Shown: one piece after another, positions 1-64,000 of the stretch
Layout: every line of letters begins with the position of its first letter
How positions within the stretch are numbered: the stretch's first letter is position 1
From: Nitrospinaceae bacterium
GTDB lineage: Bacteria > Nitrospinota > Nitrospinia > Nitrospinales > VA-1
NCBI GenBank assembly: GCA_016763735.1
Contig: JAESTE010000006.1
Coordinates: 778-64,777 of the forward strand
DNA: 64,000 nucleotides
Reading direction: 5' to 3'
Notes under the pieces: generated by a model
What the model was told of the DNA's origin: nothing
Database searches by the model: none
What the model saw: only the letters and a program-made list of their open reading frames with translations
Translations under genes and position numbers: made by a program

Positions 1-6
1 CACAAC

Positions 7-3000
7 ATGACCCAGGCTTCCGAGACATACGCCCTGAACTCCAGTGCAGCCTGGCCTTCCGTCTTTGTCACGGTGGTGGGCACAACCTACCGCGACGACC
101 CGCTCCTGGCGTGGGACAGCACCTATATTGGGATGTGTACCTGCGACGAAGGATGGGGCAGTCGCGACGGATCCTGCACCAACGAACTGTGCAAGGTGGA
201 CCAGACCACCGGCAAGGTGTGTGGACACGGACACTGCACCTACAGTGACTGCGCCAACTACAGCCGTGGGGTGTTGCAGCCCTACACCGGCAACGAGGCG
301 GCCTTGTGCATGGGCACGTGCAATCTGAACTGTGCCACCCTTTCGTTCGGCGTGGCGTGTGCCGACTGCAACGCGTCGTGCACGGGTGGAGGCCGAGTGG
401 TGAACCAGAGCTTGACGTGGGCCACGGCGTGCGACGTGGGAACCTGCACATGCTTTACTGGGTGGACCACGGACTCAGACGGGTTGTGCACCCAGAGGCA
501 GTGCCCGCTAGACGACGCCGGGCTGGAGTGTGGTGGACTGTTGATCGTGAGTGGGGGTGGGATAGGGGCAGCGGAAGTGGGACAGAACGTGTGCGACCGG
601 TTTGGGGAGGAACCTGTGTGCCAATGCTGGAAGGCCATTGCTGACTTGACGCCAAGCCTAGCGTTTGCCACAGGACACTACAATGGCGATCGGCAGGCGT
701 GTGAGATGCGATACAACCAGAGTCAGTCGTGTATCTACGGGGGCGGTGCTGCCGCATGCGACGGACACGGGGTATGTGTGGCCCCAGGGTGTTCCGCCGA
801 CGCCGCCCTGGGTTCGTGGGTGGGGTGCACAGACCCAGCTGCCCGCGCGTCCCGTCCCAGCTGTGTGTGCACCAACATGGTGTACGAGGGAGCCTGGTGT
901 CAGTTGTCCAAGTGCAGCAACGTGCTGGGGGACACGCCATGTCGAGCGATCAGCGACGCCACCATTGCCACTGGAGTGTGTACCCTACATGACGACGGGA
1001 CGGGTGCGTCGTGTGTGTGCAACAGCAACAGTAGCCACGCGTACATGGGGCGCAACTGCGAGATCGAGGCCCGGGACTGCTTGTCCATCATCCCTGGCAA
1101 CAACCTGTTGTGCAGCGGCCATGGCGTCTGCGACTACCACAACACCAGTGGCCCTACATGTGACTGCGACTCGGGGTACACCGGTGCCACGTGCCAGAAC
1201 GCCACCATCTGCGGAGACAACTGCCCCCACGACAGAGGACGATGCATTGACGGGATCTGCGAGTGCTTCTTGACGTGGGACAGCACCAATTGCACACAAG
1301 ACCGGTGTGCCATGTACGGCGCCACGCGTATCGACCGTGACACCTGCAACTGCACGGCCGTAGGAGGCATCATGTACCCTAACGTCTTGCGTGACGTGCA
1401 GCCGTACGAGTCCTTCAAGGGGTGTCGCAAAGCCTGTCCGACTGAACTCGAGGCCGGCAGTCCCTTCTGGGGGCAGGAGTGTGGGCCCTGGGACTCGTTC
1501 AACTACACCCGGTGTCGTACCGTTGTCCCTGTGAACTCCACCACCGCCGTCACGTGCAGTTGTGGACTGTCGCCAGGCCTCCATCCCCTGACAGGCCTGG
1601 CCAGCAGCTGGATCACCAAGAGCACAGGAGTGTGTTCCCCCAAGTGTCTGCACTGCCCAGAGGTGGGCGGGGTGTGCAACAGTACCCCTAGCGCGTTCGA
1701 CGGCACCTACTGCAACAAGACCAAGTGCACCCGGCCCCATTCCACGTGGAACACGACCTCGAACGAATGCCTGTGCAGCCCGTCGTGGATGTTCAGCAGT
1801 TCAGACAACTGCCGCAACAACGTGTCACGCTGCACCCCCTCCCCCTTTTCCATGGACCCGGTGGACGACGGGGGTCAGACCTGCCAGTGCACGTTCCCGC
1901 TGCGTTCGGACCTGGACCCTACCTCTCCTACGTACCGGTTGTGTGTGTCGGCATGTGGAGCGTACGGTAACGCCAGTACGACGGGCAGTGGGTCATGTGT
2001 GTGCGACCGGATCCATAGTGGGACTTGGTGCAACGTGTCGTTGTGCGCCAGTCCGTTCGAGCCCTCGCTCTACGAAGACATATGCGATTGTCACAACACT
2101 CCGCAGTGGACCACGCGTTTCTGCAACACCAGCCGGTGTCACGGTGGCTCCGCGCGTACCGGCTTCACACCGGAGAGCGGCTCCCGCGTCCCCGCACGAG
2201 GGTGTGTCTGCTACCCAACCTGGGAAGGCGAGTTCTGCGAGATCCATCGGTGTGGCCATGGATTCCCTGGAGGTACCGGACCAACCGATGCATGTGTGTG
2301 TGACGACGGGTGGGCCGGGGACGACTGCCGGACCAATCGGTGCGCGGCCGAGGGGTTGGTGGACCCGGTGGCACTAGGGGGAGGTAGCTACAGCTGTGCG
2401 TGTGGGCCGGCAGGGACCCTCGTCGGGGGTGCTTGTGTGGCCACCTGTGTGAACGGAGTGTTGCACTCCAACGTCAACCGCTCGGGGTTGGTGTGTCTGT
2501 GTGAACCCCCTTGGTTTGGGGACACCTGCAGCCAGCATCCCTGTACAGACACCACACGGATGCAACCCACGGTGGTGGGCGCAACATCTGGTCCGTACGT
2601 GTGCAAGGACAAGTACATCAACGACGGCAGTGTGGCGTGTACTCGAGGCCTGTCTTGTGCCCAGTTCACTGCACGACATACCCAGTGGAAGCAGGACTCG
2701 ATCATCCTTGGCAACCGTACCTTCATACCGTCGCGTGTGTCCCAGCCCATCCAAAACCCGTTCAGCGAATTGGCGGCTGTCCCGTGCGGTTGCGACGACA
2801 GCCGGTACATCCCGTGGTCCATGGGCACGGTGTTTGTGGGGTGTGTGTTGGATTGTGTAGTGGCCAACCTAGACCCGAACCCCGATGCGTACGGCACGAC
2901 GATATTCGCTGACTACTGTGTGTGCAACCCCAACATAACATTTGCGAAAGGGGGCCAAGGTGATCTGTGCATTGGGAGTTTGACGCATCTGGCCGTGGCC

Positions 3001-3159
3001 GCCGGGGTTGTCCCCGCAGGAGTACGGGAGGATGTGCTTCGCTCTTCCCTGAAGACCTGGGAATGGAGCGTGTTGGGGGGTACCCTCCTCGTGTTTTCTG
3101 TTGTGGTCACGGTGGTTCGATACTGTCGGCGGCCTCGCTTGCCCCAGTCCAGTAAATAA
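7..3159 (+). CDS. EGF-like cysteine-rich repeat type I membrane glycoprotein (N-terminus probably upstream of the window)
   Basis: 1050-aa ORF. It has at least 10 tandem EGF-like modules, e.g. CTCDEGWGSRDGSC, CDCDSGYTGATCQNATIC, CVCDDGWAGDDCRTNRC, CLCEPPWFGDTCSQHPC. Many N-x-S/T sites. One C-terminal hydrophobic span (LGGTLLVFSVVVTVV) is followed by a basic tail RYCRRPRL. There is no signal peptide after Met at 7 and the frame is open back to base 1. AATAAA (3155-3160) overlaps the TAA stop. Confidence 0.75.
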   Translation: MTQASETYALNSSAAWPSVFVTVVGTTYRDDPLLAWDSTYIGMCTCDEGWGSRDGSCTNELCKVDQTTGKVCGHGHCTYSDCANYSRGVLQPYTGNEAALCMGTCNLNCATLSFGVACADCNASCTGGGRVVNQSLTWATACDVGTCTCFTGWTTDSDGLCTQRQCPLDDAGLECGGLLIVSGGGIGAAEVGQNVCDRFGEEPVCQCWKAIADLTPSLAFATGHYNGDRQACEMRYNQSQSCIYGGGAAACDGHGVCVAPGCSADAALGSWVGCTDPAARASRPSCVCTNMVYEGAWCQLSKCSNVLGDTPCRAISDATIATGVCTLHDDGTGASCVCNSNSSHAYMGRNCEIEARDCLSIIPGNNLLCSGHGVCDYHNTSGPTCDCDSGYTGATCQNATICGDNCPHDRGRCIDGICECFLTWDSTNCTQDRCAMYGATRIDRDTCNCTAVGGIMYPNVLRDVQPYESFKGCRKACPTELEAGSPFWGQECGPWDSFNYTRCRTVVPVNSTTAVTCSCGLSPGLHPLTGLASSWITKSTGVCSPKCLHCPEVGGVCNSTPSAFDGTYCNKTKCTRPHSTWNTTSNECLCSPSWMFSSSDNCRNNVSRCTPSPFSMDPVDDGGQTCQCTFPLRSDLDPTSPTYRLCVSACGAYGNASTTGSGSCVCDRIHSGTWCNVSLCASPFEPSLYEDICDCHNTPQWTTRFCNTSRCHGGSARTGFTPESGSRVPARGCVCYPTWEGEFCEIHRCGHGFPGGTGPTDACVCDDGWAGDDCRTNRCAAEGLVDPVALGGGSYSCACGPAGTLVGGACVATCVNGVLHSNVNRSGLVCLCEPPWFGDTCSQHPCTDTTRMQPTVVGATSGPYVCKDKYINDGSVACTRGLSCAQFTARHTQWKQDSIILGNRTFIPSRVSQPIQNPFSELAAVPCGCDDSRYIPWSMGTVFVGCVLDCVVANLDPNPDAYGTTIFADYCVCNPNITFAKGGQGDLCIGSLTHLAVAAGVVPAGVREDVLRSSLKTWEWSVLGGTLLVFSVVVTVVRYCRRPRLPQSSK

Positions 3160-3219
3160 ATAATCTGGTACTGTGTATTCGCTGAGGAACGCGCTCCAGT
3201 GCACACACACCTGTATACC

Positions 3220-6200
3220 ATGACAATTGGGAAGTCAATCGCCTCCGTGCACGCGGCGGTGTGCATCTGCTGGCTAAGTGTGCTACTGGGAATCCATCTA
3301 ACAGAAGGGTTCGAGATAATCTCGCAGGTGTCGAGCACAGAGGTGGTCAACGGCAATAGCCGCCTGGTGCATCGGGCCACCGTGCGGTGTACACAGGACG
3401 ACACCGGAACCCCCAACATCATAACCTTCCAAGACGCGAACAGCGGGACTGCACGTACCGTTACGTTCCTGTGCGAGCAGCCCTCGTACCGGTACGGGAA
3501 CTTTAAAACGGAGTATATACCAGAGGCCCAGTACCCGGTGATCTCCCGGGTGTGCCTGGTCCATGTGCACACCAACAACAGCGTTCTGAAGACAGACAGT
3601 GGGGGTGACGCGGACAATGGGGTGCAACAACCTCCGTTCCGTCGCCGTTTGCTGGGGACTGGGGGTGGGGATTACGACGACACGTTGCTCGACCCTGCAG
3701 TGGTACGCCCAGGGGCACGCCGGCTCTTGCTGTCCAACCAGGCCATCAACGGGATAGGGGTCCTCCTTCCTCGCGCAAAGGATCTGATCTGTACGTTCGG
3801 CGGGTGCCACAACGGCCTGCAAGACTTGAAGCAAGCCATGGCCATCATCCGGGCACGGCTAGACAAGATGACGGTCCAGTTCGGGACTATGACCACCGAG
3901 TTGGACAAGAACCGGTTGTTTGACCAAGACGTCTTGCGCCGCGACGAGATGACCGCTGACCAGATCGGGTTTATCCAGCAGGCGACTCTGCGGACACAGG
4001 GCGTGTTGTCTGGACTGAATGACGACATCGTGGATTTGGTCACGATCCAGGACGCATACGCCAATTCAACCAACCGTAACTTCGCTGCCCTGAAAGCACA
4101 GGTGTCCGCGAACGCCAATCTGAGCCGCACCGAGTGGAACGCCACGGTAAACTTCATGACGGAGACCACGCGTCGGTTCTACGAGATCGTGCATCGCATT
4201 GGAGGGGTGACGAGACAAGTCACGTCGATCGAAGTACTGCTGATGAGCATGTACAAGCAAGTGGAGATGCGGCGGTCTGTTATTTCACTGTTCCACGAGG
4301 TCTCAACGGTGGCAACGCCCATTGCAACCACGCCCTTCTTGGGGTATCTCGGGGAGGCGCCGTACACAGAAGCCCAGCTCAATGCTCTGGGCAATCGGAA
4401 CAGTGCCAGGCGTGTGGCCAGTGTATACTTGGAGCGTACGGTGCTGCGAGGAGGCACGGATTACTGGGCCCAATGGATCAACTTGACGTACGCCTGTGAC
4501 CCCAGGTATATCATCCAGAACATTGTACCGTTTCTGTCTGTCGAGGCCCTGTTCGGTTCGATTGGGCCGGGGGGGTGTTACAGTGGTTCTCCAGCGGCTC
4601 CGTGGACTTGCAATTGTGTCATCCTGGTGGAGACCGAGGAGTGCTTGGTCACGTCGCATCCGTCTCGGCGGTTTCCGTGGAGTTGGCCAGTCAACACGAC
4701 CTACCTCTTGCCCATGAACCCTGGGTCGTGCGGCTCCGGGGACGACTTGGTCCCGGGGTGCCAGAGCAAGTGCACATTGCCAATCGTGCATCGTGCCCCA
4801 CTCGTGCTGGACAACCGGGTTGGAGTGGAAGCGTACATGTCTGGCCTCTGTTCCGGGAGCGACGGGGACGTGGCGTTACCTGACGTCTCTGCCACCGCTA
4901 CTGTGCCCCCTGCCAAGGTCCGCATCTACTCCATGCTGTACGGTACCTACTCCGACTTGACATTGGACCCCGCGGTGGCCGGATCGGACGTGTGTTCGGG
5001 CGAGTTTGCTGTGGAACACCGGGCAGGACAGAACGAGGCGCTGTTCCTGGGGTACCACGTGTACTACATGTGGTTGCTCATGTACCAACGCGGAGTCAGC
5101 ACATGGATCCCCGAGGTCGAAGAACTGTTGATGGGCAAGGTCGCGTCCAACCTGTACTTCAGGGAGGTGCCATTCGACGTCGACGCCAAGTACCAGCAGA
5201 CCCACCGGTGTACTGAGTTCGCGTTCGCCAGGACCACGTCCACCAAGCTTCCGGTGTACGTTGACATCCTGAACAGTGTGCAGACCAGCATGCAGGTGAC
5301 GGTGGGAACCCAGTTGATCCAGGGCCCGCTCACTGCCTCGCCCGTGACGTCGTCGCATAGAATATCCATAGCGCTGAATGGGCTGACGTCGGGTGGGAAT
5401 GTTACAGTCACGACCGCCATCGACCTTAGCAACAATGTGGTCAACGTATTGCCGGGGTTGTTTCGGCGGGTGGGGCTATGGCGTGGCCCCACCAACTTGG
5501 AGTCTACATGGGACGTTCCAGGCGAGCAGCTGTGCCCTGGCGAGTTGCCACAGTCACGTGCCGCGTGTATGAACTACATATCCCAGGGCGCGAACTGGAC
5601 CGGCGTGACCGATTCATCGCCCATCACCATCGAGGAGTGGAAGTCCAATTACCACGCCTACTTCAATCCGCACAACCTGGGAGACAGTCCCAGTTCGTAC
5701 CGCAGGCAGTTGTTCACGTCCGGGACCCAGGCCACGTGCAGCGGTTCGTACGACATCGACGGAACCCCCATCGCCACCACCACGTCGGAGAACTTCTGGT
5801 GCGAGATCTTGCGCAACTACGACGTGAGCACGGTGGGCGCAGACCAGGAGGAGATGTGGTTCAAACCTCGAGCCTTTGCGTACACCACCACCGTGGAGGT
5901 TCCAGGCGGTTCGTTCATACAGAGGTTGACCAGCTTCTGCCCCAGTTCCTTGCGCGTCGTGGAGACAGCAGGGGACGTGCACGTGGAGCTGAACACCACC
6001 GTCCCCGAGCTTATAACCGTGCGGATCAAGGTGACCAGCCGGGACCTGCCCAGCGACCCGGCATGTGTGTTCCATGACCAAGACGATACTATGTCCATCA
6101 TCAAGCCCTTCAGACTGGATATCCCCTTCAGTGCATTGTGTAGTCCGTACATGCTGAACGTACGGCCGGTGGACAGTACTCAATGGTGTTATGGAGTCGA

Positions 6201-7155
6201 GGGGCGGGTCATCGACAGCAGCCACGTCATCGAAGACGGGTCCGGGGTGCCGGGCCCGGTACAGATCGCCATCTCCTACTCGGAGGACCGGGTGCTAGAC
6301 GACCTGTTGAACCAATTGGCCACGTCGGAGGCCTTCAGCTGGAACCTCACCCAACTGCAGTTCAGTACGTTGTCGGATCAGGACCTGGACGCACACATCA
6401 CCACCATGGAGACCGACCGAATCAATTCCATTGACAAAATGAAGCTGGGCACAGGAGCGTACGCCAAGATCATCGCCGCCGCCAAGGCCCGGATCGCCGC
6501 CAACGTAGCGGCAGCCCGCAAGGCCATTGCCAAGAGTCGCAGTGACATCACCCACTCGATTGGGCTGAACCTGGCGATCGCCAAGTTGGACCACAACATG
6601 TCCAGGGTGGTGGAGCAGCTGGTTGCCTTGGGGTTGCTGGGCGACGAAGAGCAGGCCAACGGGACGGTGCAAGAGAAGAGGCTGGACGCCATCATCCAGA
6701 GGTTCCTGGACTCTGGCAACCCACACAAGTGTGGCTTCCTGTCGTTCCTGTGCGACATCTTCCATTCACTGTTCGGTGGCATCTTCGGTGCACTGTTCGA
6801 CGGGATCAAGAACTTTATCTTTATGGTCATCATGCTGGTGCTGATGGTGTTCGTGGGCAAGATCATGTTCAAGAAGTGCATGAACCACCACAGCAGCGGC
6901 GGATCAGGAGGCGCCACAGGCGGACCAGTCATGAACTACACCCCTTGGTCGCCGCCACCGGCCACAGCCGCAGCCCCGCTCAGCACAGAACAGATCCATG
7001 GCCCGCCCAAGATCACTCGCGTGGACGGGACCGTGGAGGGCGATCCAGGGGAAGGCGCATCACTTCTCGCCAAGGATCCAACAGCTCCTGCTACCGGCGG
7101 GTTCATGGAGATGCTGCCCCTCCAAGACAGCGCTGACATTCACTTTGATTCTTAA
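3220..7155 (+). CDS. large type I envelope-like glycoprotein (possible fusion protein)
   Basis: Track ORF 3199..7155 begins with GTG. The first ATG is at 3220 (taccATGa). Signal-like SVHAAVCICWLSVLLGIHL. Large ectodomain with many N-x-S/T sites. Two long helical/heptad stretches at about aa 200-370 and 1040-1130. TM segment IKNFIFMVIMLVLMVFVGKIMF. Pro-rich cytoplasmic tail containing PTAP (7078-7089). Confidence 0.6.
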   Translation: MTIGKSIASVHAAVCICWLSVLLGIHLTEGFEIISQVSSTEVVNGNSRLVHRATVRCTQDDTGTPNIITFQDANSGTARTVTFLCEQPSYRYGNFKTEYIPEAQYPVISRVCLVHVHTNNSVLKTDSGGDADNGVQQPPFRRRLLGTGGGDYDDTLLDPAVVRPGARRLLLSNQAINGIGVLLPRAKDLICTFGGCHNGLQDLKQAMAIIRARLDKMTVQFGTMTTELDKNRLFDQDVLRRDEMTADQIGFIQQATLRTQGVLSGLNDDIVDLVTIQDAYANSTNRNFAALKAQVSANANLSRTEWNATVNFMTETTRRFYEIVHRIGGVTRQVTSIEVLLMSMYKQVEMRRSVISLFHEVSTVATPIATTPFLGYLGEAPYTEAQLNALGNRNSARRVASVYLERTVLRGGTDYWAQWINLTYACDPRYIIQNIVPFLSVEALFGSIGPGGCYSGSPAAPWTCNCVILVETEECLVTSHPSRRFPWSWPVNTTYLLPMNPGSCGSGDDLVPGCQSKCTLPIVHRAPLVLDNRVGVEAYMSGLCSGSDGDVALPDVSATATVPPAKVRIYSMLYGTYSDLTLDPAVAGSDVCSGEFAVEHRAGQNEALFLGYHVYYMWLLMYQRGVSTWIPEVEELLMGKVASNLYFREVPFDVDAKYQQTHRCTEFAFARTTSTKLPVYVDILNSVQTSMQVTVGTQLIQGPLTASPVTSSHRISIALNGLTSGGNVTVTTAIDLSNNVVNVLPGLFRRVGLWRGPTNLESTWDVPGEQLCPGELPQSRAACMNYISQGANWTGVTDSSPITIEEWKSNYHAYFNPHNLGDSPSSYRRQLFTSGTQATCSGSYDIDGTPIATTTSENFWCEILRNYDVSTVGADQEEMWFKPRAFAYTTTVEVPGGSFIQRLTSFCPSSLRVVETAGDVHVELNTTVPELITVRIKVTSRDLPSDPACVFHDQDDTMSIIKPFRLDIPFSALCSPYMLNVRPVDSTQWCYGVEGRVIDSSHVIEDGSGVPGPVQIAISYSEDRVLDDLLNQLATSEAFSWNLTQLQFSTLSDQDLDAHITTMETDRINSIDKMKLGTGAYAKIIAAAKARIAANVAAARKAIAKSRSDITHSIGLNLAIAKLDHNMSRVVEQLVALGLLGDEEQANGTVQEKRLDAIIQRFLDSGNPHKCGFLSFLCDIFHSLFGGIFGALFDGIKNFIFMVIMLVLMVFVGKIMFKKCMNHHSSGGSGGATGGPVMNYTPWSPPPATAAAPLSTEQIHGPPKITRVDGTVEGDPGEGASLLAKDPTAPATGGFMEMLPLQDSADIHFDS

Positions 7156-8258
7156 CGCGCGGGTTTTACTTTGCTCAGCCTCGAGACCCTCCCTGCCACA
7201 TTCTGTGCCCTCCTGTTGGTGCAGAACCACCCGACCGCCACCACGATAAACGTGGCCAGTGCCCCCGAGATGATAGCCAGCGCCCACATGGAGGTGTTGC
7301 TGTTGACAGGCGACGACGGTACGCGTACCACATGCACCGCGTTCAGGTCGTGTGCGCATTGCAATGAAGTGTAGTTCCACACACATATTCCGTTAAAGTG
7401 TCCGGCACATGCCCCCGCGCTGTAGGCGTTCGAACACCCGCCCAGGTGTGGGTCCACGTCACACATACGGTCCGACCCAGCGTTGCTCTGGCACCCGTCC
7501 AGTTGGTAGCAGATGTTTAGGCACTCCGAGTCGTCGTCCACACACGGCGCCCCCATCACCATGGCGTAGGCATTGTTGCACCCTTGTCGCCAGCTCTCGT
7601 CACGGGCCAAGGTGGTCACGGGTGCCGGGTGGCACAAGAACAGCTGATTGTCAGGCACACACCCCGGGGTGCTGGCACACTGAGTAGGGTCGAGGTCAGA
7701 CCACCCACAGTCTTCGTTGGACGCAGACAGACCGTAGCACGACTGAGTGGCCTTGCGCCACACACACCCGGGCGTGGACTCGCAGTAATTCATGGAACGG
7801 AAGGACGGACACATCTGTGCGTACCGTGGCGTGCAGTACCCCTGGATGCTGTCCCACTGGCACCGTGGGTCCGGGGGAGGAGGAATCATGTCTGTGTCCC
7901 CGTTCATCACCACCCCCAGGCAGTCCACGATCGAGGAGAAGGGCATGCTGTACACCGACGGGTGGCGGGCACGGCACACCGAGAACCAAGGGTGAGACGT
8001 GTTGGTGGCGTGACACACGTCCTCGTAATCGTCCCACTGGCACTCGACGCCGTGTGTGCAGCGGGTCCAGTCCAGCCGCGCGGAGCAGTCGTCTTGGGGA
8101 AACACACACACCCCAGTCGAGGTGTACGCGCATTCAGGGTGCAAACGACACAGTGCCGGGTTGTCTGAGAAGAGGGCGCATCCGGCGGCCGCGTGCGTGG
8201 ACACGGGTAGCCACAAGGTCAGCCACACCGCACCCCACCACCAGTGAAGAGGGGTCAT
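7152..8258 (-). CDS. cysteine-rich type I membrane glycoprotein
   Basis: The track ORF starts with TTG at 8264; the first ATG is at 8258. Signal peptide LHWWWGAVWLTLWLPVSTHAAAG. Repeated C-x(5-7)-C-x-W...C units (ECQWDDYEDVC, RCQWDSIQGYC, GCVWRKATQSC, GICVWNYTSLQC). TM WALAIISGALATFIVVAVGWF with a basic tail. Its stop codon overlaps the stop of the convergent gene within TTAA (7152-7155). Confidence 0.65.
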   Translation of the reverse strand: MTPLHWWWGAVWLTLWLPVSTHAAAGCALFSDNPALCRLHPECAYTSTGVCVFPQDDCSARLDWTRCTHGVECQWDDYEDVCHATNTSHPWFSVCRARHPSVYSMPFSSIVDCLGVVMNGDTDMIPPPPDPRCQWDSIQGYCTPRYAQMCPSFRSMNYCESTPGCVWRKATQSCYGLSASNEDCGWSDLDPTQCASTPGCVPDNQLFLCHPAPVTTLARDESWRQGCNNAYAMVMGAPCVDDDSECLNICYQLDGCQSNAGSDRMCDVDPHLGGCSNAYSAGACAGHFNGICVWNYTSLQCAHDLNAVHVVRVPSSPVNSNTSMWALAIISGALATFIVVAVGWFCTNRRAQNVAGRVSRLSKVKPAR

Positions 8259-8319
8259 GCGCAAGGAGTTAGTACACAGACATGTTAAGGTTGATTTACT
8301 AAACGGCCCAACCCTTGTG

Positions 8320-11300
8320 CTACACGCGTGGCGCCAACCTCACACCAAAGTATTGTTCACACTTTCGTTCTCTCAGTTCCTTCAAGTCGGACCTCATCCA
8401 TGTGTCCAGTGCAAAGGTCACGTAGTCGTCAGGGAGGGTGTCCATGTAAATCTTCTGGGCGGCTGACATGACACGGATCAGCGGGGTGGCCAACTTGTCC
8501 ATCTCTTGCTGGTAGTTGAGCCGCACCGCACTGAACTTGGCGCCCAGTATGTTCATCTCCACGTCGGCGTCTTCGTCAAAAGGCTGGAACTCATCCTCTT
8601 CCTCGTCCTCGGCGACCACGTTTGGATCGAATGGTGACTCCGGGACGACACGAAGCGGTGATTCGTGTGGAGGGACGACAGGAGGCCAGTTCAACACACC
8701 AGAGGCGTCGGGAAACTCGGAGGGAGATGGCCCCTTCCGTTCCAGTTCGGCGAACACCGATGACATGGGTGCGACGGGGGCCGCGAAGGCAGGTCCGTAG
8801 GGCTTCTCCTCCGGCTGAGGGTCTACCACTACTGGGAGCGCCACGTGGAACAGTTCGTCCCTGTGGACGTCTGGCATCAGGTCGTGCATGTACTCGTCGT
8901 CAAAATTGTTGGCGCCGGACTGAGACGCACGCATTGGTTGGACCGCGCTCCGTTCCATGTACAGTTCCAACAGACGCAGCGCTCGGCCTTGGACCAGCAG
9001 GTATGCCTCGGGGTATACCTTGACACCCAGGTGCGTCGGGTCGTCCAGGTCGAACACATCAGGGACGGTCACCACGTACGCGTGGGTGAGGGCCGGCGTA
9101 CTCACGACCTGTTGTACTTCAGGATCGGCGTTGTAGTTCATGGGACTCGTCAGGGGAAGCCCGTCAACCTCCTCTTGGCTTATGATCTGGATCAACCCGT
9201 CCATGGTCATGCGCCAGAAGAGCTTGAAGTGGTGCACGTCCTCTGCGTTGGCGGCGTCCCGAGGCAAGTAGAAGTTCTCTGGGTGGGCCCACACGTTGGA
9301 CTCGGCAGGGTCCACCTTCTCGAACGGGGTGGACTTCTGCAGGATCTTGGGGAACAGGCCCACCTTCTTCGAGTGGGCTTCTCTCCATGCCTTATAGATC
9401 TTGCTGCTGGGCTCGGACGGGGCTTCTGACCACCCCACTGTCTGTTCGGCGCGCATCGGAGCGTCCAGCTTCTGTACTGGATCAGGCAGGGTGTAGCGTC
9501 GTTGGTGCGTAAAGGCCTCTTCGTCGTCAGGCATGTTCCTGAAGTAGTGGGGGGCAATCTGCCGTAGAGAGAGGCGGTTGCCCAGGAACACGTCTCCGGT
9601 GGGCAGTTGATGGCACCTGCCGCCCACCAAGGGGAGGTAGTGATCTGCGTCGGAGGGCGAGGTCCCAAACGCATTGGCAATGGCGACGACCCGGTTCTTG
9701 CGCTCTTGGTCGGTGTCGAGTGCGGGGAGGAGGGTTTTCATGGCCAGGCTTACGGCCAGCTTCTCCTTGGCCAGTTCCTTGGCGGAAGGGTTCACGACGG
9801 TGGTTTGTGCCAGCCAGTGTGCACGCGGGTCGTAGGTCCAGTGTGCTGTGTTGTACCGTCTCCCGCCCGAGTCAGCGTGCTTGGAGGCCGAGACCATCAT
9901 GCGGACGGTCCACAGGAAGACCTCCCGCGGCGGGGGCAGCGGCTCAGGGATATGGTTCTTCTCGTCGACGTACTCTGATGCGACGTGCTTGGGACGGTAC
10001 GCCCGCCCCACGAACCACTGGGCAGCTCGGTTGGCCACTGCTGCCGTGTGCGAGGGCACCCTGATCAGCGACGTGTACCGTTCCAGTACGGGGAACAGGA
10101 ATTGCCAGGGCACTTTCTTGTGAAGGTCCAGGTAGTCCCAATAAATGTACATGAGGCTGGGCAGCTCGGTGTTGAACATGGCGTAGCTCGTGGGCACGGT
10201 GATCTTCTCCACGGACTTCAGTTTGGCACGCCGAAGCATTTCCTTGGGCGGCGGCACGTCAATCGTAAAGTCTGGCATCTCGCCCGTCAGCGACTTGAGC
10301 AGCTTCTTGTTGCCGTACAACCCCTTGCTGTGGGACACCGACACAAACCCCAGCAGCATGGAGTGGTAGACCTGCATGGCGGTCTGTGCGTTGGCAGCAC
10401 GGCACGGGAACATCCGCATCAAGTCCAGGGCTTCCATGCGGGTGGGCATCTGCAACGTGTCGACTTTGTACTTGCGGCCAGGTCCAGGCCCGGCCACGAG
10501 CAGGGACAGTTGGGCGTAGCTGTGCTTGATGAGGTCGCTGGTCACGCACCGGTCTGGGGCCGGGGCAAACGAGGGCATGACCCGTGAGCCGCGTACGAGC
10601 TCGTGTGGCAGGATCTTAGACATAAACGAAAGGAGGTTCCTGCTTCTGGTAATAAACGGCTTCATGTTCTTCCGGACGTGGGCCTTGAACGCGTCAAACC
10701 TGCCCCACATCGTACTGCTTGCCATGATTTCGTTTCGGGCCTGGATGAGGAGATCTCCGGCGTGGAACTTGGAGTCCCCCGCCCACATCGACACGATCCT
10801 GTACAGAGCGATGAATCCCCGCATGCTGGGGTTCGCGGTGATTGCGTGTTTGAACATGTCCATCATTTTGTCTTGCGATTGCGCCGCACGTGCACGGGCC
10901 CAGAGACCGTGTTGGGTGATCATCTTCAGGGAAGACACGTAGAGAAACTTGGCGCCGCGCTTCATGGCACTGGTCACCAGTTTCCTGGCCTGGTCGGGTG
11001 GCAGCACACTGAACATGATCAACGTGTCCACGTCGTCCAGGGTGTGCCCGCTGGGGGCAAACCTGGTCCGTGCCTCCTCGTCCAGACGGGCCTGGACCAG
11101 TGCGGCCCAGGTGCGCATGAACCGTGCGGGTTTCATGGCCACCACAAAGAGCATGGTGTAGACCATGACGTAGTTCACGATTGTGTCCCATTTGGGGTCG
11201 TTGATGCGGGTGACGGCGATGCGGCACACGTTGCCGCCCATCAGGATCGCAGGGGAGTAGAACAGGGTGCCCCTGTGTTGGTGCACAATCGACTCGACCA

Positions 11301-14300
11301 CGTCCTGGGTACTGCTGTCTCCCTGGTGGTCAAACGTCTCCCCCTTGTCACTCAGAATCCCGGGTGCTGGGCCGCCGTCAAACGCGTACTTGCGGTCCAT
11401 ACGCACAGTAGGCCACGGTTGGTCATGGGCAGGGAGGGCCGGGCCGTACACCATGGGGTGTTGACGGGAATTAGGCCGAGACCCAATGAAAGAACTGTAC
11501 GCCACAATCGAAGCCGAGTGGGCATTGTACATCTGAATCGGGACGTCGCGGTTCATGGAGATGCCGGCAATGTTTGCCAGCAAATCGTCCAGGTTGTTGG
11601 TCTGGTCACGGTACCGCACCAGGTACTCGTCCTGTTGAACCTTAATCTTGGCGGCTCGTGCCTCGTCCGACACGGCCACCGTACCAAAGCCGGCGACAGG
11701 GTGGGTGACGTCAAACCAGAAGCGTGCGGCCTCCAGCGCGACGTTCACCATGCCCCGTGCGTCGTCGATCTCCAGGAAGGCCTCTGAAATAAGGCCTGCC
11801 GCGAACTTGGGGTAGCTACGTTCAATCATGCGGATGTCGTGGTTCAGGGCACTTGCTTGGGCCTTGATCTTGGCGCTGTAGTCCAATGCCTTCTCGAGGC
11901 CTTGTGTGGCGTCGTAGGCTTTGGACCGGTGTCTCTTGCCACCTCTGCCGCTTCTGTCCGAGTCGGTGGTGGACACGGTCTTTTCCTCTGCCACCCGTTC
12001 TCGGAGAGACTTGACGTGTACAGGTGGTCCCCGTTTCATCGTCAGGACCAGCGCCGGCGACTCGGCTGACGACGAAGCGGACAGAACCGATGCCACCTTC
12101 ATGTCGTCGTCCTGTTGGGTCTCTTCCAGCTCTGTGTCAGAATCGGAGTCGGAGTCCAGGTTGACCGTGGTGGCACTACGTCCCGGGCTTGGTTGTGTAC
12201 TCGCCGGTGTCCTGAGCACAGTACTCTCACTCCTGCTCTCGCTCTCGCTCTCGCGTTGACGTTTGCGAGTCAGGATCGCACGGTCTCGGTCCACGGCACG
12301 ACCAATGTCCCCTTCGCTGTCCTGCGAACGGGGACCCATGTCAGAGGGGTTGGCGCGCTCCACCATCGCACGCCAGCCATTCGGATACCGCTGATGCATG
12401 TCTGCCATGAAGGCGCCCCACCAGGGCAGGGGTAGGTGGTCGGGACGCTTCAGGAACGTGCCGTGCTCGAAGAAGACCCTCACGATGGTGTCCTCGTGTG
12501 CGACTCGCGTCTCGCCCACCACCTTGGCGGCCTGCAACCAGAAGAATTTGCTGGTGCCGAAGGACGCAAACCGCTTGGCAGCTGTGCGAGCCCGGGTGGT
12601 ATCTCTCACCAATCGGTTGACAAAGTCAGACACGCCACGTGACACCTGGTTCTTGGTGGACTGCGACGCTTGCTTGGCCTGTGCGGCCTCCTCGACCACG
12701 TCGACCATGTCCACGGGCCCAGACGATTCGTACAGACCTGCCTCGACGTCCTGGTCCATGCCGTGGCTGTATTTCTGTTCCCCAATCATGTCTTCGAGGG
12801 TGCTCTTGGCCTCTTCGCGTTCCTGTTCCTGCTGCTCCTTCTCGCTGAGTGGAGGATCATCCTCCTCCACTTCCTCTTGTGACGCCTCTTCCTCCACCTC
12901 GATGTGAACACGCTTTCGTTTGAACTCCTGTACCTCTGGCTCCTTCTGGGCCTCTACCACTTCTGCTACAGCCTCCTCGACCTTCTTCTCGTCCTCTTGT
13001 GCACCACCCTGGTTCATGGTAAGGTCGAATTCGTCGCCGTCGCTCTCGGTGGCATCTGGGTCATTGTTCATGTCCCAGGACGGGTCCTCGTCGTCGGCGG
13101 CGTATGCACCGGCGCCACCGGCGTCGTCTGCACTCGGACTGTTGTTGCCCAACCCCTTCTCTTCCAAGATCGTGCCCCATTCATTCATGAACGTCCCCCA
13201 CACCACGTCCAGGAAGTCCCTGGCCTTTTGATTCTTCAACGCCCCTGTCACGTCACGGCTGGCCGCTCTCAGTGGGTACTTCTCCAACATGTCCTTTTCT
13301 ATCATGAATCGTTTGAAGACGTCCCAGCGGACGGCGCGTACCTTCTCGGCAAAGTATTTAGACACCGAAAGGGTGGCCGCGCCGAACCGTGCTTTCTCCG
13401 CGATGCTCATGGAGCCGGACGTTCTGTTGATCAATTCGACGAACAGTGTCAGGATGAAGGATCCCTTGGTGGATCCTTTGGTCTCGACGGCGTCTCGCAT
13501 GGCTACGAACGCCTCCTTGGCGGCATCCTCGCCCATGGCATCTCCGGTGACCTTCATCATCTGCTTCATCCATGTGTTCCAGGCCTGGCCACCACCCTGC
13601 ACGAAGTGTGTGTACCGTGACCACTTCTGCTTCTTCAATTCAGGTCCCAGGTACTCCAGGACGGGCTGCATATTGTCACCGGAGTGTGTCTTGGCGATCT
13701 TTCGTAGTTTGGCAATGGACGCCAGGTACTTTCCGTTCCCGATCCTGTCTTTGGTGCGCGCCGGGCTAGACTTGAAGTCGAGGGCCCATTCCACCCACGA
13801 CTGGGCTTTTTTCCACCAACCTTTCACTGCATTCTCCATCGCACCGGGTTCGTGTACCCCGGCAGTGGGAGCCTGCTCAGCCCTCTTCTGTTCCTGCTTC
13901 CTCCCGCGGTTTCCCTGGCGCTTCTCTTTACCGATAAGTTTCGCGGCCTTCGTACGAAACTCGAGGGCGTCCTCTACGTACTTGTCGTAGTTCAAAGAGC
14001 CGACGGTGCTCGTCTCGGAGGTGTACCCCGGGTGCATGGGCATCCGGGGAGCCATAAGGTAGAAGAACGCAGCCCCACACTCGTTGCCCACCCCTGCCGA
14101 GAAGCTAAAGGCCCATCTGTTCTTTCTGAACTCCCACATGTACTTGACGGTGTGTGTGTGGTTAGGGGTGATGGGTGTGCCCGGGAACATGGCGTGGTCC
14201 AGGTCCGGGTTGGCAGACAACACACGCCGGTACACGAAGGTGATGAACGTGTCCAGGTCCTTGTCCATCACCGCCTGAAGTTGGTGGTACGGCATGTAGA

Positions 14301-16482
14301 ACACGGGAGGGCCGCTACGCGACAGGGCTTCCAGCGCCACGAAGTTCTGCATGGTGTAGTACATCCAGGCCCGTACGGCGTACCGAGCCAAGGGACGCAG
14401 CGCGGCCGTCACTTGTTGGATAGGCATAGACGTTCCCTTGCCGTATGCCACCATGCGGGTCAGGGCGCCCATCAGCATGAAGTGGATCAGGTTGGAGTCG
14501 ACCTTGCCGGACGTGAAGCCATGCGCGGATCCCCTGGCTATGGCACGTTGCACACGCACTTTGGCAGTCGCGTCACGACGAGACTCCACTGTCATCACCA
14601 AGGACCGGTCGTCCCCGAACACCCGTGTCTTCAGCCCGGTCCAGACCCGCAACCCCCGATGCTTGCGCAAGTCGTCAAGAGTAAGCAGCTTCCCGTGCTG
14701 CTTGTAGTTTTGGATCTGCAGGACGGGTGCCGGCCCGAACACAGAGTCTCCTGAGGAGTTGGCGTCGTTGCGCACCTCGCTGGAGTCGTAGTTGCGCCAT
14801 TGGATGATGACCAGGGTGCTGGGGTACTCCACCACCAGGCGGGAGGCCAGGGACAAGGCCCGGGCCCAGACGGAGATGTGGTAACCGCCCGAGACGTAGT
14901 TCTGCTCGTCGTCCACCAGCCACGGTTGGGCCAGCACCACCACACGGCGATGCTCCAAGTCGTCAAACGCGTCTCTGAGGAGGAACCTGTCGTCCACCTC
15001 CATGGTACGAGGAGTGGCCGCCAACGAAACCAAGCTGTCGTCGGGACCGTGGGCAGGTAGACCCCTGGCCCGGGGCACACTGTAGTGGTATCCACCGAAT
15101 TTTGTGGGGTCTTTTTGAGTGGTCTGAACCCACCACAGCGCAGACTCCAAACTCTGAACCTGTGACCGATGGACATTCGGTGGGGACACCTCTCGCGGTT
15201 CAAAGTCTTGCACACCGGACCAGGCCTGGGTTCCTCGGTTGAACAGCAGCAGTCGGTTCATGAACACATCAAAGTGGACCGCGGTGACGTCACTTCTGTC
15301 GATTTGGAGCGCCACGACTTGGCCGGTGGGGAACACCATCCACACTCGTTCTTCCTTGGTGTCTCGTTGGGTCATGTTGCGTACCGACATTACCGCGCCC
15401 CAGGGGAAGGTCCACACTCTCTTGGGCCGCCACTTGATTCCGTTGTGGTTCAGAGACACCGTGGTGGACGTGATCTCCTTCAACAACTTCTTGTCGGCCA
15501 CGTCCAGTCGACCCTTTGCCGTCAGCGAGGTGGTGCCCACTGGACGGACGGAGCGGAAGTCGGGCCATTCGAACTCGATGAAGAGGATGTTGTCGAAATG
15601 GACATGCGCAAAGGGGTTGTCGTACACAAACACGTCAGGCAGTGCGTCGTTCCTGTCTGCCCGGGCCCGTTGCTCGTGCAGCCCGGTGTCAGAGTACCAG
15701 TTCTCCTTGAACATGGTGAACTTCTTCTGGAACCCCAGTCCAGGCTTGGCCAGGTCACGGAGGCTAGGCACCGCAAAGAGAGACTCGAAGGTGGTGTTGA
15801 CCATCTCAGCGGGAGGGGCCTCCTTGTCGCGGATGACCCGGTCGGTGAGGTCCATGGACACACACACGTTCATGCCCAGGGGACGGCGCAGTTCCAGCTG
15901 GACGTCCACCAGAGACAGGTCGGCGTCGGTGCCGTCCTTGAGTTCCACCTGGTATGCCAGCGGGTTCTTCCGGCCCCCGTATATCTGTTTGTCCTGGGCC
16001 CCCAGCTGCACCTGGAAGCGTATGTCCACCACGCTGTTCTTGAACGTAGCGAGTGCCATGGACTGGGACAATGCGGTGCGTGCCTGGGGCCAGCGGTTCT
16101 TGACCACAGACATACTCTCGGCCCATGTCGCGGTTGACACCACAGGGACGCTTGAAGACCCGCGTTTGTACGCCTGTTGTAGAACATCGGCACGGGTAGC
16201 CGAGGTCGACCGGAGCAGCGCAAAGGTGGCTTCGTTCCCCTTGGTGACCAGCGCCACCGTCACAAACTGTCCCCATGCCGGTATGTAGCGACTGGAGGCG
16301 TGCTCAAACTTCCACCCCCTGATCCCCTGGGCGTTGGGCATCGGGAGGGGGCCATGGAAGAATCCCCCGGCAAAGGGGACGAACGCCCGGTCTCCAATGT
16401 ACCCGTTGACACCTGGGGCGTCCACACCAATGGGGGAGTTGTCAGGAGGGGCCACAGGGACATGTCCTTTCTCGTCCTGCAT
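8320..16482 (-). CDS. giant protein of unknown function (about 2720 aa)
   Basis: 2759-codon ORF whose first codon is GTG. The first ATG is at 16482 (caccATGc). The uninterrupted frame shows G/C-rich third positions where I sampled codons. Central Lys/Glu/Asp-rich low-complexity region and a Ser/Asp-rich stretch. I spotted no P-loop or other catalytic motif by eye. Confidence 0.7.
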   Translation of the reverse strand: MQDEKGHVPVAPPDNSPIGVDAPGVNGYIGDRAFVPFAGGFFHGPLPMPNAQGIRGWKFEHASSRYIPAWGQFVTVALVTKGNEATFALLRSTSATRADVLQQAYKRGSSSVPVVSTATWAESMSVVKNRWPQARTALSQSMALATFKNSVVDIRFQVQLGAQDKQIYGGRKNPLAYQVELKDGTDADLSLVDVQLELRRPLGMNVCVSMDLTDRVIRDKEAPPAEMVNTTFESLFAVPSLRDLAKPGLGFQKKFTMFKENWYSDTGLHEQRARADRNDALPDVFVYDNPFAHVHFDNILFIEFEWPDFRSVRPVGTTSLTAKGRLDVADKKLLKEITSTTVSLNHNGIKWRPKRVWTFPWGAVMSVRNMTQRDTKEERVWMVFPTGQVVALQIDRSDVTAVHFDVFMNRLLLFNRGTQAWSGVQDFEPREVSPPNVHRSQVQSLESALWWVQTTQKDPTKFGGYHYSVPRARGLPAHGPDDSLVSLAATPRTMEVDDRFLLRDAFDDLEHRRVVVLAQPWLVDDEQNYVSGGYHISVWARALSLASRLVVEYPSTLVIIQWRNYDSSEVRNDANSSGDSVFGPAPVLQIQNYKQHGKLLTLDDLRKHRGLRVWTGLKTRVFGDDRSLVMTVESRRDATAKVRVQRAIARGSAHGFTSGKVDSNLIHFMLMGALTRMVAYGKGTSMPIQQVTAALRPLARYAVRAWMYYTMQNFVALEALSRSGPPVFYMPYHQLQAVMDKDLDTFITFVYRRVLSANPDLDHAMFPGTPITPNHTHTVKYMWEFRKNRWAFSFSAGVGNECGAAFFYLMAPRMPMHPGYTSETSTVGSLNYDKYVEDALEFRTKAAKLIGKEKRQGNRGRKQEQKRAEQAPTAGVHEPGAMENAVKGWWKKAQSWVEWALDFKSSPARTKDRIGNGKYLASIAKLRKIAKTHSGDNMQPVLEYLGPELKKQKWSRYTHFVQGGGQAWNTWMKQMMKVTGDAMGEDAAKEAFVAMRDAVETKGSTKGSFILTLFVELINRTSGSMSIAEKARFGAATLSVSKYFAEKVRAVRWDVFKRFMIEKDMLEKYPLRAASRDVTGALKNQKARDFLDVVWGTFMNEWGTILEEKGLGNNSPSADDAGGAGAYAADDEDPSWDMNNDPDATESDGDEFDLTMNQGGAQEDEKKVEEAVAEVVEAQKEPEVQEFKRKRVHIEVEEEASQEEVEEDDPPLSEKEQQEQEREEAKSTLEDMIGEQKYSHGMDQDVEAGLYESSGPVDMVDVVEEAAQAKQASQSTKNQVSRGVSDFVNRLVRDTTRARTAAKRFASFGTSKFFWLQAAKVVGETRVAHEDTIVRVFFEHGTFLKRPDHLPLPWWGAFMADMHQRYPNGWRAMVERANPSDMGPRSQDSEGDIGRAVDRDRAILTRKRQRESESESRSESTVLRTPASTQPSPGRSATTVNLDSDSDSDTELEETQQDDDMKVASVLSASSSAESPALVLTMKRGPPVHVKSLRERVAEEKTVSTTDSDRSGRGGKRHRSKAYDATQGLEKALDYSAKIKAQASALNHDIRMIERSYPKFAAGLISEAFLEIDDARGMVNVALEAARFWFDVTHPVAGFGTVAVSDEARAAKIKVQQDEYLVRYRDQTNNLDDLLANIAGISMNRDVPIQMYNAHSASIVAYSSFIGSRPNSRQHPMVYGPALPAHDQPWPTVRMDRKYAFDGGPAPGILSDKGETFDHQGDSSTQDVVESIVHQHRGTLFYSPAILMGGNVCRIAVTRINDPKWDTIVNYVMVYTMLFVVAMKPARFMRTWAALVQARLDEEARTRFAPSGHTLDDVDTLIMFSVLPPDQARKLVTSAMKRGAKFLYVSSLKMITQHGLWARARAAQSQDKMMDMFKHAITANPSMRGFIALYRIVSMWAGDSKFHAGDLLIQARNEIMASSTMWGRFDAFKAHVRKNMKPFITRSRNLLSFMSKILPHELVRGSRVMPSFAPAPDRCVTSDLIKHSYAQLSLLVAGPGPGRKYKVDTLQMPTRMEALDLMRMFPCRAANAQTAMQVYHSMLLGFVSVSHSKGLYGNKKLLKSLTGEMPDFTIDVPPPKEMLRRAKLKSVEKITVPTSYAMFNTELPSLMYIYWDYLDLHKKVPWQFLFPVLERYTSLIRVPSHTAAVANRAAQWFVGRAYRPKHVASEYVDEKNHIPEPLPPPREVFLWTVRMMVSASKHADSGGRRYNTAHWTYDPRAHWLAQTTVVNPSAKELAKEKLAVSLAMKTLLPALDTDQERKNRVVAIANAFGTSPSDADHYLPLVGGRCHQLPTGDVFLGNRLSLRQIAPHYFRNMPDDEEAFTHQRRYTLPDPVQKLDAPMRAEQTVGWSEAPSEPSSKIYKAWREAHSKKVGLFPKILQKSTPFEKVDPAESNVWAHPENFYLPRDAANAEDVHHFKLFWRMTMDGLIQIISQEEVDGLPLTSPMNYNADPEVQQVVSTPALTHAYVVTVPDVFDLDDPTHLGVKVYPEAYLLVQGRALRLLELYMERSAVQPMRASQSGANNFDDEYMHDLMPDVHRDELFHVALPVVVDPQPEEKPYGPAFAAPVAPMSSVFAELERKGPSPSEFPDASGVLNWPPVVPPHESPLRVVPESPFDPNVVAEDEEEDEFQPFDEDADVEMNILGAKFSAVRLNYQQEMDKLATPLIRVMSAAQKIYMDTLPDDYVTFALDTWMRSDLKELRERKCEQYFGVRLAPRV

Positions 16483-16586
16483 GGTGTGACTCGTCCGCAC
16501 AGACCCAATGAATCGCGTCGGTTGTATTTGGTAGTCGACTCGCCCGTGTTTAGGACGGCGGCACTTCTTTTGTAGCTCTGCCCAAC

Positions 16587-18131
16587 ATGACGGCCCCACG
16601 CAAGCCCTGGTCTTTCCCTCTGCGTGAACGGTCTCGCTTCGTGGTGTCTGTGGCGGCGGCCACCAAGTACGGCGTTATGTACACCGCCGGAGCCCTGATC
16701 GCCCTGAGGGACATGCACCTGCTCTCCTTGACCGCGGTCTTCAACTCGTCGGCCATGGGCAACCTGGTCACGTGGTTCTTGGCCCACGCACGGTCACGTA
16801 TCCTGGACGACGGCTGGTATCGTGTCGAGCCCAGCACCGTGCCGGCCTTGCGCGAAGAGTGCTTGTGGCGGGCCCTGTTCATGCCCCCTATGGGAGCCGA
16901 ACCCGACGTGCTCATGCGCTGCTTCTTGGTGCCTCTGTTGCGCTGGTGCGAACGCAACCAGGAGTGGGACATGCTGTGGACCCGTCTGAAGCGAGGCCGC
17001 GTCACCGAGTGGCTGGACCCCTGGGGCATGGAGCTGGGGAGGCTCTTGCGCGAGTCAGTCTTATGCGAACCGCTGCTGGCGTGGCGAGGGCTGGGACGTA
17101 CCCCGCACTACATCCACGAGAACGACACAGAGATGGTGAACAGCCTGCTCTCCAACAACATGATGACCCGCAGCCGTCCTGTGTTCTTGTGGAACGCCAG
17201 CCAACAAGGTCTGGCCAAGGCGTTGTGCCTGACCACCGACCCTGACGCCCCGCTCTCTGGCGAACTTGACACCGCGTTCTTGCGCCCCAACACCCTACGT
17301 GACCCGTACGACTTCTTGGCGGCCTCCATCATGCCCAGCTTCGAGTTCTCTCCCGTCTCCATCATGGTAAACTCCATGCCGGTCATCGTAGGGTCGGCCA
17401 CCGCAGTGGACCCGCTGGGGATCCAACCGGCCCGGACCTACTACATCAAGGAGAAACTGGGCCCCATGCCCCACAGCGGGTCGCACCCTCCAGACATGTA
17501 CACCAAGCGCAAGTACGGCCGAGACGACGAGAAGAAGCTGCGTCCCACGCCAGAGTCCAACGTGTCCCGCAAGCTCCTGTTCCTGGACGCCTTCACCCAC
17601 TCCCCGGTGTGCACAGATCGCCACAACGTGTCGGTGCAGAACAGGTGCCGCGTGGTGAACGACGAGTTGGTGGGGCCTTCCGACACACAGGACGAAAACC
17701 TGCTGGCGTTCCGTACCGTGACGTGCCAGATGTACCGACCCGACATGATGCGTGGCGAGATGCAAGACCGGGTGGACAACCGCCTGGCGTTTGTGGCCGC
17801 CACACAGGAGGCAGGAGACAGTGCCCTGGGCCCGGCAGACCCTAGTCTGTTGCGTATCGCCGCCAACCTGGGCTACTGGGACGCGCACGCCCGGTACAGT
17901 GTCTCGTCAGGCAACCGGCCTGTACGCACTCCGTTGTGCAGTGTAGTGGGTGATCCGTATAAGTTCCATGACCAGCTGTTTGGTGGGTCACACGCCGAGT
18001 TCGCCGACACACACCCGTCTGCCCACGACCCTGACGACGCGTCTGAATCTCCCCAGAGCATCCCTTTGATCCCTACTCCACCCGCGCAGTGGGACCCCGA
18101 TGGACAGCAAGCACAGCGACCCCGTGACTGA
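16587..18131 (+). CDS. hypothetical protein with weak, degenerate patatin-like motifs
   Basis: 514-aa ORF with a true ATG at 16587. VSVAAATKYGVMYTAGALIAL sits where patatins have GGGxxG. FNSSAMGN sits where they have G-x-S-x-G. SATAVDPLG sits where they have the DGG Asp motif. The CDS itself is solid, but the functional call is weak. Confidence 0.45.
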   Translation: MTAPRKPWSFPLRERSRFVVSVAAATKYGVMYTAGALIALRDMHLLSLTAVFNSSAMGNLVTWFLAHARSRILDDGWYRVEPSTVPALREECLWRALFMPPMGAEPDVLMRCFLVPLLRWCERNQEWDMLWTRLKRGRVTEWLDPWGMELGRLLRESVLCEPLLAWRGLGRTPHYIHENDTEMVNSLLSNNMMTRSRPVFLWNASQQGLAKALCLTTDPDAPLSGELDTAFLRPNTLRDPYDFLAASIMPSFEFSPVSIMVNSMPVIVGSATAVDPLGIQPARTYYIKEKLGPMPHSGSHPPDMYTKRKYGRDDEKKLRPTPESNVSRKLLFLDAFTHSPVCTDRHNVSVQNRCRVVNDELVGPSDTQDENLLAFRTVTCQMYRPDMMRGEMQDRVDNRLAFVAATQEAGDSALGPADPSLLRIAANLGYWDAHARYSVSSGNRPVRTPLCSVVGDPYKFHDQLFGGSHAEFADTHPSAHDPDDASESPQSIPLIPTPPAQWDPDGQQAQRPRD

Positions 18132-18584
18132 CGAGGCCATCTCTGTTTCTATGCATGGACACGCCGCCGACGCACTGGAGTCTGCCGGATTCCCGTGTGT
18201 GTGTGCCATCACCAAGGTCCACCTGGCCACGTCCAACGACGCCACCGCACTGTGGGCCCCGGACGACGACACGCAGAACCCAGGAGGGGTGTGGCTGATT
18301 GTGAGTGCGGCACAGTTCTCGCACTGGAGGCAACAAACCGCGTACGCCAGTCATGGTGCAACAGCTGTATTCAATGTGTGCAGAGGCACAGGCAAACCGG
18401 CTACAGTGTACAGACGTATCGGCAGCGAGACACGACGGTCTATGGCGACCGGGTCCTCTTGGCGCTCCTGACGCTCCTGGCCTCGGGCAGCCTGACGTGG
18501 ACCCATCCACCGGAACACGGGCGTGAAGGGCACACCGTGAAGCCATTTTGCTTGTTGAATACACACTTGTGCATCGTGCAGTAG
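18100..18584 (+). CDS. candidate small spliced membrane protein (speculative)
   Basis: Exon 1 is 18100-18300 (67 codons, G/C-rich third positions) and ends exactly at GTGAGT (18301). An 83-nt candidate intron ends at tgtgtgCAG (18383). Exon 2, 18384-18584, continues in an open frame that encodes a hydrophobic span (RVLLALLTLLASGSL). The gene would overlap the 3' ends of both neighbouring genes. Confidence 0.3.
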
Positions 18585-19648
18585 CGTATCGAAGGACTGA
18601 GGTTGCGTACACACGACTTGCACATCGCCAGGCACATGGTCTTGGTGTCGTAGCGGAAGGTATCCGCATCGGTGCCGATCCCCACCTTTAAACACCCTTG
18701 CACAGCGCATTCGTCCCAGCGGGCGTCGCGGCAGTCTCTGCACAACAGCAGCAGGTAATCAGACCCTGCGCTGATCACCACGGCGCAGTCCACACACGCG
18801 CCCAGCGGCACGTCCATGGCCTCGGCGATCTCCAGCAGACTGTTCAGTGCCCGGTGGAACGCAGCGCGACGGAAGGTCAGGTCGGTCAGGGCGTAGACGC
18901 TGTCCAGTCCCGCTGGGCCCAACTTGTCCCCTTGTGCGAGGACACGGTCCTCAGTGCACAGTCTGGCGTCCAGTGTGACAAAGGTTGGGGTTACCAGGCG
19001 GCAAGACGTGCGCTTGCCATGGTTCCCGAACCAACATTCCTTGGCCCCCGCGTTCAACATGACGGAGTGGGCCTGGCAGTATTTCGTACCGATGGTGGCA
19101 CACAGCTGGCACACCTTCATGTTGGGATTGTTCTCCGTGCAGAAACTGGTGTTGGACGGGCAGATTAATTGGGGACAGTCGCTTATGTCACATGGCGTAG
19201 GCACCACTGCACAGTCGGTGCACAGCCTGTGGTCGTGGTCGCAGAACACCTTGCGCGGTTCTTCCTCCATGTACCGGAAGCACAGGTTGCACTGGTAGGT
19301 GTCGACAGACGGGTCGGCGGCCGCAAAGGCAGACAGTATCGACCGTACAGATGCCTTCAGCCCGTGCACGACAGCGCCCAGCTCGACAGCCGTAGGCAGT
19401 TTCGCCACCGACAGGGGTCCACAGGTGGGTGACGAGGCGGTTGAACGGACGATGGGTTCGGTGTCGGGCACCTTGACTTCTTCTTGTGACTTGGAGTTGT
19501 GCGACAAGGTGGTATGGTCGTCGTCAGGGTCGGGCGGGGACAACATCTCCACGTCGGGGTCGGTCCTGAGCCGCTTGGCACTCCATGGGACCTTGCTGTG
19601 GTCTTCCTGTTGTCTCGGTTGTTTGCCAAGTGAAACCTTCATCGACAT
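18440..19648 (-). CDS. RING-like / cysteine-rich zinc-finger protein
   Basis: The track ORF extends to 19711 across the promoter motif cluster. The ATG at 19648 (MSMKVSLGKQ) lies just downstream of that cluster. CNLCFRYMEEEPRKVFCDHDHRLCTDC fits C-x2-C-x12-C-x3-H-x2-C-x2-C. Many further CxxC/CxxxxC pairs follow. Confidence 0.55.
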   Translation of the reverse strand: MSMKVSLGKQPRQQEDHSKVPWSAKRLRTDPDVEMLSPPDPDDDHTTLSHNSKSQEEVKVPDTEPIVRSTASSPTCGPLSVAKLPTAVELGAVVHGLKASVRSILSAFAAADPSVDTYQCNLCFRYMEEEPRKVFCDHDHRLCTDCAVVPTPCDISDCPQLICPSNTSFCTENNPNMKVCQLCATIGTKYCQAHSVMLNAGAKECWFGNHGKRTSCRLVTPTFVTLDARLCTEDRVLAQGDKLGPAGLDSVYALTDLTFRRAAFHRALNSLLEIAEAMDVPLGACVDCAVVISAGSDYLLLLCRDCRDARWDECAVQGCLKVGIGTDADTFRYDTKTMCLAMCKSCVRNLSPSIRYCTMHKCVFNKQNGFTVCPSRPCSGGWVHVRLPEARSVRSAKRTRSP

Positions 19649-19687
19649 GGACGGTTGGAATTGTCCCCGAGAGGATCGGCACACAGA

Positions 19688-19722
19688 GTCGACCATCAAA
19701 GTCGACACCACACAGAGTCGAC
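19688..19722. promoter_or_regulatory. cluster of three GTCGAC(T) motifs upstream of the RING-like gene
   Basis: GTCGAC at 19688, 19701 and 19717. In gene sense this reads GTGTCGACTCTGTGTGGTGTCGACTTTGATGGTCGACTCTGTGTG, 40-75 nt upstream of ATG 19648. Confidence 0.5.
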
Positions 19723-19749
19723 ACGAGGTACGTTTTCATGAACAGGATT

Positions 19750-20385
19750 TTAAAGCAAAAACAGGTACTCCTTGAACTCCCGGTATTGACGAGTCAGTCC
19801 TTCTTCGAGTATACGTCTGACGTTCATACTGTCGTAGTTGGGCCACAACAGCGCCTTGAGTGTGTCGAACTTGCGGTTCTTCAGCGCCATCATGGTGCAC
19901 TCTTCCCCTACCGGACACCCCACAACCCTCAGCCAGCTTAGGAAGGGTGTGTGCCCATTCGCCGCCGCAACGTCAAAGTCTCCTCCAATGAACCGTACAC
20001 CTCTTGCGTACAACCACTTTGCAATGTGAAGATGCCCTGCCCGGGCCACCGCTCCCCTCATACTCCATTCATACCGCGAGTCGACTTTGAACATGTACTC
20101 AACTACGTCCAGGTGTCCGTGCCTGGCCGCGGAGACGATCATGTTTCCACTGCCGGCCCAGTTACTGTGCCAGACGAGCTTGAGCAACGGTGGATACCCC
20201 AGTTTGTATGCGGTGTCAACTGTGCTGTACTTCTCCAGACAGTAAGGGTCCATGAGCAGGTGGTCACTGGTGCACAGGAAGGTCTTGATGTAGTGTGCCA
20301 CGTCCCGGCCCACGAGCAGTGCGACGTACGCCATCCCGTGTCTCTTGGGGGTGAACAGGCTGTCATCCCGCTTGTGTTTCGGCAT
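19750..20385 (-). CDS. ankyrin-repeat protein
   Basis: Degenerate ANK repeats: AARHGHLDVVEYMF, AVARAGHLHIAKWLYARGV, AAANGHTPFLSWLRVVG. The first ATG after the promoter cluster is at 20385 (MPKHKRDD). The track ORF start at 20433 lies inside the GTCGAC cluster. Confidence 0.7.
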   Translation of the reverse strand: MPKHKRDDSLFTPKRHGMAYVALLVGRDVAHYIKTFLCTSDHLLMDPYCLEKYSTVDTAYKLGYPPLLKLVWHSNWAGSGNMIVSAARHGHLDVVEYMFKVDSRYEWSMRGAVARAGHLHIAKWLYARGVRFIGGDFDVAAANGHTPFLSWLRVVGCPVGEECTMMALKNRKFDTLKALLWPNYDSMNVRRILEEGLTRQYREFKEYLFLL

Positions 20386-20419
20386 CTTTTTGTGGCAGTT
20401 GAAGTTGTGAAGTGTGTGA

Positions 20420-20454
20420 GTCGACGCCCACACAAAGTCGACACCAAAGTCGAC
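20420..20454. promoter_or_regulatory. cluster of three GTCGAC(T) motifs upstream of the ankyrin gene
   Basis: GTCGAC at 20420, 20437 and 20449. In gene sense this reads GTGTCGACTTTGGTGTCGACTTTGTGTGGGCGTCGACTCACACAC. It forms a roughly 50-nt block about 90 percent identical to the block upstream of the next gene (21178-21250). Confidence 0.5.
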
Positions 20455-20463
20455 ACGTGGTAT

Positions 20464-21177
20464 TTAATTAGACGGAATGTCGTTAACATACTGCGACTGT
20501 CCGTTCGCCGGCTCCTGTAGAATCTCAAGAACCTGAGCGACTGGGTCTGACCGCAGACGTTCATCCTCAACCAACTGTTCGAAAAGCCGGCGTTTTCCAA
20601 CGAATTGCGTATTCTGATCCTTTGTCAGTGGGAACAGTTGATAAAGACGCCGAAGGTCACGTACGAGAACATTCGCGTCCCTGTTGGCGTCTTGTCTGTC
20701 CACCAACCGGATTCTTGCCAGGTAATCCATCACACTCTCTCGCTTGAACGATGGCTCCTCTACGTCAAGGGGTTTGACCTGCGCCAGCACCCGTCGAGCT
20801 TCACACGCCATTTCCTCGAGCAGAAGGTGGCGATTAAATCGTCTGTGTTGCTCCTCTGTTAGCGGGAACATACGTCGGATGCCGCTTACGACTTCCTCGT
20901 GGTTCTTGCCGCGGAAAAGCCCGACGATGGGTGCGTCTGACATCTCCGTGTCAGTTTGAGTACGATCATCAGGTTCCATAGAGTGGTATTGCACATCTGA
21001 CACACGTATTCGTCCGTACAGAATATCCTCAATCTCGTCCAGATCGCCGTGCGTGATAATGTGTTCGATGGGGTTGTCGCCCAGAAGGTTGCACCGCGGT
21101 TGGCCGGCTTTCCAATAGAGTGCCGCGACGACAACTGCAGCCGATACCAGCCAGAACACAAGTGTCGACCTGTTCAT
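20464..21177 (-). CDS. signal-anchor (type II) membrane protein, unknown function
   Basis: ATG at 21177 gives MNRSTLVFWLVSAAVVVAALYWK, an N-terminal hydrophobic anchor. Internal duplicated motif FPLTEEQHRRF / FPLTKDQNTQF. ATTAAA (20463-20468, minus sense) overlaps the TAA stop. Confidence 0.6.
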   Translation of the reverse strand: MNRSTLVFWLVSAAVVVAALYWKAGQPRCNLLGDNPIEHIITHGDLDEIEDILYGRIRVSDVQYHSMEPDDRTQTDTEMSDAPIVGLFRGKNHEEVVSGIRRMFPLTEEQHRRFNRHLLLEEMACEARRVLAQVKPLDVEEPSFKRESVMDYLARIRLVDRQDANRDANVLVRDLRRLYQLFPLTKDQNTQFVGKRRLFEQLVEDERLRSDPVAQVLEILQEPANGQSQYVNDIPSN

Positions 21178-21206
21178 GCGGTAGATTGAAGGTGTGAGGT
21201 GTGCGA

Positions 21207-21323
21207 GTCGACACCCACACAAAGTCGACATCTGGGTCGACGTCGACTTGGGGGTCCACTCCACACTCCACCAAAGTCGACCAACATGTCGACTTACGAA
21301 GTCGACATCGAAGGCATGTCGAC
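21207..21323. promoter_or_regulatory. divergent promoter region with eight GTCGAC motifs
   Basis: GTCGAC at 21207, 21224, 21236, 21242, 21276, 21288, 21301 and 21318. The region lies between the minus-strand ATG at 21177 and the plus-strand ATG at 21286. The last three copies fall in the first codons of the plus-strand gene. Confidence 0.55.
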
Positions 21324-23076
21324 TCATGTGCATCGTGCCTTGTCATTGCGCCACATGGACCGCTCCGAGCTGAAACGCAGGGTGCCGTACTCGATCAGGG
21401 GACCCCAGAAGTACGTCCGGGAGTTGCACGAACGCTACGTCAACACGATACGTGCGAACTACCCTGCCCTGGCCGACGTGACCTCTGTCATGGTGTACGA
21501 CACGTCCCAGATGGATTGCCGGTCACACATCCGTGCCTTGCCGGTGCGTGCGCTGGTCAAGTGTATCACCACCAACACCCGCTTCCTGTTCATCGTGTTG
21601 GGTAACGCTGCCGACCGCAACGTCTCGGTGTGGGGCTGGCTGGACATGCAGTGGTTCACCTGGTGTGTGCTGGACGCCTCCCTCAAGACCCAGCTGGGGG
21701 TACGCTCCAACCAATGCACCAAAAACCCACCCGTGCACACGTCGTTGTGGCAGACCAGCATCGCCACCAACCTGTCGCTCCCCACCGACTGGAAACCCCC
21801 CAACCAACCCATGGACCTGGGTACCTTGGACTTTGTCTTGCGTCAACACATCTTCTGGCTGGGCTGTGTGCGCAGCAAACTACCCCTTCCGTCTGCTGCC
21901 CTGCTGGCCAACGACGACGCCGTAAGAGAGGACGAGTGGGCCGCCACCTTCCTGTGCTACATGGCCAGCTACGTCTACCGTGTCCATGCTCCTGCCGCCT
22001 GGGAAGCCTTTGTGTGGCGCTGGAACGTGCTGGAACGTCAACTGTTCCGCCTGCGTCTGAGTCGTGCACACCGACACAGAGTGGTGCCCCTGGCGTCCCA
22101 TATCCTGCGCACCAACCTCAAGAGGTACCGAGGCGTGGCGGCTCCGGTCGTAGGGCAGCGTGGTCTGCACATCCCGGCGTTCAGTGTGCCCTTTGAAACC
22201 GTGCCGTACCTGGTGTCCCGTCGTCTGGTGCCCTTGAAGCAGGGACAAGCACTGTTGTCCCCCATGCAGCTGGAAGACTTGGTGGTGCAGAGGTTCCAGC
22301 TGGTAGACCCCTTCGGAGACGGACGCCCTCACTACTCCACGTGGGACTTTGCCCAAGACAAACGCTTCGCCGGCCTCAAGCCTCACCTGCAGAAGCTCCA
22401 GCTGGCAGTACTGGGCACCTCTCCCTCTGAGTCTACCCCCGAGATTGCCCGTCCGCCTCTACAGAGCGCGCTGCACTTCACCCCCTGCATGGTGGCCATC
22501 CACAAGAAGTGGCCTCACTTGCGCTTTGGTCCGCGTCAACTGTACGGCAAGGTCATGTCGCTCCTGAAAGTGTCGTTGCCCTACCTCCAGGGTGTGTGGA
22601 CTGGGCCGTGGCGCAGACACTACGAGAAGAACGCAGAGTCCGAGTCACGCAGCATCGTGGCCTTTTGGAAGAGCCAGCGCAAGCACGTGGACACCCGCGC
22701 GGCACTAGACCCTTCGCATGCCGGCCCTACGTGTCGTCAGATGTGTTCGGCCCACCTGTGCCCCTTTGCCACGGCTACTGACCCACTGGAAGCACAAGAC
22801 TCGGGACGTGCCCGGTGCAGCATCTCTATCGGGTTGCGCAAGGCCGGAGACATTACACACGTGTTCCACAAGACCACTGTATTGAGGCAAACGTTCAGCA
22901 GGCAAGCAGTGGCGGTCGACAAGAAGCACCATCTCGCCGACGAACTGGCCCGTGCACCGCCCACCCGTCCCGTTCCACCCCCTGTGCGCATGATCAAGCG
23001 GATGCGTCGCACGGTTACTGTAGACTACGACGTGAACGAGATGGACGAGAAGTCATCGAATGAACGAAAGCATTGA
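21286..23076 (+). CDS. eukaryotic/archaeal-type DNA primase large (Fe-S) subunit-like protein
   Basis: ATG at 21286 (the upstream part of the track ORF is promoter). HFTPCMVAIHKKWPHLRFGPRQLYGKVMSLLK matches the PriL signature HFPPCM...HLR..GRQQ..LFLK. About 80 aa later, GPTCRQMCSAHLCPF matches the ..C...GCPF Fe-S ligand region. References are yeast Pri2 and human PRIM2, recalled from memory. Confidence 0.5.
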   Translation: MSTYEVDIEGMSTHVHRALSLRHMDRSELKRRVPYSIRGPQKYVRELHERYVNTIRANYPALADVTSVMVYDTSQMDCRSHIRALPVRALVKCITTNTRFLFIVLGNAADRNVSVWGWLDMQWFTWCVLDASLKTQLGVRSNQCTKNPPVHTSLWQTSIATNLSLPTDWKPPNQPMDLGTLDFVLRQHIFWLGCVRSKLPLPSAALLANDDAVREDEWAATFLCYMASYVYRVHAPAAWEAFVWRWNVLERQLFRLRLSRAHRHRVVPLASHILRTNLKRYRGVAAPVVGQRGLHIPAFSVPFETVPYLVSRRLVPLKQGQALLSPMQLEDLVVQRFQLVDPFGDGRPHYSTWDFAQDKRFAGLKPHLQKLQLAVLGTSPSESTPEIARPPLQSALHFTPCMVAIHKKWPHLRFGPRQLYGKVMSLLKVSLPYLQGVWTGPWRRHYEKNAESESRSIVAFWKSQRKHVDTRAALDPSHAGPTCRQMCSAHLCPFATATDPLEAQDSGRARCSISIGLRKAGDITHVFHKTTVLRQTFSRQAVAVDKKHHLADELARAPPTRPVPPPVRMIKRMRRTVTVDYDVNEMDEKSSNERKH

Positions 23077-24746
23077 ACTGTAGGCCCTGTGTACGTATGG
23101 TTGCAGAACACCACCACGTCACGACACTTCTTGGCCACCCGGGTCTTGCACGCCCGCCCTACCGAGCACGGATACACCACAGCACCGTGTACATGTCCGT
23201 AATCCACATGGTAACACGGCTGCGCTTGTACGATCTGTGCCGTAGCCGCCACCACGGCCCAACATGCACACCCGTCTACCGACTCCGACGTGCAGGGCGG
23301 GCAGTCACTGCTGGCTCGAGCCAACAGGTCGTCCACGAAGTTGCGTTGACACAGACACGGATGTTGCAAAAGCAGCGGCGTAAAACAGCCAGGGTTCTCT
23401 GTGGTGGGCCTGAACCGCGTGGCCAGGGTGTAGTTGGCGTGGCATGCACGTGATTGGGTGCAGGCATTCGCCACCAACGACCCCGCTGCCGTGAGATTGA
23501 AGCCGATGTGGTTTCCTCCGGCCTTGTGCAGGTTAGCGCAGTGAGTTGGCCATACGGGTGTGGACACCGTAGGTTGGAAGAGGAAGGGGGAAGGGTTAGA
23601 CGACCTAAACGAGAATCCTTGGTTGCTGACGAACTGTAGGCTGCTGTACACACGAATGGAGTAGTTCAAGTCCAAATGCATGCCAGTGGCTTGGAACGCG
23701 AAGAAGTCCGCGTAGTCCAGGGCCCGCGCCGCGTGCCGTGCCACACGTGTCCCGGCCCACCCGCTTGGGTCGACATGGGGCAGGTGGGTAACGGGAGGGT
23801 TGACGGCTCGACACGTTGCAGAAGGGTCGACTGCGCTGACTGTGCCCCCGAACAGACGAGGAGGGGTGCTGAGGCTCCAGCCTTGTCGCTTCAGGTCCAC
23901 AGCCAAGTCGTGGTGGGCGACCCAGTTCAGGAACTCCCAGCCGGTAGCCGCAGACACCGGGTAGCAGTTGTTGAGGTTGCCAAACACCAAGGTACCCTGG
24001 CCTTGTGCGTAACGCATACGCCACAGAGTGTGTGTGTCGTCCCGTGCTTCCAACAAGTAGGACGAGTGGTTGTCGCCGTGCACCTCGTACACCACCATCC
24101 GTTGGTTGGTGTCCGAGTGGACGAAGCTCCACATCCAGCCCGGCTTGGTCCAGTGGCTGCCTAGGTCGGGCAGAGGAGGCGGTTTGCTGGTGCCGGCCAC
24201 GATCCCCAGCGCTACACTAACCACCAAGGCCAGCACGAGCAGGCTGTGGCAAGCAAACCGGTGGCGACGACACATATCGCGCACACGGCCGGGCCAGGCG
24301 CACGAACACGTAGCAAGCGCTTGCAGGTCCATGAAGTTCTGGAGGATACGCGCCAGGTCAAGGGCGGGCGGTGCTCCGTTGAGAGGCTGGTCTTCCTCCT
24401 TGCCATCGACGTACGCGACGATCCCTCGACAGCCGGCGTTATGGCAGGTGTCATCTCCGACATCTTCGAGGTCGGGCATGTCGTTGTCGAGGATGATACT
24501 GTCGAGGTCGTAGGAGTCGGTGTCGGGGTTTGGTTCATGGTAAGTGACGTGTACAAGACCTCCAAGAGGGGTGTGGTGGACGGGACAGAGGGGCTCGCTG
24601 CCTTGTCGAGTGATGTTAGTGGCGGCAAGGGCGGACACGTGGTCACTGGAGTGCAGGCGGGTGGCGCCTTGACGGAGACGGGAGAGGATGGTGGGGTCAG
24701 AGTCGGAGTCACTTCCTCCTGACATCTCTGCTCCGGCATCCGACAT
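23025..24746 (-). CDS. type II membrane glycoprotein, unknown function
   Basis: 573-aa ORF with a true ATG (ccaccATGt). Acidic Ser/Asp N-terminal region of about 160 aa. Single TM CHSLLVLALVVSVALGIVAG. Cys-rich C-terminal ectodomain of about 390 aa with N-x-S/T sites. Its 3' end overlaps the convergent primase-like gene by 52 nt. Confidence 0.6.
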   Translation of the reverse strand: MSDAGAEMSGGSDSDSDPTILSRLRQGATRLHSSDHVSALAATNITRQGSEPLCPVHHTPLGGLVHVTYHEPNPDTDSYDLDSIILDNDMPDLEDVGDDTCHNAGCRGIVAYVDGKEEDQPLNGAPPALDLARILQNFMDLQALATCSCAWPGRVRDMCRRHRFACHSLLVLALVVSVALGIVAGTSKPPPLPDLGSHWTKPGWMWSFVHSDTNQRMVVYEVHGDNHSSYLLEARDDTHTLWRMRYAQGQGTLVFGNLNNCYPVSAATGWEFLNWVAHHDLAVDLKRQGWSLSTPPRLFGGTVSAVDPSATCRAVNPPVTHLPHVDPSGWAGTRVARHAARALDYADFFAFQATGMHLDLNYSIRVYSSLQFVSNQGFSFRSSNPSPFLFQPTVSTPVWPTHCANLHKAGGNHIGFNLTAAGSLVANACTQSRACHANYTLATRFRPTTENPGCFTPLLLQHPCLCQRNFVDDLLARASSDCPPCTSESVDGCACWAVVAATAQIVQAQPCYHVDYGHVHGAVVYPCSVGRACKTRVAKKCRDVVVFCNHTYTGPTVQCFRSFDDFSSISFTS

Positions 24747-24886
24747 GGTGGAGGCGTGCGTTCGTCGTCAGAGTCGTAATCGGCGTCGGCCAGTTGGTGC
24801 CACATACACACTGCACCTCTTGTGACCACTGACTCGTCGGCCCCTTGCCTCAGCAGTGCCCCATCTGACTGCTCACCCTCAACTGC

Positions 24887-26170
24887 ATGACGTACCGCGG
24901 ACCATGGGAGACCGTGAAACAGCTGGAGATGGAGGTGTTTCCTTGGTGCACCTTGCTGGCCATTAACATCAGCACGCTGTGGTTGATCCAGACCTCGCTC
25001 AACTTCATCAAACCGGTGTCATGGCGTGCCACTGTGTGTCTCTTCGCCACCTTTGTCACCCACACCACCCCGCCACTGGACTCATGTCCTTTGCGTCCTC
25101 CTCCCTTCCGTGTGGAGTCGGCAGGACCCAAGCAGTTCTTGTTGTACGGATTCGCGGCCGTAGGGATCGCCGGGGCACTGGTGCACGGCACCTGGTGGCT
25201 GGTGGTGGTGTGTACCCTCTTCACCGCCGTGCGTCACCGTCTCAAGTTGGCGGTGTACACCATGACGCGGAGGATGGAGCGCCAATGGACGGTGCGTCTG
25301 ACCTTGTGCAGCATGCTGAGCTACCTGACTGCGTTGGGGGCCGGGACCTGGAGCCGTATCATGGTGAGACACGACACACGGGTGTGGCCGCTGTGGGTCT
25401 TGGCCGTAGGCTACCCTGTGATGCGACACGGACTGCGTCTGGCCTTGGCGTGTCTGCTGGGCGACCCACTGGGAGAGAGGCACTCGGTACGCATGTTTGT
25501 CAGCACCACAGTCGACTTGCCGCTCTACATCGTGATCTACACCCAAGACAGCTTTGACACGCTGTGGTTCATGGTGATGGCGCTGGTCGTGGTAGACGTG
25601 GCTGCCACCTTGTGTGAGGTGTGCCCTGATCATTTGTACGGCCGCTCACACATGCCGTGGCTACACTTGGTGGCAGTGGGCATGGTGCTGGTCATGTGGC
25701 CTCTGGAGGAACACGGAGAGCACCCCCACACCACCACAGTCACCACTCTGCAACGCCTGTCTCTGGCCCTGTTCTACATCATGGCCGTGTGGTCAGGGCC
25801 CGGGGTGGTGATGGCGGTAGTGAAGTGCACCCGTGCCACCTGCCCTCGTACGCAGTGGATCCGTCCACGCCACGCACGAGGCCAGTGGGGACATAACAAC
25901 GGGTCACCCGAGACAGAGGTGCAGTCGTTGTTGGCGTCTGAGTCGGACTCTGCCTCCACCCTCATGCACACCCCTCACCTGCGCAGGGTGCAGCGTCTGG
26001 CACGGCAACATGAAGTAGAAGTTCCCCAGACCAAGGCATCGGTGTCTCGCACCTACCATGTGCTGGCCAGTAGTCTAAGTGTGAGCGGGCTGATGCGTGT
26101 GGCGTCGCAGATAGACAGCATTTGCTTTGCCCTGACGGCGTCGGTGCTGGCCACGGCCACACCTGCGTGA
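24887..26170 (+). CDS. multi-pass membrane protein (about 8-10 hydrophobic spans)
   Basis: 427-aa ORF. Hydrophobic spans include FPWCTLLAINISTLWLIQ, FLLYGFAAVGIAGALV, WWLVVVCTLFTAV, LTLCSMLSYLTALGAG, WPLWVLAVGYPVM, LWFMVMALVVVDVAATL, WLHLVAVGMVLVMWPL and LSLALFYIMAVWSGPGVVMAVV. Hydrophilic C-terminal tail. Confidence 0.65.
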   Translation: MTYRGPWETVKQLEMEVFPWCTLLAINISTLWLIQTSLNFIKPVSWRATVCLFATFVTHTTPPLDSCPLRPPPFRVESAGPKQFLLYGFAAVGIAGALVHGTWWLVVVCTLFTAVRHRLKLAVYTMTRRMERQWTVRLTLCSMLSYLTALGAGTWSRIMVRHDTRVWPLWVLAVGYPVMRHGLRLALACLLGDPLGERHSVRMFVSTTVDLPLYIVIYTQDSFDTLWFMVMALVVVDVAATLCEVCPDHLYGRSHMPWLHLVAVGMVLVMWPLEEHGEHPHTTTVTTLQRLSLALFYIMAVWSGPGVVMAVVKCTRATCPRTQWIRPRHARGQWGHNNGSPETEVQSLLASESDSASTLMHTPHLRRVQRLARQHEVEVPQTKASVSRTYHVLASSLSVSGLMRVASQIDSICFALTASVLATATPA

Positions 26171-26240
26171 CGACTCCCAACACATACAATCTTCTTCCCG
26201 CACTCAGTGAGCACTTGTTCGTGAAGGTGTCTGCGGCACC

Positions 26241-26612
26241 ATGCACATCCAGTTGTGTTTGTTAACATGCTTTGTCACCTTGGTCCTGTCGGTACGCACC
26301 ACCAAAATGGAATGCGCGTGCAACGTTATCTTCAAGTTTGCCGCCGAACAGCAATCGTGTGGACTCACAGAGACGGACTCGTATGCCATGTGCATGGACA
26401 TGAAAGACCAGTGCCAGGGCTTGAACATTACCTGCAACAAGGACGGGGACAATACCTGCGGTCATCCGTGCCGTGATTGTGCAAAGACCGACTTGGCCCT
26501 CCCCATCGCACTGTGCATCAACTCCTTCACCATCTCCGGTCTACTGTTATGGATCTCATACAAGGTGTACTATGGCGAGCACCTGGAGTTGGTGCGCAAC
26601 AAGGCAGAGTAA
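26241..26612 (+). CDS. small cysteine-rich type I membrane protein
   Basis: 123 aa, caccATGc context. Signal LCLLTCFVTLVLSV. Cys-rich ectodomain of about 70 aa. TM LALPIALCINSFTISGLLLWISY. Confidence 0.6.
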   Translation: MHIQLCLLTCFVTLVLSVRTTKMECACNVIFKFAAEQQSCGLTETDSYAMCMDMKDQCQGLNITCNKDGDNTCGHPCRDCAKTDLALPIALCINSFTISGLLLWISYKVYYGEHLELVRNKAE

Positions 26613-26617
26613 CGATC

Positions 26618-26631
26618 AATACACGTGTATT
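26618..26631. terminator. 14-bp perfect palindrome between convergent stop codons
   Basis: AATACACGTGTATT fills the gap between the TAA stop at 26610-26612 (plus gene) and the minus-gene stop at 26631-26633. The 3'-end or terminator role is only inferred. Confidence 0.25.
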
Positions 26632-27191
26632 CAATGGTTGATGGAGTCAAGAAGCCCATCTTCTAGTTGGTCACGCTTCTTGGAGGTGCAGCGTACGTAG
26701 ACGCCGTATCCAATCGCGAAGCAGATCAACAGGATCACCAGCGCCAAGGTAAGATGCAGGAGCGTGTTGCTGCAGACGGCAGGGGACGACGGCAGGGAGG
26801 GGCAGATCAGCGAAGGGACGAGCAGACAGTTGTTCACGCATTGGTTGTGGTCCACAAAGATCTTGCGGCTGGTGAGAGGGGTGATGTCGACTCCAGGAGA
26901 CGACGCGATGTTGCCGGACCAGCACCCAAACCTGTCCATCCCATTGATGAAGCTCTTCAGGGCAGCCAAGTTCTCTGCGGCCAGAGCTTCGTGCGGTGCC
27001 TGGGTCAGACACAGGTCGCACGTCCGGTTGTATGTACATTCTCCCATGGCCGACAGTACGTGGTCGATGCTTGGGTCCAGCATGCGGCAGCACAGGCTGG
27101 TGTCTACAGAGAAGTGGCACGTGGCGCCGTCGGCCTTCATGACCCGGCCCATCAACAGCAAGAAGGCGACCAGATAAAAGAGACCTGGCAT
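26631..27191 (-). CDS. type I membrane glycoprotein, unknown function
   Basis: 186 aa, aaaccATGc context. Signal MPGLFYLVAFLLLMGRVMKADG. Cys-containing ectodomain. TM LLHLTLALVILLICFAIGYGVYV. Confidence 0.6.
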   Translation of the reverse strand: MPGLFYLVAFLLLMGRVMKADGATCHFSVDTSLCCRMLDPSIDHVLSAMGECTYNRTCDLCLTQAPHEALAAENLAALKSFINGMDRFGCWSGNIASSPGVDITPLTSRKIFVDHNQCVNNCLLVPSLICPSLPSSPAVCSNTLLHLTLALVILLICFAIGYGVYVRCTSKKRDQLEDGLLDSINH

Positions 27192-27230
27192 GGTTTGCGA
27201 GAGAGTTTGATGGCCAAGTCCTTTTTTGGG

Positions 27231-27264
27231 CGGGAAAGGGTTTTGCGGCCGGGAAAGGGTTTTG
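27231..27264. repeat. two direct copies of a 15-nt unit CGGGAAAGGGTTTTG
   Basis: Copies at 27231-27245 and 27250-27264, separated by 4 nt. They lie 40-75 nt upstream of the minus-strand ATG at 27191. Confidence 0.6.
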
Positions 27265-27320
27265 TGGGTTAAAAATACAGTGTAGTTTCATTCGTGATCA
27301 ACAATTATGGTGACATGCAA

Positions 27321-30300
27321 CTACTCACAGTCAGAGTCTGTGTCCGAGTCAATGTCGATGCCTTGTTCCTCAGTGTACAGACGGATCCTCTTGCGACTCT
27401 CGGAGTCGATCTTTACCGGCACAAAGGCCAGACGCCTCTTGACGGACCGCTCGGTGTACAACTTACGGCGGAGCTGCTGGTTCTCCTTGATGCGTTGTTG
27501 CTCACGATCCACCAAGGCATTGATCACAGTGTCAACGTTGTCCAGGCAGTTGTTGACGTAATCCTCGCGGTCCTTGCGCTCGGACAGGAGTCTGGCAAAC
27601 ATCGTCTGCTGTGCCTCGTCCACCCGCGTGTTGGCGATGTTGAGTTCCTCGACCACGGACACCATGTCTGACATGGCACCCAGCGCAGCACACTTGGGCA
27701 CCAACTCAGGGCACAGCTCGGTCACGACCACGTCCGGAGGCACCAGGTCGGTGAACTGCATCCGCGTGAGCTCGTCAAAGGTGATCTCCGTCACGATCCT
27801 CCCGTTGATGTGGAAGCGACACAGAGATGTAGGAGACAGGCCCAGGGCCACGCGCATGTTGGTGGCAAAGGCGTCGAACGTACCAATGGGGATGTAGCAC
27901 AGTCGCTTGTCCATCCTCCCCGCACAGGTCACAGTGATGGGGCGGATGCCAGCAGGGATCTTGTACAGGGGCACCACAACCACCTCATCGTCGTCTGCCA
28001 CCGTGTCGTCATCGTCCACACACTCTGCCTCGGCCACACTGACACTGTCGCTGTCGTACCCAGAGCCTTGAGCCTCCTGCTGGCTGGAGTGGTAGGAGCA
28101 GTCCGACTCGTGGTCGCTCTGGATCTCCACAGGGGAGGCAGGGGTGTCCGGCACAAAGTCGTCGTCACCGTCCAAGTCCTCCACATGGGTGATCTCCTCG
28201 TCTGTGTTGGAGGCAGGGCATGTGCGAAGACGACGCGACCTGCGCAAAGCACGCGGAGCCACAGACACCTCCTCGTCGTCACTGTCCTCCACGTCGCTGT
28301 CTGGGATCACGACGGATGCTCTGCGTGGTGAACGGCGCAGGGTAGGCACACGAGTAGGGAGAGGAGACGGTGCGCGCGACACGTCCGAGTCAGATGCCAC
28401 AGACATGTCCTCGTCTTCATCCTCCTCCTCCTCGCTCTTGTCGTCGTCAATGGAGCGATCCAAGTCCAGGTCTGCACCAGCCGGAGGAGACGTGAGGTCG
28501 TAGTCTTCGCAGGTCACGTGGGCCTTGGACAACATCTCCCGCACAGACGACTCGGGGCTGGAGGGGGAAGACGCCACAGCTGTACGCGCAGCCTTGACTG
28601 GGTACACCACAGGGTTGCTCATCTCGGTAGAGGCTTCACCCAGAGCACACGCCTTGCGCTTGGAGCAGACCGGAGTGCTGGCGGCACTGCTGGCGCTGGC
28701 GCTGGCAGACCCCACAGACGACACAGTGATGTCCTCGTCCTTGACAAAGAGCGACAAAACCTCGTGGAAGTCAGTGACGGGACGTACCCGCTCGGGGTGA
28801 TGAGCGATCGCATCCATGCACGTGTACTGCCCGTCCGCCACTTCACACAACAGAGGCGCCACGTCCGTGTTGGACATGGACTTCACCGTGGCAGGGCGTC
28901 GCTTGTAGCGCAGAGTCCCAGGGTTGCTGAACGGAACGATTGCACTCCATGCCTGCGTGCCCGCCCACACGTCTCCGACCCGATGGAGCACCCTGTGGTT
29001 GTGGCTCACCGCCATGTCCATCCCTCGCAAGGGCACACCCCACGAAGGCATACCGACCAGTTGGCGTTGAGTAGGCAGCTTCTTGTGTGCCTTCTTGTAT
29101 CCACCCTGCTCACGGTGACGAGAGGTACAGGTCTTCTTCTTGCCGTGCTCGGTGATCACCAGGCTCCGGGCCGTGCCCGCCACACGTTGAAGGCGCGGAG
29201 ACACCAGGAGACACGTACCCTGGTCGTCGCGCAGGAACGGCATGAGGTCTGCCTGGTGCACAGGAGACACGTCTGCCACCACACGCTTGTCCAGAGACGC
29301 GTAGGAGGTGTAGATGTCCATCACGCACAGCGTCAGGGCACGCATCATGTTGAGGTGCTTCATGGGTATCGGGCAGTACTTGCGGGGGACAATCACCTCC
29401 ACGTACTTGTGGCCAGAGATCCAGCCGCCTTGTGCAGAGGGAACACTGTAGGGGTCGCCTGCAGAAGGGGTGAAGGTCACGATCTGCTGCTTCCACCCGG
29501 GCACAGACACCAAGTTGGTGTTGGTCGTCACGTTGATGTAGTCGGTGTGACGACGCAGGTCATCCACGGTACGTTGAGGCCCGCCCTGGTTGCGGCGGCC
29601 CACAAGGATGGGCAGCACGGTCCAGCTGAGTAGGAAACATACCTCACGCAGGAGCTGTTCTTCGGGGAACATGGCGTGCCAGAACAAACGCTCGCCGTCC
29701 TCACGGGAGGCGAAGGGAGACGGGCTCCGGCCCATACGGGGTACGAAGGGCTCACTACACAAGACCACCACGTTGAGGGAGTCGGGGTAGAAGGCGCACA
29801 ACACCACATTGCAGTGGGTAGACACACCCACCGCCTTGAGTACCGCGATCTTGGTGGCCCAGACCCCCTCGTCAGCAGCATTGGCACACACCATGGCAGA
29901 CCAGTCGGGTCCTGCACGCAGTCGAGCCTTGATGTCGTACCCCAGACGAGCCCGAAGGACCCTGTCCTGAGGGCTGTTCACCCACACTTGGGCAACGCTG
30001 TGGTCCACCTTGGTCTCCACAGGCATGCACACAGGCACAGACTTGGGGGGGATGGACGCAGGCGAACCCAGGAAGGGGTTGACGTTGGGCTCGCGCAGCT
30101 GAGGCACAAGCATGGTGTCCTGGCTCGGGGGGTCGGACAGCAGCACCAGGGGAGTGCCCAGGGCGGGCCCATCCATGGCAGGGAAGGTGTATTCACCTAG
30201 ATCTTGGTCAAACACCGCGTCCAACAGGTTGTCGCCCATAGGAGTGGAGAGAATCCCTCCGTCAGACGGGTTCATCCCCGTAAAGTCCGCACCGATCAAG

Positions 30301-30403
30301 TCGTCCACCAAGTTACCAAATCCCTGCACACACATGAACAGTCAGCCACAGCTCCCTTTGCGTCGCGTCCAGAGCTCCTGGCACTCACCATAGCAAAAGA
30401 CAT
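27321..30403 (-). CDS. large acidic Ser/Asp-rich protein, family B paralog (spliced, two exons)
   Basis: Exon 1 is 30389-30403 (ATG TCT TTT GCT ATG). The intron is 30324-30388. Exon 2 is 27321-30323. The N-terminus (GFGNLVDDLIGADFTGMNP...PMGDNLLDAVFD), the VPVCMPVE motif and the C-terminus (IDIDSDTDSDCE) all match the 36378-37347 gene. Long acidic/Ser tracts. Confidence 0.65.
30324..30388 (-). other. 65-nt spliceosomal intron
   Basis: In minus sense the sequence reads ATGTCTTTTGCTATG|GTGAGTGCC...CATGTGTGTGCAG|GGATTTGG. Both junctions are in phase 0. The intron is at the same position as the intron in the paralog at 36381-36447. Confidence 0.65.
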
Positions 30404-30449
30404 AGTTTCGGGGTTTGGGATATTTCGGATATTTCGGGATTTACTGAAA

Positions 30450-30806
30450 ATTTGGACTTTGACTTTTGGAATTATGAACCAAAAGCCAAGTCGTCGACCA
30501 CCAAGTCGACTCAAGAATGGGAAAATTTGGACGACCACCGGAATATATCAGGATGGCCAAAATTTGGACGACCCTCCCCGATCATCCTCTTGGCCATTTT
30601 TTTGACACCACACCAAAAAGTCACAAAGAGGTGGAAAACACCGGACACAACCAGTTGAACTTTTTGTTTTCTTGGGTGGGGTGCACTTCAAACTTTTGAG
30701 AATCTTGATAAATTCCGGTGGTCGTCCAAATTTTGTCAATCCTGAGTCGACTTGGTGGTCTTCGACTTGAACTTTTCGTCACAATTCCAAAAGTCAAAGT
30801 CCAAAA
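30450..30806. repeat. imperfect inverted repeat (103-bp arms) forming a mirror-symmetric divergent promoter
   Basis: Left arm 30450-30552 and right arm 30704-30806 are reverse complements at roughly 80 percent identity by eye. Each arm carries GAGTCGACTTGGTGGTC and AATTCCAAAAGTCAAAGTCCAAA. The region is locally AT-rich. A third copy of AAAATTTGGACGACC lies in the spacer. Confidence 0.75.
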
Positions 30807-30831
30807 ATACTTCAAGTCTAAAAAGTTCACC

Positions 30832-32669
30832 ATGAAGCGAGCAGCCGAAGAGATGGGTGCGGTGCACAACGAACGTGTGCGCAAGGCGGTGTGCCCCAAC
30901 GAACTCCATGACGACGTCGCAGGGATCGCGAGTCGTTCCTTGAACACCTTCAAGGTTACGTTGGTTCGAGCCCCCCGTGAAATCGACTCCATCCACATGA
31001 CGGCCCGGGAGTACTACATCAACGCAGAGTTTGCGAGTTTGGTACGCAGAGGGGACATCTACAGGAACGAAGACTGGGAGAGCCTGGGCGGATCCACGGT
31101 ACGTCGCTCGGTACGTCTTTGTGTGCAGCCTTCTGTGTAGAGGGACACGCACTGACACACGACACTTGTATGCATACACAGACCACGTTGTCCGACGTGT
31201 TCACCCCTGGTCTACCAACTGGAGGCATGTGTGACCCGGACATGGCTGGAATACAGACCCTCATCAACCCCTCCACGACCTTCACGTACAGGTCCCGCGC
31301 AGTGAACCGGTACGCTAACCTCACCCACGCCTTCCCTCCTGTGGCCACCCGCCCAGGCTTCAACTTGTATGCGTCCTACACCCCGCCGACTGCGGCCCAT
31401 CCACGTCTCACCCACACCCGCCTGGACCTGCACTGGCTGCGCATGGACGTGAGCGACTTCCTGTCACGCGCTGTGTTCGACACCGACGACACGTACACCT
31501 CGTACAACGTGGCGGTCAATGCCATCACGGTGGGGATCTACAAGGCGTGTCTGGCCCGTGTCGCTTCCAGTATGCACTGCCGGGGAGACCTGAACAAGTT
31601 GCTACGGGATGACGCAGATGGCATATCGGTCTTTGCCCACGCCCTTCTGCCCGCGGTGTGTCTGCCTGGCATGGATGTCGACGTCAACACAGACGTCATC
31701 ACGGTCCGTGAACCCCTGACCTCACTTGAATCCTTCTCGTTTGTCTTCGGGCCACCCAAGGATGACGACCCCTCCATGTTGCCTGGCATGCGCAAGAGGT
31801 ACACCGTCCCCCGGATCCGCCACATGGTCACACACATTGCGCTAGGCAGATGCCACGACCTGGAGGAGGTGTACACGTACATGTGCCAAGGGAAGGGCAC
31901 CCCCACCATTGCCTTGGCCACGCCCAGCTCGGCGACCGGTCCCCTGGGCGACCAGTCCAGTACAGTGATCATTGACATGCTGTTCGCCAACACTCAACTG
32001 CACGAGATGGGGTTGATCACCACGGCTGACCTGTGCCCCCACGACCCAGGCGTGGTCTTCATAGACTGTCGACTGTCCTATGCGTCTGTCGGCCTCGTTG
32101 ACTACGTGCTCTACGTCAAGTACGTCACCATCAAAGGCATATGCTTTGACCAAGGCACTCAGTGTATCCTGATGACCGTGTCCATGGACCTGGCAGCGGT
32201 GGCGTTCGAGCGGAAAGGGCAGCACATCCAACTACACGACGAAGTGTACGACAGGGTCGTCTACCGTGACACCCTCGTTACCGTGAACGTGACCTACGTC
32301 CTCAACCGACGGGTGCCGGTACACACGTCCATGGCCACCGACTGCCGCCGGTACAAGCAACACGAGTTGGGTCACCACAAGACTCTCTTTGCGTGGAAGC
32401 AGTATGGCTTGTCCATCAAAACACACGACCTGCCCTTCCCTCCCTACAACAACCCAGGCATGGTCACGAGTCGGTTCGAGACCGAGGTCCGGGATTTTGT
32501 GACCTGTGACGGCGGAGGCATGGGCTGGTTCATTGTACGCTCTGTGGCCCACCGCATTGGGACACAGAACTTGTTGGAGAGTTCCATGGACCAAGTCACT
32601 GACCCGCACACACGCAAAACACACACCTTCCCCGCTGACATCCACAACCTTATCCTGTCGTACGTGTAG
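30832..32669 (+). CDS. family A protein, paralog 1 (spliced, two exons)
   Basis: Exon 1 is 30832-31098 (ttcaccATGa). The intron is 31099-31181, with an alternative donor at 31111. Exon 2 is 31182-32669. It shares TADLCPHDPG and the C-terminal FPADIHNLILSYV motif with the genes at 40829-42748 and 42832-44310. Confidence 0.6.
31099..31181 (+). other. 83-nt (or 71-nt) spliceosomal intron
   Basis: ACG|GTACGTCGCTCG|GTACGTC...TGCATACACAG|ACC. Both tandem GTACGT donors (31099 and 31111) keep the frame. The acceptor at 31181 joins the frame of track ORF 30718..31140 to that of ORF 31119..32669. Confidence 0.55.
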
Positions 32670-32766
32670 TTTTAACGCGAATACACTGTTCCCTTCGTAG
32701 TTGGAATCATTGCTTCTGTAAGTAGTTGTATTTGAGTCCGTGCTGTATCTCCCTGTGCACGTAGCC

Positions 32767-33744
32767 ATGGCCTTCAGCACGTCCAATGACATGACAGGCG
32801 GCTACCCGTTCGGCGGCTTGGCCAGCGGTCCGCCCGGCCCTACCCAGGGCCATGTGTTCCCTTCCATGCCCAGTGCCAGCGGGGTGCCCTCTGAGAACTC
32901 CATGGAAACAGACGACATCGGACAGCAGCACAACCTGGGACGGCTGCGGGTGGCACACACCTACAACGTCATCCTCAACAAGAAGAATGCGTACCCTGCC
33001 ACCGAAGACATGGGCCCCAACCAGTTGGTGTTCTGCTACCGCCACAAGACCTGTGACAAGTTCACCCCGGGCTTTACCCAGTTCAGGTCCGTGTCCGCCA
33101 TGAACAAGTACATGATCTCTTCGCAAGGCCGCCGCCACTACGGCAACGCCAAGTTCGCGTCGGTCGTCATGGAGGACTGGGCCTTCCTGGGGTGCCAACA
33201 AACCGACACCAACCGCTACACCAACCAGATGGACGCCGCCGTCACGGTGCATGTGGCCCATCGATGCCGCACACCCAACATCTGGCTGATCAACGGCAAC
33301 GTGGGACAAGGCGACCTGTTGTGGCTGCTGCTGCGACGCAAGGAGTTCGCCTCCGACACCCAGTCGGGACTGGACAGCATGCGAATCAACTCCATGACCG
33401 GGGTGCAAGAAGGCAAGCAACGCGAGGTCAAGAGTCAGAACAGCTACGCGGCCGTGGCCATGGGTGTGGCACAGCCGGCAACCCCTACACCCGACCTCTA
33501 TTGGGTGTACGAGCCCTTTGTCACCCGAAAGAACGAAGCCCCGCCCCATCAGCTGCTGGGATCAGTGGGCGAGGGTTGGTTCGGCGCACCCTTGTTGGTG
33601 GGCACAGCCTCCGACCTCTACGGACAGCCCGACCCTAGCCGCTACCGGGCCGCGGCCCTACAGGCCGTCTTCCCCAAGTCCAAGTCCTTCAAGGAACCCC
33701 TCTACCGTTTGCCCGAAGTCGAGGTCATGCTAGGGGTCAAGTGA
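32767..33744 (+). CDS. hypothetical protein (325 aa)
   Basis: The track ORF starts with GTG at 32740. The first ATG is at 32767 in gtagccATGg. The composition looks globular and beta-rich. No motif recognised. Confidence 0.6.
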   Translation: MAFSTSNDMTGGYPFGGLASGPPGPTQGHVFPSMPSASGVPSENSMETDDIGQQHNLGRLRVAHTYNVILNKKNAYPATEDMGPNQLVFCYRHKTCDKFTPGFTQFRSVSAMNKYMISSQGRRHYGNAKFASVVMEDWAFLGCQQTDTNRYTNQMDAAVTVHVAHRCRTPNIWLINGNVGQGDLLWLLLRRKEFASDTQSGLDSMRINSMTGVQEGKQREVKSQNSYAAVAMGVAQPATPTPDLYWVYEPFVTRKNEAPPHQLLGSVGEGWFGAPLLVGTASDLYGQPDPSRYRAAALQAVFPKSKSFKEPLYRLPEVEVMLGVK

Positions 33745-33755
33745 TGTACATTCAT

Positions 33756-34766
33756 TCATTTCCCGTGGTAATGCATGAAAAAGCTTTTGGCAATCGCCAT
33801 TGACCTGTTCAACACGTCCAGTGACGTGTCGCGGGCCCACACGGTCCCGGCGGTTTGTGCAATAAACATGAGTTGTGCCCCTACCCACATGGCCAGGTTC
33901 TCCCGCACGTTAGGCCTGGTGATCAGCTCCACAAACAGCAGCTCCCCTGATTCACGTGACGTCTGGGTGCGGACAAACAGCAAGGCGTTGGTCATGGCGC
34001 CCAGGATACTGTCCTCAAAGTAGGGCGTCAGGCGGTCAATGGAGATCATGTGGTCTCGGGCCGCCCCTCCGTCAGCCGTGCGCTTGAACGTGTCTGCCCG
34101 GGTCGCCGCATCAGGGTCGGGCACACGCTGAAACTGCTCCACGGTGTGGTTGCTCTGTGCCGCCACCAGCCGGGCGAACGAGGTGAACTCACGCACAAAC
34201 AAGGGCGGGCCTTGGGCCATTTGAGCGGCCTGGTACGTGCCGGTGGGGAAGGGGAACACCAGCTCGTCCTCTGCGTCCATGGGTACAGGCCGGGCCGGAG
34301 CAATCCGCATGCGTGGGGCCCCGCCTCGACGTACCCGGTACAGTTCCAACGTGACCTGGCGCAAGTCTTCGTAGTTCAACCCGCTCAGTACCGGGGCGGC
34401 GTACGCAGCCACCTCCTCTAGCCGAGCCCGGTCCTCTTGCTGGAGTTGCTCGCCTCGGGACCCGGGGATAAACCGTGCGACTTGAGGGGGCCGGTTCACG
34501 TCGGACTCCTCTGCCTCGTCCACCCTGTGCAGCTCCTCCTGGGTCCCGCGCCCAAAGGGTTGTACAGCAGGGTCGTCGTCTCCTCTGCGTCGAGAGGGTG
34601 CGGCCCGGACAAAGGGCCGAGACTTGAGCTCGCGCGCGAACAAGGCCAAGTTGCGGTCCACTTTTTTGCGCCACTCGTCTAGGCGGAGCTTGGACACGCC
34701 AGGGTTCTCCCCGAACTCGGGGGGCCCTAGTTTCCTTTTGCTCCTGGCCACACGTGCCGCGGCCAT
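33756..34766 (-). CDS. hypothetical protein (336 aa)
   Basis: The track ORF starts with TTG at 34832. The ATG at 34766 is in ctaccATGg; an alternative ATG at 34811 has a weaker context. Basic N-terminus (ARSKRKL). No motif recognised. Confidence 0.55.
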   Translation of the reverse strand: MAAARVARSKRKLGPPEFGENPGVSKLRLDEWRKKVDRNLALFARELKSRPFVRAAPSRRRGDDDPAVQPFGRGTQEELHRVDEAEESDVNRPPQVARFIPGSRGEQLQQEDRARLEEVAAYAAPVLSGLNYEDLRQVTLELYRVRRGGAPRMRIAPARPVPMDAEDELVFPFPTGTYQAAQMAQGPPLFVREFTSFARLVAAQSNHTVEQFQRVPDPDAATRADTFKRTADGGAARDHMISIDRLTPYFEDSILGAMTNALLFVRTQTSRESGELLFVELITRPNVRENLAMWVGAQLMFIAQTAGTVWARDTSLDVLNRSMAIAKSFFMHYHGK

Positions 34767-34815
34767 GGTAGATACATCTCTACACACCAAGGCATCCGTG
34801 TGTACAAGCATCTGT

Positions 34816-35388
34816 TTAATTTCCGTCCGCAATGTGCTGGATCAAACGGGACACGTGAGGGTGCAACAACGCTTGCTGCATGGGGTTGTGTACGTAGCGA
34901 GGCAGCGGCACCCGGGCCAGCATGTTCTCAAAACTGTGTTCGCAACTCTTCAAAAAGGTGGCGGTGCGCAGGATGGCCTGGGCCTCCAGGTGCACGTGTC
35001 CGGCGGGCATGCGTGTCTTGTGTTTCCTGCGCTTGACTGGCGTCGCCACCACAGGAGCCGGCGCGATGTATTCGTTGACTTGGTCCAAAGGCGGCACCAC
35101 CACGGCTACGTCACTGGACATGGGCGGCACCAGCTTCTCCAGGGTGTCCATGCAGTCGGTCTCCTCCTCACACACGCCCTTCTTGAGGTCGTTCCACCTC
35201 TGCGCGGCGTCAGCACTGGCGTGGGTGACCCACCCCACGTATTGTTTGATCAGACCTTTGGTGTCTTCGTGTGGCTGCAGTCCCCCGGCCGTGAGGACCG
35301 CGTGCAAGTTCCACTTCATGTGGTCGGGGTCCACCCCTCCCAGTTCAGCCGAGGCAAACTCGCGTCGTTTCTTGTCCAGTGAAGACAT
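34816..35388 (-). CDS. hypothetical protein (190 aa)
   Basis: The track ORF starts with GTG at 35391; the ATG is at 35388. ATTAAA (34815-34820, minus sense) overlaps the TAA stop. No motif recognised. Confidence 0.5.
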   Translation of the reverse strand: MSSLDKKRREFASAELGGVDPDHMKWNLHAVLTAGGLQPHEDTKGLIKQYVGWVTHASADAAQRWNDLKKGVCEEETDCMDTLEKLVPPMSSDVAVVVPPLDQVNEYIAPAPVVATPVKRRKHKTRMPAGHVHLEAQAILRTATFLKSCEHSFENMLARVPLPRYVHNPMQQALLHPHVSRLIQHIADGN

Positions 35389-35424
35389 CACCGCGTCGCT
35401 ATACAGTTAAGGTATCAGGCATAC

Positions 35425-36207
35425 ATGTATACTCCGGGTCTCCTTGTATGCGAGTGCATGGACGGAGAGAGCTTGAACTACGACGACCAATGCGCCGGGA
35501 CCGCCGGCTTTGACAAACGTGTGTCCCACTCCTTCACGGTTGCCCCCCCTTCGCAACGGCACCGCCTGGTGGTGACCCAGCACACCAAGCACGCCCACCA
35601 CCACGCCCATCACCACCACAAACACCCCAAGCACGCCATGAACACGCTACCTGTCGACTCCGAAGACTCTACAGCTCCCCTCACCGGCGGGCAAGACGAT
35701 CGCTACAACGCCAAGGGCCGGGTGTACGCGTCCGAACCCCTGGAACGCATGCACGGCAGGTCCAGTGACCACTCCACCCGCATGGACCAAGCCCCCTTTG
35801 CCAAGGGCGAACGTGTGGTGCCCATTGCCTGCTGCGGGCTGCTGCTGGTGTTTGTCATGACGGCCACCGTGGCCACCATCGCGGTGTTCCTGGCCCAAGA
35901 CAGCCACGCCATGGCCGAGCTCAACGTCCGGCTGACTGCGTACCTGGACACCTTCGACAAGAGCGGCACCATGCAGAACCTCAAACAAATCAACGTGGAC
36001 TACGAACAGCGCCTGAGAGAGACCATCTTGCAAGCCTCCGACTCCGTACGCAAGGCCAACCTGCTCGTCAGCGACATCGTCACCACTACCAACCACGCCG
36101 GACTGGTGCAAGAGATACGTGAGTTTGCAGTGGAGTACCGTCAATGGATGGCACGCATCGACCACTTGCTCAACCACACGGCGTTGCACCTCAACATCAA
36201 CTTGTAG
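35425..36207 (+). CDS. His-rich type II membrane protein
   Basis: 260 aa. The N-terminal region contains HTKHAHHHAHHHHKHPKH. Single TM VVPIACCGLLLVFVMTATVATIAVFL. Helical C-terminal domain of about 105 aa. Confidence 0.55.
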   Translation: MYTPGLLVCECMDGESLNYDDQCAGTAGFDKRVSHSFTVAPPSQRHRLVVTQHTKHAHHHAHHHHKHPKHAMNTLPVDSEDSTAPLTGGQDDRYNAKGRVYASEPLERMHGRSSDHSTRMDQAPFAKGERVVPIACCGLLLVFVMTATVATIAVFLAQDSHAMAELNVRLTAYLDTFDKSGTMQNLKQINVDYEQRLRETILQASDSVRKANLLVSDIVTTTNHAGLVQEIREFAVEYRQWMARIDHLLNHTALHLNINL

Positions 36208-36377
36208 TGCGCCAGAAATGAGTTGAAATAGATGGTCGTAATATTTGGTACATCACTGCAATACTATTCGGCCCGAAAAAGTGCGAGCGGTCAGAACCGG
36301 ACAAGCGCACGTGCCAACTTCCGACTGACGAAAATTTAGGCATCGCTGCACACCCCGTGGCACGACACGACACGACC

Positions 36378-37347
36378 ATGGTACGGAACATGCCAGATCC
36401 TACACCAGCGAGAGACATGTGATCCCCTCTGCCGTCCTCTGTTACAGGAATCCAGAGACTTTCTGGACAACATGCGTGTGTGGGATTTCAGCCCGTTGAA
36501 CCCGGTAGGGGATGAATGGGCGATGGAGTTTCCGATGGGGGACACGCTCTTCGACCAAGTTCAGGACATGCACACCTACCCCCTCCCTGGCGACGACAAC
36601 CTGGTCGATCTCCTGGTCGCCGATGATGGCCGTGGACAGGTGGCAGCGTTAACAGCGCCCCTTGCCGCAACGTCAACCCGGCGCATAGTATCGCCGCTGT
36701 ATGCGCCCCCGGACCCGTGTGCAACTGTGCCTGCGTGCATGCCTGTGGCCAAGATCTTCCCACAGCCTCCATCCGTGTCGCCGCGCGCCATCCAGCCCGG
36801 GGGGGGCTGCGACCTGAAGGTGTCCCCTGAAGCGTCTCTGGACACCGATGCGTCCACGCTCCCGCGTCCTGTGCGTCGTTCATCCAGGCTTCTCGCGTCG
36901 CGCATTGTGCGTGAATTGGCCGGCACTGAGTCAGACATGGTGGTGGTGGACGACATCGACGCAGACGACGACGACTTCGTGCCCGAAGAGGACAAGTGCT
37001 TGACCAACACCCCCTCCATGGAGGTGGTAGTGGAGCCCCACGAGACCGTGGCCGCGGGCGACGGGCTGCTCGACACGCGGCTGGACGACATGTACCGGTC
37101 TGTGTTCCGCCAGTTCAGCACCGAGCATAAGGCGCAGGCCGGCCTCGTGGATCGATGCCTGGAATTCCTGGCACTGAGCGATTTCGAGGCTCGGTGCCAG
37201 ATGGAAGAGCGTGCTCCGCAACCCCAGCCACAGACCGACTTCGCGGCCCGGTGCCTAGTCGAGTATCGTGCTCCGCAGCCCCCGCGGGTGCGGATGCGTA
37301 CGGAGGCAGACGACATAGAGATCGACACTGACACCGAGTCTGAGTAG
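36378..37347 (+). CDS. acidic protein, family B paralog (spliced; first coding exon is only ATG)
   Basis: Exon 1 is 36378-36380 (cgaccATG|GTACGG). The intron is 36381-36447 (...CTCTGTTACAG|GAA). Exon 2 is 36448-37347. The 8 codons upstream of the track ATG (36472) are open and homologous to the paralog: ESRDFLDNMRVWDFSPLNP versus GFGNLVDDLIGADFTGMNP. Confidence 0.55.
36381..36447 (+). other. 67-nt spliceosomal intron
   Basis: GTACGG donor directly after an ATG. Polypyrimidine-rich CCTCTGCCGTCCTCTGTTACAG acceptor. The junction lies exactly 19 residues before the conserved NP, as in the paralog. Confidence 0.55.
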
Positions 37348-37370
37348 TTGGATTTATGAACGTCAATCAA

Positions 37371-37380
37371 TTAGATCTAA
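37371..37380. terminator. 10-bp palindrome at a convergent gene junction
   Basis: TTAGATCTAA overlaps the stop (37377-37379) of the minus-strand zinc-finger gene, 24 nt after the plus-strand stop. The function is inferred only. Confidence 0.2.
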
Positions 37381-38574
37381 TACAAGTCTGCAGCGGCTGG
37401 GTCGGCCCGAAATCGCTTTTGCGCGCGCTGGATGATTTCCTTTGCCATCTCGCCTACACACTCACGTATTCCGTGCATGGCCTGCTCGTCGTGAGTGGCT
37501 TGTGTTCGGAGCAGGGCGTCGCGTGTCCTTTCCAGAACCTTCCGTTGACGGTCGTTCTCGTCGAGGTCTCCTAGAACGACCTTTAGATCGTCCTCGACGC
37601 GCTTCCGGGCTTTGTGCATTTTGGGAACCATCGTTGCACGATACCGCTGGTACGCCAGCTCCTCGAACGTATCCATTGCACTGCGTGTCTTGCTTGCCAA
37701 GGGAGGCGTCCGCACGTTGGGAGTTGCAGCGGATGTCTTGGGGTTGCTGGACGAAGAGGATGCAGAGGCCGGTGCCTTGGGACCGCTGGGCACAGGGGGC
37801 GCGACGGCTGCTGCTGCGGCGTGCTCCCGTACCTTGATGGTTGGTATATCCTGGGTGAGGTTGACCACGTGCGCCTTCATATGTTCGGTGGCGGGCGCCC
37901 GGGATGCAGCCTCAGGTACCGCGGCTGGCGCGGGGTCCTTCTCGTCCTGGTCGTCCTCGCTCCTGTTCTGGTCGTCGTCTTCGCCTCGGCTGCGGACAAA
38001 TGCACGGTTGTCTTCGGTGTCGTCTTCGGTATGTTCGTCGCTGTCTCCTTCGCTGTCTTCGTCCTCCTCGTCCTCCTCGTCGTCGTAGTCGTCGCTGTCT
38101 GTGCGCCCAGACACTGACCGTGCCGTGACACGTTCACCTCCATCTTTGCAATGGTTGCAGCGTTGCTTCTCGTATCGCAGTCCACGCAGATAGCGCACAT
38201 CGCTCGCGCACCTGCACATCAAACCATGTCATGCACGGCTCACTGCGCGCCACACAAGCAGCAACTCACTTGGCGCAAACGACCACGCGACACTCGACAC
38301 ACATCCGGCCGTTCACAGCCAGTAGGTCCTGGCCTGACCACACAAGTTTTGTGCAACACACGACACAGTCGAGCAGCCAGCCTCTGTCCACCCGCGGAGG
38401 ACACGCGTTGCGCACTTTCAAGCATTCCTGTACGCAAAGATCACCACACCTGATGACATGCACACCTCCACACCGCGCATCCACCTGGCAAATCGAGATC
38501 CCCGGGACACCGGGCAGTTTGTGGTGGGTGGTGAGCGGGTGCGCACCTTGGGTGCGGCAGACCGCACAAGTCAT
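37377..38574 (-). CDS. cysteine-rich zinc-finger / acidic coiled-coil protein (spliced, two exons)
   Basis: Exon 1 is 38270-38574 (true ATG, MTCAVCR...). The intron is 38212-38269. Exon 2 is 37377-38211. The splice joins AA|G so that ...CVECRVVVCA-K-CASDVRYL...CNHC reads through. CxxC pairs lie on both sides of the junction. There is an acidic tract and a C-terminal helical region. Confidence 0.6.
38212..38269 (-). other. 58-nt spliceosomal intron
   Basis: In minus sense the sequence reads GCGCCAA|GTGAGTTGC...TTTGATGTGCAG|GTGCGCG. The donor removes the TGA that ends track ORF 38266..38574. The phase-2 junction fits the frame of ORF 37377..38222 exactly. Confidence 0.6.
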
Positions 38575-38843
38575 GACGACACGCCTGCACGGTGAAGGGT
38601 GGTGTCAGGAGACGTGCACACACACAACAACAAGGTGGCGTACGGCATCTTCCCAGAGGTTGCGCGGTTTCCGCGGATACCACACATAAACCTATCCCAC
38701 ACAAAATCCCGAACGGACACGGACGGGCACACGGGCTGCAGCGCCTCGGCCGATCAGGTCATGCCAATCGCGACAACCAGAGTTCCAAGTCACGGGTTGT
38801 GTGGGTGCCGCTGGGGGTCTCGATCCGATCTAATCTTGCCACC

Positions 38844-39266
38844 ATGTCTTTCTGTTCCATGACTCCTCTGCCCTACGTCCGCCCTCTCTCCCCCTTTGGC
38901 ACCGCGTCCGAAGTCGCCGTCACCCATATCGTGGGCCGCACCACCTCCATCCTGGAACGCATGTCCTTCCACCTGGACGGGTCCAAGCCCATTGACCGGT
39001 CTTTGGCACTGACACTGATCAACCACGTGATGGGACTGAGTGACTTGTCGAAATCCCTGTGTGTGGACGGGGCCACAGACGACGACTTGCCGGCTGAAGA
39101 CCTTACCTGGAGACTGATCATCATGGGCCTCAACAACATGGCGTCCATGCTGGCGCAAATCGGCATAGGCACCGTGTTCCCCTCTCAAATGCAGCCGCGC
39201 TGGTCCACCCCTGAACTCTCTTCGTCTTCGTCCTCGCCCGAGGGCTCCGTGTCCGAACACTTGTAA
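38844..39266 (+). CDS. hypothetical small protein (140 aa)
   Basis: The first ATG of the frame with a strong context is gccaccATGt at 38844. The upstream part of track ORF 38592..39266 is Arg/His/Gly-rich and unlikely to be coding. Ser-rich C-terminus. Confidence 0.5.
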   Translation: MSFCSMTPLPYVRPLSPFGTASEVAVTHIVGRTTSILERMSFHLDGSKPIDRSLALTLINHVMGLSDLSKSLCVDGATDDDLPAEDLTWRLIIMGLNNMASMLAQIGIGTVFPSQMQPRWSTPELSSSSSSPEGSVSEHL

Positions 39267-39286
39267 CCTTTGATTCGATAAACCAC

Positions 39287-40120
39287 ATGCCTTCACCTCT
39301 TACCATTGCATCCACCATGGGTTCGTGTGACAGCTGCCTCGTGGACGACGCGGTACGGGTGGAGCGGGTGCAGGGCAAATCCAATGAGCTGTTGGGCAAC
39401 ACCTTGAAGGTGCAGCAACGCACCCTGGAGGCGGCACTTGGGACCTTGCAGAAGACCGAACTGGCCGTGAAGCGCCTGCGGATCAAGGCCAGAGAGTTGA
39501 ACAAGGGCCCCACCCAGTCGATGAAGGTGGCGATGCAGCGCGAACTGGTCAAACGTAGGCAAGCAGACCGGGCGGTGAAGGCCAGCCAGGCCAACATCTC
39601 CCGCACCCACGGCATGATGAACATGGTCACCAAGCTCGGGGACGCCCATACCACAGCGCAACTGCAGAAGGACTTGCAGAAGAACTTCAAGAAACTCAAG
39701 CTGGACCCAGAGAGGTTAGAGAAGTTGATGGAGACCGGGGGCGACATCAACGACAGCATCGAGGAGGTGGCCAGCATTGCAGACCAGTTCACGGGCGGAG
39801 ACAACGTGGACGCCGAGGTGGAAGAAGAGATGGAGAGCATCTGGAACATGGACGGCGACGACGAGTTGTCCACCAACGAAGAGGTGAACTACGACCTGAG
39901 CAAGACTATGCCCGACGGACCCTTGGAGGATCTGGAGGAAGAGGAGAACGGGACGGGGATGTCACACCTGGGCAAGCGAGGACTCGTCAAGAACCCCAGC
40001 ATCAAGGAACAGGTGCATATAGGCCAAGGGTACCGCCAGCTGAGCCACGCCGAGCAGTTGCTGAACCAAACCACCAATCTGGAAGACGTCAACTTGAAGG
40101 TTTTGGTCAACACCGAATGA
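39287..40120 (+). CDS. ESCRT-III (Snf7 family, CHMP2/Vps2-like) protein
   Basis: By-eye alignment to human CHMP2A. LKVQQRTLEAALGTL aligns with LRQNQRALNRAMREL. AMQRELVKRRQ aligns with IMAKDLVRTRR. ASQANISRTHG aligns with LMRANIQAVSL. KKLKLDPERLEKLME aligns with RQLKLPQIQKIMME. An acidic helix DAEVEEEMESIW follows. An alternative start at 39317 (caccATGg) gives MGSCDS, an N-myristoylation consensus. Confidence 0.65.
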   Translation: MPSPLTIASTMGSCDSCLVDDAVRVERVQGKSNELLGNTLKVQQRTLEAALGTLQKTELAVKRLRIKARELNKGPTQSMKVAMQRELVKRRQADRAVKASQANISRTHGMMNMVTKLGDAHTTAQLQKDLQKNFKKLKLDPERLEKLMETGGDINDSIEEVASIADQFTGGDNVDAEVEEEMESIWNMDGDDELSTNEEVNYDLSKTMPDGPLEDLEEEENGTGMSHLGKRGLVKNPSIKEQVHIGQGYRQLSHAEQLLNQTTNLEDVNLKVLVNTE

Positions 40121-40181
40121 ACTTGACGTGAACCCCCTGTACACATTTGAATTTACGAAAGTATTTCTCAAGTCTTCCGCG

Positions 40182-40710
40182 AAGTATTTCCTAAGTATTC
40201 GACAAGTATTCCTTCGAGAGACTTGAGAAATACTTGTTGAATACTTGAGAAATACTTGTCAAATACTTTGTACCGAGATTCTGCTGAAGTCCGATCGAGA
40301 GGGGGGGTAGGGTCTTGTTCCCCCCTAACCGACCGGTGCCTTTTCGGTGAATAAATAGGTTCACCTTTTGTGACAGCAATCAATTAACCGAGATGTCAGG
40401 AACCGTGAAACCTATAAGGTGGGGTTTTATGATATAGTCGGTAGATGATTGACTGGTACTATGCACAGTAGGACTAGTCCATCCTGGATTAATACCCAAA
40501 CTATACCCCGGGGATAAACCTATTTACCGTTTGAGAACATAGTCCCGAAAATACACCGATCGGTTAGGGGGGAACAAGACCCTACCCCCCCTCTCTATTG
40601 GACTTCATGAGAATCTCGGTACAAAGTATTTGACAAGTATTTCTCAAGTATTCAACAAGTATTTCTCAAGTCTCTCGAAGGAATACTTGTCGAATACTTG
40701 AGAAATACTT
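40182..40710. repeat. large imperfect palindrome (157-bp arms, about 215-bp AT-richer centre)
   Basis: Left arm 40182-40338 and right arm 40554-40710 are reverse complements at more than 90 percent identity by eye. The arms are built from AAGTATTTC/GAAATACTT sub-repeats plus GGGGGGTAGGGTCTTGTTCCCCCC. Weaker symmetry continues inward (40345-40365 versus 40512-40530). The element lies in the 708-nt gap between convergent genes. Confidence 0.85.
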
Positions 40711-40828
40711 GGTGGAAACCTTACAAAAACTTCAGCTCGACTCGCAACACTACGAAGTGCGAACCTCCTCAGGATGAACGCAGAGAAAAGGGGGTGCACA
40801 GGAGACTTGGGAAATTTCTCAAAAACCT

Positions 40829-42748
40829 TTAGTTCACGTAACTTTGCACCAGATCACACAACACACTGGGCAGACGACGGTTGTGAAACAGCGCCTGACG
40901 CGTGACCTGTGCGGCCGACATGCCTGCGGCGGTAGTGGTAAGGGCCATCCAAGGCAGGGTGTGTGCCTGGGCACAGAACGCCCGCACAGTCTCCGAGCAC
41001 ACGCATATGACGCGCGCCTCACTTCGTGTGTCGTCAACCTCCAGGTCTGGAGAGAACACACACTTCACCGGTCGTTCGTGATAAGACGGGGCGGTGTACC
41101 AAGTGAAACAGTCCTTCTTGTCGCGCGGCTGGTACACGGTCAACGTGAGCTCTCCTCCCCCTGGGTTGCGGGAGTAGACGTCTCCCGCCAGCGACCAAGG
41201 CAGGTCGTACACGGCAACGTGTGTGCACCGTACGGTACCTCCTGGATTGGCGTAATTGCTGTCTGGGCCGATGACAAAGTCCACCACAAGTTCCAGTGTC
41301 AGGGTCATGGACATGATACAGGGGTCGTACGCCAGAAGCAGCACCCTCAGCGAGTGCAGATGGATCAACGTACTGCATCCCGCCACGAGTCCGTCAGGGT
41401 AGCCGACCGGAGCCAGGTCCATCATGTCGGGGTCGAGGGACACGGGGCCCGGGTCGCGCGGGCACAGGTCGGCGGTGTTGATCAAGGGAAACGCACTGTC
41501 TTCCTGGTGCAGTATGTCGTATATGAGTAGCGCCGCGCGTACCCGGTTTGTGTGACCTCTGAACCCGGGCCGGGCCTTTTCAGACTCGAAGAATACCGGG
41601 GGAGGCAGTCGGTCGTGGTCTTCGCAGAAATGTGCGTACACTTGCTTGAGGGCAGTGACGCGCTGGTTGGCGATGCGGGCCAGGGAATGGGGGATGACAG
41701 GGGCCAGGGTGCGATGGAAACGACGAAGTACACACTCCAGTGCACACTCGTCACCAAACAACACGAACTCGGCGGCGTGCTCCACGCCGAGCAGCTCCGA
41801 GAAGGTCCATGGGACGAGGTCCACGGACCGTGGCAAGAATACGGGAGGCAGCGCGAACAACTCCTCTGCGGCAAACGTCGAGCACGCCTTGTGGAATTGG
41901 ACGTGGTAGTTGGCGAGGGGGTCGAAGTACACGACACTCCTCCCGCCGTTGCCCACGGACAGGCGGCACCCCAACTTGACCATGTCGTGGTACAGTCCCA
42001 CGGTCATCATGCGAGACAACATGGACATCATCGCGGTAGGTTCGGAACACTGGAACGCAGACACTAGTGATGTGACGTCGGCACTGTACCAGTCGAGGTC
42101 CCGCTCGGTAAAGGTTGTGAGGGGCAGGGGAAGGGTGTGGATGGAGCCGACCAGCACAGGAGCCTGTCCATGCAGAGAACGACGCGAGAGGTGCATGAGG
42201 TCGTTCCCGGCCAGGTTAGACGCGGACGCGTTTGGGGCACGGTAATTATGGTCGAGTTTGTCGAGTCGACCCCAGTACGTGTCCATGGACAGCGAGGAAA
42301 TGCCGTCGGGGCGTCGTCGTGTCCGACCTTGAGCCTTCCATTCACGAGACCCTTCCACGCCTGTGGTGAACAGCCCGCCGCAACGCACAGGGGATGCCAT
42401 GAAGTCGCGTACATCGCCGAGAATGGTTACTTGGGCTGTGCTGGCACGTCCGGGTAAACAAAGCACCATGATCTTGGCACGCTGACGTGCGTCCAGGCAC
42501 CCGAAGTCGACAGGGGCCTGGTCGATGAGGTACTGGACAGTGGGGGTGATGGCGTACGTTTGGCGGAGCCCTCGGGTCCCGCCCACGGGGTCCAGGTCGG
42601 CGAAGGACATACGTGACGGGGCATGACGCTTGGGCTGTATCTCGGGAGGCATACGAGACGACGCGGCCTGGCTGCGATGAGGCGGAGTGTAGGGCAGGAC
42701 CTTGCGCTTGCGCGTGGAGAGGTCATCAGGGTCCATGGCACTTGACAT
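40829..42748 (-). CDS. family A protein, paralog 2
   Basis: The track ORF runs to 42997 across the promoter motifs and the neighbouring gene's 3' end. The ATG at 42748 gives MSSAMDPDD. It shares TADLCPRDPG, IPHSLARIANQRVTALKQVY and the C-terminal LPSVLCDLVQSYVN with its paralogs. Confidence 0.6.
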   Translation of the reverse strand: MSSAMDPDDLSTRKRKVLPYTPPHRSQAASSRMPPEIQPKRHAPSRMSFADLDPVGGTRGLRQTYAITPTVQYLIDQAPVDFGCLDARQRAKIMVLCLPGRASTAQVTILGDVRDFMASPVRCGGLFTTGVEGSREWKAQGRTRRRPDGISSLSMDTYWGRLDKLDHNYRAPNASASNLAGNDLMHLSRRSLHGQAPVLVGSIHTLPLPLTTFTERDLDWYSADVTSLVSAFQCSEPTAMMSMLSRMMTVGLYHDMVKLGCRLSVGNGGRSVVYFDPLANYHVQFHKACSTFAAEELFALPPVFLPRSVDLVPWTFSELLGVEHAAEFVLFGDECALECVLRRFHRTLAPVIPHSLARIANQRVTALKQVYAHFCEDHDRLPPPVFFESEKARPGFRGHTNRVRAALLIYDILHQEDSAFPLINTADLCPRDPGPVSLDPDMMDLAPVGYPDGLVAGCSTLIHLHSLRVLLLAYDPCIMSMTLTLELVVDFVIGPDSNYANPGGTVRCTHVAVYDLPWSLAGDVYSRNPGGGELTLTVYQPRDKKDCFTWYTAPSYHERPVKCVFSPDLEVDDTRSEARVICVCSETVRAFCAQAHTLPWMALTTTAAGMSAAQVTRQALFHNRRLPSVLCDLVQSYVN

Positions 42749-42786
42749 TGTGTGGCAGAGTTGGTTCAGGGAATCGACGGAGAAAT

Positions 42787-42808
42787 GTCGACACCCAACT
42801 GAGTCGAC
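42787..42808. promoter_or_regulatory. two GTCGAC motifs upstream of family A paralog 2
   Basis: GTCGAC at 42787 and 42803. In gene sense this reads AAATGTCGACTCAGTTGGGTGTCGACATTTC, 40-60 nt upstream of ATG 42748. Confidence 0.45.
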
Positions 42809-42831
42809 ATTTGTGGAAACTAGTCGGAGGT

Positions 42832-44310
42832 TTAATACAAATAATCTGTCACAACCTCTGACAGGGCACGGGGGAACGCAGCCCGGCGCTCCAACATGGC
42901 GCGGGTCCCGGCCACGAACCGGTGCTGATGGGCCAGTTTGCGCACCACGTACCAGGGTAGGTCCTTGATCTGGGTGACCATCTGTCCCGCGGCACACTCC
43001 AAGGTGGCTATGTATATATCAGAATCGTGTACGCCTCGGACCTTGCCCTGAAAGCCCGTGGCGAGCGATCTGGTTGTATGTTCGCTCCAGTGCAGCGCGT
43101 GTGCGTGATGGACGGCATGGGTGGGGCGGTGGAGGGTGTACTCTGCGATGACGTCCACAATACGCGCTTCGGACGGAGGCTTCATCTGCTTAGGCGAGTC
43201 CACCGCAAGGGGGTAGATGAGTGTCGTCAGGCCGAGACGCATGGTCAGGATCCCGTGGCCGGCGTGATAGTCCAGGCTGAGGAGGGCAATGTCACGGACC
43301 CAAGTCCGGTAGACGGGGGTGGTGCAGGTCATGCAGCAGGACATGTGGAGAGGGCACACGTCGGCTGAGGTCGCGGCGTTCACCACCCGTTCCACATCTC
43401 CTGGTCCCAGACCACGCAGTGCCTCGGACAAATAGTCAAACTGGCGTCCGTACCTCCAGCTGCCGCCCCAGCTGCCGTCCGGTACAGTAACTTTGCATGA
43501 CTGGGGGTTCTCGTGAGGGGTGTCCATACGCAGGGTTGAGGCGGGGGCAGGGTCATAGGTAATGTGGAACGAATCGTACAACTCCTTCAGGTCGGCGACG
43601 CGTTCGTGTGCGATGGTGATGGCCATATTCCATAGGGCCGGGACGATGATCGTGCGCAGCGCGTTGTCGAGAGGTTCGGCAGCTGCGACGCTCCTCCCTT
43701 GCGTGAAGTCTTCGGCTTCGCGGCGACTCAATTTGCACGGAATACCACGTGGTTTCACACAGTCCAGAGTATCGGGTGGAGGCGGGTAAGAGAGATGGTA
43801 TGCGTCAAAGGGGACGTGTGCCCACCCGCCTCCACCCGTGCAGGGATCTTTACCGCGTGCAACCCATTGTTGGCTGAGTCCCAACGCCATCATGCGTACG
43901 GTGCTCTTGAAGACAATACTGTAGGAGTGCAGGTCGCGGTTCCTCTGGGGGGACACAAGGAAGGTCCAGTCGAGCAACGTCTTGTCTATCCAACGCAGAT
44001 CCTTAGAGGTTCGGGTGGACTCGGGCATGGTGTGAGTGGTACGAAAGGGGAGTACGACCACGTCCATCAGCTGACGAGCGGCCGCGTGCTGTGTCAGGCG
44101 TGAAATCTTGAGGTCGGCCTCGAGGAACACCGTGGAGTAGCCAATGGTAGGGACAATGTTCAGAAGAAACGGTTCCTCGTTGCGTCGGGCGGCGGACTTG
44201 GTCTCGTCCATCAACCTCTGGCGGGAGTGCCGGGTCGTTTCCAAGTATTCAGAGGTCGTGGCCATCCTGGGGCGTTTCACTGGAGTCGACGACGAGGCAG
44301 CAGCAGACAT
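42832..44310 (-). CDS. family A protein, paralog 3
   Basis: The track ORF starts with TTG at 44328; the first ATG is at 44310. It shares SADVCPLH, VPALWNMAITIAHERVADLKELY and the C-terminal FPRALSEVVTDYLY with its paralogs. ATTAAA (42831-42836, minus sense) overlaps the TAA stop. Confidence 0.6.
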   Translation of the reverse strand: MSAAASSSTPVKRPRMATTSEYLETTRHSRQRLMDETKSAARRNEEPFLLNIVPTIGYSTVFLEADLKISRLTQHAAARQLMDVVVLPFRTTHTMPESTRTSKDLRWIDKTLLDWTFLVSPQRNRDLHSYSIVFKSTVRMMALGLSQQWVARGKDPCTGGGGWAHVPFDAYHLSYPPPPDTLDCVKPRGIPCKLSRREAEDFTQGRSVAAAEPLDNALRTIIVPALWNMAITIAHERVADLKELYDSFHITYDPAPASTLRMDTPHENPQSCKVTVPDGSWGGSWRYGRQFDYLSEALRGLGPGDVERVVNAATSADVCPLHMSCCMTCTTPVYRTWVRDIALLSLDYHAGHGILTMRLGLTTLIYPLAVDSPKQMKPPSEARIVDVIAEYTLHRPTHAVHHAHALHWSEHTTRSLATGFQGKVRGVHDSDIYIATLECAAGQMVTQIKDLPWYVVRKLAHQHRFVAGTRAMLERRAAFPRALSEVVTDYLY

Positions 44311-44312
44311 GA

Positions 44313-44403
44313 GTCGACAGCAGGTCAAGTGAACGTTTGGGATAATTTTACATAAAACATCGACTCAAGTCGACACCCGAGTCGACTCCTAACACAAGTC
44401 GAC
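44313..44403. promoter_or_regulatory. cluster of four GTCGAC motifs upstream of family A paralog 3
   Basis: GTCGAC at 44313, 44369, 44381 and 44398, with a fifth at 44285 inside the coding start. In gene sense this reads AATGTCGACTTGTGTTAGGAGTCGACTCGGGTGTCGACTTGAGTCGATG. Confidence 0.5.
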
Positions 44404-45192
44404 ATTGGTCAACAAAGGCCCTTCCGTGGGCTCCATGGTCTTGACCACCGAAGAGGTCAGGATACCCAGAGACTCGAGTGCGTCCCCTGTCCAGTCTACC
44501 GGGGGCAGGTCGTCGAAGTGGGCCGGGAACCCCAGGTGGGCGTCCCAGTCCATCACATGGCCCACAGGCAAGGGGGTGTCAAGTGTGGAGTACGACAGAG
44601 GCATGCACTTGTTCTCGGTCATGAACGCGTCGATTATGGGCAGAAGCACCGACAGCTGGCGTCCAATGACCACCACTGAACTGCGCGACATGTCTTCACA
44701 CTTATGACGCCACTCTGCGAACGCCTGGGCCGCCTCGTCTCGATGCACGGCATGTTGCGTGAGCTTGGTCCAGAACGCAGGACGTTTGGCCCACGACGAG
44801 GCCAGGTCGCCCTTGCGCACGTGACGGATGTTGCAGCCTTGCAGGGACACAGAGAAGGTAGAGATTGACTCCTTCTTGAGCCAGGCCTCTTGTCCGAAGC
44901 AGGTGGCACGGAGAGAGCGCAACTGCTGCGTGCCCTCCGGTGCCGTCACGAGGTACGACAGGTTGGCCGACACACACATGAACACGGGACGAGACGTGGT
45001 CCAGTTCTGACGGTGCAAGGCAAACCCAAAGATGTCCGCAGCCTTCTTGAGCACTTTGTTGGTGGCGACCGTGGTGTTCGTGGGCATCAGGGCGGGCATG
45101 TCGTCCGCTAACGATGGGTCTTCGTCGGGAGGGATGTCGGGCAAGATGTCCTTGTTGGGAAAGAACAGAGTCTCTTGCTGTACAACATACAT
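44389..45192 (-). CDS. hypothetical protein (267 aa)
   Basis: True ATG at 45192. No motif recognised. The start codon abuts the ATTAAA hexamer of the upstream gene. Confidence 0.55.
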   Translation of the reverse strand: MYVVQQETLFFPNKDILPDIPPDEDPSLADDMPALMPTNTTVATNKVLKKAADIFGFALHRQNWTTSRPVFMCVSANLSYLVTAPEGTQQLRSLRATCFGQEAWLKKESISTFSVSLQGCNIRHVRKGDLASSWAKRPAFWTKLTQHAVHRDEAAQAFAEWRHKCEDMSRSSVVVIGRQLSVLLPIIDAFMTENKCMPLSYSTLDTPLPVGHVMDWDAHLGFPAHFDDLPPVDWTGDALESLGILTSSVVKTMEPTEGPLLTNVDLC

Positions 45193-45197
45193 TTAAT
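45192..45197 (-). terminator. ATTAAA hexamer bridging a stop codon and the next start codon
   Basis: In minus sense the sequence reads TGATTAAATG. TGA is the stop of the nuclease gene (45199-45197), ATTAAA is 45197-45192, and ATG starts the next gene (45192-45190). The poly(A)-signal role is inferred. Confidence 0.35.
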
Positions 45198-46813
45198 CAG
45201 TGAACGTGCGAGTCGTATCGTCGGTTCTTGGTGCGTTTCACAGTGCGCAAGTTGGGGTCGGTAACAGTCTCAGCAGGGCGTTTGCGCACCTGGGGATTGA
45301 ACGCGTCGCGCTCGAACTCGTCCTCCTCTTCCACCTCCTCCTTGGACTTGTTGTAGTCATGGGTCTTGCGACGTGCCACGGGTTTGGGTACCTTGCCGTT
45401 GGCGGGGGCGTACGACGCGGCACGCTTGTAGTCAGGGCGGGCACCCAGCATACTCGCGTTGGGAGGGAACAGAGGGGTGCTGGCCGGCGCAGTGAGACCC
45501 GGTGCCGCGGCCCGGGGCGGTGCAGACAAGGGGTGCACCATGACAGCGTTGCGGGTGAAGGCGTCGAACGTCATGTCGAAGCGCTTGGGGTCGTTCCATT
45601 CCAAGGTCCAATACTGCAGGTTGAAGCAGATGGCGTTGTAGGCTTTGCGCAACATCTCGCTGCGGGGTACACCCGGACGCAGACCTTTGTGTTCGCTGGT
45701 CTCCCACAGCCGCTCCAGCGACGCCAAGACCAGTCGTCTGCCACTCTTCTCGCTGCTGTCGGGGACGGACGTGTTGTACCCCCACTTCTTGCCGTACACA
45801 AAGCGCACGATGTTGACGAAGCGGCTGATGGAGACCTGGATGTTGCCGAGTCGTCGGCGTACAGGGGCGACCCGTTGGTACTCTTCAAAGATCTCGAACA
45901 ATTTGTCACAACCGAACCCGTGCAAGATCTCCTTCTTCACCACGTAGTCTGTGCCGCACATCACCACCATGGCCATGAACTCGTAGATGGTGATGCCGCG
46001 TTTCTTGGTGAGGTGGGTATGGATGGTGCCAATGTCGCAACGCCACTCCTGCCAGTAGCGCAGCGTGATCTTGGGGCGGCGTTGGAGGGGCATGCAATCG
46101 TACACATGCAGGAGGATGGGCATGAGGTCTGAGTCGATGCTGCGCACCACAATGTGCTCCTTGGCGTGGGACACACGGTTGACCCAGTAGGGGATCTTGA
46201 GGTCGGCTTCTCCAAAGTGGTTGTCGGGGGTCGACAGTAGGGTACGCCCCTCGTCTGTGAAGACGTAGGCGCCTTCCTCGAAGTGATCGAAGACCAGGCG
46301 GCATCCATGAGGCACCGCCAGCTTGTGGTCTTGCCACGCATCGATGACGTAGCGCCACAGCGCCGACCTCAGTACTCGGTTGGACATGACACACCGTATG
46401 TCCATGCGGGTGGGTTCAGATTCCACTCCTGTGCCACTGTCTGGTAGGCACACGCCCACGTCGCTGAACTCAATGTCGACGGGGTAGGGTTTCACGTCGG
46501 GGTCTCTGTTGTTGTCCCTGTTCTTCTGCTCCACGGCCTTCTCGCGTGGCACCCACTTCTGCAGGTCGCAGCACAGGATGACGGTCACCACGGCTCCTGA
46601 TTCGAACATCACCCGGGCCTGGCTGTAGACAAAGTCGCAGATCTCCTTGCCCGAGAAGGTGAAGTCTCCTTGAGGTCCTCGGGCCCGGATCACGTCTGTG
46701 AGGAGGTCAGAGATCATGACTCCACGTCGTTGGTGCGACGCCGTCTGCGAGAAGGCGTTGGGGCACCACTTGGGGCCCCTCATCATCTTGCGGATTTTAG
46801 TGTCGATTCCCAT
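45197..46813 (-). CDS. FEN1/XPG-family (flap/5'-3') nuclease-like protein
   Basis: MGI... N-terminus in cgaccATGg context. Acidic N-domain (VILCCDLQ). FGEADLKIPYWV...HIVVRSIDSDLMPILL fits the XPG-I motif (EAExx...DSD). FMAMVVMCGTDYVVKKEILHGFG fits the H3TH motif (GxDY..i.GiG). Basic C-terminal tail. Confidence 0.7.
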   Translation of the reverse strand: MGIDTKIRKMMRGPKWCPNAFSQTASHQRRGVMISDLLTDVIRARGPQGDFTFSGKEICDFVYSQARVMFESGAVVTVILCCDLQKWVPREKAVEQKNRDNNRDPDVKPYPVDIEFSDVGVCLPDSGTGVESEPTRMDIRCVMSNRVLRSALWRYVIDAWQDHKLAVPHGCRLVFDHFEEGAYVFTDEGRTLLSTPDNHFGEADLKIPYWVNRVSHAKEHIVVRSIDSDLMPILLHVYDCMPLQRRPKITLRYWQEWRCDIGTIHTHLTKKRGITIYEFMAMVVMCGTDYVVKKEILHGFGCDKLFEIFEEYQRVAPVRRRLGNIQVSISRFVNIVRFVYGKKWGYNTSVPDSSEKSGRRLVLASLERLWETSEHKGLRPGVPRSEMLRKAYNAICFNLQYWTLEWNDPKRFDMTFDAFTRNAVMVHPLSAPPRAAAPGLTAPASTPLFPPNASMLGARPDYKRAASYAPANGKVPKPVARRKTHDYNKSKEEVEEEDEFERDAFNPQVRKRPAETVTDPNLRTVKRTKNRRYDSHVH

Positions 46814-46898
46814 GGTCGACTATGAGAAGTTACACTCAGGTCACAGAGAGTCCTGTGTGACTGTCAAGTATCCTGAGCCTGACCTGTGTGTCGTCAGC

Positions 46899-47918
46899 AT
46901 GGACCCGAACACGCAAGATACCGACCCGGCGTCCCGTGCCCAGCGCAAGGCAGACCGGGCCGCGGTGCGTGCGCTTCGACGCCTCAAGCTAGAGGAGAGG
47001 GCACGCAAGAAGCGCAAGAAAGCAGTCAAGGTGTCGACTCCTGCGCCTCTTCCGCTCCCGGTGTCGACTCCGCCAGAATCGACAGTTTACCCCGGTGAAC
47101 TCCCTGACTACTGGGCCGGACGTCGGGCAGCGGTGCGTGCACACCTCGAAGCCACGCGAGTCCCGGGCTTTGTCCCCCCTTTCAAAAGAGTGTGGCATAT
47201 CCCGGGGTACTGGCGCAAGGCCTGCGTCCTGTTCCGCACCTGGTACATCACCAAGTGGTGTGAGTCAGACGCGGCGAAACGGTTTCGTTTGATGTCTGGT
47301 GCAGTGTCACGACGTCTGAGTCACGCTCAAGACACCCTACCGGTGAACTTCCGCTGGGTGCAGTTGCTCTGCAACTACCAGGACCCCGAGGTCGGAGACT
47401 CTTTGGTGTGGAATTGGGCTCAGCAACTGACTCAAGTGGAGACATCTGAGCAACTGCAACACGCTCTGGACCACACCCCGCACCTGACAGGTGGACTACT
47501 CAAGGCTGTGCTGTTGGCTGCGCTGTGTGACACCACGGCCAAGACCCTGTTGAAGAACTCCATCGCTCCGTGTCGTGTGGGACTGGGCACCTTGCCGCGC
47601 AACACCAAGAAAGCGAGCAAGGCTGTGCGTCAGCAACATGAAGAGGATGCCACCTACGCCGGGTTCTCGCCGACCTCCCAGCAGGCTGTACCTGCCAGAC
47701 TGCCTCGCGCCCCCGCAGCCCGAGGTGGTCGCACCGTCGTCGCCAAGAAGAGGAAGAGGGTCGGGGGAGGTGGCCATGGCCATACAGGGAATGGACGGGC
47801 TGCTGACCACGGACGGGACAGTGTTGGGGTCCGACGCAAGGTCCATGCCTCTGGCCGAGACTCGGGAGTCGGTGGAGACAGGAAGCAGTCTGGACCACGC
47901 CCGCCTGGCCAGCTCTAA
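46899..47918 (+). CDS. hypothetical basic protein (3' end uncertain)
   Basis: The first ATG clear of the divergent nuclease gene is at 46899 (MDPNTQDTDP); an alternative ATG at 46812 overlaps the opposite-strand ATG within CCATGG. Third-position G/C is strong up to about 47690. After that the +1 frame, which carries the next gene, looks more coding. Confidence 0.4.
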   Translation: MDPNTQDTDPASRAQRKADRAAVRALRRLKLEERARKKRKKAVKVSTPAPLPLPVSTPPESTVYPGELPDYWAGRRAAVRAHLEATRVPGFVPPFKRVWHIPGYWRKACVLFRTWYITKWCESDAAKRFRLMSGAVSRRLSHAQDTLPVNFRWVQLLCNYQDPEVGDSLVWNWAQQLTQVETSEQLQHALDHTPHLTGGLLKAVLLAALCDTTAKTLLKNSIAPCRVGLGTLPRNTKKASKAVRQQHEEDATYAGFSPTSQQAVPARLPRAPAARGGRTVVAKKRKRVGGGGHGHTGNGRAADHGRDSVGVRRKVHASGRDSGVGGDRKQSGPRPPGQL

Positions 47919-48942
47919 CAAGTGGACGTACCGTGAGAAGTGGGCCTTGTACAAACTCTACCGCTCCATGTGTGCCCACTTGACTCAACGCGTACGGTTC
48001 CGTTCCCTGCGCCAACCACACACCTGCACCGCCGACTGCCACTTCTACTCTGCCCGCCGCCTCAACCGCTACTTGTCCATCTGTAGTGCGTCGGGGACCG
48101 TGCACATGTGTGGGCCCAGCCGGTGCCAGAACATCCTGCGTATGCACGACACACAGGTGTGTGGGCTGACCTCGGTGCAGATGAAGCTGGAGCATGCCCA
48201 TGCCCTGCCGGTGGGCAATTACATTACGTCGCACTGGCCTGACCACATGGCCTTGCGTGGCAGCCGCGCCTACCACAGACGACTCAGACAGAAACGCTTA
48301 GGACCTTGGGTGGTGTTGGGGCCACGTGAACTGGAGCAGCAGAAGCGACGCGAGGCCAAGGGAGGAGGACGAGTGAGGGAGGTGCGGGCGCGACGCAGCA
48401 GGTTGTCGGTGATGAGTGACCTGTCAGACAAACGCGTGACCCAGTCTCGTCTGGACAAGTTCCGGGAAACCACCAAGGCCATCCTGTTGCGCACCAAGTT
48501 CAAGCCCACCTCTGAGCAGTTGGAGGAACTGGTGCAGATGTGCGAAGACATGTGGCGGCTAGTGGTGCAGAGCAAGGCGTACCCGTTCAACAGCTTGGCG
48601 TACAGTGCCGTGTACCATTGCCTCGTGGTGTTGTACTGTGCCAGCGAGGGGCTGTGCTTGACTGTGGCCACTGACGACCCTGGAGGAGAGGGAGTGGAAC
48701 GGTTTGTGATCTTGGAACAGTCCCAGTTGCTTCACGACTACATGCCTCTGCGTAACGAGTGTGCCCCTCCGTTCGAGAGCAAGCAGCTGACAGCCATGGA
48801 GCGTCGTTTCCTGGACTGTATGTCTACGTGTTCCGCCAAGTCCATGCACGAGTACACAGATCGTGTGCGTGGGCGTGCCGGGCCCGCGTGTACGGCCTCT
48901 GCGGCCTCCAGCAGTGACACACAGATGCAACAAAGCACATGA
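47638..48942 (+). CDS. Cys/His-cluster protein, unknown function
   Basis: ATG at 47638, with an alternative at 47776. HTCTADCHFYSARRLNRYLSICSASGTVHMCGPSRCQNILRMHDTQVCG is a plausible zinc-binding cluster. Basic coiled region, then a helical C-terminal domain. Its TGA overlaps the next ATG as ATGA (48939-48942). Confidence 0.5.
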   Translation: MKRMPPTPGSRRPPSRLYLPDCLAPPQPEVVAPSSPRRGRGSGEVAMAIQGMDGLLTTDGTVLGSDARSMPLAETRESVETGSSLDHARLASSNKWTYREKWALYKLYRSMCAHLTQRVRFRSLRQPHTCTADCHFYSARRLNRYLSICSASGTVHMCGPSRCQNILRMHDTQVCGLTSVQMKLEHAHALPVGNYITSHWPDHMALRGSRAYHRRLRQKRLGPWVVLGPRELEQQKRREAKGGGRVREVRARRSRLSVMSDLSDKRVTQSRLDKFRETTKAILLRTKFKPTSEQLEELVQMCEDMWRLVVQSKAYPFNSLAYSAVYHCLVVLYCASEGLCLTVATDDPGGEGVERFVILEQSQLLHDYMPLRNECAPPFESKQLTAMERRFLDCMSTCSAKSMHEYTDRVRGRAGPACTASAASSSDTQMQQST

Positions 48943-49727
48943 AATATATGAACCTGTCTTCGCCACACTTGTGTAACGTCTCTATGGACCCGCTAAGGGA
49001 GGAGGGAGGGTTGTGTGTGCGTCGTCCCGGGACAGTAGGTCCGCCTCAGCACTACTCGTCTGCTCCCTTGGTGATCACAGCTCCCTTGTCTACGTACCCG
49101 CCTGAACAGCAGTCGCAATGGGTGCGTGTGGACTCGTTACGTGGCGTCTACACCCCGGCCGCGCAGATGCCCTTGAGGTCGTACCAGTCCACGGTGAGGT
49201 GGCGCCGACGCCGACGCAGAGGGCAGACCAAGCGTGCGTCCCCCATGTTTGCCTACCTGATGTCGTCCAAGCAACGACCGTACATTGGTTTGGCGTCCAA
49301 CCCCTTCATGCGCCTGAGGTGTCACAACAGAGAGGCCAACATGCCTTCGGGGGCCAAGTCTACCCGCAGCGGGGCGCCGCACTGGCGTATGCGTATGGTG
49401 ATTGGACCCATGTTCCGAGGCGCCGACGCGTTCCATGCGCAGTGGCGGGACGAGAGCCGTAAGTTGACGTGTCGCCTGGCGCAAGGGTGTCTCAAGGCCT
49501 TGACGTACCGACGTGACGGGCTGTGTGTGTGGGCCGATGACCCTGACGCGGTGATTCAGAACTGCCTGGACAACATGAGACGTCACCACCGGCGCCTGGA
49601 GTCCGCTCTGGCCTTCCACCGTCGTATCGCATGCCTAAGCAGCATCCCCACGCCGGCCCGCCGCCCGTCTATACTCCAAGTAGGAGAGGGGTCCCACCAC
49701 ATACACCTAACTACGAGTTCAGATTGA
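48939..49727 (+). CDS. SLX1-like GIY-YIG (URI) nuclease domain protein
   Basis: MFAYLMSSKQRPYIGLASNPFMRLRCHNRE...GAKSTRSGAPHWRMRMVIGPMF..AFHAQWR matches the SLX1 pattern FYCCYLL.S...FYVGSTPNPVRRLRQHNG...GA.RT....RPWEM..IV.GF....AL.FE.AWQ (yeast Slx1, recalled from memory). About 100 aa precede the domain. Alternative starts at 48948 and 48984. Confidence 0.7.
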   Translation: MKYMNLSSPHLCNVSMDPLREEGGLCVRRPGTVGPPQHYSSAPLVITAPLSTYPPEQQSQWVRVDSLRGVYTPAAQMPLRSYQSTVRWRRRRRRGQTKRASPMFAYLMSSKQRPYIGLASNPFMRLRCHNREANMPSGAKSTRSGAPHWRMRMVIGPMFRGADAFHAQWRDESRKLTCRLAQGCLKALTYRRDGLCVWADDPDAVIQNCLDNMRRHHRRLESALAFHRRIACLSSIPTPARRPSILQVGEGSHHIHLTTSSD

Positions 49728-49805
49728 CGAACTGTATACAAACTCCCTACGCGGCGTGAACTTTCTCATAATTGCAATGGAGCCCAAATCGAACCGGCGT
49801 AGTGA

Positions 49806-49825
49806 CACGATGTTGTTGTATCGTG
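49806..49825. other. 6-bp stem / 8-nt loop hairpin in a convergent intergenic region
   Basis: CACGAT-GTTGTTGT-ATCGTG lies within the 290-nt gap between the 3' ends of the GIY-YIG gene and the LRR gene. Confidence 0.3.
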
Positions 49826-50018
49826 AAGGGGACCCACCACGGACACGGTCTTGTGACCACAAACGGATGTTTTAGTCACGAGACCCTACGCTGTGCAAAA
49901 AATACAATCTTGTAACGGGGGGGCAGGGCCTGGCAGATTTAGCGCCGGGTAATGACAGCTGTCTTGTTGGTCCGTTTGAGGTCTGAAAGGTCTGGTTTAT
50001 GGTACACACGACGTGTGG

Positions 50019-50915
50019 TTACGTGGCGGAAACAGAATCTACATGGTTGACGTAGCCGAACACGGCGCTCTCGGGCTTGAACGTGGACCAGTCTTGCTCG
50101 GTGGGGGAGAAGAAGGGCTTGGTGGGCGGCACCACCAGCACACGGGACAGGTAGACGGTATGGGCTCCGTCGTAGATGTCTCCCTTGTGCACCAGCCACG
50201 GGTGTTTGAGTTGGGCAAACCCCCAGCGGTCGCCTACCTGCGCGGCCATCTTGGCGTGCCCCACGTGTCGCATCACCAGATGACGTAGCGCCGGCACCAT
50301 GAACAGGCCACGGTGGGCACCAGAGACCAGGTCCATGCAGTTGTACAGTTCCAGGTGTTCCACGTTGAGATGGCGCAGCGTCTCCACCAAGTGCGGCACG
50401 GTCTCGTGTGGCTGGTCTGCGCCTTGAGCCAGGCCGTGCATGTTGACGTGCAGTTCGCGCAACTGAGTCGCGCCGCGCAAGATGGTGCACACCATGGTGG
50501 TGAAGGGGAACGCACCGGCCAGGTCCAGGCGACGCAGTTGAGGCAGGTTCTCCACCACCAGTTGCAGGATCATGGGGCTCAAGACTCCGGTGATGGCCAC
50601 CGACACCACCCCTTGCAGGTCCTTGATCAGACGTCGACGCAAGTGGTCGCGGTACAGTCCCCAGGCCGTGGCTTGCCCGAACATAGAGGGAGGAGGGCGC
50701 AGTTCCAGGTGCCGGGTGCGGTTCAAGATGTCGCGGTGTTGGTTGACCAGCTGATGTGCGGTGTCGATACGGATGCTGCGCCACTCGGGGAACCTAGGCC
50801 GTGCCATGTGTTGGCAGTGTTGCATGCGTTCAGGGAACTTGGACGACGTGCTGCTCTCTGTGGCCATGAGCTGGGCCACAGACAAGTCCGTGGACATAGC
50901 GACCCGGCTCTCCAT
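50019..50915 (-). CDS. leucine-rich-repeat-like protein
   Basis: 298 aa with a true ATG. LQLVVENLPQLRRLDLAG, ATQLRELHVNMHGL, TLRHLNVEHLELYNCMDL and VPALRHLVMRHVG resemble LxxLxxLxL repeats. Confidence 0.5.
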   Translation of the reverse strand: MESRVAMSTDLSVAQLMATESSTSSKFPERMQHCQHMARPRFPEWRSIRIDTAHQLVNQHRDILNRTRHLELRPPPSMFGQATAWGLYRDHLRRRLIKDLQGVVSVAITGVLSPMILQLVVENLPQLRRLDLAGAFPFTTMVCTILRGATQLRELHVNMHGLAQGADQPHETVPHLVETLRHLNVEHLELYNCMDLVSGAHRGLFMVPALRHLVMRHVGHAKMAAQVGDRWGFAQLKHPWLVHKGDIYDGAHTVYLSRVLVVPPTKPFFSPTEQDWSTFKPESAVFGYVNHVDSVSAT

Positions 50916-50972
50916 ACTGTCTCAAGTTAACAATCAACGTGAACATGTATTCTTGTAGACAACAGAGACTCC

Positions 50973-51692
50973 TTATTCACCGGTCTGCCCCGTATAGAAC
51001 GAGGCCCCGAACCGCACTCGCAGTCCGTACAGGATGTCTGGGACACGCACAGTACGGCACCGACGGTGTTTGACCACCACAGAGGAGGCGTACGCCAGCT
51101 CGTTCGTCAGGGCTTGAAGCATGTAGACCGCGGCACGGGACACGTCACCAGAGATGAAGGTGGCGCCGGCGCGTTGGCACATGCGGAACCCGGCAGCACG
51201 GCGCCAGTTCTGCATGGGGTCAACCTTGAGGGCTCTAGACTTTTGGTGACGGCGCGGCAAAGGGACGCGCTGGCTCAACTTGCCGCTGACGCCACGAGGT
51301 TTGCCGATCTTGGCAGCCTTGGGAGACTTGGAGGATTTGGCAGGCTTGGGGGACTTGCGTGGGGAGACACTGGACTTGTGGCGGATGACGGGGTCGATGT
51401 CTTCCATCTTAGCTTCGACGTCGTCAGCGGTGAGCTCGTCCTCCTCTTCTTCCATGTCTTGGCTGGCCACGGGAGGCGCCACGTCGGGTGACTGCTCCTC
51501 GGTCACGGGAAGCTGCTTGCGTGCCTGCACTTGTTTGCGCACAGGCGCCTCCTGCTCCGAGTCGGAGTCAGAGTCTCCGTCGCTCTCGAGGGCGTCGGGG
51601 GTACGGTGTTTCTTTCCGTTCGAAAGCATGGGTTGTTTGAGTTTGTCATGGACCATGGACAACGCTTCAGCACCACGGGCAACGGCAAGCAT
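50973..51692 (-). CDS. histone H4-like histone-fold protein with long N-terminal extension
   Basis: The C-terminal 95 aa align with H4. RRHQK aligns with KRHRK. MCQRAGATFISGDVSRAAVYMLQALTNELAYASSVVVKHRRCRTVRVPDILYGLRVRFGASFYTG aligns with [65 protein letters not shown]. The N-terminal roughly 145 aa carry an acidic block (SDGDSDSDSE, MEEEEDE) and SPKK-like repeats (SPRKSPKPAKSSKSPKAAK). The track start at 51701 is GTG; the first ATG is at 51692. Confidence 0.8.
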   Translation of the reverse strand: MLAVARGAEALSMVHDKLKQPMLSNGKKHRTPDALESDGDSDSDSEQEAPVRKQVQARKQLPVTEEQSPDVAPPVASQDMEEEEDELTADDVEAKMEDIDPVIRHKSSVSPRKSPKPAKSSKSPKAAKIGKPRGVSGKLSQRVPLPRRHQKSRALKVDPMQNWRRAAGFRMCQRAGATFISGDVSRAAVYMLQALTNELAYASSVVVKHRRCRTVRVPDILYGLRVRFGASFYTGQTGE

Positions 51693-51841
51693 ATTGATCA
51701 CAGGAAGTACAACACTGATGGTATGACGACTGTCGCAGCGGTGGAGGGGTCACGGTCACCCCAGGGTCGTCAGTGAAGGTCTGGCGGTACGATCCCTGCA
51801 CCAGGCGGGACAATTACAGTATGTACAGAACCACCTGGCCG

Positions 51842-52333
51842 TTACTGGGTTCTCCTCCTCGGCATGCGTAGTTCGTCCAGTCGTTCTATGACTTCAGCAG
51901 GCAGGGAGGGATTGGGGGTGGAGCGCCGGCGTTCCTCTGCACACCGACGTACACTGAGTCCCAGCACACGGGCAGGTTTGATTGGAGAGGCCTCGATCAA
52001 TCTCTGGCTGCCTCGGCGAAGCACATGCACATCACAACGAGTCCTCTGGCGGATCCTCACCGTGGTGCCCGGGGTCAGAGGGGCCAGCCGGGCCACCAAG
52101 GCGTCAATGGGTACGAGTAGTGGATCCAGGGGTACAATCACCTTCTGACTGGACGCACTGGGTGTGTTCTCTGAGCTATCGATGGACATAACAGGCGTGT
52201 CAAGTATGGTCCGTGTGGCCGAGGCCGGGGTGTCTGCGTAAGGGTGTGTAACGGACACTGGATCAAACTGGTCTGACGGACTAGGCGCGACGGCGCCTGT
52301 CTTCTTCGGGGTTACCGACGTGCCACACCCCAT
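51842..52333 (-). CDS. small protein with MGCGTS N-terminus (predicted myristoyl/palmitoyl acylation)
   Basis: An internal ATG at 52333 of track ORF 51842..52699 gives MGCGTSVTPKK. The upstream part of that ORF overlaps the better-supported gene at 52395-52730. An AATAAA lies between the two genes. Confidence 0.45.
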   Translation of the reverse strand: MGCGTSVTPKKTGAVAPSPSDQFDPVSVTHPYADTPASATRTILDTPVMSIDSSENTPSASSQKVIVPLDPLLVPIDALVARLAPLTPGTTVRIRQRTRCDVHVLRRGSQRLIEASPIKPARVLGLSVRRCAEERRRSTPNPSLPAEVIERLDELRMPRRRTQ

Positions 52334-52394
52334 CACATACACTACGTCGTACACTTGTTTTATTTGTACATCAACGGATTGCAATGCTTGAGGG

Positions 52395-52730
52395 TCACAG
52401 TCGAGGACGCGAGGTCTGTGCAATGTCATGGAGCCACAGAGACCGGCGGCGAGAAGGTTGTCGGTCGTGTCCCTTGCCGCGTCGCATGTCAAACAGGTCC
52501 AAAGAACTGTAGCTGTCTTGGCTGGTGCTTTGCCCGGGAAGTTTCCCCTCGGGCATGCCCAGGCAGGCCACGACGTGTTGTTCGTTGAGGCCGATGCACA
52601 TGCTGCGGTGTGGACTGAGCGGAGGGATGCGGCGGGTGTGAGACGGGAGGCCACCAGGTGAGTCGCGCGGCAAGAAGCCCAAGTGTTGGGGCACGACAAT
52701 GTCTTGATCGGTAGAGAGAGTACAGCCCAT
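52395..52730 (-). CDS. small protein with MGCTLS N-terminus (predicted myristoyl/palmitoyl acylation)
   Basis: gttaccATGg at 52730 gives MGCTLSTDQD, identical in its first six residues to the dual-acylated N-terminus of G-alpha-i/o. 111 aa. Preceded by a GTCGAC promoter cluster. Confidence 0.5.
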   Translation of the reverse strand: MGCTLSTDQDIVVPQHLGFLPRDSPGGLPSHTRRIPPLSPHRSMCIGLNEQHVVACLGMPEGKLPGQSTSQDSYSSLDLFDMRRGKGHDRQPSRRRSLWLHDIAQTSRPRL

Positions 52731-52809
52731 GGTAACGCGAGAGAGAACTGAGAGTATGCCTTGGATCAAACCACCCACAAGAAGTCAACGAGGTCAAATG
52801 TCGACATCA

Positions 52810-52923
52810 AAAAGTCGACTTTGGAAGTCGACATTTAATGTTTTCTTATTACACCCTCTGTCGATGTCGACTTGGTGAAATGTCGACTTTCGAATCAACA
52901 CGGGTGAGTCGACCGGGGGGAGG
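52810..52923. promoter_or_regulatory. divergent promoter region with six GTCGAC motifs
   Basis: GTCGAC at 52810, 52824, 52837, 52876, 52892 and 52918. The region lies between the minus-strand ATG at 52730 and the plus-strand ATG at 53052. Typical units are AAGTCGACTTTGG and ATGTCGACTTGGTG. Confidence 0.55.
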
Positions 52924-53051
52924 AGATGGGATTGCATTCTCTCAAACGTCCAGCATCTTCAACTTTCCGACCTTCAGCTTGCTCGGATCACTCAACGTAG
53001 TCACCCAGTCGCAATCAACCCTCTGTGAAGTCACCAGACGTCAGCATCACC

Positions 53052-55682
53052 ATGAACGCAGCATCTTACGAAGATACCGAGGCAGTGGAGACACAGGCGC
53101 GTAAGAAGCCCAGACCCCAGGACGTGGACATGAGCTCTGACCATGACCAGGACGGCGAAGACGCTATGTCGGGCGAAGACGACACCATGTCCCCTGAAGC
53201 CATCCGCAAGGAACTCGCTGCTCAGCGCAAGTTCCAGACCACGGAGTCGGAAGACAAGACGGAGGACAGCCAGCGTGTCTTGCAGGACGTGGTGGCCAAC
53301 CTTCAGCGTCAGCGGCAACACCTGAGGGCCCAAGAGGACATGGCAGACATGGCGGCTACTCTCAAGTCTTGTCCCCAGACCGCCAAGGCTCTGATGGCCG
53401 ACGCGGCTGCCAAGAAAGCCAAGAAGGCCAAGCGATTGTCTCTGGCGGCGGACAAGTTGGCGTTTATCAAGACCATGGGCAACAAGCCCGCCAAGAAGAA
53501 GGTGGCTCCCCCTCCTATGTCTGCCAAGGCCCGCATGGCCAGGGCCGTCGCGAACGAGAGGGCCGCCCTCCTCAGCGTGGGTGTGGACCCTGACACCTTG
53601 TCAAACAAGAAGGCTGTCCCACGAGCCCCCAAGTCGCGTGTGGTGGTCAGCGACTCGGACGACGACGACGTGGACGTGGACGAACTGGACTTGACGTCTG
53701 GTCCTCCTCCCCCTCCTCCGACTCCTGTTGCCCCCACCGAGGAGGAAGAGGACGCGATTGAAGACGCGGAAGCAGTGGCCGAAGAGAAGGCCGCGGACGA
53801 CGAGGACGACGACTACCAAGTGGGCGACCAGTCGGGAGAGGAGGAAGAAGAAGAGGAAGAGGAAGAGGACGGCGATGAGGAGGAGGAAGAGGAAGCAGAG
53901 CAATCCGAAGACGACAGTGCAGCCGGAGGAGACCAGAGCGAGGCCATTGGTGTGCAGCAGTCGATGGCCATGGATGCAGACGTGGACATGTATGAGTCCG
54001 ACGAAGAGGACAAGGAAGAGGATGCCAACGTGCCTTCTCCCCCTCCTCCGCGCAAGATCACGTCGAAGAAGCCTCCCACGTCCCGTCCCTCCGCCAAGAA
54101 GCGCAAGGCGGTGGTAATCCCCCCCTCTGACGACGAGGAGGATCAGGAAGAAGAGGACGTCGGCATGGACCAGGAACCGGAGGAAGACCCACTGGAGTCG
54201 ACTCCGCCCTCTACCCCCGTGGTGCAGAAGTTCCCTCCTGTCAAACCCAAGTCCAAGCCCAAGTCCAAAGCCAAGCCTAAGTCCCGGTCCAAGCCCTCTG
54301 CTCCTGTGGCCACTGTCGACTCGGACGCAGCACAGTACACGTCAGTGGAGAACCCTATGTACGAAGGGCCTGCCGCCGAGGACGAGGACCAGATCCCCCG
54401 TGTGTCTGTTGGCAAAGGCTGGACCGACGCCGACCTCAAACTCTTCAAGCCAGGCGACATCAAGCCTACTTCGGTCAAGACCACCAAGACTCGTCTGATG
54501 GGCAAGCGAGTCTACCATATTGGTACGGTGCAGTGCACTCTGCCCGTGGGAGGGTTCCCCTTGGACCACGACCCCAGCTCCAAGCACTTTATAGACACGG
54601 TGTTGCAGGACAACTGGACCCACTTCAAGGTGTGTGTGCCTACGGGTCCGGCAGAGTGGATCTCTCTGTTGACCCTGCCCAAGAAGAAGGATCACCCGCA
54701 GACGTACTGGGCCCCCAAGAGCGGCTTGGTCAAGAAGATTGAACGCGCCATGTGTCGCAACGCTACCTTGGACGGGGAGCAGCGCAAAGACTTTGGCGAC
54801 AAGGTGGGCAACACTCGCCTGGACAACGAGCGGTACCGTCGTGTGGGCAACCTGTGCTTCCAGACTGTTCCGTATTCCAAGAACCAGATCGCGGCCTTGG
54901 TCAAGGCGCAAGGCGCAGACGGTGACGGCGACGTGGGGCAGTACCAACTGCTTGTGCGCCCACTCATGCACTGGGAGGCATGGACCCGGGCTGTGCATTC
55001 GTTCTGCAGCGGCAGGAACAAGCGCGAGGCTGCACGTGACGCCTCCCCTGTGTCGTCTCCTCAAGGCAACAAGTCTCCTGTCAAGAAGCGCAAGGTGGTC
55101 TTCCAGACCTCCCTCGCCGCGTCTGTCGACGCATCATGTGCGGCTGCCGCTGCCAAGGGATCTGCCGCTGATATTGCGGACATCCCTCTGCCCGACGGTG
55201 GCACCCCAGACGACAAGACCTTTGGGGACTTGCATAACCACATAACTTCTCTGGCCGGGGTCGGTTCTGCTGGAGTGGAGGCTGCCATGTACGGTCTCCA
55301 CCGCTCTATGACACCTGCCAAATTCTTGGAGTGGGCCATGTTTGCTGGGCGAGAGAGCCACTTCAGTTCGATGGACCAGCTGATGGAGGTGATCAAACAG
55401 GAATCCGACTTCAAGCCAGAGGAGCGGATGCTGGCGCTGATCGTCATGCAATGCCCCACTGTCATGAACTCCCTGTTGGGTCTGCTCCGTACCTCCATCC
55501 AGCTGACGACGCATCCTTTCCACTCTGCCCCCGCCCCTGACCCCATGATCGCCCTGTCCGCCAAGTACGAGCCTCCGCTTCGCAAGCGCAAGGTCCCGCC
55601 CACGTCATCGAGCAAGTCTGTGCGTAAGGTGGCCACTACCAAACGGACCAAGGGCAAAGTGCCCACGCGACGAGTGAAGTGA
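53052..55682 (+). CDS. large acidic/basic low-complexity nuclear-type protein, unknown function
   Basis: The track start at 53025 is GTG; the ATG is at 53052 (caccATGa). Long poly-Glu/Asp tracts (EEEEEEEEEDGDEEEEEE). A KSKPKSKAKPKSRSKP repeat and several KKRK-type basic clusters. A more globular C-terminal half of about 400 aa. Confidence 0.6.
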   Translation: MNAASYEDTEAVETQARKKPRPQDVDMSSDHDQDGEDAMSGEDDTMSPEAIRKELAAQRKFQTTESEDKTEDSQRVLQDVVANLQRQRQHLRAQEDMADMAATLKSCPQTAKALMADAAAKKAKKAKRLSLAADKLAFIKTMGNKPAKKKVAPPPMSAKARMARAVANERAALLSVGVDPDTLSNKKAVPRAPKSRVVVSDSDDDDVDVDELDLTSGPPPPPPTPVAPTEEEEDAIEDAEAVAEEKAADDEDDDYQVGDQSGEEEEEEEEEEDGDEEEEEEAEQSEDDSAAGGDQSEAIGVQQSMAMDADVDMYESDEEDKEEDANVPSPPPPRKITSKKPPTSRPSAKKRKAVVIPPSDDEEDQEEEDVGMDQEPEEDPLESTPPSTPVVQKFPPVKPKSKPKSKAKPKSRSKPSAPVATVDSDAAQYTSVENPMYEGPAAEDEDQIPRVSVGKGWTDADLKLFKPGDIKPTSVKTTKTRLMGKRVYHIGTVQCTLPVGGFPLDHDPSSKHFIDTVLQDNWTHFKVCVPTGPAEWISLLTLPKKKDHPQTYWAPKSGLVKKIERAMCRNATLDGEQRKDFGDKVGNTRLDNERYRRVGNLCFQTVPYSKNQIAALVKAQGADGDGDVGQYQLLVRPLMHWEAWTRAVHSFCSGRNKREAARDASPVSSPQGNKSPVKKRKVVFQTSLAASVDASCAAAAAKGSAADIADIPLPDGGTPDDKTFGDLHNHITSLAGVGSAGVEAAMYGLHRSMTPAKFLEWAMFAGRESHFSSMDQLMEVIKQESDFKPEERMLALIVMQCPTVMNSLLGLLRTSIQLTTHPFHSAPAPDPMIALSAKYEPPLRKRKVPPTSSSKSVRKVATTKRTKGKVPTRRVK

Positions 55683-55753
55683 GTAGTGAGTGCGCCAAGT
55701 CAGGCGTAGTGTGTGCCGTTGTGAATACCAATACAATACTGTTCCCTTTGACC

Positions 55754-56362
55754 ATGCCTCCCAAGAAAGTCCCCCAAAGTGGCAAGAAGACCAAGAACCT
55801 GCCTCGCCCGGTGCGTCCGCGCAAGAGACGCAAGCTGATCGAGTCGGGTACAGCCCACAAGATCAGGGCCAAGTCTGTCAAGCACCAGGCGCGGCGGGTC
55901 GCAGACTTGGCAGAGGGGCGCAAGGGCCGGTCCCGTCCCTTTGTGTGTGCTGCGTGCAAGGTCAAGACCACGGCATTAGTATTGTCTCGAAGGTGTGCGG
56001 CGTTCCATACCGCACTGGCCCCCGACACCTACGGCATTCGCTACTCTCTCATCTACGCGCGGGTGCTGGAACGGCTGGACGAGGGACACGGGGTGCTGTG
56101 TGGCAAGTGCGAAGGCTACCCAGACGCCAACGTGTTCAAGGCTGAGCTGGAAGTGAACGACAACGTGTGGTTACGAAAGAATTTACTCAAGTGGTTCGGC
56201 GCGGCCGTGATCAAGGACATGCCCCCGATGTCAGAGGGTGGCACGTTGGTGCGCAAACCCAAAGGGCAACGAAGCAGCAGCAGTAGCAAGTCTGCCGTGG
56301 CGCCGGTCAGGCAGGAGCCGCCAACGCGTACCGGTCCAGTCGCCCCAAGTCTGCCCCACTAG
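55754..56362 (+). CDS. very basic protein with C-x2-C...C-x2-C zinc-ribbon-like motif
   Basis: gaccATGc at 55754 gives MPPKKVPQSGKKTKNLPRPVRPRKRRK. It contains CAAC...CGKC. The 3' end overlaps the convergent giant gene by 56 nt. Confidence 0.55.
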   Translation: MPPKKVPQSGKKTKNLPRPVRPRKRRKLIESGTAHKIRAKSVKHQARRVADLAEGRKGRSRPFVCAACKVKTTALVLSRRCAAFHTALAPDTYGIRYSLIYARVLERLDEGHGVLCGKCEGYPDANVFKAELEVNDNVWLRKNLLKWFGAAVIKDMPPMSEGGTLVRKPKGQRSSSSSKSAVAPVRQEPPTRTGPVAPSLPH

Positions 56363-59300
56363 AGAACATGCGCATCATCGCGCGCCATGTCTGACGAGGC
56401 ATCCCCGTCTGGATGAATTGAGGACATCCGTGCAGAAGACGACGAGGCTTCACGTGTGCCAGCATATGCAGCCGGCGCGCGTGCCACGATCTAAATATAT
56501 CAACCTTGTCTCCGTCCTTTAGTCTACCTGACCGCGCCACCTGTTCCAGTGCGTACCACCCCACGGTAGCGTCCGACAAACGTGGAGCGTCCAGCACCAG
56601 GTAGGGGGCCACACCCTTGGTGGGGAACATGCCACCGGTCGTGTCCATGTCGTTGGACGTCATGCCCATGGCCTCGTCCTCGTCTCCCGATTCTTCCTCT
56701 GATACTTCCTCTGGGTCGCTCTTGTAATCAGAGTCGTCTTCGCCGCTGTCGTCCACGATTAGAGTCGTCTTGGTGACGGCGTAGGACGACGACATACCCT
56801 TGAGCATACGTGGGGCTTGGTGCAGCACCAGGCTGGACAGTTGATGCAGACGGGTGTGCACGTCTGCCACGCTCTCGTGGGGTCGACGCCCGATACGGAT
56901 CTGGTTCATGCGTCGCACCAGGATGTCTTCTGATTTGACGCCTACCGGAACCTCCAGCTTGCCGTCAAACAACAACAGGTCACGGGCCTGGTCCGGCTCC
57001 GTCATGACGGTGTTGATCCAGGCCGCGCTGTCGTCTCGGTTGTAGTCGATAGGTCCAATGTCCATTGCGGTCTGCATGGCGTCGATCAGTTTCATGGTGG
57101 CGTGGGCCCGTTGCTGCTGTACCAAGAACAACTTGAGGTGGGACGCCAGCTTGCTCTGCCCGTACGACTGGACGGCTTCCGGAGTGGTGACAGTGCTTGC
57201 CACCAACTTCCGGGCCGCCTTGGGGATGTGTTGGATCCCGCCCAAGAACGACGCACGCTCCAGCAGTTCGCGGGTCAGGATGGAGTTGCGCAGAGAGGGC
57301 AGAGTACGGGTCATTTGCAAGGACGTGTCGGCGTTCCCGATCTTGTTGTCCCGTACGTGGCGCATGAGGGTTTGTAGGATGTTTGCCGAGCGCACACCCT
57401 TCAGTCCGGGTGTGTCAGGCATAGAGGTGTACTCCAGGTCGTCGCCGAGTTCTTTGAGTGACGCTGTCCATATCTCGGCCAGGGCTTTCTGGGCTTGTCC
57501 AGCGGCTCGTGCTTCCGCGAACTGTGCCACAGAATGCCACGGTCCGTCAGGGGAAGACAGTACACGGTTGAGGTTCTCCATGCCGGCCTCCATGACTTCG
57601 GGACCCGCGTTCCCTTGGGCCCGGGCGATACCGTAGTCGCGCAGAGACGTGAAGGCCTGGGTCACCAACGGGTCCAGTGTGTCCATGACGTCTCCCAGTT
57701 CACCCAGTTGACGCGTGGCCACGATCAACCAGCTGGCGGTAGTGAACTGTACGTTGGAAAGACGCGAGTCGTGTCGCATCTCCAACACGGTGGCGTGCTC
57801 CGTGACCCGTCCGGCCGCGGCAGAGCCTCCCACCAGATCAAACGACGTGGACGACCCCGAGGCACTGTCTGTGTCCAGGTCGGCGCCCAGGGTACGAGTG
57901 TAGCGTTTGAGTCGGGACACAATGCCACGAGCAGTGGACAAGGCACGAGGGGTTACGTCGTCCTTTTTCATTTGTGCCACGTACGTCAAGAGGGTGGCCC
58001 ATCCGTCCTGGTACGCCGCAGTGGTGAGGGCCAATTGACCATGGTTGCGGGAGGACGTGGCGTCTTCTATCCGCGTACGCAACGACAACACCACGTTGGC
58101 CAGGAACTGCACGTGAGCCACAGACGGTTCGGTGTGGGTGGGGTCCAGTCGCGGCGCAGGGATCATGGCCAGTTCCATCTTCTCGTCTTCGTCGTCTACA
58201 CGAGGGGGGAAGGACCCGGGTGCGTCCGTGCTACTGTTACGGTCGAGGACAGCAATCATGTCCCTGGTGTCTCGGATCTGCTGACCTCGACTGAGGAGCC
58301 GGGCCTGTGCCTCGTTGCTTTTCTTGGTAGGACGACCCTTCTTGGAGACCAGCTTGTTGTCTGTCTTCTGGCTGCGTTCCATGGCGGTCATTTTCTGCAT
58401 GAGGTCTCTGCGCTGAGGACCGTGGCGTGCTTCCACCAAGATGTTGTGCAGGGTGGCTCGAGTAGACGCAGTATGGGCAAACAGAGACACAGGGCGGCCG
58501 TACCGCGTGGAATCGTGGTCAGGGGTGTCCATGTCCATGCCTCGGCGTCCGGCAGCCACCAGGGTGTAGAGGGTAGACGTGTCCACCGAGGTAGGCACCA
58601 TGAGGGTGGCCAGCTGGAGCAACTGCCGGGCCTCAGCAGTGTACTGCAAGATGTCTCGCTCGGGTACACGGGCGTGCTGAACCCTGAACGTAGCGGCCAG
58701 GTCGGCGAACCGGTCATGGGCCGCGAACTCCTTGCGCATGAAGTGGACGGTAGCCACCAGGGTGTCAAGGGTGGACTCCCTGACGTTCTCTCGTGACGCC
58801 AAGACCATGAGATCGGCCCACGCACGGCGCCCAGTCTTTGACTCTGCCCGGATACTTGACGACGTGAACGCCAGCCACTTGTACTCTTCTGTGTTGCGCA
58901 ACGTGGCAATGGTCTGGGGCTCGTCTGTGTCGTCTGCAGTGAGTGCACTCGCGGGCAACAACCCGGCGTCACCTAGCGCCCCCCATATAGCTGTATTGAG
59001 GAGTGCCGGTACATCTTCGTCGTCGTCGCTGCTGCCACTGCTGCTCTCTTCCTCCTGCTCGTCTTCCTCTTCCTCCACGTCTTCGTCGCTGGCGTCCTCG
59101 TCCACGTACACCGAGACACGGATGTTCTTGTGGTGTATCCGTCGCTTGTCTTTGCGGCTGGTCTTGCGTTCCACGGCTCGTTCGGCAGAGGCCAGGGCCA
59201 CTACGTTCTCGTGGAACAGGAGTCCCACCTCAATGGCCGCCCCCAACGCCACACCGGACACACCACGTAGGGTGACATGGCCCAATTTGGACTCGGGTGT

Positions 59301-62300
59301 GGCCTTGCGGCGTGCGGCGAACTCCCGGGCGTCCAGTCGAACCGGATGGTCAGGGTACATGGACACGTCGGCCACCGTCTCGGCACGCACATTGGCCAGA
59401 GTGGTGTGGGCCTGGCGCTGGGCTTGACGTAGGGTGTCTTCCGTGGCCTGTGTTTGCTTGATGCGCTGCTCGGCCAAGTCAAAGTCAGACTTGTGGGACA
59501 CCAACACTCCCTTCAGGTTGGCTACTGGGGCCTTTCTGGCGTGTGCCGCCTCGATCTGAGCGTCCACCTCTTCCATACGGGTGTGTGCAGCGTCACGTTC
59601 TTTGGCAAACCAGGCCTTTTGGTGCACGGCCCGGTCCACCAACTCGGAGCGTACCTTCAGACGGGTCTCTGCGTGGGCCACCTTGCGTTCGTGGTACTGT
59701 TTGAACGCCTGGCCCTGGGCCCGGACCACCAATGTGCCCCATCCGCCTTGGTCAGCTGTGGATTCAAAGTTCTGGGTCCACGACGTCACCAACCGATGCG
59801 ACACCTCCGAGTCCACAGACAGCTGGGTCTCCAACGCGGTCATGGCGGCCTGGTGCACCGGCTTGGACGTGTCGGTGACGTACTTGTTGAAGAACTTCAT
59901 GCCGTGACGGGTCAGCAAGGCACGAACGGTGATGTGGCGTGCGGGCGGGAAGTACCCCTTGACCCCGAAGTACGCCATGATAAACCGTCGGGTGCCCAAG
60001 CTGAACTCGTCGTCCACGTTGATGCGTCGTACCATGTGCCACGCATTGGCTTTGCGTTTCTTGGGGACACCCTTCTCGTCTTCGTCTTCGCTGGTCCCGT
60101 CAGAAGTCCCGTCCGAGGTCCCGTCCGAGGTCCACCCGTCCTCTGACCCCGACGACTCGTCGCCTGCTTCCCGTCCAGGGAGTGCGGCCGGGTTAAGCAA
60201 CAGGAAGCGGTTGCGCAAGGCTATGCGGGCCCGCTTCAAGCTCACACGTGTCACCTGGTCCAAGTCAAACTCCTGGTCTCGGGCCACAGTGACCAGGCTG
60301 GCTTGGCGTTGGTTCCATTCTCTGGTGCTGGTAAGGCAGCGCTTGTCGCGTAGCAGCAGCAACAACAACTGTTCACGGTGGTTGTTCAGCTCCACCGACC
60401 GGTCGCCCTCCAGGGTCTGCACGATGGCAGTGGCCCATTGCATCAACCACTCGGGGGAGGTGGTGGACTTGGGGGCGAACTGCTTGAGTTCCTCCACAAA
60501 CTCCATCCTCTGCGACGACACCGCTGCGTCTACTTGTGCGTGGGTGCTGTCTGCGGCATTCACCAGACGGGTGGCCTTGGCGTGGGGAAGGTCGGAGGAA
60601 GAGTCGTCGTCGGAGTCACGGGCCTTGCGTTTGGTGGTGACCACTGCCTTGTCGTCCTCGTCTTCTTCTGTGTCTGCCTCGGCGAACGCGTCCACGTCCA
60701 TGTCTTTCTCGTCCGGGGCTTCGTTGTCTTTCTCTTCCATGTCCACGTCCATGTCTTCCTCTTCCGATCCACGACCGAACGACTTGGGTACACCGTGTGC
60801 GCGGGCCCGTGCCAGGACACGTCTCATCTCCCCCGAGTCTCCGTCGCTGCACAGGGCGTCGTACACCACAGACAGGGACCGCCCGGTGTCGTACACAGAC
60901 TTGATGAGGTCCATGCCTTGCCTGCTGAGCCGTCCCCCGCCCATGCTGGCACGGCTGTCGGACATGTCGGACAGCTGGTTGATGACGATGGTGGACAGTT
61001 GGGTGCTGGTGGCGTCAGGTTTGTCTTGGGCCAGACGCACCACCCGCGTGGCCACCGCCATCATGATCTCGCGGTACACGTCACGGTGCAGGTGGGCAAA
61101 CTGGTTGGCGGCCTTGTTCACGTTCTTCGATTCCCTTCTGATGGCTTTGGCGTCTTGCTCCTTCAGGGGTTTCTTCTTCCACGCGGCCAAACGTGTGGAG
61201 GCTTCCTCCCAGAGGTTCACGACATGGGGACCCCAGTCCAGTGACAAAGTGATCTGACGCACCAGGTGACGGGCCAACAGACCCACCAAGGGCTGGAGAG
61301 ACTTCATGGTCTGTCGCGCGGCTGCCTGGTCCATGCCCAGTGCGCCACTGTCCGACACCACCCGGTGAAGCAGCTCGTGTTCGGCCAGTACGTTGAGTGA
61401 GGTGTCCACTGCTTCGGGGTGCCACAGACTCTGGTGGGTAATCATCAACCGGTCGATTGCGTAGATCGAAGGGAACTCGGGCTCGTCCACGGCTACCCCG
61501 TAGGTCGCCCCAGAGAAGGTGAAGGGGGTCGCCACGATCAAAACCCCCGACGGGTGCTTGGGCAGCAGAGAAGAGGGGATGCCTCCCAGCGGCACCGACT
61601 CGGCGTACATGGACACCAAGGCGTTGACGTGATGGATGGACTCCTGCAGGATCATGGCAGGGATGGGTAGCATGGGCTGGGGATTGAACAGCTCGCGCAA
61701 CTGGGCGTCGCGGCGTATGTCCACAGGCCCCAGCAGGTCGCACCGGTCGAAGCCACAGAACATAGTCTGCTGTTCCAGCCAGGCGCTCACCCGGAAGATC
61801 CACGCGTACCGGTGGCACACGGGGCACATGAAGATCACGCGTTCCTGTAAGTGGTAGGTGTGCATCTGGCGTCGCTCCTGGGTACGTTCGCTCAACAGGC
61901 TGCGCAAGAGCATGGGGTCGTACGCGTGCTTGTTGGCCCGGACTTCGTGGGCGTCTTTGATGGCCAGCAGCAGACGGGACCGTGCGTTCGAACCTGACGA
62001 CAGTTCGGTGTTGCGTGCACCAGGCATGAGGGAAGCGTGTGCTTCGTCGTCGAAGACCAGTCGGGCTTTGAAGGCCGCTTGCTTCTTGCCAGTCAACCCT
62101 CTGAGCTGGTCCGGGGTGGCGAAGGCGGCGTCCTCTCGAGCAGGGATCAAGTGGCTCAGCGGGTGTTGAGGCTTGTTCAATTGTGATCCGTAGCGGAACC
62201 CGTGTTCTAGGCGGGGTGCACGGTATACGAAGCGGGCGGCACTGACGGCGACCGTGTGGGGGTCGTTGATGGGGGCGATCGACAGTCGGATGGCGTTGAT

Positions 62301-62690
62301 CATGGCGGTCACAGAGTGGAACTTCACCCCGTTGGCTTGGTACAGCAGGTCTGTGCGGCGCTGATGTTCCCGGGCAGCACGGGTGTAGGCCTTGCGTGCC
62401 TTGGCCCGGGGCGCACACAGCAGGATGGGCATGTCGGGCAGACGACGCCACTTGGCCCACCGTATGACCCGCTTCTGCACGCCGGCGTGGTCGGCAGGGT
62501 CGTGGGGCAGCAGTACGTTGGACATGGCCACCGTGGCGTTGTCTGCGTGGGCCCAGGGGTGCACCATGATTATGGTCCAGGGCATGAGGTTGTACGCCAT
62601 GGCCGCTTTCCCGGCATTGGGGGTCCACAGGGCATTGACCTCCACCCGCAGCCGGGCCACGGGCTTTCCCTTGCGTTCGGTCGAGGCCAT
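56307..62690 (-). CDS. giant protein of unknown function (about 2127 aa)
   Basis: The track ORF starts with TTG at 62759; the first ATG is at 62690 (MASTERKGKPV). Mostly helical-looking sequence with several acidic tracts and a DGTSDGTSDGTS repeat. No catalytic motif recognised by eye. Confidence 0.7.
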   Translation of the reverse strand: MASTERKGKPVARLRVEVNALWTPNAGKAAMAYNLMPWTIIMVHPWAHADNATVAMSNVLLPHDPADHAGVQKRVIRWAKWRRLPDMPILLCAPRAKARKAYTRAAREHQRRTDLLYQANGVKFHSVTAMINAIRLSIAPINDPHTVAVSAARFVYRAPRLEHGFRYGSQLNKPQHPLSHLIPAREDAAFATPDQLRGLTGKKQAAFKARLVFDDEAHASLMPGARNTELSSGSNARSRLLLAIKDAHEVRANKHAYDPMLLRSLLSERTQERRQMHTYHLQERVIFMCPVCHRYAWIFRVSAWLEQQTMFCGFDRCDLLGPVDIRRDAQLRELFNPQPMLPIPAMILQESIHHVNALVSMYAESVPLGGIPSSLLPKHPSGVLIVATPFTFSGATYGVAVDEPEFPSIYAIDRLMITHQSLWHPEAVDTSLNVLAEHELLHRVVSDSGALGMDQAAARQTMKSLQPLVGLLARHLVRQITLSLDWGPHVVNLWEEASTRLAAWKKKPLKEQDAKAIRRESKNVNKAANQFAHLHRDVYREIMMAVATRVVRLAQDKPDATSTQLSTIVINQLSDMSDSRASMGGGRLSRQGMDLIKSVYDTGRSLSVVYDALCSDGDSGEMRRVLARARAHGVPKSFGRGSEEEDMDVDMEEKDNEAPDEKDMDVDAFAEADTEEDEDDKAVVTTKRKARDSDDDSSSDLPHAKATRLVNAADSTHAQVDAAVSSQRMEFVEELKQFAPKSTTSPEWLMQWATAIVQTLEGDRSVELNNHREQLLLLLLRDKRCLTSTREWNQRQASLVTVARDQEFDLDQVTRVSLKRARIALRNRFLLLNPAALPGREAGDESSGSEDGWTSDGTSDGTSDGTSEDEDEKGVPKKRKANAWHMVRRINVDDEFSLGTRRFIMAYFGVKGYFPPARHITVRALLTRHGMKFFNKYVTDTSKPVHQAAMTALETQLSVDSEVSHRLVTSWTQNFESTADQGGWGTLVVRAQGQAFKQYHERKVAHAETRLKVRSELVDRAVHQKAWFAKERDAAHTRMEEVDAQIEAAHARKAPVANLKGVLVSHKSDFDLAEQRIKQTQATEDTLRQAQRQAHTTLANVRAETVADVSMYPDHPVRLDAREFAARRKATPESKLGHVTLRGVSGVALGAAIEVGLLFHENVVALASAERAVERKTSRKDKRRIHHKNIRVSVYVDEDASDEDVEEEEDEQEEESSSGSSDDDEDVPALLNTAIWGALGDAGLLPASALTADDTDEPQTIATLRNTEEYKWLAFTSSSIRAESKTGRRAWADLMVLASRENVRESTLDTLVATVHFMRKEFAAHDRFADLAATFRVQHARVPERDILQYTAEARQLLQLATLMVPTSVDTSTLYTLVAAGRRGMDMDTPDHDSTRYGRPVSLFAHTASTRATLHNILVEARHGPQRRDLMQKMTAMERSQKTDNKLVSKKGRPTKKSNEAQARLLSRGQQIRDTRDMIAVLDRNSSTDAPGSFPPRVDDEDEKMELAMIPAPRLDPTHTEPSVAHVQFLANVVLSLRTRIEDATSSRNHGQLALTTAAYQDGWATLLTYVAQMKKDDVTPRALSTARGIVSRLKRYTRTLGADLDTDSASGSSTSFDLVGGSAAAGRVTEHATVLEMRHDSRLSNVQFTTASWLIVATRQLGELGDVMDTLDPLVTQAFTSLRDYGIARAQGNAGPEVMEAGMENLNRVLSSPDGPWHSVAQFAEARAAGQAQKALAEIWTASLKELGDDLEYTSMPDTPGLKGVRSANILQTLMRHVRDNKIGNADTSLQMTRTLPSLRNSILTRELLERASFLGGIQHIPKAARKLVASTVTTPEAVQSYGQSKLASHLKLFLVQQQRAHATMKLIDAMQTAMDIGPIDYNRDDSAAWINTVMTEPDQARDLLLFDGKLEVPVGVKSEDILVRRMNQIRIGRRPHESVADVHTRLHQLSSLVLHQAPRMLKGMSSSYAVTKTTLIVDDSGEDDSDYKSDPEEVSEEESGDEDEAMGMTSNDMDTTGGMFPTKGVAPYLVLDAPRLSDATVGWYALEQVARSGRLKDGDKVDIFRSWHARRLHMLAHVKPRRLLHGCPQFIQTGMPRQTWRAMMRMFSSGADLGRLDRYALAAPA

Positions 62691-62777
62691 GCTGGACCCT
62701 CGGCCAATCGTTGTACACAATCGCACCGCCTGCTGATGTTTAGAGAACGCGGGAGGCAATCCGAAGAATGTATGTGT

Positions 62778-63131
62778 CTACTGACTCGGGCGAGACGACT
62801 TGAGCAGGCGCAGACGGAGTTCGCTGGGGGCGACGCGGGCACGGGAAGGGGTGCCTTCCTTGTCTCCGGAGACGGCAGGCGTGGTGGCAGAGTCACTGGA
62901 CGAAGAGGATTCGGCAGGCACTCGGCGGCAGAGGCATACGCAGATCTTGACCAACAGGAACGACAGGAGGATCACCAGTACCACTACGTACCACGAGATC
63001 GTCCACCTAGTGGGAACACACGCGTGTCCGGTGCGCCAATGCTGCACACACGCCCAGCCGGTGCGGTCGTCGTGTTCAAGCGCGTTTCGCAGTCCGCGTC
63101 CCAAGAGTACTGGGGTGGCAGAGAATTCCAT
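62778..63131 (-). CDS. small single-pass membrane protein (tentative)
   Basis: 117 aa with a true ATG at 63131. Clear TM ISWYVVVLVILLSFLLVKICVCLC, then a Ser-rich tail. It competes with overlapping plus-strand ORFs that look like shadow frames. Confidence 0.4.
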   Translation of the reverse strand: MEFSATPVLLGRGLRNALEHDDRTGWACVQHWRTGHACVPTRWTISWYVVVLVILLSFLLVKICVCLCRRVPAESSSSSDSATTPAVSGDKEGTPSRARVAPSELRLRLLKSSRPSQ

Positions 63132-63201
63132 GCACAGACACTTGTACCTATTCGTTTCGTAAAACAGTTTACACCAGGCCTCCTTTCAGTTGCCAGAACA
63201 C

Positions 63202-64000
63202 ATGGCGTCTGCGGCGTGCGTACCCATTGACTTTTCACGCGCCTTCTGCAGCAGCAGCCCGGTAGGAACCGCCTTGTTGGCCCGTCTGACCAAGAACCAT
63301 GCCCAGGTCGCGGCCGGCATACGCATCAACACAAAGGACGAGATGGGCTTCGTGTGCGACCTGTGTGTGTGGGCCGAGGCCGTGTACGCCCAGCCCAGTG
63401 TGAATGCCCGGACCGCCGAGTTGTGGTTCCAGTTTGACAACGGGTTCGAGTGCAACTGCATCTGGGCCCCGGTCGTGGCGTACACCGTGCGTTTGGTACA
63501 GCATGTGTTGCACCACGCCGTGGCCCAAGACCAGGACTTGGTCGAGACCACGTCGAGCCTGCGCGCACAGTGCCAAGCCCTGGTCACCTTGGTGGGCATT
63601 GTACGGTACGTGAACCTGCGGGTGCTGGACGTATGGACCGACGCCCCGCTCGCCGCCATGTCTCTTACCAAGGAAGGGATGAAGGCATTGGAGGGGGCAT
63701 GTTTGGCGTACCTGCTGTGGACCGAGTCGAGGATGTACCGCTCGCAGGCCAACACCTATGCCCAGACACTGGCCCAGTCCACGGGACTGGACCATGCCCA
63801 CCTGGACTGCACAAACGCCACCGAGCAGAAGGATCACACCACCGGGTTGGGGGCAGAACAGTGTCTGCTGGCGGCCGAAGCGTTGTTTGGGTGTTACATC
63901 ACGCTCCGGGACAAGGTGCCGTCGTCCATGAACCTGGGACCGGGTAGCACTCCCCTGATCAACCTGTGCACCAAGCGCCTGGACATGAAGGTGGGGCAGC
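63202..64000 (+). CDS. hypothetical protein, 3'-truncated by the window (not in the ORF track)
   Basis: ATG at 63202 (gaacacATGg) opens a frame with no stop to base 64000, at least 266 codons. It reads MASAACVPIDFSRAFCSSSPVGTALLARLTKNH... with strongly G/C-rich third positions. The listed ORFs here (63186..63755 minus, 63450..63947 plus) look like shadow frames. Confidence 0.6.
   Translation, partial: MASAACVPIDFSRAFCSSSPVGTALLARLTKNHAQVAAGIRINTKDEMGFVCDLCVWAEAVYAQPSVNARTAELWFQFDNGFECNCIWAPVVAYTVRLVQHVLHHAVAQDQDLVETTSSLRAQCQALVTLVGIVRYVNLRVLDVWTDAPLAAMSLTKEGMKALEGACLAYLLWTESRMYRSQANTYAQTLAQSTGLDHAHLDCTNATEQKDHTTGLGAEQCLLAAEALFGCYITLRDKVPSSMNLGPGSTPLINLCTKRLDMKVGQ

Follow-up and report, generated by a model that had tools for sequence, protein, structure and literature searches.

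Short candidate introns at a common junction in two paralogous genes of a virus-like contig labelled as Nitrospinaceae

Two paralogous genes with gaps at a common junction

The window (the whole 64-kb stretch of DNA that was analyzed) contains about 38 densely packed open reading frames (ORFs) on both strands, among them two genes, A and B, whose main ORFs are each preceded by an upstream ATG followed by a sequence with the appearance of an intron (Table 1). The minus-strand sequence 5′ of the gene A ORF reads ...gaaactATGTCTTTTGCTATG/GTGAGTGCC...GGCTGACTGTTCATGTGTGTGCAG/GGATTTGGTAAC..., where slashes mark the proposed junctions. The short proposed exon 1 has two in-frame ATGs, of which the second abuts the donor (GCT ATG/GTGAGT) and the first is 12 nt upstream, and the ATG chosen by the ORF finder, at 30335, lies inside the candidate intron. 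The predicted spliced product of gene A is an acidic, Ser-rich protein of 1005 aa with NLS-like basic runs, and a search with it of 5.8 billion proteins gave a sole match, its own genomic ORF (P0001), which is annotated 'MAG: hypothetical protein JKY23_00380 [Nitrospinaceae bacterium]' and is encoded on a 65,708-nt contig. If the RNA is not spliced, the upstream ATG opens a 35-codon out-of-frame uORF that crosses the ATG at 30335.

Gene B is organized similarly, with the plus strand reading ...cacgaccATG/GTACGGAAC...CCCCTCTGCCGTCCTCTGTTACAG/GAATCCAGAGAC... and a predicted spliced product of 300 aa that is likewise acidic with NLS-like basic runs; the codon log-odds of its exon 2 in the proposed frame are 0.33 per codon. 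Here the upstream ATG of an unspliced RNA would begin a 14-codon out-of-frame uORF, ending 50 nt before the ORF-finder ATG at 36472. Neither gap is a multiple of three (65 is 2 mod 3 and 67 is 1 mod 3), and in both genes the upstream ATG and the ORF are in different frames until the gap is removed. The coordinates and strings originally given for both gaps all match the window sequence.

Table 1. Positions of the proposed exons, candidate introns and promoter blocks in the window and on the related contig L005; slashes mark proposed junctions.
Feature	Position	Strand	Length	Description
Gene A, proposed coding exon 1	30389..30403	-	15 nt	ATGTCTTTTGCTATG, encoding MSFAM
Gene A, proposed intron	30324..30388	-	65 nt	GT-AG, phase 0; atg/GTGAGT...CTGAC...TGTGTGCAG/gg
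Gene A, exon 2 including stop	27321..30323	-		starts at a codon boundary of the 1004-codon ORF 27321..30335
Gene A promoter block	30451..30568		118 nt	inverted-repeat arm, 83%; upstream of A
Gene D promoter block	30688..30805			second inverted-repeat arm; upstream of D
Gene B, proposed coding part of exon 1	36378..36380	+		ATG alone; gACCATGg context
Gene B, proposed intron	36381..36447	+	67 nt	GT-AG, phase 0; atg/GTACGG...pyrimidine tract...TGTTACAG/ga
Gene B, exon 2 including stop	36448..37347	+		in frame with ORF 36472..37347
Candidate intron C	38212..38269	-	58 nt	phase 2; caa/GTGAGT...ATGAC...GATGTGCAG/gt
Candidate intron D	31099..31181	+	83 nt	acg/GTACGT...CTGAC (A at -27)...ATACACAG/ac
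Possible 5′UTR intron U	32718..32764	+	47 nt	tct/GTAAGT...GCACGTAG/cc, directly before ATG 32767
PriL gene of L005, candidate intron	L005 9906..9991		86 nt	tgg/GTATTG...(CT)n...CAACAG/gcg
L005, second candidate intron	L005 15550..15470		81 nt	GTGAGT...TGTGTGTTTAG (TTTAG); two stops inside

Genes A and B are paralogs, as the original prediction held; BLASTP aligns their products with E-values of 4e-5 at the N-terminus and 7e-6 at the C-terminus, and they alone among the window ORFs have both the DF..NP and the PMGD motifs. Recounting likewise bears out the observation that the junction precedes the conserved NP by 19 residues in both proteins, without a gap. The two junctions fall at the same aligned residue, both are in phase 0, and both have the form ATG/GT...AG/G; that exon 1 of gene A also ends in an ATG codon is an independent coincidence with a chance of about 1/64 for A. 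The further proposal that homologous coding sequence lies upstream of the ATG at 36472 was overstated, for the two segments concerned (ESRDFLDN and GNLVDDLI) have one identity and three conservative pairs. Protein searches, the related contigs, IMG/VR, GTDB genomes and JGI metagenomes yielded no homolog of A or B in other genomes, and the conservation of the junction is therefore that of two sequences from one genome.

Candidate splice signals, proposed start codons and upstream regions

The donor in gene A (GTGAGT) matches GTRAGT at all six positions, and there are 26 such hexamers in the 128 kb of both strands. The donor in B (GTACGG) matches at four of six, and because GTACG[TG] is twofold over-represented in the window (113 observed vs 54 expected) it carries little weight. 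Gene A has a candidate branch motif, CTGAC, with its A at -19 from the acceptor; no strict YTNAY branch motif was found in the B gap. Both acceptors are CAG, and a YAG is expected at one fixed position by chance with p = 0.026. The acceptor tract of B has 13 pyrimidines in 17 nt, which puts it in the top 2.3% of YAG sites, and that of A (9/17) is average and does not amount to a pyrimidine tract.

How often such signals would arise by chance was estimated with a strict arrangement, defined as an in-frame ATG exon, a GTRAGT donor and a YAG acceptor, 45-120 nt apart. It is present at 3 of 36 gene starts, one of which is probably a promoter motif instead, against a rate of 1.0% among the 1846 ATGs of the whole window. 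Markov-shuffled upstream regions give an expectation of 0.9 genes with P(>=3) = 0.08; since GTRAGT is about three times as frequent in the shuffle as in the window, we rely on the empirical ATG control for significance. We also considered whether the depletion of GTRAGT (26 vs 71) reflects selection against cryptic donors, and rejected this since the control permutation TGARTG is equally depleted.

The regions further upstream bear on where the mRNAs begin. Genes A and D are divergent, with the arms of a 118-nt inverted repeat upstream of them, and share a 115-nt promoter block, which ends 48 nt before the ATG at 30403 and 27 nt before the D ATG at 30832; by analogy with the D promoter block, the ATG at 30403 would be the first AUG of the A mRNA. 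There is an AAAATTT box 50 nt upstream of the proposed start of A and another (AAAATTTA) 47 nt upstream of that of B, and A/T runs of seven or more number only 33 in the 64 kb. Upstream non-coding stretches of other genes contain 0.73 ATGs per 100 nt vs 1.46 genome-wide, and ATGs upstream of the ORF-finder starts are more frequent in A, B and C (2, 3 and 2, respectively) than at other genes.

The original prediction regarded the common position of the gaps as strong evidence for spliceosomal introns. Introns are indeed the best explanation, and it is moderately likely from these sequence features that both gaps are real spliceosomal introns; 'strong', however, is too much, because each ORF has an ATG of its own in frame and is readable from unspliced RNA, because the B donor hexamer is among the commonest in the genome, and because the claimed homology 5′ of the ATG at 36472 comes down to one identical residue. 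These points favor an account without splicing, in which A is translated from the ATG at 30335 and B from that at 36472, the mRNAs start downstream or tolerate the uORFs, and the GT...AG pairs are a coincidence noticed post hoc. Both ORFs are complete when unspliced, with their ATGs near the acceptors and with plausible protein products, the similarity upstream of M9 of B is the single identity already mentioned, and both the shuffle control for three genes and the roughly 1% of arbitrary ATGs with the strict arrangement sit comfortably with this account. It would nonetheless make coincidences of the identical aligned junction and phase in the two paralogs, of the ATG/GT at both exon-1 ends, of a perfect GTGAGT together with CTGAC in A, and of a top-2% pyrimidine tract in B exactly at the homologous codon. 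The AAAATTT boxes also stand 47-50 nt before the upstream ATGs and not before the ORF ATGs, the promoter block in common with D places 30403 first, the uORF of A overlaps the ATG at 30335 out of frame, and there are intron candidates elsewhere in the lineage. On balance we think it unlikely, though a serious contender, that neither transcript is spliced.

Splicing may also occur other than as we have drawn it, with the A intron alone being real, with the B acceptor at 36447 joined to a distant donor or leader exon, or with regulated retention. The signals in A are far stronger than the B donor, the acceptor is the strong half of the B signal, and there are further donors upstream, such as the GTGAGT at 36119; judging from the coordinates, however, that donor would be in phase 1 and would not match the frame of the acceptor at 36448, and the ATG/GT at 36378, in a good Kozak context, is the simplest in-frame solution. 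We consider these variants rather improbable compared with excision of the two introns as listed in Table 1.

Three other places in the window have candidate introns with lengths and signals similar to those of the A and B gaps. Candidate C would join a 102-codon ORF (ATG 38574) to ORF 37377..38211, with the junction within a Cys-rich stretch; no Pfam domain spanning this junction was found, the codon score of its exon 1 is ambiguous, and ATGAC is its only branch motif match. Candidate D would join exon 1 (30832..31098) to 31182..32669, or alternatively would be 71 nt long when counted from a second GTACGT at 31111. The codon score of D exon 1 (0.389 per codon) equals the in-frame coding mean, and it is possible that D is two separate genes. 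Candidate U would lie in a 5′UTR, to which reading-frame logic does not apply.

Several further candidates were discarded. Homology of D exon 1 to a paralog, E, over the junction was rejected because the second HSP (E 0.07) is incompatible with the principal one. The donor at 52904, upstream of gene 53052, is probably within a cluster of GT[AG]AGTCGAC promoter motifs, as are those at 21297 and 20416, and the donors at 55679 and 55686 have no in-frame acceptor. ORFs 42832..44364 and 40829..43018 were not accepted as a single spliced gene since a GTCGAC promoter cluster and an ATG at 42748 lie between them.

Nature of the contig and its relatives

The gene content of the window is clearly not bacterial. 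There is no tRNA or Rfam family in the window and no NCBIfam match among the 10 ORFs scanned, and in a Pfam search of nearly all of the ~38 ORFs the only significant matches are to EGF/teneurin and ankyrin families, with the DNA primase large subunit (PriL) falling below threshold. In the PDB, a profile of the PriL family nevertheless finds the large subunits of eukaryotic DNA primases (E 7e-17). Almost all of the top PDB matches to the C-terminal domain of ORF 50973..51692 are to histone H4 (E 0.03-0.4), with near full-length alignment, which is weak but consistent evidence for an H4-like histone fold. Two ORFs of 2759 and 2150 aa are without domains, and several genes encode Cys-rich, TM-anchored glycoproteins.

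A virion module (HK97 MCP, triplex, portal, terminase, protease, jelly-roll) was not recognized in the 64-kb window by Pfam, PHROGs or a motif scan, and may lie outside it. Similarly, no ORF in the window has a Pfam match to the Nucleocytoviricota core genes (double jelly-roll MCP, A32 ATPase, VLTF3, D5 primase-helicase, PolB, RNA polymerase). A RING-like protein gives a weak match, and TBP and heliorhodopsin were not seen in the window. The 1311-aa ORF 3220..7155 was examined as a possible major capsid protein and set aside because it is a Cys-rich glycoprotein anchored by a TM segment at its C-terminus; it has one relative, P0003, which adjoins a histone gene. A Snf7 reading of ORF 39287..40120 was also abandoned, with no Pfam or PDB sequence match, an AF2 model of pLDDT 57 and an empty Foldseek result, and a single-sequence AF2 model of ORF 32767..33744 was unusable (pLDDT 29). 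The resemblance of ORF 45197..46813 to FEN1/XPG is one of motifs only, with no Pfam or PDB profile match, and this reading too was dropped.

Three assignments to particular viral groups fared no better. A fish alloherpesvirus such as CyHV-3, suggested by the GC content of 0.6 and the giant ORFs, was rejected as no homologs were found; a medusavirus-like palindromic promoter was rejected because the motif differs; and the Ariadnavirales (the SmDNAV group) are without histones and introns.

When the primase-like ORF was used in an exhaustive HMMER search, ten metagenomic relatives were recovered, and the contigs of three of these have further genes in common with the window, with seven on L002 (GC 0.50), four on L009 (GC 0.64) and two on L005. 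These orphan metagenomic contigs of similar make-up are its only relatives. A word-indexed protein search with the PriL alignment returned nothing beyond the window's own protein, and searches of IMG/VR, GTDB genomes and JGI metagenomes gave no relative for either the glycoprotein or gene A. Two assemblies from Tara Oceans and one from Logan contain exact copies of window proteins. One Tara scaffold (L012) corresponds to window positions 28752..34292 with two SNPs, both in the A coding exon, and across the gaps of A, D and U this independent assembly does not differ from the window, so that there is no polymorphism signal there.

The relatives have intron candidates of their own. In L005-L008 the PriL gene is frameshifted at a (CT)n tract, the length of which varies between assemblies (P0007, P0018, L005), and unless the tract is spliced out the frame is broken in most of them. 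Removal of an 86-nt gap in L005 places the conserved VPFE/Fe-S domain in frame for any value of n, and otherwise it is out of frame. A second gap in L005, of 81 nt, would join frames of 891 and 811 codons. With candidates in both the window and its relatives, short GT-AG introns are a plausible property of the lineage.

That the contig is a fragment of a Nitrospinaceae chromosome, in which spliceosomal introns would be impossible, has as its sole support the source label of P0001, P0002 and P0004, and against the absence of tRNA, Rfam and NCBIfam matches, the meager Pfam yield, the eukaryote-type PriL and H4-like fold, the very large domainless ORFs and the purely orphan metagenomic relatives it can be given virtually no credence. 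The window instead comes from a virus-like marine lineage that is rare, or from an element of such descent, and it entered a Nitrospinaceae MAG through a binning error.

A proposed explanation and comparison with known systems

We propose, with somewhat better than even confidence, that the window is part of a eukaryotic virus genome in which the introns of A and B are spliced by the host and descend from a common ancestor. The source would be marine plankton, and the genome that of a large, uncultivated DNA virus of eukaryotes or of an element descended from such a virus. Host-type nuclear transcription would proceed from an AAAATTT-box promoter about 50 nt before the first AUG, which in A and B would be at the very end of a short exon 1 (ATG/GT). 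The major spliceosome of the host would then excise a U2-type GT-AG intron of 65 or 67 nt, inherited from the ancestor of both genes, and the AUG would thereby be connected in phase 0 with the main ORF. If the RNA stayed unspliced, its out-of-frame uORF, overlapping the start of the ORF in the case of A, would make translation poor, and splicing would therefore be needed for efficient translation. Only real introns would imply processing in the nucleus. The acidity of the two proteins, their NLS-like runs and their common acidic N-terminal motif suggest that they may be nuclear regulators.

A broader and rather unlikely proposal is that the contig and its few metagenomic relatives (L001-L010) represent a lineage of nuclear-replicating viruses of marine protists that belongs to none of the orders so far described in Mirusviricota and Nucleocytoviricota. 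These viruses would encode a eukaryote-type primase large subunit of their own as well as an H4-like histone, and would have a palindromic GTCGAC promoter element, together with a few host-spliced 5′-proximal introns that gate the translation of early regulatory paralogs through the ATG/GT exon.

If the introns are real they would be direct sequence evidence that the virus depends on the host nucleus and spliceosome, and a rare, almost unsampled lineage would join the recently recognized intron-bearing nuclear viruses of marine protists. The retention of the ATG/GT exon in two diverged paralogs would then be a case of intron inheritance through duplication inside a viral genome. Prokaryotic gene callers mis-start genes of this kind, and GenBank lists the contig under a bacterial name, so that such viruses are hidden inside bacterial MAGs.

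Spliceosomal introns are established in some chloroviruses and herpesviruses, and herpesviruses have spliced regulatory or early genes, with many spliced genes in the fish alloherpesviruses. Herpesviruses are nuclear large DNA viruses with acidic regulatory-type proteins, short 5′-proximal introns, paralogous families, large membrane glycoproteins and giant ORFs. The window is similar in having the character of a nuclear-type large DNA virus, with acidic proteins, candidate 5′-proximal introns, paralogs, glycoproteins and giant ORFs; it differs in that the herpesvirus hallmarks (terminase, MCP, protease) were not found in it and in that herpesviruses are not known to encode PriL or histone-fold proteins.

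A second comparison is with the intron-rich mirusviruses of the Okeanovirales and Styxvirales. These have GT-AG introns with a length peak of ~80 bp that are concentrated in morphogenesis genes, CTGAC/CYSAC branch motifs, 13-14% Pfam annotation, histones, a GC range of 25-72% and a marine origin (Medvedeva et al. 2025, PMC12768974). Like theirs, the present contig is marine and seems to derive from an uncultivated, large dsDNA virus, with canonical GT-AG candidates (58-83 nt here), a candidate branch motif of the CTGAC/CYSAC type in the A and D gaps, few Pfam annotations, a putative histone fold, possible Cys-rich RING-like proteins and a GC content within the same range, and in both cases nuclear expression is deduced from the introns (PMC12768974). 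Unlike the mirusviruses, the window has no recognized virion-module gene, although its 64 kb may not cover the module, and a Snf7 gene is unsupported in it. Its candidates are few (4-5 per 64 kb) and are at the 5′ ends of non-structural ORFans, and its eukaryote-type PriL was not found in the parts of the mirusvirus report's tables that were searched (PMC12768974). In lifestyle, the virus of the window would resemble the intron-containing nuclear mirusviruses.

Pandoraviruses have introns in 7.5-13% of their genes, in UTRs as well as coding sequence, and these have been validated by RNA-seq (Legendre et al. 2018, PMC5995976). The window resembles them as a GC-rich, ORFan-rich large DNA virus with about one short candidate intron per affected gene, in the 5′UTR and in coding sequence, and in the Pandoraviridae such introns are taken as a sign of host nuclear transcription and processing (PMC5995976). 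It differs in that the pandoravirus introns are RNA-seq-validated (PMC5995976) whereas those described here are candidates, in having no nucleocytovirus core gene by Pfam, and in showing no protein similarity to pandoraviruses in any search. Considered together, these comparisons indicate that the candidate introns of A and B fit a known pattern, that of the spliceosomal introns of nuclear protist DNA viruses.

Identity and recurrence of the contig

The whole contig (window 1-64000) is labelled in GenBank as a 'Nitrospinaceae bacterium' MAG, with locus tags including JKY23_00280, 00340 and 00380. Its gene content is eukaryotic virus-like, and we therefore judge it to have been mis-binned into the bacterial MAG. 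Several window genes are shortened or broken up by prokaryotic gene calling; for example, gene A, the minus-strand 1004-codon ORF with a candidate intron near its start, is called at 992 rather than 1005 aa, and the primase-like (PriL) gene at 195 rather than 596 aa.

Three assembly scaffolds (L011, L012 and L013) are 99.9-100% identical to parts of the window and thus represent the same virus. Two regional assemblies from Tara Oceans contain it (TULL18-1_SAMN07571245 and SAMN07571238), as does Logan run SRR5988111. Because copies this similar recur in both the Tara Oceans and Logan assemblies, the virus is a real, recurrent marine population of very low diversity.

Features of the window and related sequences (window coordinates unless L005 is named)
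Feature	Position	Strand	Remarks
Putative envelope glycoproteins	7-3159, 3220-7155, 7152-8258, 23025-24746		Large, Cys-rich, TM-anchored; clustered
Giant ORF	8320-16599	-	2759 aa
ORF	18440..19696	-	Weakly RING-like
ORF	19750..20385	-	Ankyrin repeats, E 7.5e-6
Eukaryote-type DNA primase large-subunit (PriL) homolog	21286-23076	+	Family profile vs PDB PriL, E 7e-17
FEN1/XPG-like ORF	45197..46813	-	Motifs MGI..., GEAD, SIDSD, CGTDY
Most conserved protein of the lineage	48939-49727	+	58% identity to L002; weak GIY-YIG signature
H4-like ORF	50973-51692	-	
Giant ORF	56307-62759	-	2150 aa
Inverted repeat, 118 nt, 83%	30451-30568, 30688-30805		Promoter blocks of divergent genes A and D
GTCGAC sites	19688-19717, 20420-20449, 21207-21318, 30493-30505, 30746, 42787-42803, 44369-44398, 52800-52908		
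Stop-overlapping A[AT]TAAA	3155, 20468, 34820, 42836, 45197		
Scaffold L011	48615-49996		
Scaffold L012	28752-34292		
Scaffold L013	32007-34292		
Intron candidate, 86-nt gap	L005 9906-9991		PriL gene; (CT)n tract of variable length
Intron candidate, 81-nt gap	L005 15470-15550	-	GTGAGT...TTTAG, two stops

Candidate introns and sequence signals

Two gaps in L005, a metagenomic contig distantly related to the window, are good intron candidates; the shorter links frames of 891 and 811 codons. Genome-wide in the window, the splice-donor consensus GTRAGT is found 26 times where 71 would be expected, and its permutation TGARTG 38 times rather than the expected 86; for GTACG[TG] the count is 113, with 54 expected. 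As far as tested, these biases are compositional quirks unrelated to splicing.

The palindrome GTCGAC, usually in the form [AG]AGTCGAC[AT], is present in 61 copies (31 expected). The copies are bunched in intergenic stretches 5′ of genes, so the palindrome probably serves a class of genes as a promoter or regulatory element; some copies that read GT[AG]AGTCGAC look like splice donors. The promoter blocks of gene A and its plus-strand neighbour, gene D, are near-identical arms of an inverted repeat containing AAAATTTGGACGACC repeats and GAGTCGACTTGGTGGTC.

The window holds 12 A[AT]TAAA hexamers, five of which overlap the stop codon that ends a gene on their own strand; two of these either form TAAATG with the next gene's ATG or lie within 9 nt of it. 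The overlapping hexamers may serve as poly(A) signals; alternatively, they may represent a TAAAT-type start element.

Gene content and relatives

Neither giant ORF has a significant Pfam match or a counterpart in the related contigs fetched, and the FEN1/XPG-like motifs have no support from databases. One putative envelope glycoprotein contains EGF/teneurin repeats; the 1311-aa glycoprotein has a heptad region preceding its TM anchor and a single relative, P0003 (31% identical), whose gene adjoins a histone gene on contig L001.

In the PriL homolog the Fe-S domain has its conserved cysteines, and the protein marks a small family made up of virus-like orphan contigs from metagenomes (L002-L010). 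Among these, L002 carries a homolog of the H4-like ORF with the same downstream neighbour gene. In the window protein an acidic N-terminal extension precedes the H4-like part, the C-terminal 90 residues, which resemble histone H4 and whose top PDB matches are H4 in nearly every case, spanning residues 16-98 (E 0.03-0.4).

Follow-up and report, generated by a model that had tools for sequence, protein, structure and literature searches.

A single-copy compound palindrome of helically phased heptamers as a possible origin-type protein-docking platform in a virus-like contig binned as Nitrospinaceae

What is the role of a long palindrome that separates two convergent genes in a genome whose other convergent gaps measure 0–60 nt? 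The locus lies in a 64-kb (64,000-nucleotide) stretch of a contig binned as Nitrospinaceae, hereafter the window, which denotes the whole stretch of DNA analysed. The element brings this particular gap to 708 nt (40121–40828), the size and gene arrangement that the first-pass annotation had given, and this is the largest truly non-coding gap of the window, because an apparent 824-nt gap at 46.8–47.6 kb carries an ORF. The gap is bordered by an upstream ORF on the plus strand (39287..40120; 277 aa, or 267 aa from the ATG at 39317) and a downstream ORF on the minus strand (40829..42736; 635 aa from the ATG at 42736). Searches of the flanking proteins against PDB sequences and PHROGs gave nothing; the sole homologue of the 277-aa product was the same protein as present in the NCBI MAG, the 635-aa product had no homologue and no Pfam or PHROG match, and searching for related genomes through homologues of both proteins returned nothing beyond the genome itself. 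Single-sequence AlphaFold modelling was uninformative: the model of the 635-aa protein had a pLDDT of 34, too low for use, and that of the 277-aa protein was a long helical hairpin with a pLDDT of 57. The look of the latter model suggested an ESCRT-III-like protein, a candidate that was dropped after finding no support from Foldseek or a permissive Pfam search.

The contig has Kozak-like start contexts, and its genes are nearly all ORFans. The genome encodes its own replication functions, among them a PriL primase homologue at 21286–23076. The contig is regarded as probably viral or eukaryote-associated in spite of its bin, and it looks like an unclassified eukaryotic large DNA virus. A giant-virus context, as first proposed, is plausible in this loose sense of a eukaryote-type large DNA virus. 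The window ends have no circular overlap.

Arm-to-arm comparison confirmed a real inverted repeat at 40159–40732. The arms originally placed at 40182–40338 and 40554–40710 do match at 150/157 positions, but the 529-bp span assigned to them was too short, as the repeat continues for about 23 nt more on either side. The whole compound palindrome, to which no strand is assigned, thus measures 574 bp and consists of a left arm (40159–40347), a core and a right arm (40545–40732). Gapped alignment found 173/189 identical positions and one indel between the arms, and a repeat search recovered 178 nt of 93% complementarity (40170–40347 and 40545–40722) with 197 nt between. The arms differ most over their outer 23 nt (14/23 matches plus one indel) and agree at 95–100% farther inward, with no sharp element boundary visible in the alignment.

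Because each arm is a palindrome too, the structure has two levels. The left arm starts with a self-palindromic repeat array (40159..40268, GC 0.336), in which the forward (C)AAGTATT units begin at 40159, 40170 (AAGTCTT), 40182, 40193 and 40204, and reverse units at 40218 (degenerate), 40229, 40240, 40251 and 40262. The array is followed by a linker (40269..40301), holding four arm/arm mismatches (40283–84, 40293 and 40296), and then by a G/C-clamped hairpin, GGGGGG-TAGGGTCTTGTT-CCCCCC (40302..40325, with one extra G in front), within a 36-nt block (40297–40332) that is the same in both arms. The right arm mirrors this order, with the reverse complement of the left hairpin at 40567..40590 and a repeat array at 40624..40732 (GC 0.321), whose forward units start at 40624, 40635, 40646, 40657 and 40668 (degenerate), and reverse units at 40682, 40693, 40704, ~40716 (degenerate) and 40726 (AAAACTT). 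Each arm therefore comprises about five forward and about five reverse (C)AAGTATT units and then one G7-N12-C6 hairpin, and the element holds about 20 such units in total. Between the arms lies a non-palindromic core (40348..40544; 197 nt, GC 0.406) with weak residual symmetry at its edges only. This core contains no ATG ORF and matches no Rfam family. The complete 574 bp has no ATG-initiated ORF of at least 20 aa, and no tRNA or known RNA family was found in it. A concatemer or hairpin-telomere junction and fused terminal repeats were considered and rejected, given the arm length of ~190 nt, the unrelated flanking genes and the non-palindromic core.

Both the nested sub-repeats and the G6-TAGGGTCTTGTT-C6 motif reported by the first-pass annotation are present. 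Statistically, AAGTATT/AATACTT occurs in the element as 15 exact and 2 one-mismatch copies, nearly all spaced 11 nt, compared with 4 exact copies in the rest of the 64 kb, where ~2.5 were estimated by chance; the clamped hairpin occurs once per arm and is absent elsewhere in the 64 kb. The paired motif AAGTATT-N4-AAGTATT has 11 matches in the 64 kb against an expectation of 0.01, every one inside the element. The repeat arrays showed an 11-bp phase and a 22-bp super-period (period 22 at 92% matches), with the 22-bp repeat unit CAAGTATTTCTCAAGTATTCAA. The 9 arm/arm mismatches within 40182–40347 sit in linkers and unit spacers, and none falls in the heptamer cores or the G/C hairpin; we estimated the chance that six independent events all avoid these modules as p ~0.03. 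Such avoidance fits a constraint on both the heptamer cores and the hairpin. The heptamer resembles the circovirus nonanucleotide, AAGTATTAC; a CRESS/Rep nick site was nevertheless rejected, as TATTAC never follows AAGTATT in the element and the motif lies outside the hairpin loops.

The folding energy of 40150–40740 as single-stranded DNA was −214.2 kcal/mol, compared with −60.3 ± 5.0 for shuffled sequences (z = −30.7), and the RNA fold of the core gave z values of −2.0 and −2.5. The GC content is 0.598 in the window, 0.41 in the core and 0.32–0.34 in the repeat arrays, which indicates that the core, initially described as AT-rich, is so relative to the window but not relative to the arrays, the AT-richest parts. 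At every scanning size from 50 to 600 bp, the lowest duplex stability of the window was that of the element, with the two repeat arrays in the first two ranks for low stability, and as a 600-bp stretch it lies ~6 sd off the window mean. A second AT-rich palindrome, having no sequence in common with the element, was observed in a divergent region at 30.4–30.8 kb and comes second to the element in low duplex stability within the window. Low stability combined with dyad symmetry is therefore not peculiar to the element.

No further copy or fragment of the element was found in the 64 kb, in IMG/VR or in the GTDB genomes, a collection scanned without the source MAG in it. Blastn against phages and plasmids yielded nothing, and no whole-element copy was found in JGI metagenomes. 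Scanning IMG/VR for the motif, in exact and in degenerate form, gave chance matches only (AT-rich genomes and phage helicase coding sequence), and a motif scan of JGI data returned two contigs, L103 and L109, besides 12 coincidental matches within coding sequences of one helicase family. L103 contains 28 sites with the same core as the element and the same 11-bp pairs, arranged in the same modules (forward-forward / 25 nt / reverse-reverse), and has no protein homology and no other DNA homology to the window. It was treated as a lead only, because repeat arrays are common in metagenomes and one shared heptamer could be due to chance. The locus itself recurs in a separate sample: an ENA assembly (L123) is identical at 200/200 positions to 40083–40282 of the window, beginning in the 3′ end of the upstream gene, crossing the left repeat array and ending at 40282, with the same left junction. 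An assembly artefact is thus unlikely, since the two arms are not perfect copies, the genes on either side differ, and the left junction was recovered in an independent assembly.

Strand-composition skew is an established origin marker for bacteria and may serve likewise in eukaryotic viruses. The cumulative G−C minimum of the window is located at 39.5 kb. When gene orientation was included as a covariate, the GC3 skew switched from minus to plus with the best breakpoint at 36–41 kb, a range into which the element falls, and a rotation test of the switch at 40.4 kb gave 3/500; the shift is a small one with a broad optimum, seen over ~64 kb of a partial genome. The skew examination that the first-pass annotation had called for thus found a small switch of origin-type polarity, as the leading strand is G-rich at bidirectional origins (PMC8941118).

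Our best reading, which we consider possible rather than probable, is that the element is an origin-type docking platform for a sequence-specific DNA-binding protein. It is favoured by about 20 phased heptamers with two-level dyad symmetry, by a motif confined to the locus, by an element that is single-copy, non-coding and devoid of the genome's promoter motif, by its base-for-base recurrence at the left junction in the second sample, and by the replication functions that the genome encodes. A bacterial promoter or terminator was rejected, as consensus matches were at chance level. Against the origin stand the location between convergent genes, unlike that of many viral origins, which are found where promoters diverge, the second AT-rich palindrome at 30.4–30.8 kb, which does occupy a divergent region of this kind, and the fact that phased site arrays equally fit tethering, partition or transposase binding. 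The origin proposed in the first-pass annotation therefore retains a circumstantial case, made up of the single copy, the symmetric phased repeats, the instability and the skew, but not in the herpes-type AT-centred form that had been suggested for it. No initiator gene was recognised in the window, where both neighbouring ORFs are ORFans.

Mechanistically, the element would be the replication origin, or one of several, of an episome or large DNA virus of eukaryotic type that is so far unclassified, in which a virus-encoded initiator might read the (C)AAGTATT heptamer. As the sites are one helical turn apart in 22-bp double units, bound protomers would share nearly the same helical face; each arm would accommodate two sets of some five protomers, oriented head-to-head, and the four sets placed symmetrically around the centre could load two complexes in opposite orientation. 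Cooperative binding would bend and melt the region, with melting presumably starting in the repeat arrays or the 197-nt core; after strand separation, the inner palindromes and G/C-clamped hairpins may fold back and keep the strands apart, a step that we liken to the Box3–Box1 hairpin of activated HSV OriS (PMC12543377). Bidirectional synthesis would then begin with the virus's own primase, for which the PriL homologue is the candidate. A more far-reaching version, that this is the origin of an unrecognised lineage of eukaryotic large DNA viruses with its own PriL-type primase and almost exclusively orphan genes, where a new initiator reads ~20 CAAGTATT sites in a system common to L103 and several uncultured genomes, is distinctly improbable when taken as a whole.

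To place the element among characterized systems, its anatomy was compared with that of known origins. HSV OriS and OriL are about 45 bp and 144 bp long, respectively. They combine three boxes with a short AT spacer and lie between divergent genes, whereas the element combines ~20 sites with 189-nt self-palindromic arms and lies between convergent genes. Both share dyad symmetry, with inverse initiator sites around an easily melted spacer in the HSV-1 origins, and both occupy non-coding sequence, in what is or looks like a large DNA virus of eukaryotes; in HSV, the inverted sites form a hairpin after unwinding (Box3–Box1, OriS*) (PMC12543377). The initial comparison with a herpesvirus-type AT-centred palindrome had to be abandoned, as the centre is a 197-nt non-palindromic segment of GC 0.41 that is less AT-rich than the arms. 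Matches to the UL9 box CGTTCGCACTT with up to 2 mismatches were at chance level (14 versus 18 expected), as were those to the UL9/OBP core GTTCGCAC (3 versus 3.4 expected), one copy of which lies 25 nt outside the right arm and has no symmetric partner. No Pfam domain of the herpes origin-binding (UL9) family was detected in the 39 ORFs of this partial genome, whose proteins are generally too divergent for Pfam.

Iterons of 22 bp are found in the origins of F, P1, R6K, pSC101 and lambda. Like the element, iteron origins have helix-phased 22-bp (2 × 11 bp) tandem repeats beside the least stable DNA and combine direct with inverted copies; helically phased tandem sites adjoin an easily melted region here as well. 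However, iteron origins are prokaryotic, with an adjacent Rep gene and usually DnaA boxes, whereas the element belongs to a genome that looks eukaryote-adapted, has no recognisable Rep-like neighbour and carries its arrays as a palindrome of palindromes. Baculovirus homologous regions (hrs) are likewise AT-rich imperfect palindromes in the non-coding DNA of a large DNA virus, and act as origins and enhancers via a bound viral factor (PMC4535591, PMC6669502). They are nevertheless multi-copy and dispersed, with 24–30-bp palindromes in direct repeats of ~64–70 bp, while the element occurs once in the 64 kb and is laid out differently.

An unlikely alternative, though one that the layout suits well, is insertion between the convergent genes of a non-autonomous DNA transposon, of foldback or MITE type, with the arms as terminal inverted repeats, the phased repeats as transposase-binding sites and the core as the 'middle domain'. 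The element, at 574 bp and without coding capacity, falls within the size range of ~100–600 bp given in the definition of MITEs (PMC4495683), and its long inverted arms of sub-repeats around an unrepeated middle match the layout of a foldback element (PMC4079207), in which the internal repeats of the arms supply additional binding sites for the transposase on both sides of a middle domain (PMC4495683, PMC4079207). Submariner of Pandoravirus salinus and the foldback elements Tetris and Galileo are also short, non-coding and near-palindromic with long arms, and Submariner (243 bp, ~100-bp inverted repeats) documents near-palindromic MITEs in a GC-rich giant virus (PMC4495683). An insertion would further agree with an element far AT-richer than its GC-rich surroundings, and with a tiny convergent gap turned into the largest of the window. 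Those elements, however, have target-site duplications (TA, or 8–10 bp), sharp conserved termini and many copies, 30 in the case of Submariner, whereas here no duplication, no visible sharp boundary and no further copy was found. Scanning left ends 40140–40189 against right ends 40700–40759 for direct repeats of 3–9 bp revealed none that coincides with symmetric palindrome ends; no symmetric pair of ends has a duplication of 2–9 bp, in agreement with the earlier failure to find clean ones, nor a foldback-type duplication of 8–10 bp. A second copy or fragment was likewise absent from the 64 kb, from IMG/VR and from the GTDB genomes, and JGI metagenomes held no whole-element copy. Within the sequence covered, the MITE proposal of the first-pass annotation thus fails on two defining features. 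Moreover, the outer 23 nt are the least alike, the reverse of the gradient that transposase-recognised termini would show; the self-palindromic arms lack the end-directed polarity usual for transposase sites; and the locus was identical in the second sample, with no empty site seen.

Another protein-bound cis site, serving episome maintenance or partition, packaging or recombination, is in our judgement quite unlikely. In the maintenance case, many copies of a tethering protein would coat both arrays, in the manner of R1 parC or of the family of repeats in EBV oriP. EBV oriP, which consists of the family of repeats plus a dyad symmetry element, combines replication with episome tethering; its 18-bp palindromes lie in 30-bp repeats, and its clusters are ~1 kb apart and dissimilar. 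Many phased sites in two clusters are common to oriP, where they serve one viral protein, and the element, without a sequence or protein relationship between the two. The block of G-run, T-rich segment and C-run may also loosely recall herpesvirus pac motifs. The ~20 sites exceed the need of most origins, the element is single-copy and non-coding, and the grouping of its phased 11-bp units by about five to the left and right of a spacer is reminiscent of R1 parC, which has two sets of five 11-bp iterons that each bind one ParR dimer (PMC2241845). Yet parC is built of direct repeats over 159 bp that flank the par promoter by parM/parR, while the 574-bp element has head-to-head sets and no promoter motif. 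No ParM-, ParA- or ParR-like domain or recognisable partner gene was found in the window, and this absence, together with that of the promoter motif, speaks against a type II partition centromere. A cis site of this kind would leave the skew switch and the extreme instability unexplained, though not contradicted; it is only partly exclusive of the origin-type platform, since origin and maintenance functions often coincide.

It is very unlikely that the element is functionless, whether as a selfish or neutral palindromic intergenic duplication kept uniform by intramolecular gene conversion or as an assembly artefact. Palindrome arms do homogenise by recombination, so that their high identity alone is no proof of selection, and the window holds a second large palindrome; however, the strict phasing, the heptamer number and the mismatch-free cores would be unexpected under neutral duplication, and the artefact variant is countered by the imperfect arms, the distinct flanking genes and the left junction reproduced by an independent assembly.

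Finally, a role at the RNA level, as a 3′-end processing or termination hairpin under the mimivirus 'hairpin rule' or as a pre-miRNA-like structure, is highly improbable: an ~85-nt near-perfect hairpin does follow within 40–100 nt of each convergent gene, the 3′ flank of 39287–40120 is structured (z = −4.1), permissive Rfam matches are all miRNA-precursor look-alikes on the inner hairpins, and hairpin-dependent polyadenylation is known in Mimiviridae (PMC4402537), but there is no genome-wide rule, since secondary structure in the 3′ flanks of 40 genes does not exceed that of coding controls (median z 0.05 versus 0.13), the first 120 nt after the minus-strand gene are unstructured (z +1.3), all Rfam scores are far under the gathering thresholds, and an RNA role would account for neither the 11-bp phasing of the repeats nor the outer palindrome nor the 197-nt core.

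That a large DNA virus should carry an origin-like palindrome would be unsurprising on its own, and the value of the present one lies mainly in its clean anatomy and in the unusual genome that carries it. If the element is indeed an origin, it would provide a testable cis element for a virus-like genome with nearly unrecognisable proteins, its 22-bp unit could be used as bait for the initiator protein, and it could serve as a coordinate for replication activity in metagenomic coverage.

Within the window, an inverted-repeat search identified a dominant structure with two 178-nt arms at 40170-40347 and 40545-40722, which are 93% complementary and separated by 197 nt, and gapped local alignment widened the symmetry to 40159-40347 and 40545-40732, where 173 of the 189 aligned columns agree and there is one indel. 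The shorter arms described in the first-pass annotation (40182-40338 and 40554-40710) were indeed found to be reverse complements, matching at 150 of 157 positions, and the secondary-structure prediction it had proposed yielded a strong single-stranded DNA fold for 40150-40740 (−214.2 kcal/mol compared with −60.3 ± 5.0 for dinucleotide shuffles; z = −30.7). The palindrome is real, its statistical support is overwhelming and its structure is clean. As had also been described, it lies in a 708-nt gap (40121-40828) separating the stop codons of two convergent genes, 39287-40120 (+) and 40829-42736 (−); elsewhere in the window, convergent pairs are spaced by 0-60 nt or overlap, with a single exception of 291 nt. 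Only one gap, at 46.8-47.6 kb, is nominally larger, and an ORF covers it, so that the gap holding the element is the largest truly non-coding stretch of the window, bearing out its earlier description as the largest intergenic gap.

The architecture of the element has two levels. At its outer end, each arm has (C)AAGTATT units (reverse, AATACTT) set in an array that is a palindrome in its own right: a motif scan placed the forward units of the left array at starts 40159, 40170 (AAGTCTT), 40182, 40193 and 40204, and its reverse units at 40218 (degenerate), 40229, 40240, 40251 and 40262, an arrangement that the right-arm units mirror. Unit spacing is 11 nt almost everywhere, and Tandem Repeats Finder preferred a period of 22 bp (92% matches) over 11 bp (78-85%) because two unit types alternate. 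Inside the element, 15 exact heptamers, 2 with one mismatch and about 3 further degenerate ones were counted, compared with only 4 exact copies in the remaining 63 kb, where the chance expectation was estimated at ~2.5; the paired heptamer pattern matched 11 times in the window, always within the element, versus 0.01 expected. After each array follow a 33-nt linker and one hairpin, G7-TAGGGTCTTGTT-C6, with zero copies elsewhere in the window; these arrays and hairpins are what had been noticed as sub-repeats and a G6/C6 element inside the arms. The central 197 nt, the core, are non-palindromic, contain no ATG ORF and match no Rfam family, and their RNA structure is marginal (z = −2.0 and −2.5). 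GC content is 0.32-0.34 in the repeat arrays, 0.41 in the core, 0.71 in the G/C hairpins and 0.598 in the whole window; thus, the core is AT-richer relative to the genome, as had been claimed, but not relative to the arms, whose arrays are the AT-richest segments.

Nearest-neighbour computation of duplex stability across the window, at sizes of 50-600 bp, found the element to be the least stable duplex at every size. At 100 bp, the two arrays ranked as the first and second least stable and the core as the third, and at 600 bp the element had −1.294 kcal/mol per step versus a window mean of −1.524 (sd 0.036). The cumulative G-C minimum was located at 39.5 kb. Because the element also marks a switch in gene orientation, GC skew at the third codon position was taken for 98 coding chunks and regressed on orientation as well as on the side of the breakpoint, which gave an orientation effect of −0.08, a residual side effect of +0.05 and a best breakpoint at 36-41 kb; in a rotation control with the breakpoint fixed at 40.4 kb, the observed F was reached in 3 of 500 trials. 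The sequence is C-rich before and G-rich after the breakpoint, which is the polarity of bidirectional origins in bacteria (PMC8941118). The GC-skew check suggested in the first-pass annotation therefore showed a polarity switch of the origin type, but the signal is modest and its optimum broad, and it was thus counted as support only.

The contig, 65,708 bp long and with locus tags JKY23, was deposited as part of a Nitrospinaceae metagenome-assembled genome. Its start codons lie in A/C-rich Kozak-like contexts (caccATG, gccaccATG; for example at 38844, 39287, 53052 and 55754), and no Shine-Dalgarno motifs were found in the start contexts of the window. Coding density is ~92% over both strands, with ORFs as long as 2720 aa (8320-16482, −) and 2127 aa (56307-62690, −), neither of which has a significant domain, a sub-threshold DUF6861 being their sole match. 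Domain signals were limited to four in the 39 scanned ORFs, namely EGF, ankyrin, a weak match to the primase large subunit and the DUF6861 one, and no PHROG match was found for the window ORFs. Based on these start contexts, the coding layout and an ORF set made up almost wholly of orphans, the contig is probably mis-binned and belongs to a eukaryotic large DNA virus or episome whose lineage would be new to description. An exhaustive HMMER search with the primase-like ORF at 21286-23076 (+) recovered only 11 relatives among 1.84 billion representative proteins, at ~30% identity, and the PriL domain (PF04104) was present in 8 of the 10 relatives scanned; judged from these sequence matches, the ORF is a genuine homologue of PriL, the large subunit of eukaryotic/archaeal primase, though a very distant one. 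A further recurrent feature is (T)GTCGACT, which clusters strongly upstream of genes (of 51 strand-specific matches, 26 lie in the ~8% non-coding sequence), often as 2-5 copies per short intergenic region aimed at the gene, with sites at 16533, 19700-19716, 20419-20448, 21206-21318, 30504/30745, 42802, 44284-44381, 46815-47063 and 52813-52907. In this genome it probably serves as a promoter element or transcription-factor motif, and the 40159-40732 palindrome lacks it. The product of the upstream neighbour, 39287-40120 (+), was modelled by AlphaFold from its single sequence (pLDDT 57) as a long helical hairpin that leads into four short helices and an acidic tail; its ESCRT-III/Snf7-like look was unsupported by Foldseek against the PDB and by a permissive Pfam search.

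A second large imperfect palindrome, with 118-nt arms at 30451-30568 and 30688-30805 (83% complementary; ssDNA fold z = −12.9), fills a 496-nt divergent gap (30336-30831) and forms the second least stable region of the window. It contains all three window copies of AAATTTGGACGACC, bears mirror-image GTCGACT promoter motifs, is adjoined by a short GGATATTTC tandem at 30414-30437, and has no sequence in common with the 40159-40732 element. The simplest explanation, and a probable one, is a symmetric bidirectional promoter; the palindrome could also be a further origin candidate. The combination of dyad symmetry and AT-richness is hence not unique to the element.

The phased, symmetric, single-copy array, the least stable DNA, the broad skew breakpoint and the genome's own primase together make an origin-type platform, to which protein binding is predicted, the best reading of the element, one we hold tentatively. 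Its closest analogies in working principle are HSV OriS, in which a meltable spacer lies between inverted initiator boxes and activation gives rise to a hairpin (PMC12543377), and iteron origins, whose repeats are helically phased at 22 bp, the period of the element arrays. The more specific comparison with an AT-centred palindrome of the herpesvirus type did not hold: UL9 boxes occur in the window at chance frequency, the centre is neither short, palindromic nor AT-richest, and no OBP is visible among the window ORFs. The HSV UL9 box-I core GTTCGCAC is part of GGTTCGCACTT at 40755-40765 (−), a site 25 nt beyond the right arm; the 8-mer occurs 3 times in the window versus 3.4 expected, this copy has no symmetric partner, and it was taken as a chance match.

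Insertion of a foldback or MITE element would agree with the gross layout (PMC4495683, PMC4079207), yet this is unlikely, failing on target-site duplication, copy number and identity gradient. No target-site duplication was found at any symmetric pair of element ends, in line with the earlier remark that clean ones were missing. The dispersed copies predicted for a MITE did not appear, as nothing similar to the arm, hairpin or array was found elsewhere in the window or in IMG/VR, GTDB genomes, or phage or plasmid records. The nine arm/arm mismatches between 40182 and 40347 fall in the spacer of one unit (40191-92), the linker (40283-84, 40293, 40296) and the inner edge of the arm (40333, 40339-40), with none in the heptamer cores or the 36-nt hairpin block, and divergence is greatest in the outermost 23 nt (14/23 matches and one indel); arm identity is thus highest inside and falls toward both edges. 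Such a profile would fit constraint or gene conversion centred on putative binding modules, and appears at odds with transposon termini, normally the best-conserved part.

When JGI metagenomes were scanned for forward-forward...reverse-reverse sites, the matches were a phage helicase coding sequence, dismissed as coincidence, and two short contigs. The metagenome contig L103 (PVBE012372050.1, 1138 nt) has 28 CAAGTATT/AATACTTG core sites at 670-1095, all in 11-bp pairs, including forward-forward / 25 nt / reverse-reverse modules spaced as in the element and beside C/G runs, and has no protein or other DNA similarity to the window. Its array may be an analogous element of another genome or a coincidence, and since metagenomes are rich in repeat arrays, it was taken as a lead and not as evidence. 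Another contig, L109 (Ga0208374_1022639), eukaryote-like and otherwise unrelated to the window, carries an AAGTATT forward-forward / reverse-reverse-reverse array at 285-375, by eye beside an apparent tRNA gene, with an ORF downstream of the array that shows a C-x2-C...H-x4-H (BED-finger-like) pattern.

A centromere-like tether or other cis site would resemble R1 parC in the logic of its array, parC having five 11-bp iterons in each of two sets (PMC2241845), but the element is without the orientation, promoter and partner genes of parC, and this role seems distinctly improbable. That the element has no function or is an artefact is very unlikely, being disfavoured by the motif statistics and by an independent assembly. 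Exact-sequence look-ups found contigs matching the window in ENA and Logan data as well (SAMN07571238/245, SRR5988111/120). Among them, L123, from an independent ENA assembly of another sample (SAMN07571245), is identical to 40083-40282 over its aligned stretch (200/200), which indicates that the element is real and that a second sample carries it at this locus. This contig spans the upstream gene through the left array and ends one base short of the first arm/arm mismatch, the position where a de Bruijn graph would be expected to split when an inverted repeat exceeds the k-mer length of the assembler. An empty site was not observed at the locus. Because the source-sample short-read assemblies break at or near the element (L123 at 40282, L095 at 40985), the core could be present in both orientations in the population, unseen in any single contig. 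An RNA hairpin role has the least chance of all, no genome-wide 3′ hairpin rule being seen.

Between the origin and the MITE-like insertion first suggested, a replication origin-type protein-binding element is therefore the most likely role, and the mobile-element reading is weakened but keeps some likelihood. The element represents a new member, unrelated in sequence, of a familiar class, and what makes it interesting is mainly its tidy two-level architecture and the orphan genome around it, which is probably mis-classified.

Follow-up and report, generated by a model that had tools for sequence, protein, structure and literature searches.

Histones encoded by viruses bear on the genome organisation of large DNA viruses and on the origin of the nucleosome. 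Talbert et al. (2022, PMC9145170) distinguish viruses that encode several histones, with fold identities of 22–48%, from single, recently captured histones that enter host chromatin and whose fold identities are 73–89%. The bracovirus histone CvBV-H4, ∼87% identical to insect H4, carries a lysine-rich N-terminal extension of 38 aa, keeps K5, K8, K12, K16 and K20, and enters host nucleosomes (PMC9145170). In Nucleocytoviricota, H4 singlets occur alongside other histones encoded by the same virus, and the N-terminal tails of some are long and non-canonical (PMC9145170). The Clandestinovirus H4 is 30% identical to eukaryotic H4, the Medusavirus H4 has no significant identity, and Pithovirus LCPAC304 encodes an H4-like singlet with a 100-residue N-terminal tail (PMC9145170). 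Acid-rich, extended N-terminal tails with 8–11 acidic residues occur in Medusavirus H2A and H2B and in Pandoravirus H2B (PMC9145170). For Mirusviricota, histones are reported as a core function, mostly as distinct H3 clades; their GC content spans 25–72%, and many members are without genes for replication and transcription (Gaia et al. 2023, PMC10132985; PMC12768974).

We analysed a 64-kb stretch of DNA, hereafter the window, from a contig labelled Nitrospinaceae. A preliminary description had read one of its genes as encoding a diverged H4 fold whose tail has been exchanged for a bipartite one, in a genome that looks viral, a reading that a family profile, hhalign and structure search support.

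The histone-fold domain

The H4-like gene is a complete coding sequence on the minus strand (50973..51692; 239 aa plus stop), and its product is identical to the NCBI entry 'MAG: hypothetical protein JKY23_00485 [Nitrospinaceae bacterium]'. The open reading frame is a real gene. GC3 is 0.72–0.73 in the tail half and the fold half alike and matches that of the other long ORFs of the window; the overlapping plus-strand ORFs are most likely shadow ORFs. The ATG start has an A at −3, and a GTG 9 nt upstream is the mechanical start; M1, M13 and M22 are the candidate true starts.

Residues 148–239 (50976..51251, minus strand) constitute the histone-fold domain, as judged from the family profile, hhalign, AF2, Foldseek and a shuffle test. 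Its elements are a short N-terminal helix (148–153), α1 (165–174), L1 (TFISG), α2 (184–210), L2 (RRCRTV), α3 (217–228) and a C-terminal SFYTG. A remnant of the H4 basic patch, RRHQK, occupies residues 147–151, with Arg147 just beyond the histone-fold part. Residues 148–233 are collinear with residues 17–98 of human H4, with 23 identities in 86 positions (27%), 48% positives, and gaps of three residues and of one residue. The protein had been said to track H4 almost position by position; the collinearity holds, but the degree of identity was overstated. Each motif quoted in the same account occurs in the protein: RRHQK aligns to the H4 basic patch (K16–K20), RAGATFISG to α1/L1, and HRRCRTVRVPDILYGLRVRFGASFYTG to L2–α3 plus the C-terminus.

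Taken as a single sequence, the protein aligns with H4 in pairwise BLASTP at E = 7.5e-4, and its Smith–Waterman score against H4 is 68, compared with 25.9 ± 4.6 for shuffled sequences (0 of 5000 as high; z = 9.1). When the PDB is searched by phmmer, 59 of the top 60 matches are H4, at E values of only 0.03–0.4, and the sixtieth is an unrelated protein whose match falls in the tail. The preliminary description had named beforehand the failure of a profile search as grounds for giving up the histone fold. Pfam indeed returns no family for the single sequence even at E ≤ 10, including PF00125 (Histone) and PF15511 (CENP-T_C), and its histone models also fail on the relatives P0002, P0003 and P0005. 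However, a four-member family profile retrieves H4 chains from the PDB at E = 3e-15 over H4 residues 16–98, with all of the top 60 being H4, and hhalign gives 97.8% for H4 against 0.4–1.3% for H3, H2A and H2B. It is H4, and not H3, H2A, H2B or archaeal histones, to which the sequence is significantly similar.

The AF2 model shows a helix–loop–helix–loop–helix with a long central helix (pLDDT 70–83 over residues 190–230). With this model as the query, the top 50 Foldseek matches in the PDB are all H4 chains, with target-normalised TM scores of 0.61–0.82 (most >0.7), an rmsd of ∼2.1 Å and, in most cases, 74–79 aligned columns. The nearest viral structures, ranked 1–3 in BFVD, are the H4 singlets of Marseillevirus LCMAC102, Medusavirus and Clandestinovirus; a histone-like entry of LCPAC304, which may not be the long-tailed singlet, ranks 12. 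Between P0002 and P0003 the fold is 69% identical, with a dN/dS of ∼0.17. An H4-derived histone fold, maintained by purifying selection, makes up the C-terminal ∼92 residues.

Among the basic residues through which H4 contacts DNA, R36 is kept, as are K77 and K79 (both as R), whereas the others are substituted (R35F, R39Q, K44T, R45F and R78C). P0002 and P0003 retain most of these contacts, and R45 is retained in P0002, P0003 and P0005. The loss of several DNA-contact arginines from the window protein would suit a non-nucleosomal adaptor like the TAFs, NF-Y or CENP-T, in which the fold serves for dimerisation only and the disordered tail recruits factors, for instance for transcription or genome tethering. 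The order of parts, a long disordered N-terminus and then the histone fold at the C-terminus, recalls CENP-T, and Pfam gives weak TAF matches for P0002 and P0003 (E 0.07–0.13). However, the similarity is H4-specific from the basic patch through the C-terminal YG, and nearly all PDB matches obtained by sequence, family profile and structure are H4; the top ones include neither TAF nor CENP-T. The fold also carries a net charge of +11, compared with +13 for H4 residues 17–102, and one related contig, L001, has an H3-like gene. On balance we consider an adaptor role very unlikely. By analogy with H4, the protein would instead form a handshake heterodimer with an H3-type partner and wrap DNA.

The N-terminal tail

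Residues 1–147 are a tail, predicted to be disordered, that replaces the canonical H4 tail, and it is the order of charges, not the sequence, that is conserved across the small clade. Of the canonical H4 tail, RRHQK alone aligns (K16–K20), and none of K5, K8 and K12 is kept. The N-terminal 34 residues (51591..51692, minus strand) contain a helix predicted with low confidence at 3–18. They are followed by an acidic block (residues 35–101; 51390..51590, minus strand), predicted to be disordered, with 23 D/E versus 5 K/R and a net charge of −18, which includes SDGDSDSDSEQE, a run of CK2-type S-x-x-D/E sites, and DMEEEEDELTADD. Next comes a basic block rich in S, P and K (residues 102–147; 51252..51389, minus strand), likewise predicted to be disordered, with 14 K/R, 0 D/E and a net charge of +14. 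The −18/+14 pattern recurs in P0002, P0003 and P0005, but the sequence and the SP motifs are not kept.

Sea-urchin sperm H1 and H2B reportedly have tails with SPKK motifs, and the present tail had been called an SPKK repeat. That description fits one motif in three: SPRK, which is also a full CDK site, matches the S/T-P-K/R-K/R consensus, whereas SPKP and SPKA are only SPKx. The SP-K/R-K/R unit is absent from the basic tails of P0002, P0003 and P0005, so the tail is not an array of S/T-P-K/R-K/R units that homologues have kept. An imperfect 18-nt tandem repeat at 51318–51357 overlaps the DNA that encodes the SPK block.

Relatives, putative partner and source of the contig

An exhaustive HMMER search of 1.84 billion representatives yielded six relatives of the H4-like protein. 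The clade has a signature of its own, with NW or NF ahead of α1, RLC in the relatives and RMC in the window protein, and a one-residue insertion that gives RFG after α3. Word-indexed homologue searches with the H4-like protein and with P0008, an H3-like protein described below, each returned only the query itself, and the same kind of search with the H4 family profile returned only members already known. Looking up contigs by the exact sequence of the window protein gave no record.

The gene order H4-like, LRR-like, GIY-YIG-like is common to the related contigs. The LRR-like gene (50019..50915, minus strand; 298 aa) starts 57 nt downstream of the H4-like stop, and its product is the same neighbour in every related contig (phmmer E of 1e-27 to L001 and L004). 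By eye, this product looks like a cysteine-containing leucine-rich repeat protein of F-box/LRR-like type; Pfam returns nothing for it at E ≤ 0.01, and its single-sequence AF2 model has a pLDDT of 39. The third member of the trio (48939..49727, plus strand) encodes a protein 56–59% identical to the relatives' copies, with a sub-threshold Pfam GIY-YIG match (E = 0.02) and a GIY-YIG motif that we take to be of the SLX1/YhbQ type.

One clade member, L001, encodes an equally diverged H3-like singlet. The gene, at 19617–20258 of that contig and ∼9 kb from its H4-like gene, specifies a 213-aa protein (P0008) that starts MARTKATPRAP, scores 30.5 bits against Pfam Histone (threshold 26.4) with H3 as the best match, and is 29% identical to human H3. 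Such a partner gene was seen in only one of the four clade members; L009 extends the H3-like side of L001 but has no further genes in common with the window. Within the window, phmmer and hmmsearch --max over 902 six-frame ORFs of ≥40 aa found no second histone fold with H2A, H2B, H3, H4, HMfB, the related H3-like protein and a small H3 profile as queries; nor did Pfam, run for other histones on the called genes and at E ≤ 10 on the small ORFs. Such searches could overlook a partner that had diverged as far as the H4-like protein. These results agree with the earlier statement that the window holds no other histone fold, and the H3-like gene of the sister contig fits the suggestion that the partner lies elsewhere in the genome. 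They also qualify the description of the protein as a lone, heavily remodelled H4: remodelled it is, but it probably looks 'lone' only because no more than 64 kb are in view.

The fold keeps H75, Y88, R92 and Y98, which we take to be H4 contacts with H2B and H2A, together with the RRHQK remnant of the basic patch. Their retention would be expected of a host-chromatin manipulator that, in the manner of CvBV-H4, pairs with host H3, enters host nucleosomes and, through an aberrant tail, disturbs host transcription or chromatin. The failure to find a partner histone in the window points the same way, as does the long N-terminal extension, a feature of CvBV-H4 too (PMC9145170). However, the fold identity of 27% compares poorly with the ∼87% of CvBV-H4 and the 73–89% of other host-directed singlets (PMC9145170), the canonical tail lysines K5, K8 and K12 are all lost, and the sister virus has its own H3-like gene. 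We consider this alternative unlikely. Of the two roles suggested earlier, chromatin mimic and genome-packaging protein, neither is singled out, but so divergent a protein is more readily seen as half of a histone pair specific to the virus than as an insert in host nucleosomes.

The MAG label would make the contig bacterial; we reject this origin on start-codon context and gene content. Starts of the 34 window genes follow CA(C/A)C-ATG: position −3 is A in 19 genes and position −1 is C in 24, and Shine–Dalgarno-like cores accompany only 2 of them. The window carries EGF, ankyrin and type-I glycoprotein genes, and GTCGAC motifs cluster between its genes. Pfam on the called genes (E up to 10 for many) gave only EGF, ankyrin, sub-threshold PriL, GIY-YIG and RING. 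PDB sequence searches with the 1311-aa glycoprotein, a suspected nuclease (45197–46813) and the PriL-like protein gave no matches. The window contains no tRNA gene, and its six-frame scan shows no Walker A motif. Because the starts are Kozak-like and Shine–Dalgarno sites are lacking as a rule, and because the genes are almost only ORFans, the contig is most likely a mis-binned, unclassified eukaryotic virus.

No virus hallmark gene (capsid, terminase or polymerase) was found in the window or in L001–L009, so viral nature and lineage are read from context; we infer the former from ORFan density, compactness, glycoprotein genes and shared intergenic motifs. An affinity with Medusavirus, Pandoravirus or Mollivirus, hinted at only by a GC content of ∼60%, was dropped given 17% identity to the Medusavirus H4. 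Ariadnavirales were dropped as well, as the preprint describing them (10.64898/2026.08.29.747986) states that histones are lacking. A mirusvirus survey ascribes the metagenomes that yielded the relatives to oceanic crust; its text, citing Tully et al., describes a mirusvirus signal there, and mirusvirus capsid genes were detected in the TULL18-1 dataset, from which the related contigs come.

The eukaryotic-type start contexts and the lack of a viral hallmark gene in the window would suit a cellular gene, a histone variant from the compact, GC-rich genome of some protist. Few eukaryotic proteins are as conserved as H4, and we know of no cellular H4 near 27% identity. The ∼34 well-supported genes of the window are essentially without Pfam domains or detectable homologues and include no housekeeping gene, and the window is ∼88% coding on both strands without evident introns. 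The neighbours of the H4-like gene are likewise ORFans and not those of a cellular histone locus, which the preliminary description had named as its second refuting case. Database scans also argue against a cellular source: the H4 family profile has no matches in IMG/VR or JGI metagenomes, the GIY-YIG family profile has none in IMG/VR, JGI metagenomes or GTDB genomes, and an exact 40-mer of the H4-like gene is absent from GTDB representative genomes. Two further window proteins scanned against IMG/VR gave no matches. We regard a cellular origin as highly improbable.

Proposed role and comparison with known systems

The interpretation that we favour, with somewhat better than even confidence, is that the gene encodes an H4-type histone that has diverged strongly and belongs to an unclassified large DNA virus with a eukaryotic host, on a contig mis-binned into a Nitrospinaceae MAG, and that this histone pairs with a viral H3 on viral DNA. 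Against it count the failure to find any H3-, H2A- or H2B-like gene in the 64 kb, the H3-like gene seen in one clade member of four, the replaced DNA contacts and the missing hallmark genes. The partner in the proposed handshake heterodimer would be a virus-encoded H3-like protein located outside the window, and the pair would wrap viral DNA into particles resembling tetrasomes or nucleosomes, which might serve to condense and package the genome or might form virus-specific chromatin in the host nucleus. The tail lends itself to a purely conjectural mechanism: the basic S/P/K block might be an additional DNA-condensing arm, as in the tails of H1 or sperm H2B, and the acidic block, rich in CK2-type sites, might cover the basic surfaces until assembly, serving as an internal chaperone or auto-inhibitor. 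Both blocks might be tuned by phosphorylation of the SP and S-x-x-D/E sites. A bolder version, to which we give little credence, would make the contig and three sister lineages a group, not described before, of large DNA viruses that look enveloped and infect deep-sea protists, outside Nucleocytoviricota and any described mirusvirus order. Such viruses would have their own H3/H4 singlet pair, with the tail acting as a self-chaperone for tetrasome-type chromatin that dispenses with H2A/H2B and host chaperones.

The H4-like protein joins the known class of virus-encoded histones, and the clade adds to that class a very divergent H4/H3 singlet pair. Its H4-like members are missed by standard domain models and are not in IMG/VR, and the ∼100 kb sampled contain no recognisable hallmark gene; the clade therefore extends the known sequence space of viral H4. 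It also illustrates that HMM-based censuses undercount viral histones, and the conserved acidic/basic bipartite tail offers a compact test case for the rebuilding of histone tails. Stand-alone, divergent viral H4s with long tails are a category already described, and because of this the find is incremental unless the host lineage proves new.

The fold identity of the H4-like protein lies within the 22–48% class of viruses with several histones and outside the 73–89% class. Two histone genes occur together in L001; in the 64-kb window only the H4-like gene was found. Like the Nucleocytoviricota H4 singlets of Marseillevirus LCMAC102 (A0A481YUI9), Medusavirus, Clandestinovirus and Pithovirus LCPAC304, the protein is a stand-alone H4 of low identity to the canonical histone. 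Beyond the H4 fold, however, it has no detectable sequence relationship to them (12–20% identity), it has its own clade signature and a conserved acidic-then-basic tail, its contigs carry no recognisable Nucleocytoviricota gene, and its family was not found in IMG/VR. With Mirusviricota the clade, as a probable group of large DNA viruses of marine protists, shares divergent histones, and the window, too, is without replication and transcription genes; unlike in Mirusviricota, we identified no gene for an HK97 capsid, triplex, portal or terminase, and the searched passages of the mirusvirus papers name only H3 histones and no N-extended H4s (PMC10132985; PMC12768974).

The likeness to CvBV-H4 lies in an N-terminal extension added to a viral H4, but the window protein is far less similar to H4 and has lost the tail sites save for the RRHQK remnant. 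With the tails of sperm H1 and H2B it shares a basic S/P/K-rich segment N-terminal to the histone fold; unlike in sperm histones, one motif in three fits the consensus, the motifs are not conserved in relatives, and a strongly acidic segment precedes the basic block. As in Medusavirus H2A/H2B and Pandoravirus H2B, an extended viral histone tail has gained extra acidic residues, but here the histone is of the H4 class, and in place of their modest acidity it has a compact block of net charge −18 followed by one of +14.

The C-terminal histone fold

The H4-like protein (239 aa) is encoded on the minus strand at 50973..51692 and reads from an ATG with A at −3, 9 nt 3′ of the GTG that is the mechanical start of the ORF. 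GC3 is 0.72–0.73 in the tail-coding and fold-coding halves alike, and 0.72–0.82 in the other long ORFs of the window; plus-strand ORFs overlapping the gene are most likely shadow ORFs. An NCBI entry, 'MAG: hypothetical protein JKY23_00485 [Nitrospinaceae bacterium]', from a 65,708-bp contig, is identical to this protein.

Judged from the protein's single sequence, the similarity to H4 is borderline. The protein by itself matches no Pfam family, even at E ≤ 10, and its phmmer matches in the PDB reach E-values of only 0.03–0.4, although histone H4 accounts for 59 of the best 60; the remaining one is unrelated and falls in the tail. Pairwise BLASTP with human H4 gives 23 identities over 86 positions (27%), 48% positives and E = 7.5e-4, with two short gaps, and there is no match to H3, H2A, H2B or HMfB. 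Out of 5000 shuffles of the domain, none reaches the Smith–Waterman score of 68 (shuffled mean 25.9, sd 4.6, z = 9.1). In the preliminary description the domain was said to track H4 almost position by position. The two are indeed collinear from H4 residue 16/17 to 98, in BLASTP as in the phmmer alignments, but at 27% the identity had been overstated.

The H4 identity was decided by searching 1.84 billion cluster representatives exhaustively with HMMER, from which six relatives emerged, P0002–P0007. Three of these (P0002, P0003 and P0005) group with the window protein as a subfamily, marked by PKRH, by NW or NF ahead of α1 and by an RFG after α3 that arises from a one-residue insertion. RLC is common to these three relatives and reads RMC in the window protein; AYVLQA is common to P0002 and P0003. 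The profile of the four members matches H4 in the PDB at E = 3e-15 over H4 residues 16–98, with H4 filling all of the top 60 places. The profile search that had been proposed for the histone fold is thus empty for the single sequence in Pfam but recovers H4 once the subfamily is used. With hhalign, the probability is 97.8% for H4 (E = 1e-12, 87 columns), compared with 0.4%, 0.8% and 1.3% for H3, H2A and H2B, respectively. In an AlphaFold2 model built on the seven-sequence alignment, the N-terminus is disordered, and helices span residues 148–153, 165–174, 184–210 and 217–228. The best 50 Foldseek matches to this model in the PDB are H4 chains without exception, with a target-normalised TM of 0.61–0.82 (most >0.7) and, in most, an rmsd of ∼2 Å over 74–79 columns; in a viral structure library, H4 singlets from Marseillevirus LCMAC102, Medusavirus and Clandestinovirus rank highest. 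Given the agreement of the family profile, hhalign and the AlphaFold2/Foldseek comparison, we regard the predicted fold as securely assigned to H4.

In the tail, residues 35–101 contain 23 D/E and 5 K/R (net −18), including SDGDSDSDSEQE, which comprises four overlapping CK2-type S-x-x-D/E sites, and residues 102–147 contain 14 K/R and lack D/E altogether (net +14). The net charge of the fold is +11, against +13 in H4 residues 17–102. An imperfect 18-nt tandem repeat (51318–51357) overlaps the DNA coding for the S/P/K basic block. The acidic and SPKK-repeat tail described earlier survives as an acidic block followed by a basic one, an order that P0002, P0003 and P0005 keep ahead of the fold; as a set of SPKK repeats it does not, with only SPRK among three SP motifs (SPRK, SPKP, SPKA) fitting the consensus and none kept in those relatives. 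In P0004, P0006 and P0007, which lie nearer to canonical H4, the N-terminus is likewise extended and includes acidic and basic stretches. When P0002 is compared with P0003, the folds are 69% identical, with dN/dS ∼0.17, and the tails ∼41% identical in an alignment forced to be global. Together with the conserved charge order, these values indicate that the fold is under purifying selection and that the composition of the tail, not its sequence, is kept.

The genome around the gene

The window holds ∼34 well-supported genes on both strands, with ∼88% coverage. Pfam domains are almost absent from them, the exceptions being EGF repeats (7–3159), one ankyrin protein and a sub-threshold match to the primase large subunit, PriL. 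This possible PriL homologue (21286–23076, plus strand) matches PF04104 at E = 3e-4 and 20.7 bits (threshold 22.4), has no match in the PDB by sequence, and contains FTPCMVAIHKKWPHLRFGPRQLYG, which we take to resemble a conserved PriL motif. Start contexts follow a Kozak-like CA(C/A)C-ATG, with A at −3 in 19 of 34 genes and C at −1 in 24 of 34, and Shine–Dalgarno-like cores occur at two of the 34. There are no tRNA genes in the window. No Walker A motif ([AG]xxxxGK[ST]) occurs in any of the six frames of the 64 kb, and ATPases, among them helicases, terminases and packaging enzymes, appear to be missing from the window.

Three membrane glycoprotein-like genes cluster at 7–8258. They encode a 1050-aa EGF-rich protein with teneurin-type EGF matches, a 1311-aa type-I protein that has a signal peptide, numerous N-x-S/T sites and, just ahead of its transmembrane anchor, a coiled coil, and a 368-aa cysteine-rich protein that also carries a transmembrane segment; the cluster suggests an enveloped virion. 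The palindrome GTCGAC, often extended as (T/G)GTCGAC(T/A), occurs 61 times (31 ± 5 expected), with 24 copies in the non-coding 12% of the window and tight clusters 5′ of some genes (19688–19717, 20420–20449, 21164–21318, 30493–30505, 42787–42803, 44313–44398, 47033–47063 and 52800–52908). The last, with six copies, lies where the co-oriented gene run holding the H4-like gene begins, and a 56-nt block that carries GTCGAC three times is present in duplicate, at 20399 and 21186 (86% identical). GTCGAC probably serves as a common promoter or transcription-factor site; the related contigs L001, L004 and L009 have no obvious clustering of it.

The density of ORFans, the start contexts, the few Shine–Dalgarno cores, the glycoprotein-like genes and the GTCGAC clusters point to a large DNA virus of eukaryotes, or a virus-like element, that was mis-binned into a bacterial MAG. 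The EGF, ankyrin and histone genes, with the start signals, likewise make mis-binning the most likely source of the Nitrospinaceae label. No capsid, portal, terminase or polymerase gene is recognisable in the window; that the H4-like gene is of cellular origin nonetheless seems to us very improbable. A mirusvirus affiliation is one plausible candidate placement. Histones are described as a core function of mirusviruses in two accounts (PMC10132985, PMC12768974). Mirusvirus GC ranges from 25 to 72%, many members are missing replication and transcription genes, and seven mirusvirus capsid genes are reported from TULL18-1, the dataset that also yielded contigs related to the window.

Relatives of the H4-like gene lie on six metagenomic contigs with a GC of 56–64%, from TULL18-1 assemblies (L001, L002 and L004; SAMN07571245, SAMN07571238) and Logan assemblies of SRR5988120, SRR5988111 and SRR8616221 (L003, L005 and L006). 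Three adjacent genes are common to these contigs and the window: the H4-like gene, a directly downstream gene for a ∼290-aa protein (50019–50915) that by eye resembles cysteine-containing leucine-rich repeats, and a GIY-YIG-like gene (48939–49727) whose copies are 56–59% identical. Beyond these genes, ∼40 kb of related sequence has no match to the window. The H4-like and GIY-YIG-like families have no match in IMG/VR or JGI metagenomes, nor do two further window proteins in IMG/VR; GTDB genomes contain no match to the GIY-YIG-like family and no copy of an exact 40-mer from the H4-like gene.

Several other features accompany this region and the longer gaps. Two small ORFs (52395–52730 and 51842–52429) immediately precede the H4-like gene and share its strand. 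One starts with MGCTLS, a Gαi-type myristoylation/palmitoylation signal, and the other has an internal MGCGTS, probably its true start; both look like acylated membrane or tegument-type proteins, and an unrelated 158–161-aa protein takes their position in the related contigs. Divergent from this gene run, an 876-aa protein (53052–55682, plus strand) has poly-E tracts, KPKSKPKS repeats and a globular-looking C-terminal domain of ∼400 aa, a chaperone- or chromatin-protein-like composition; the related contigs have no homologue, and an unrelated ∼1000-aa protein is at the equivalent position. Three ORFans are paralogous (31170–32669, plus; 40829–42748 and 42832–44310, minus; BLASTP E of 1e-7 and 3e-5), with TADLCP.DPG in the first two and C-terminal ends alike in all three. 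The two longest non-coding gaps, where GC falls to 0.54–0.56, hold large inverted repeats that are candidate replication origins or enhancer-like repeats: 40170–40347/40545–40722 (178-nt arms, 93% complementary, 197-nt spacer, with 11-nt tandem units such as AAATACTTGTC) and 30451–30568/30688–30805 (118-nt arms, 83%).

Histone partners and possible function

We searched all 902 six-frame ORFs of ≥40 aa in the window by phmmer and hmmsearch, filters off, with the four core histones, HMfB, a related H3-like protein and a small H3 profile. The sole match is the H4-like ORF, and Pfam finds no histone among the called genes (small ORFs at E ≤ 10), which agrees with the initial impression that no H3-, H2A- or H2B-like fold is detectable in the window. 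On L001, ∼9 kb from the H4-like gene, lies a divergent 213-aa H3-like protein, P0008 (19617–20258, minus strand), also found on L009 and L010 and a singleton in a collection of 15 billion proteins. It passes the Pfam Histone threshold (30.5 bits against 26.4, E = 5e-7), aligns best to H3 (29% over 77 residues, E = 6e-6), and has a canonical H3-type N-terminus (MARTKATPRAP), with a long insertion ahead of the fold and an extended C-terminus. In at least one of its members, the clade therefore has, by sequence, an H3/H4 singlet pair. A further contig (L007, DRR337533; GC 33%) carries a near-canonical H3 and the N-extended H4-like P0007, at 578–1048 and 3834–4226, along with a capping enzyme, NUDIX hydrolase, SF1 helicase and PP2C, and looks giant-virus-like; N-terminal extensions on H4-like proteins thus also occur outside the window's clade.

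Viral histones fall into two classes (Talbert, Armache and Henikoff, PMC9145170). Those of the first are single, recently captured, 73–89% identical to host histones and enter host chromatin, as exemplified by the bracovirus H4 with its 38-residue extension; those of the second are divergent (22–48%), come in sets and assemble into viral nucleosome-like particles (PMC9145170). Because of its 27% identity and the H3-like partner in a sister lineage, the window protein would belong with the second class, and we therefore favor, as the probable role, a virus-specific H3/H4 pair. The H4-like protein would associate with a viral H3-type partner and the pair would wrap viral DNA; the basic block of the tail might add DNA-condensing charge, and the acidic block might shield basic surfaces until assembly. 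Two observations argue against such a pair. No partner is visible within the 64 kb; insertion of a lone H4-like protein into host nucleosomes, the behavior of the first class, is nevertheless unlikely at this level of identity. Also, the window protein has replacements at H4 DNA contacts (R35F, R39Q, K44T, R45F and R78C), although these positions are mostly kept in P0002 and P0003, and R45 in P0002, P0003 and P0005. A protein altered in this way could instead be a non-nucleosomal histone-fold adaptor, to which we give still less credence than to host insertion.

The window protein is notable for being invisible to Pfam, for its place in a clade of four that is missing from the viral and metagenome collections scanned, and for being encoded in an unplaced, putatively viral lineage; should a full genome prove to represent a new histone-encoding virus group, the find would gain weight. 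Stand-alone divergent viral H4s have been documented, including one from Pithovirus LCPAC304 with a 100-residue N-terminal tail, as have acid-rich tails on Medusavirus H2A and H2B and Pandoravirus H2B (PMC9145170), and in IMG/VR the singlets of H4 and H3 rank among the most frequent types of viral histone (bioRxiv 10.1101/2024.12.06.627149; PMC11222145). The window protein would therefore extend a known kind of viral histone.
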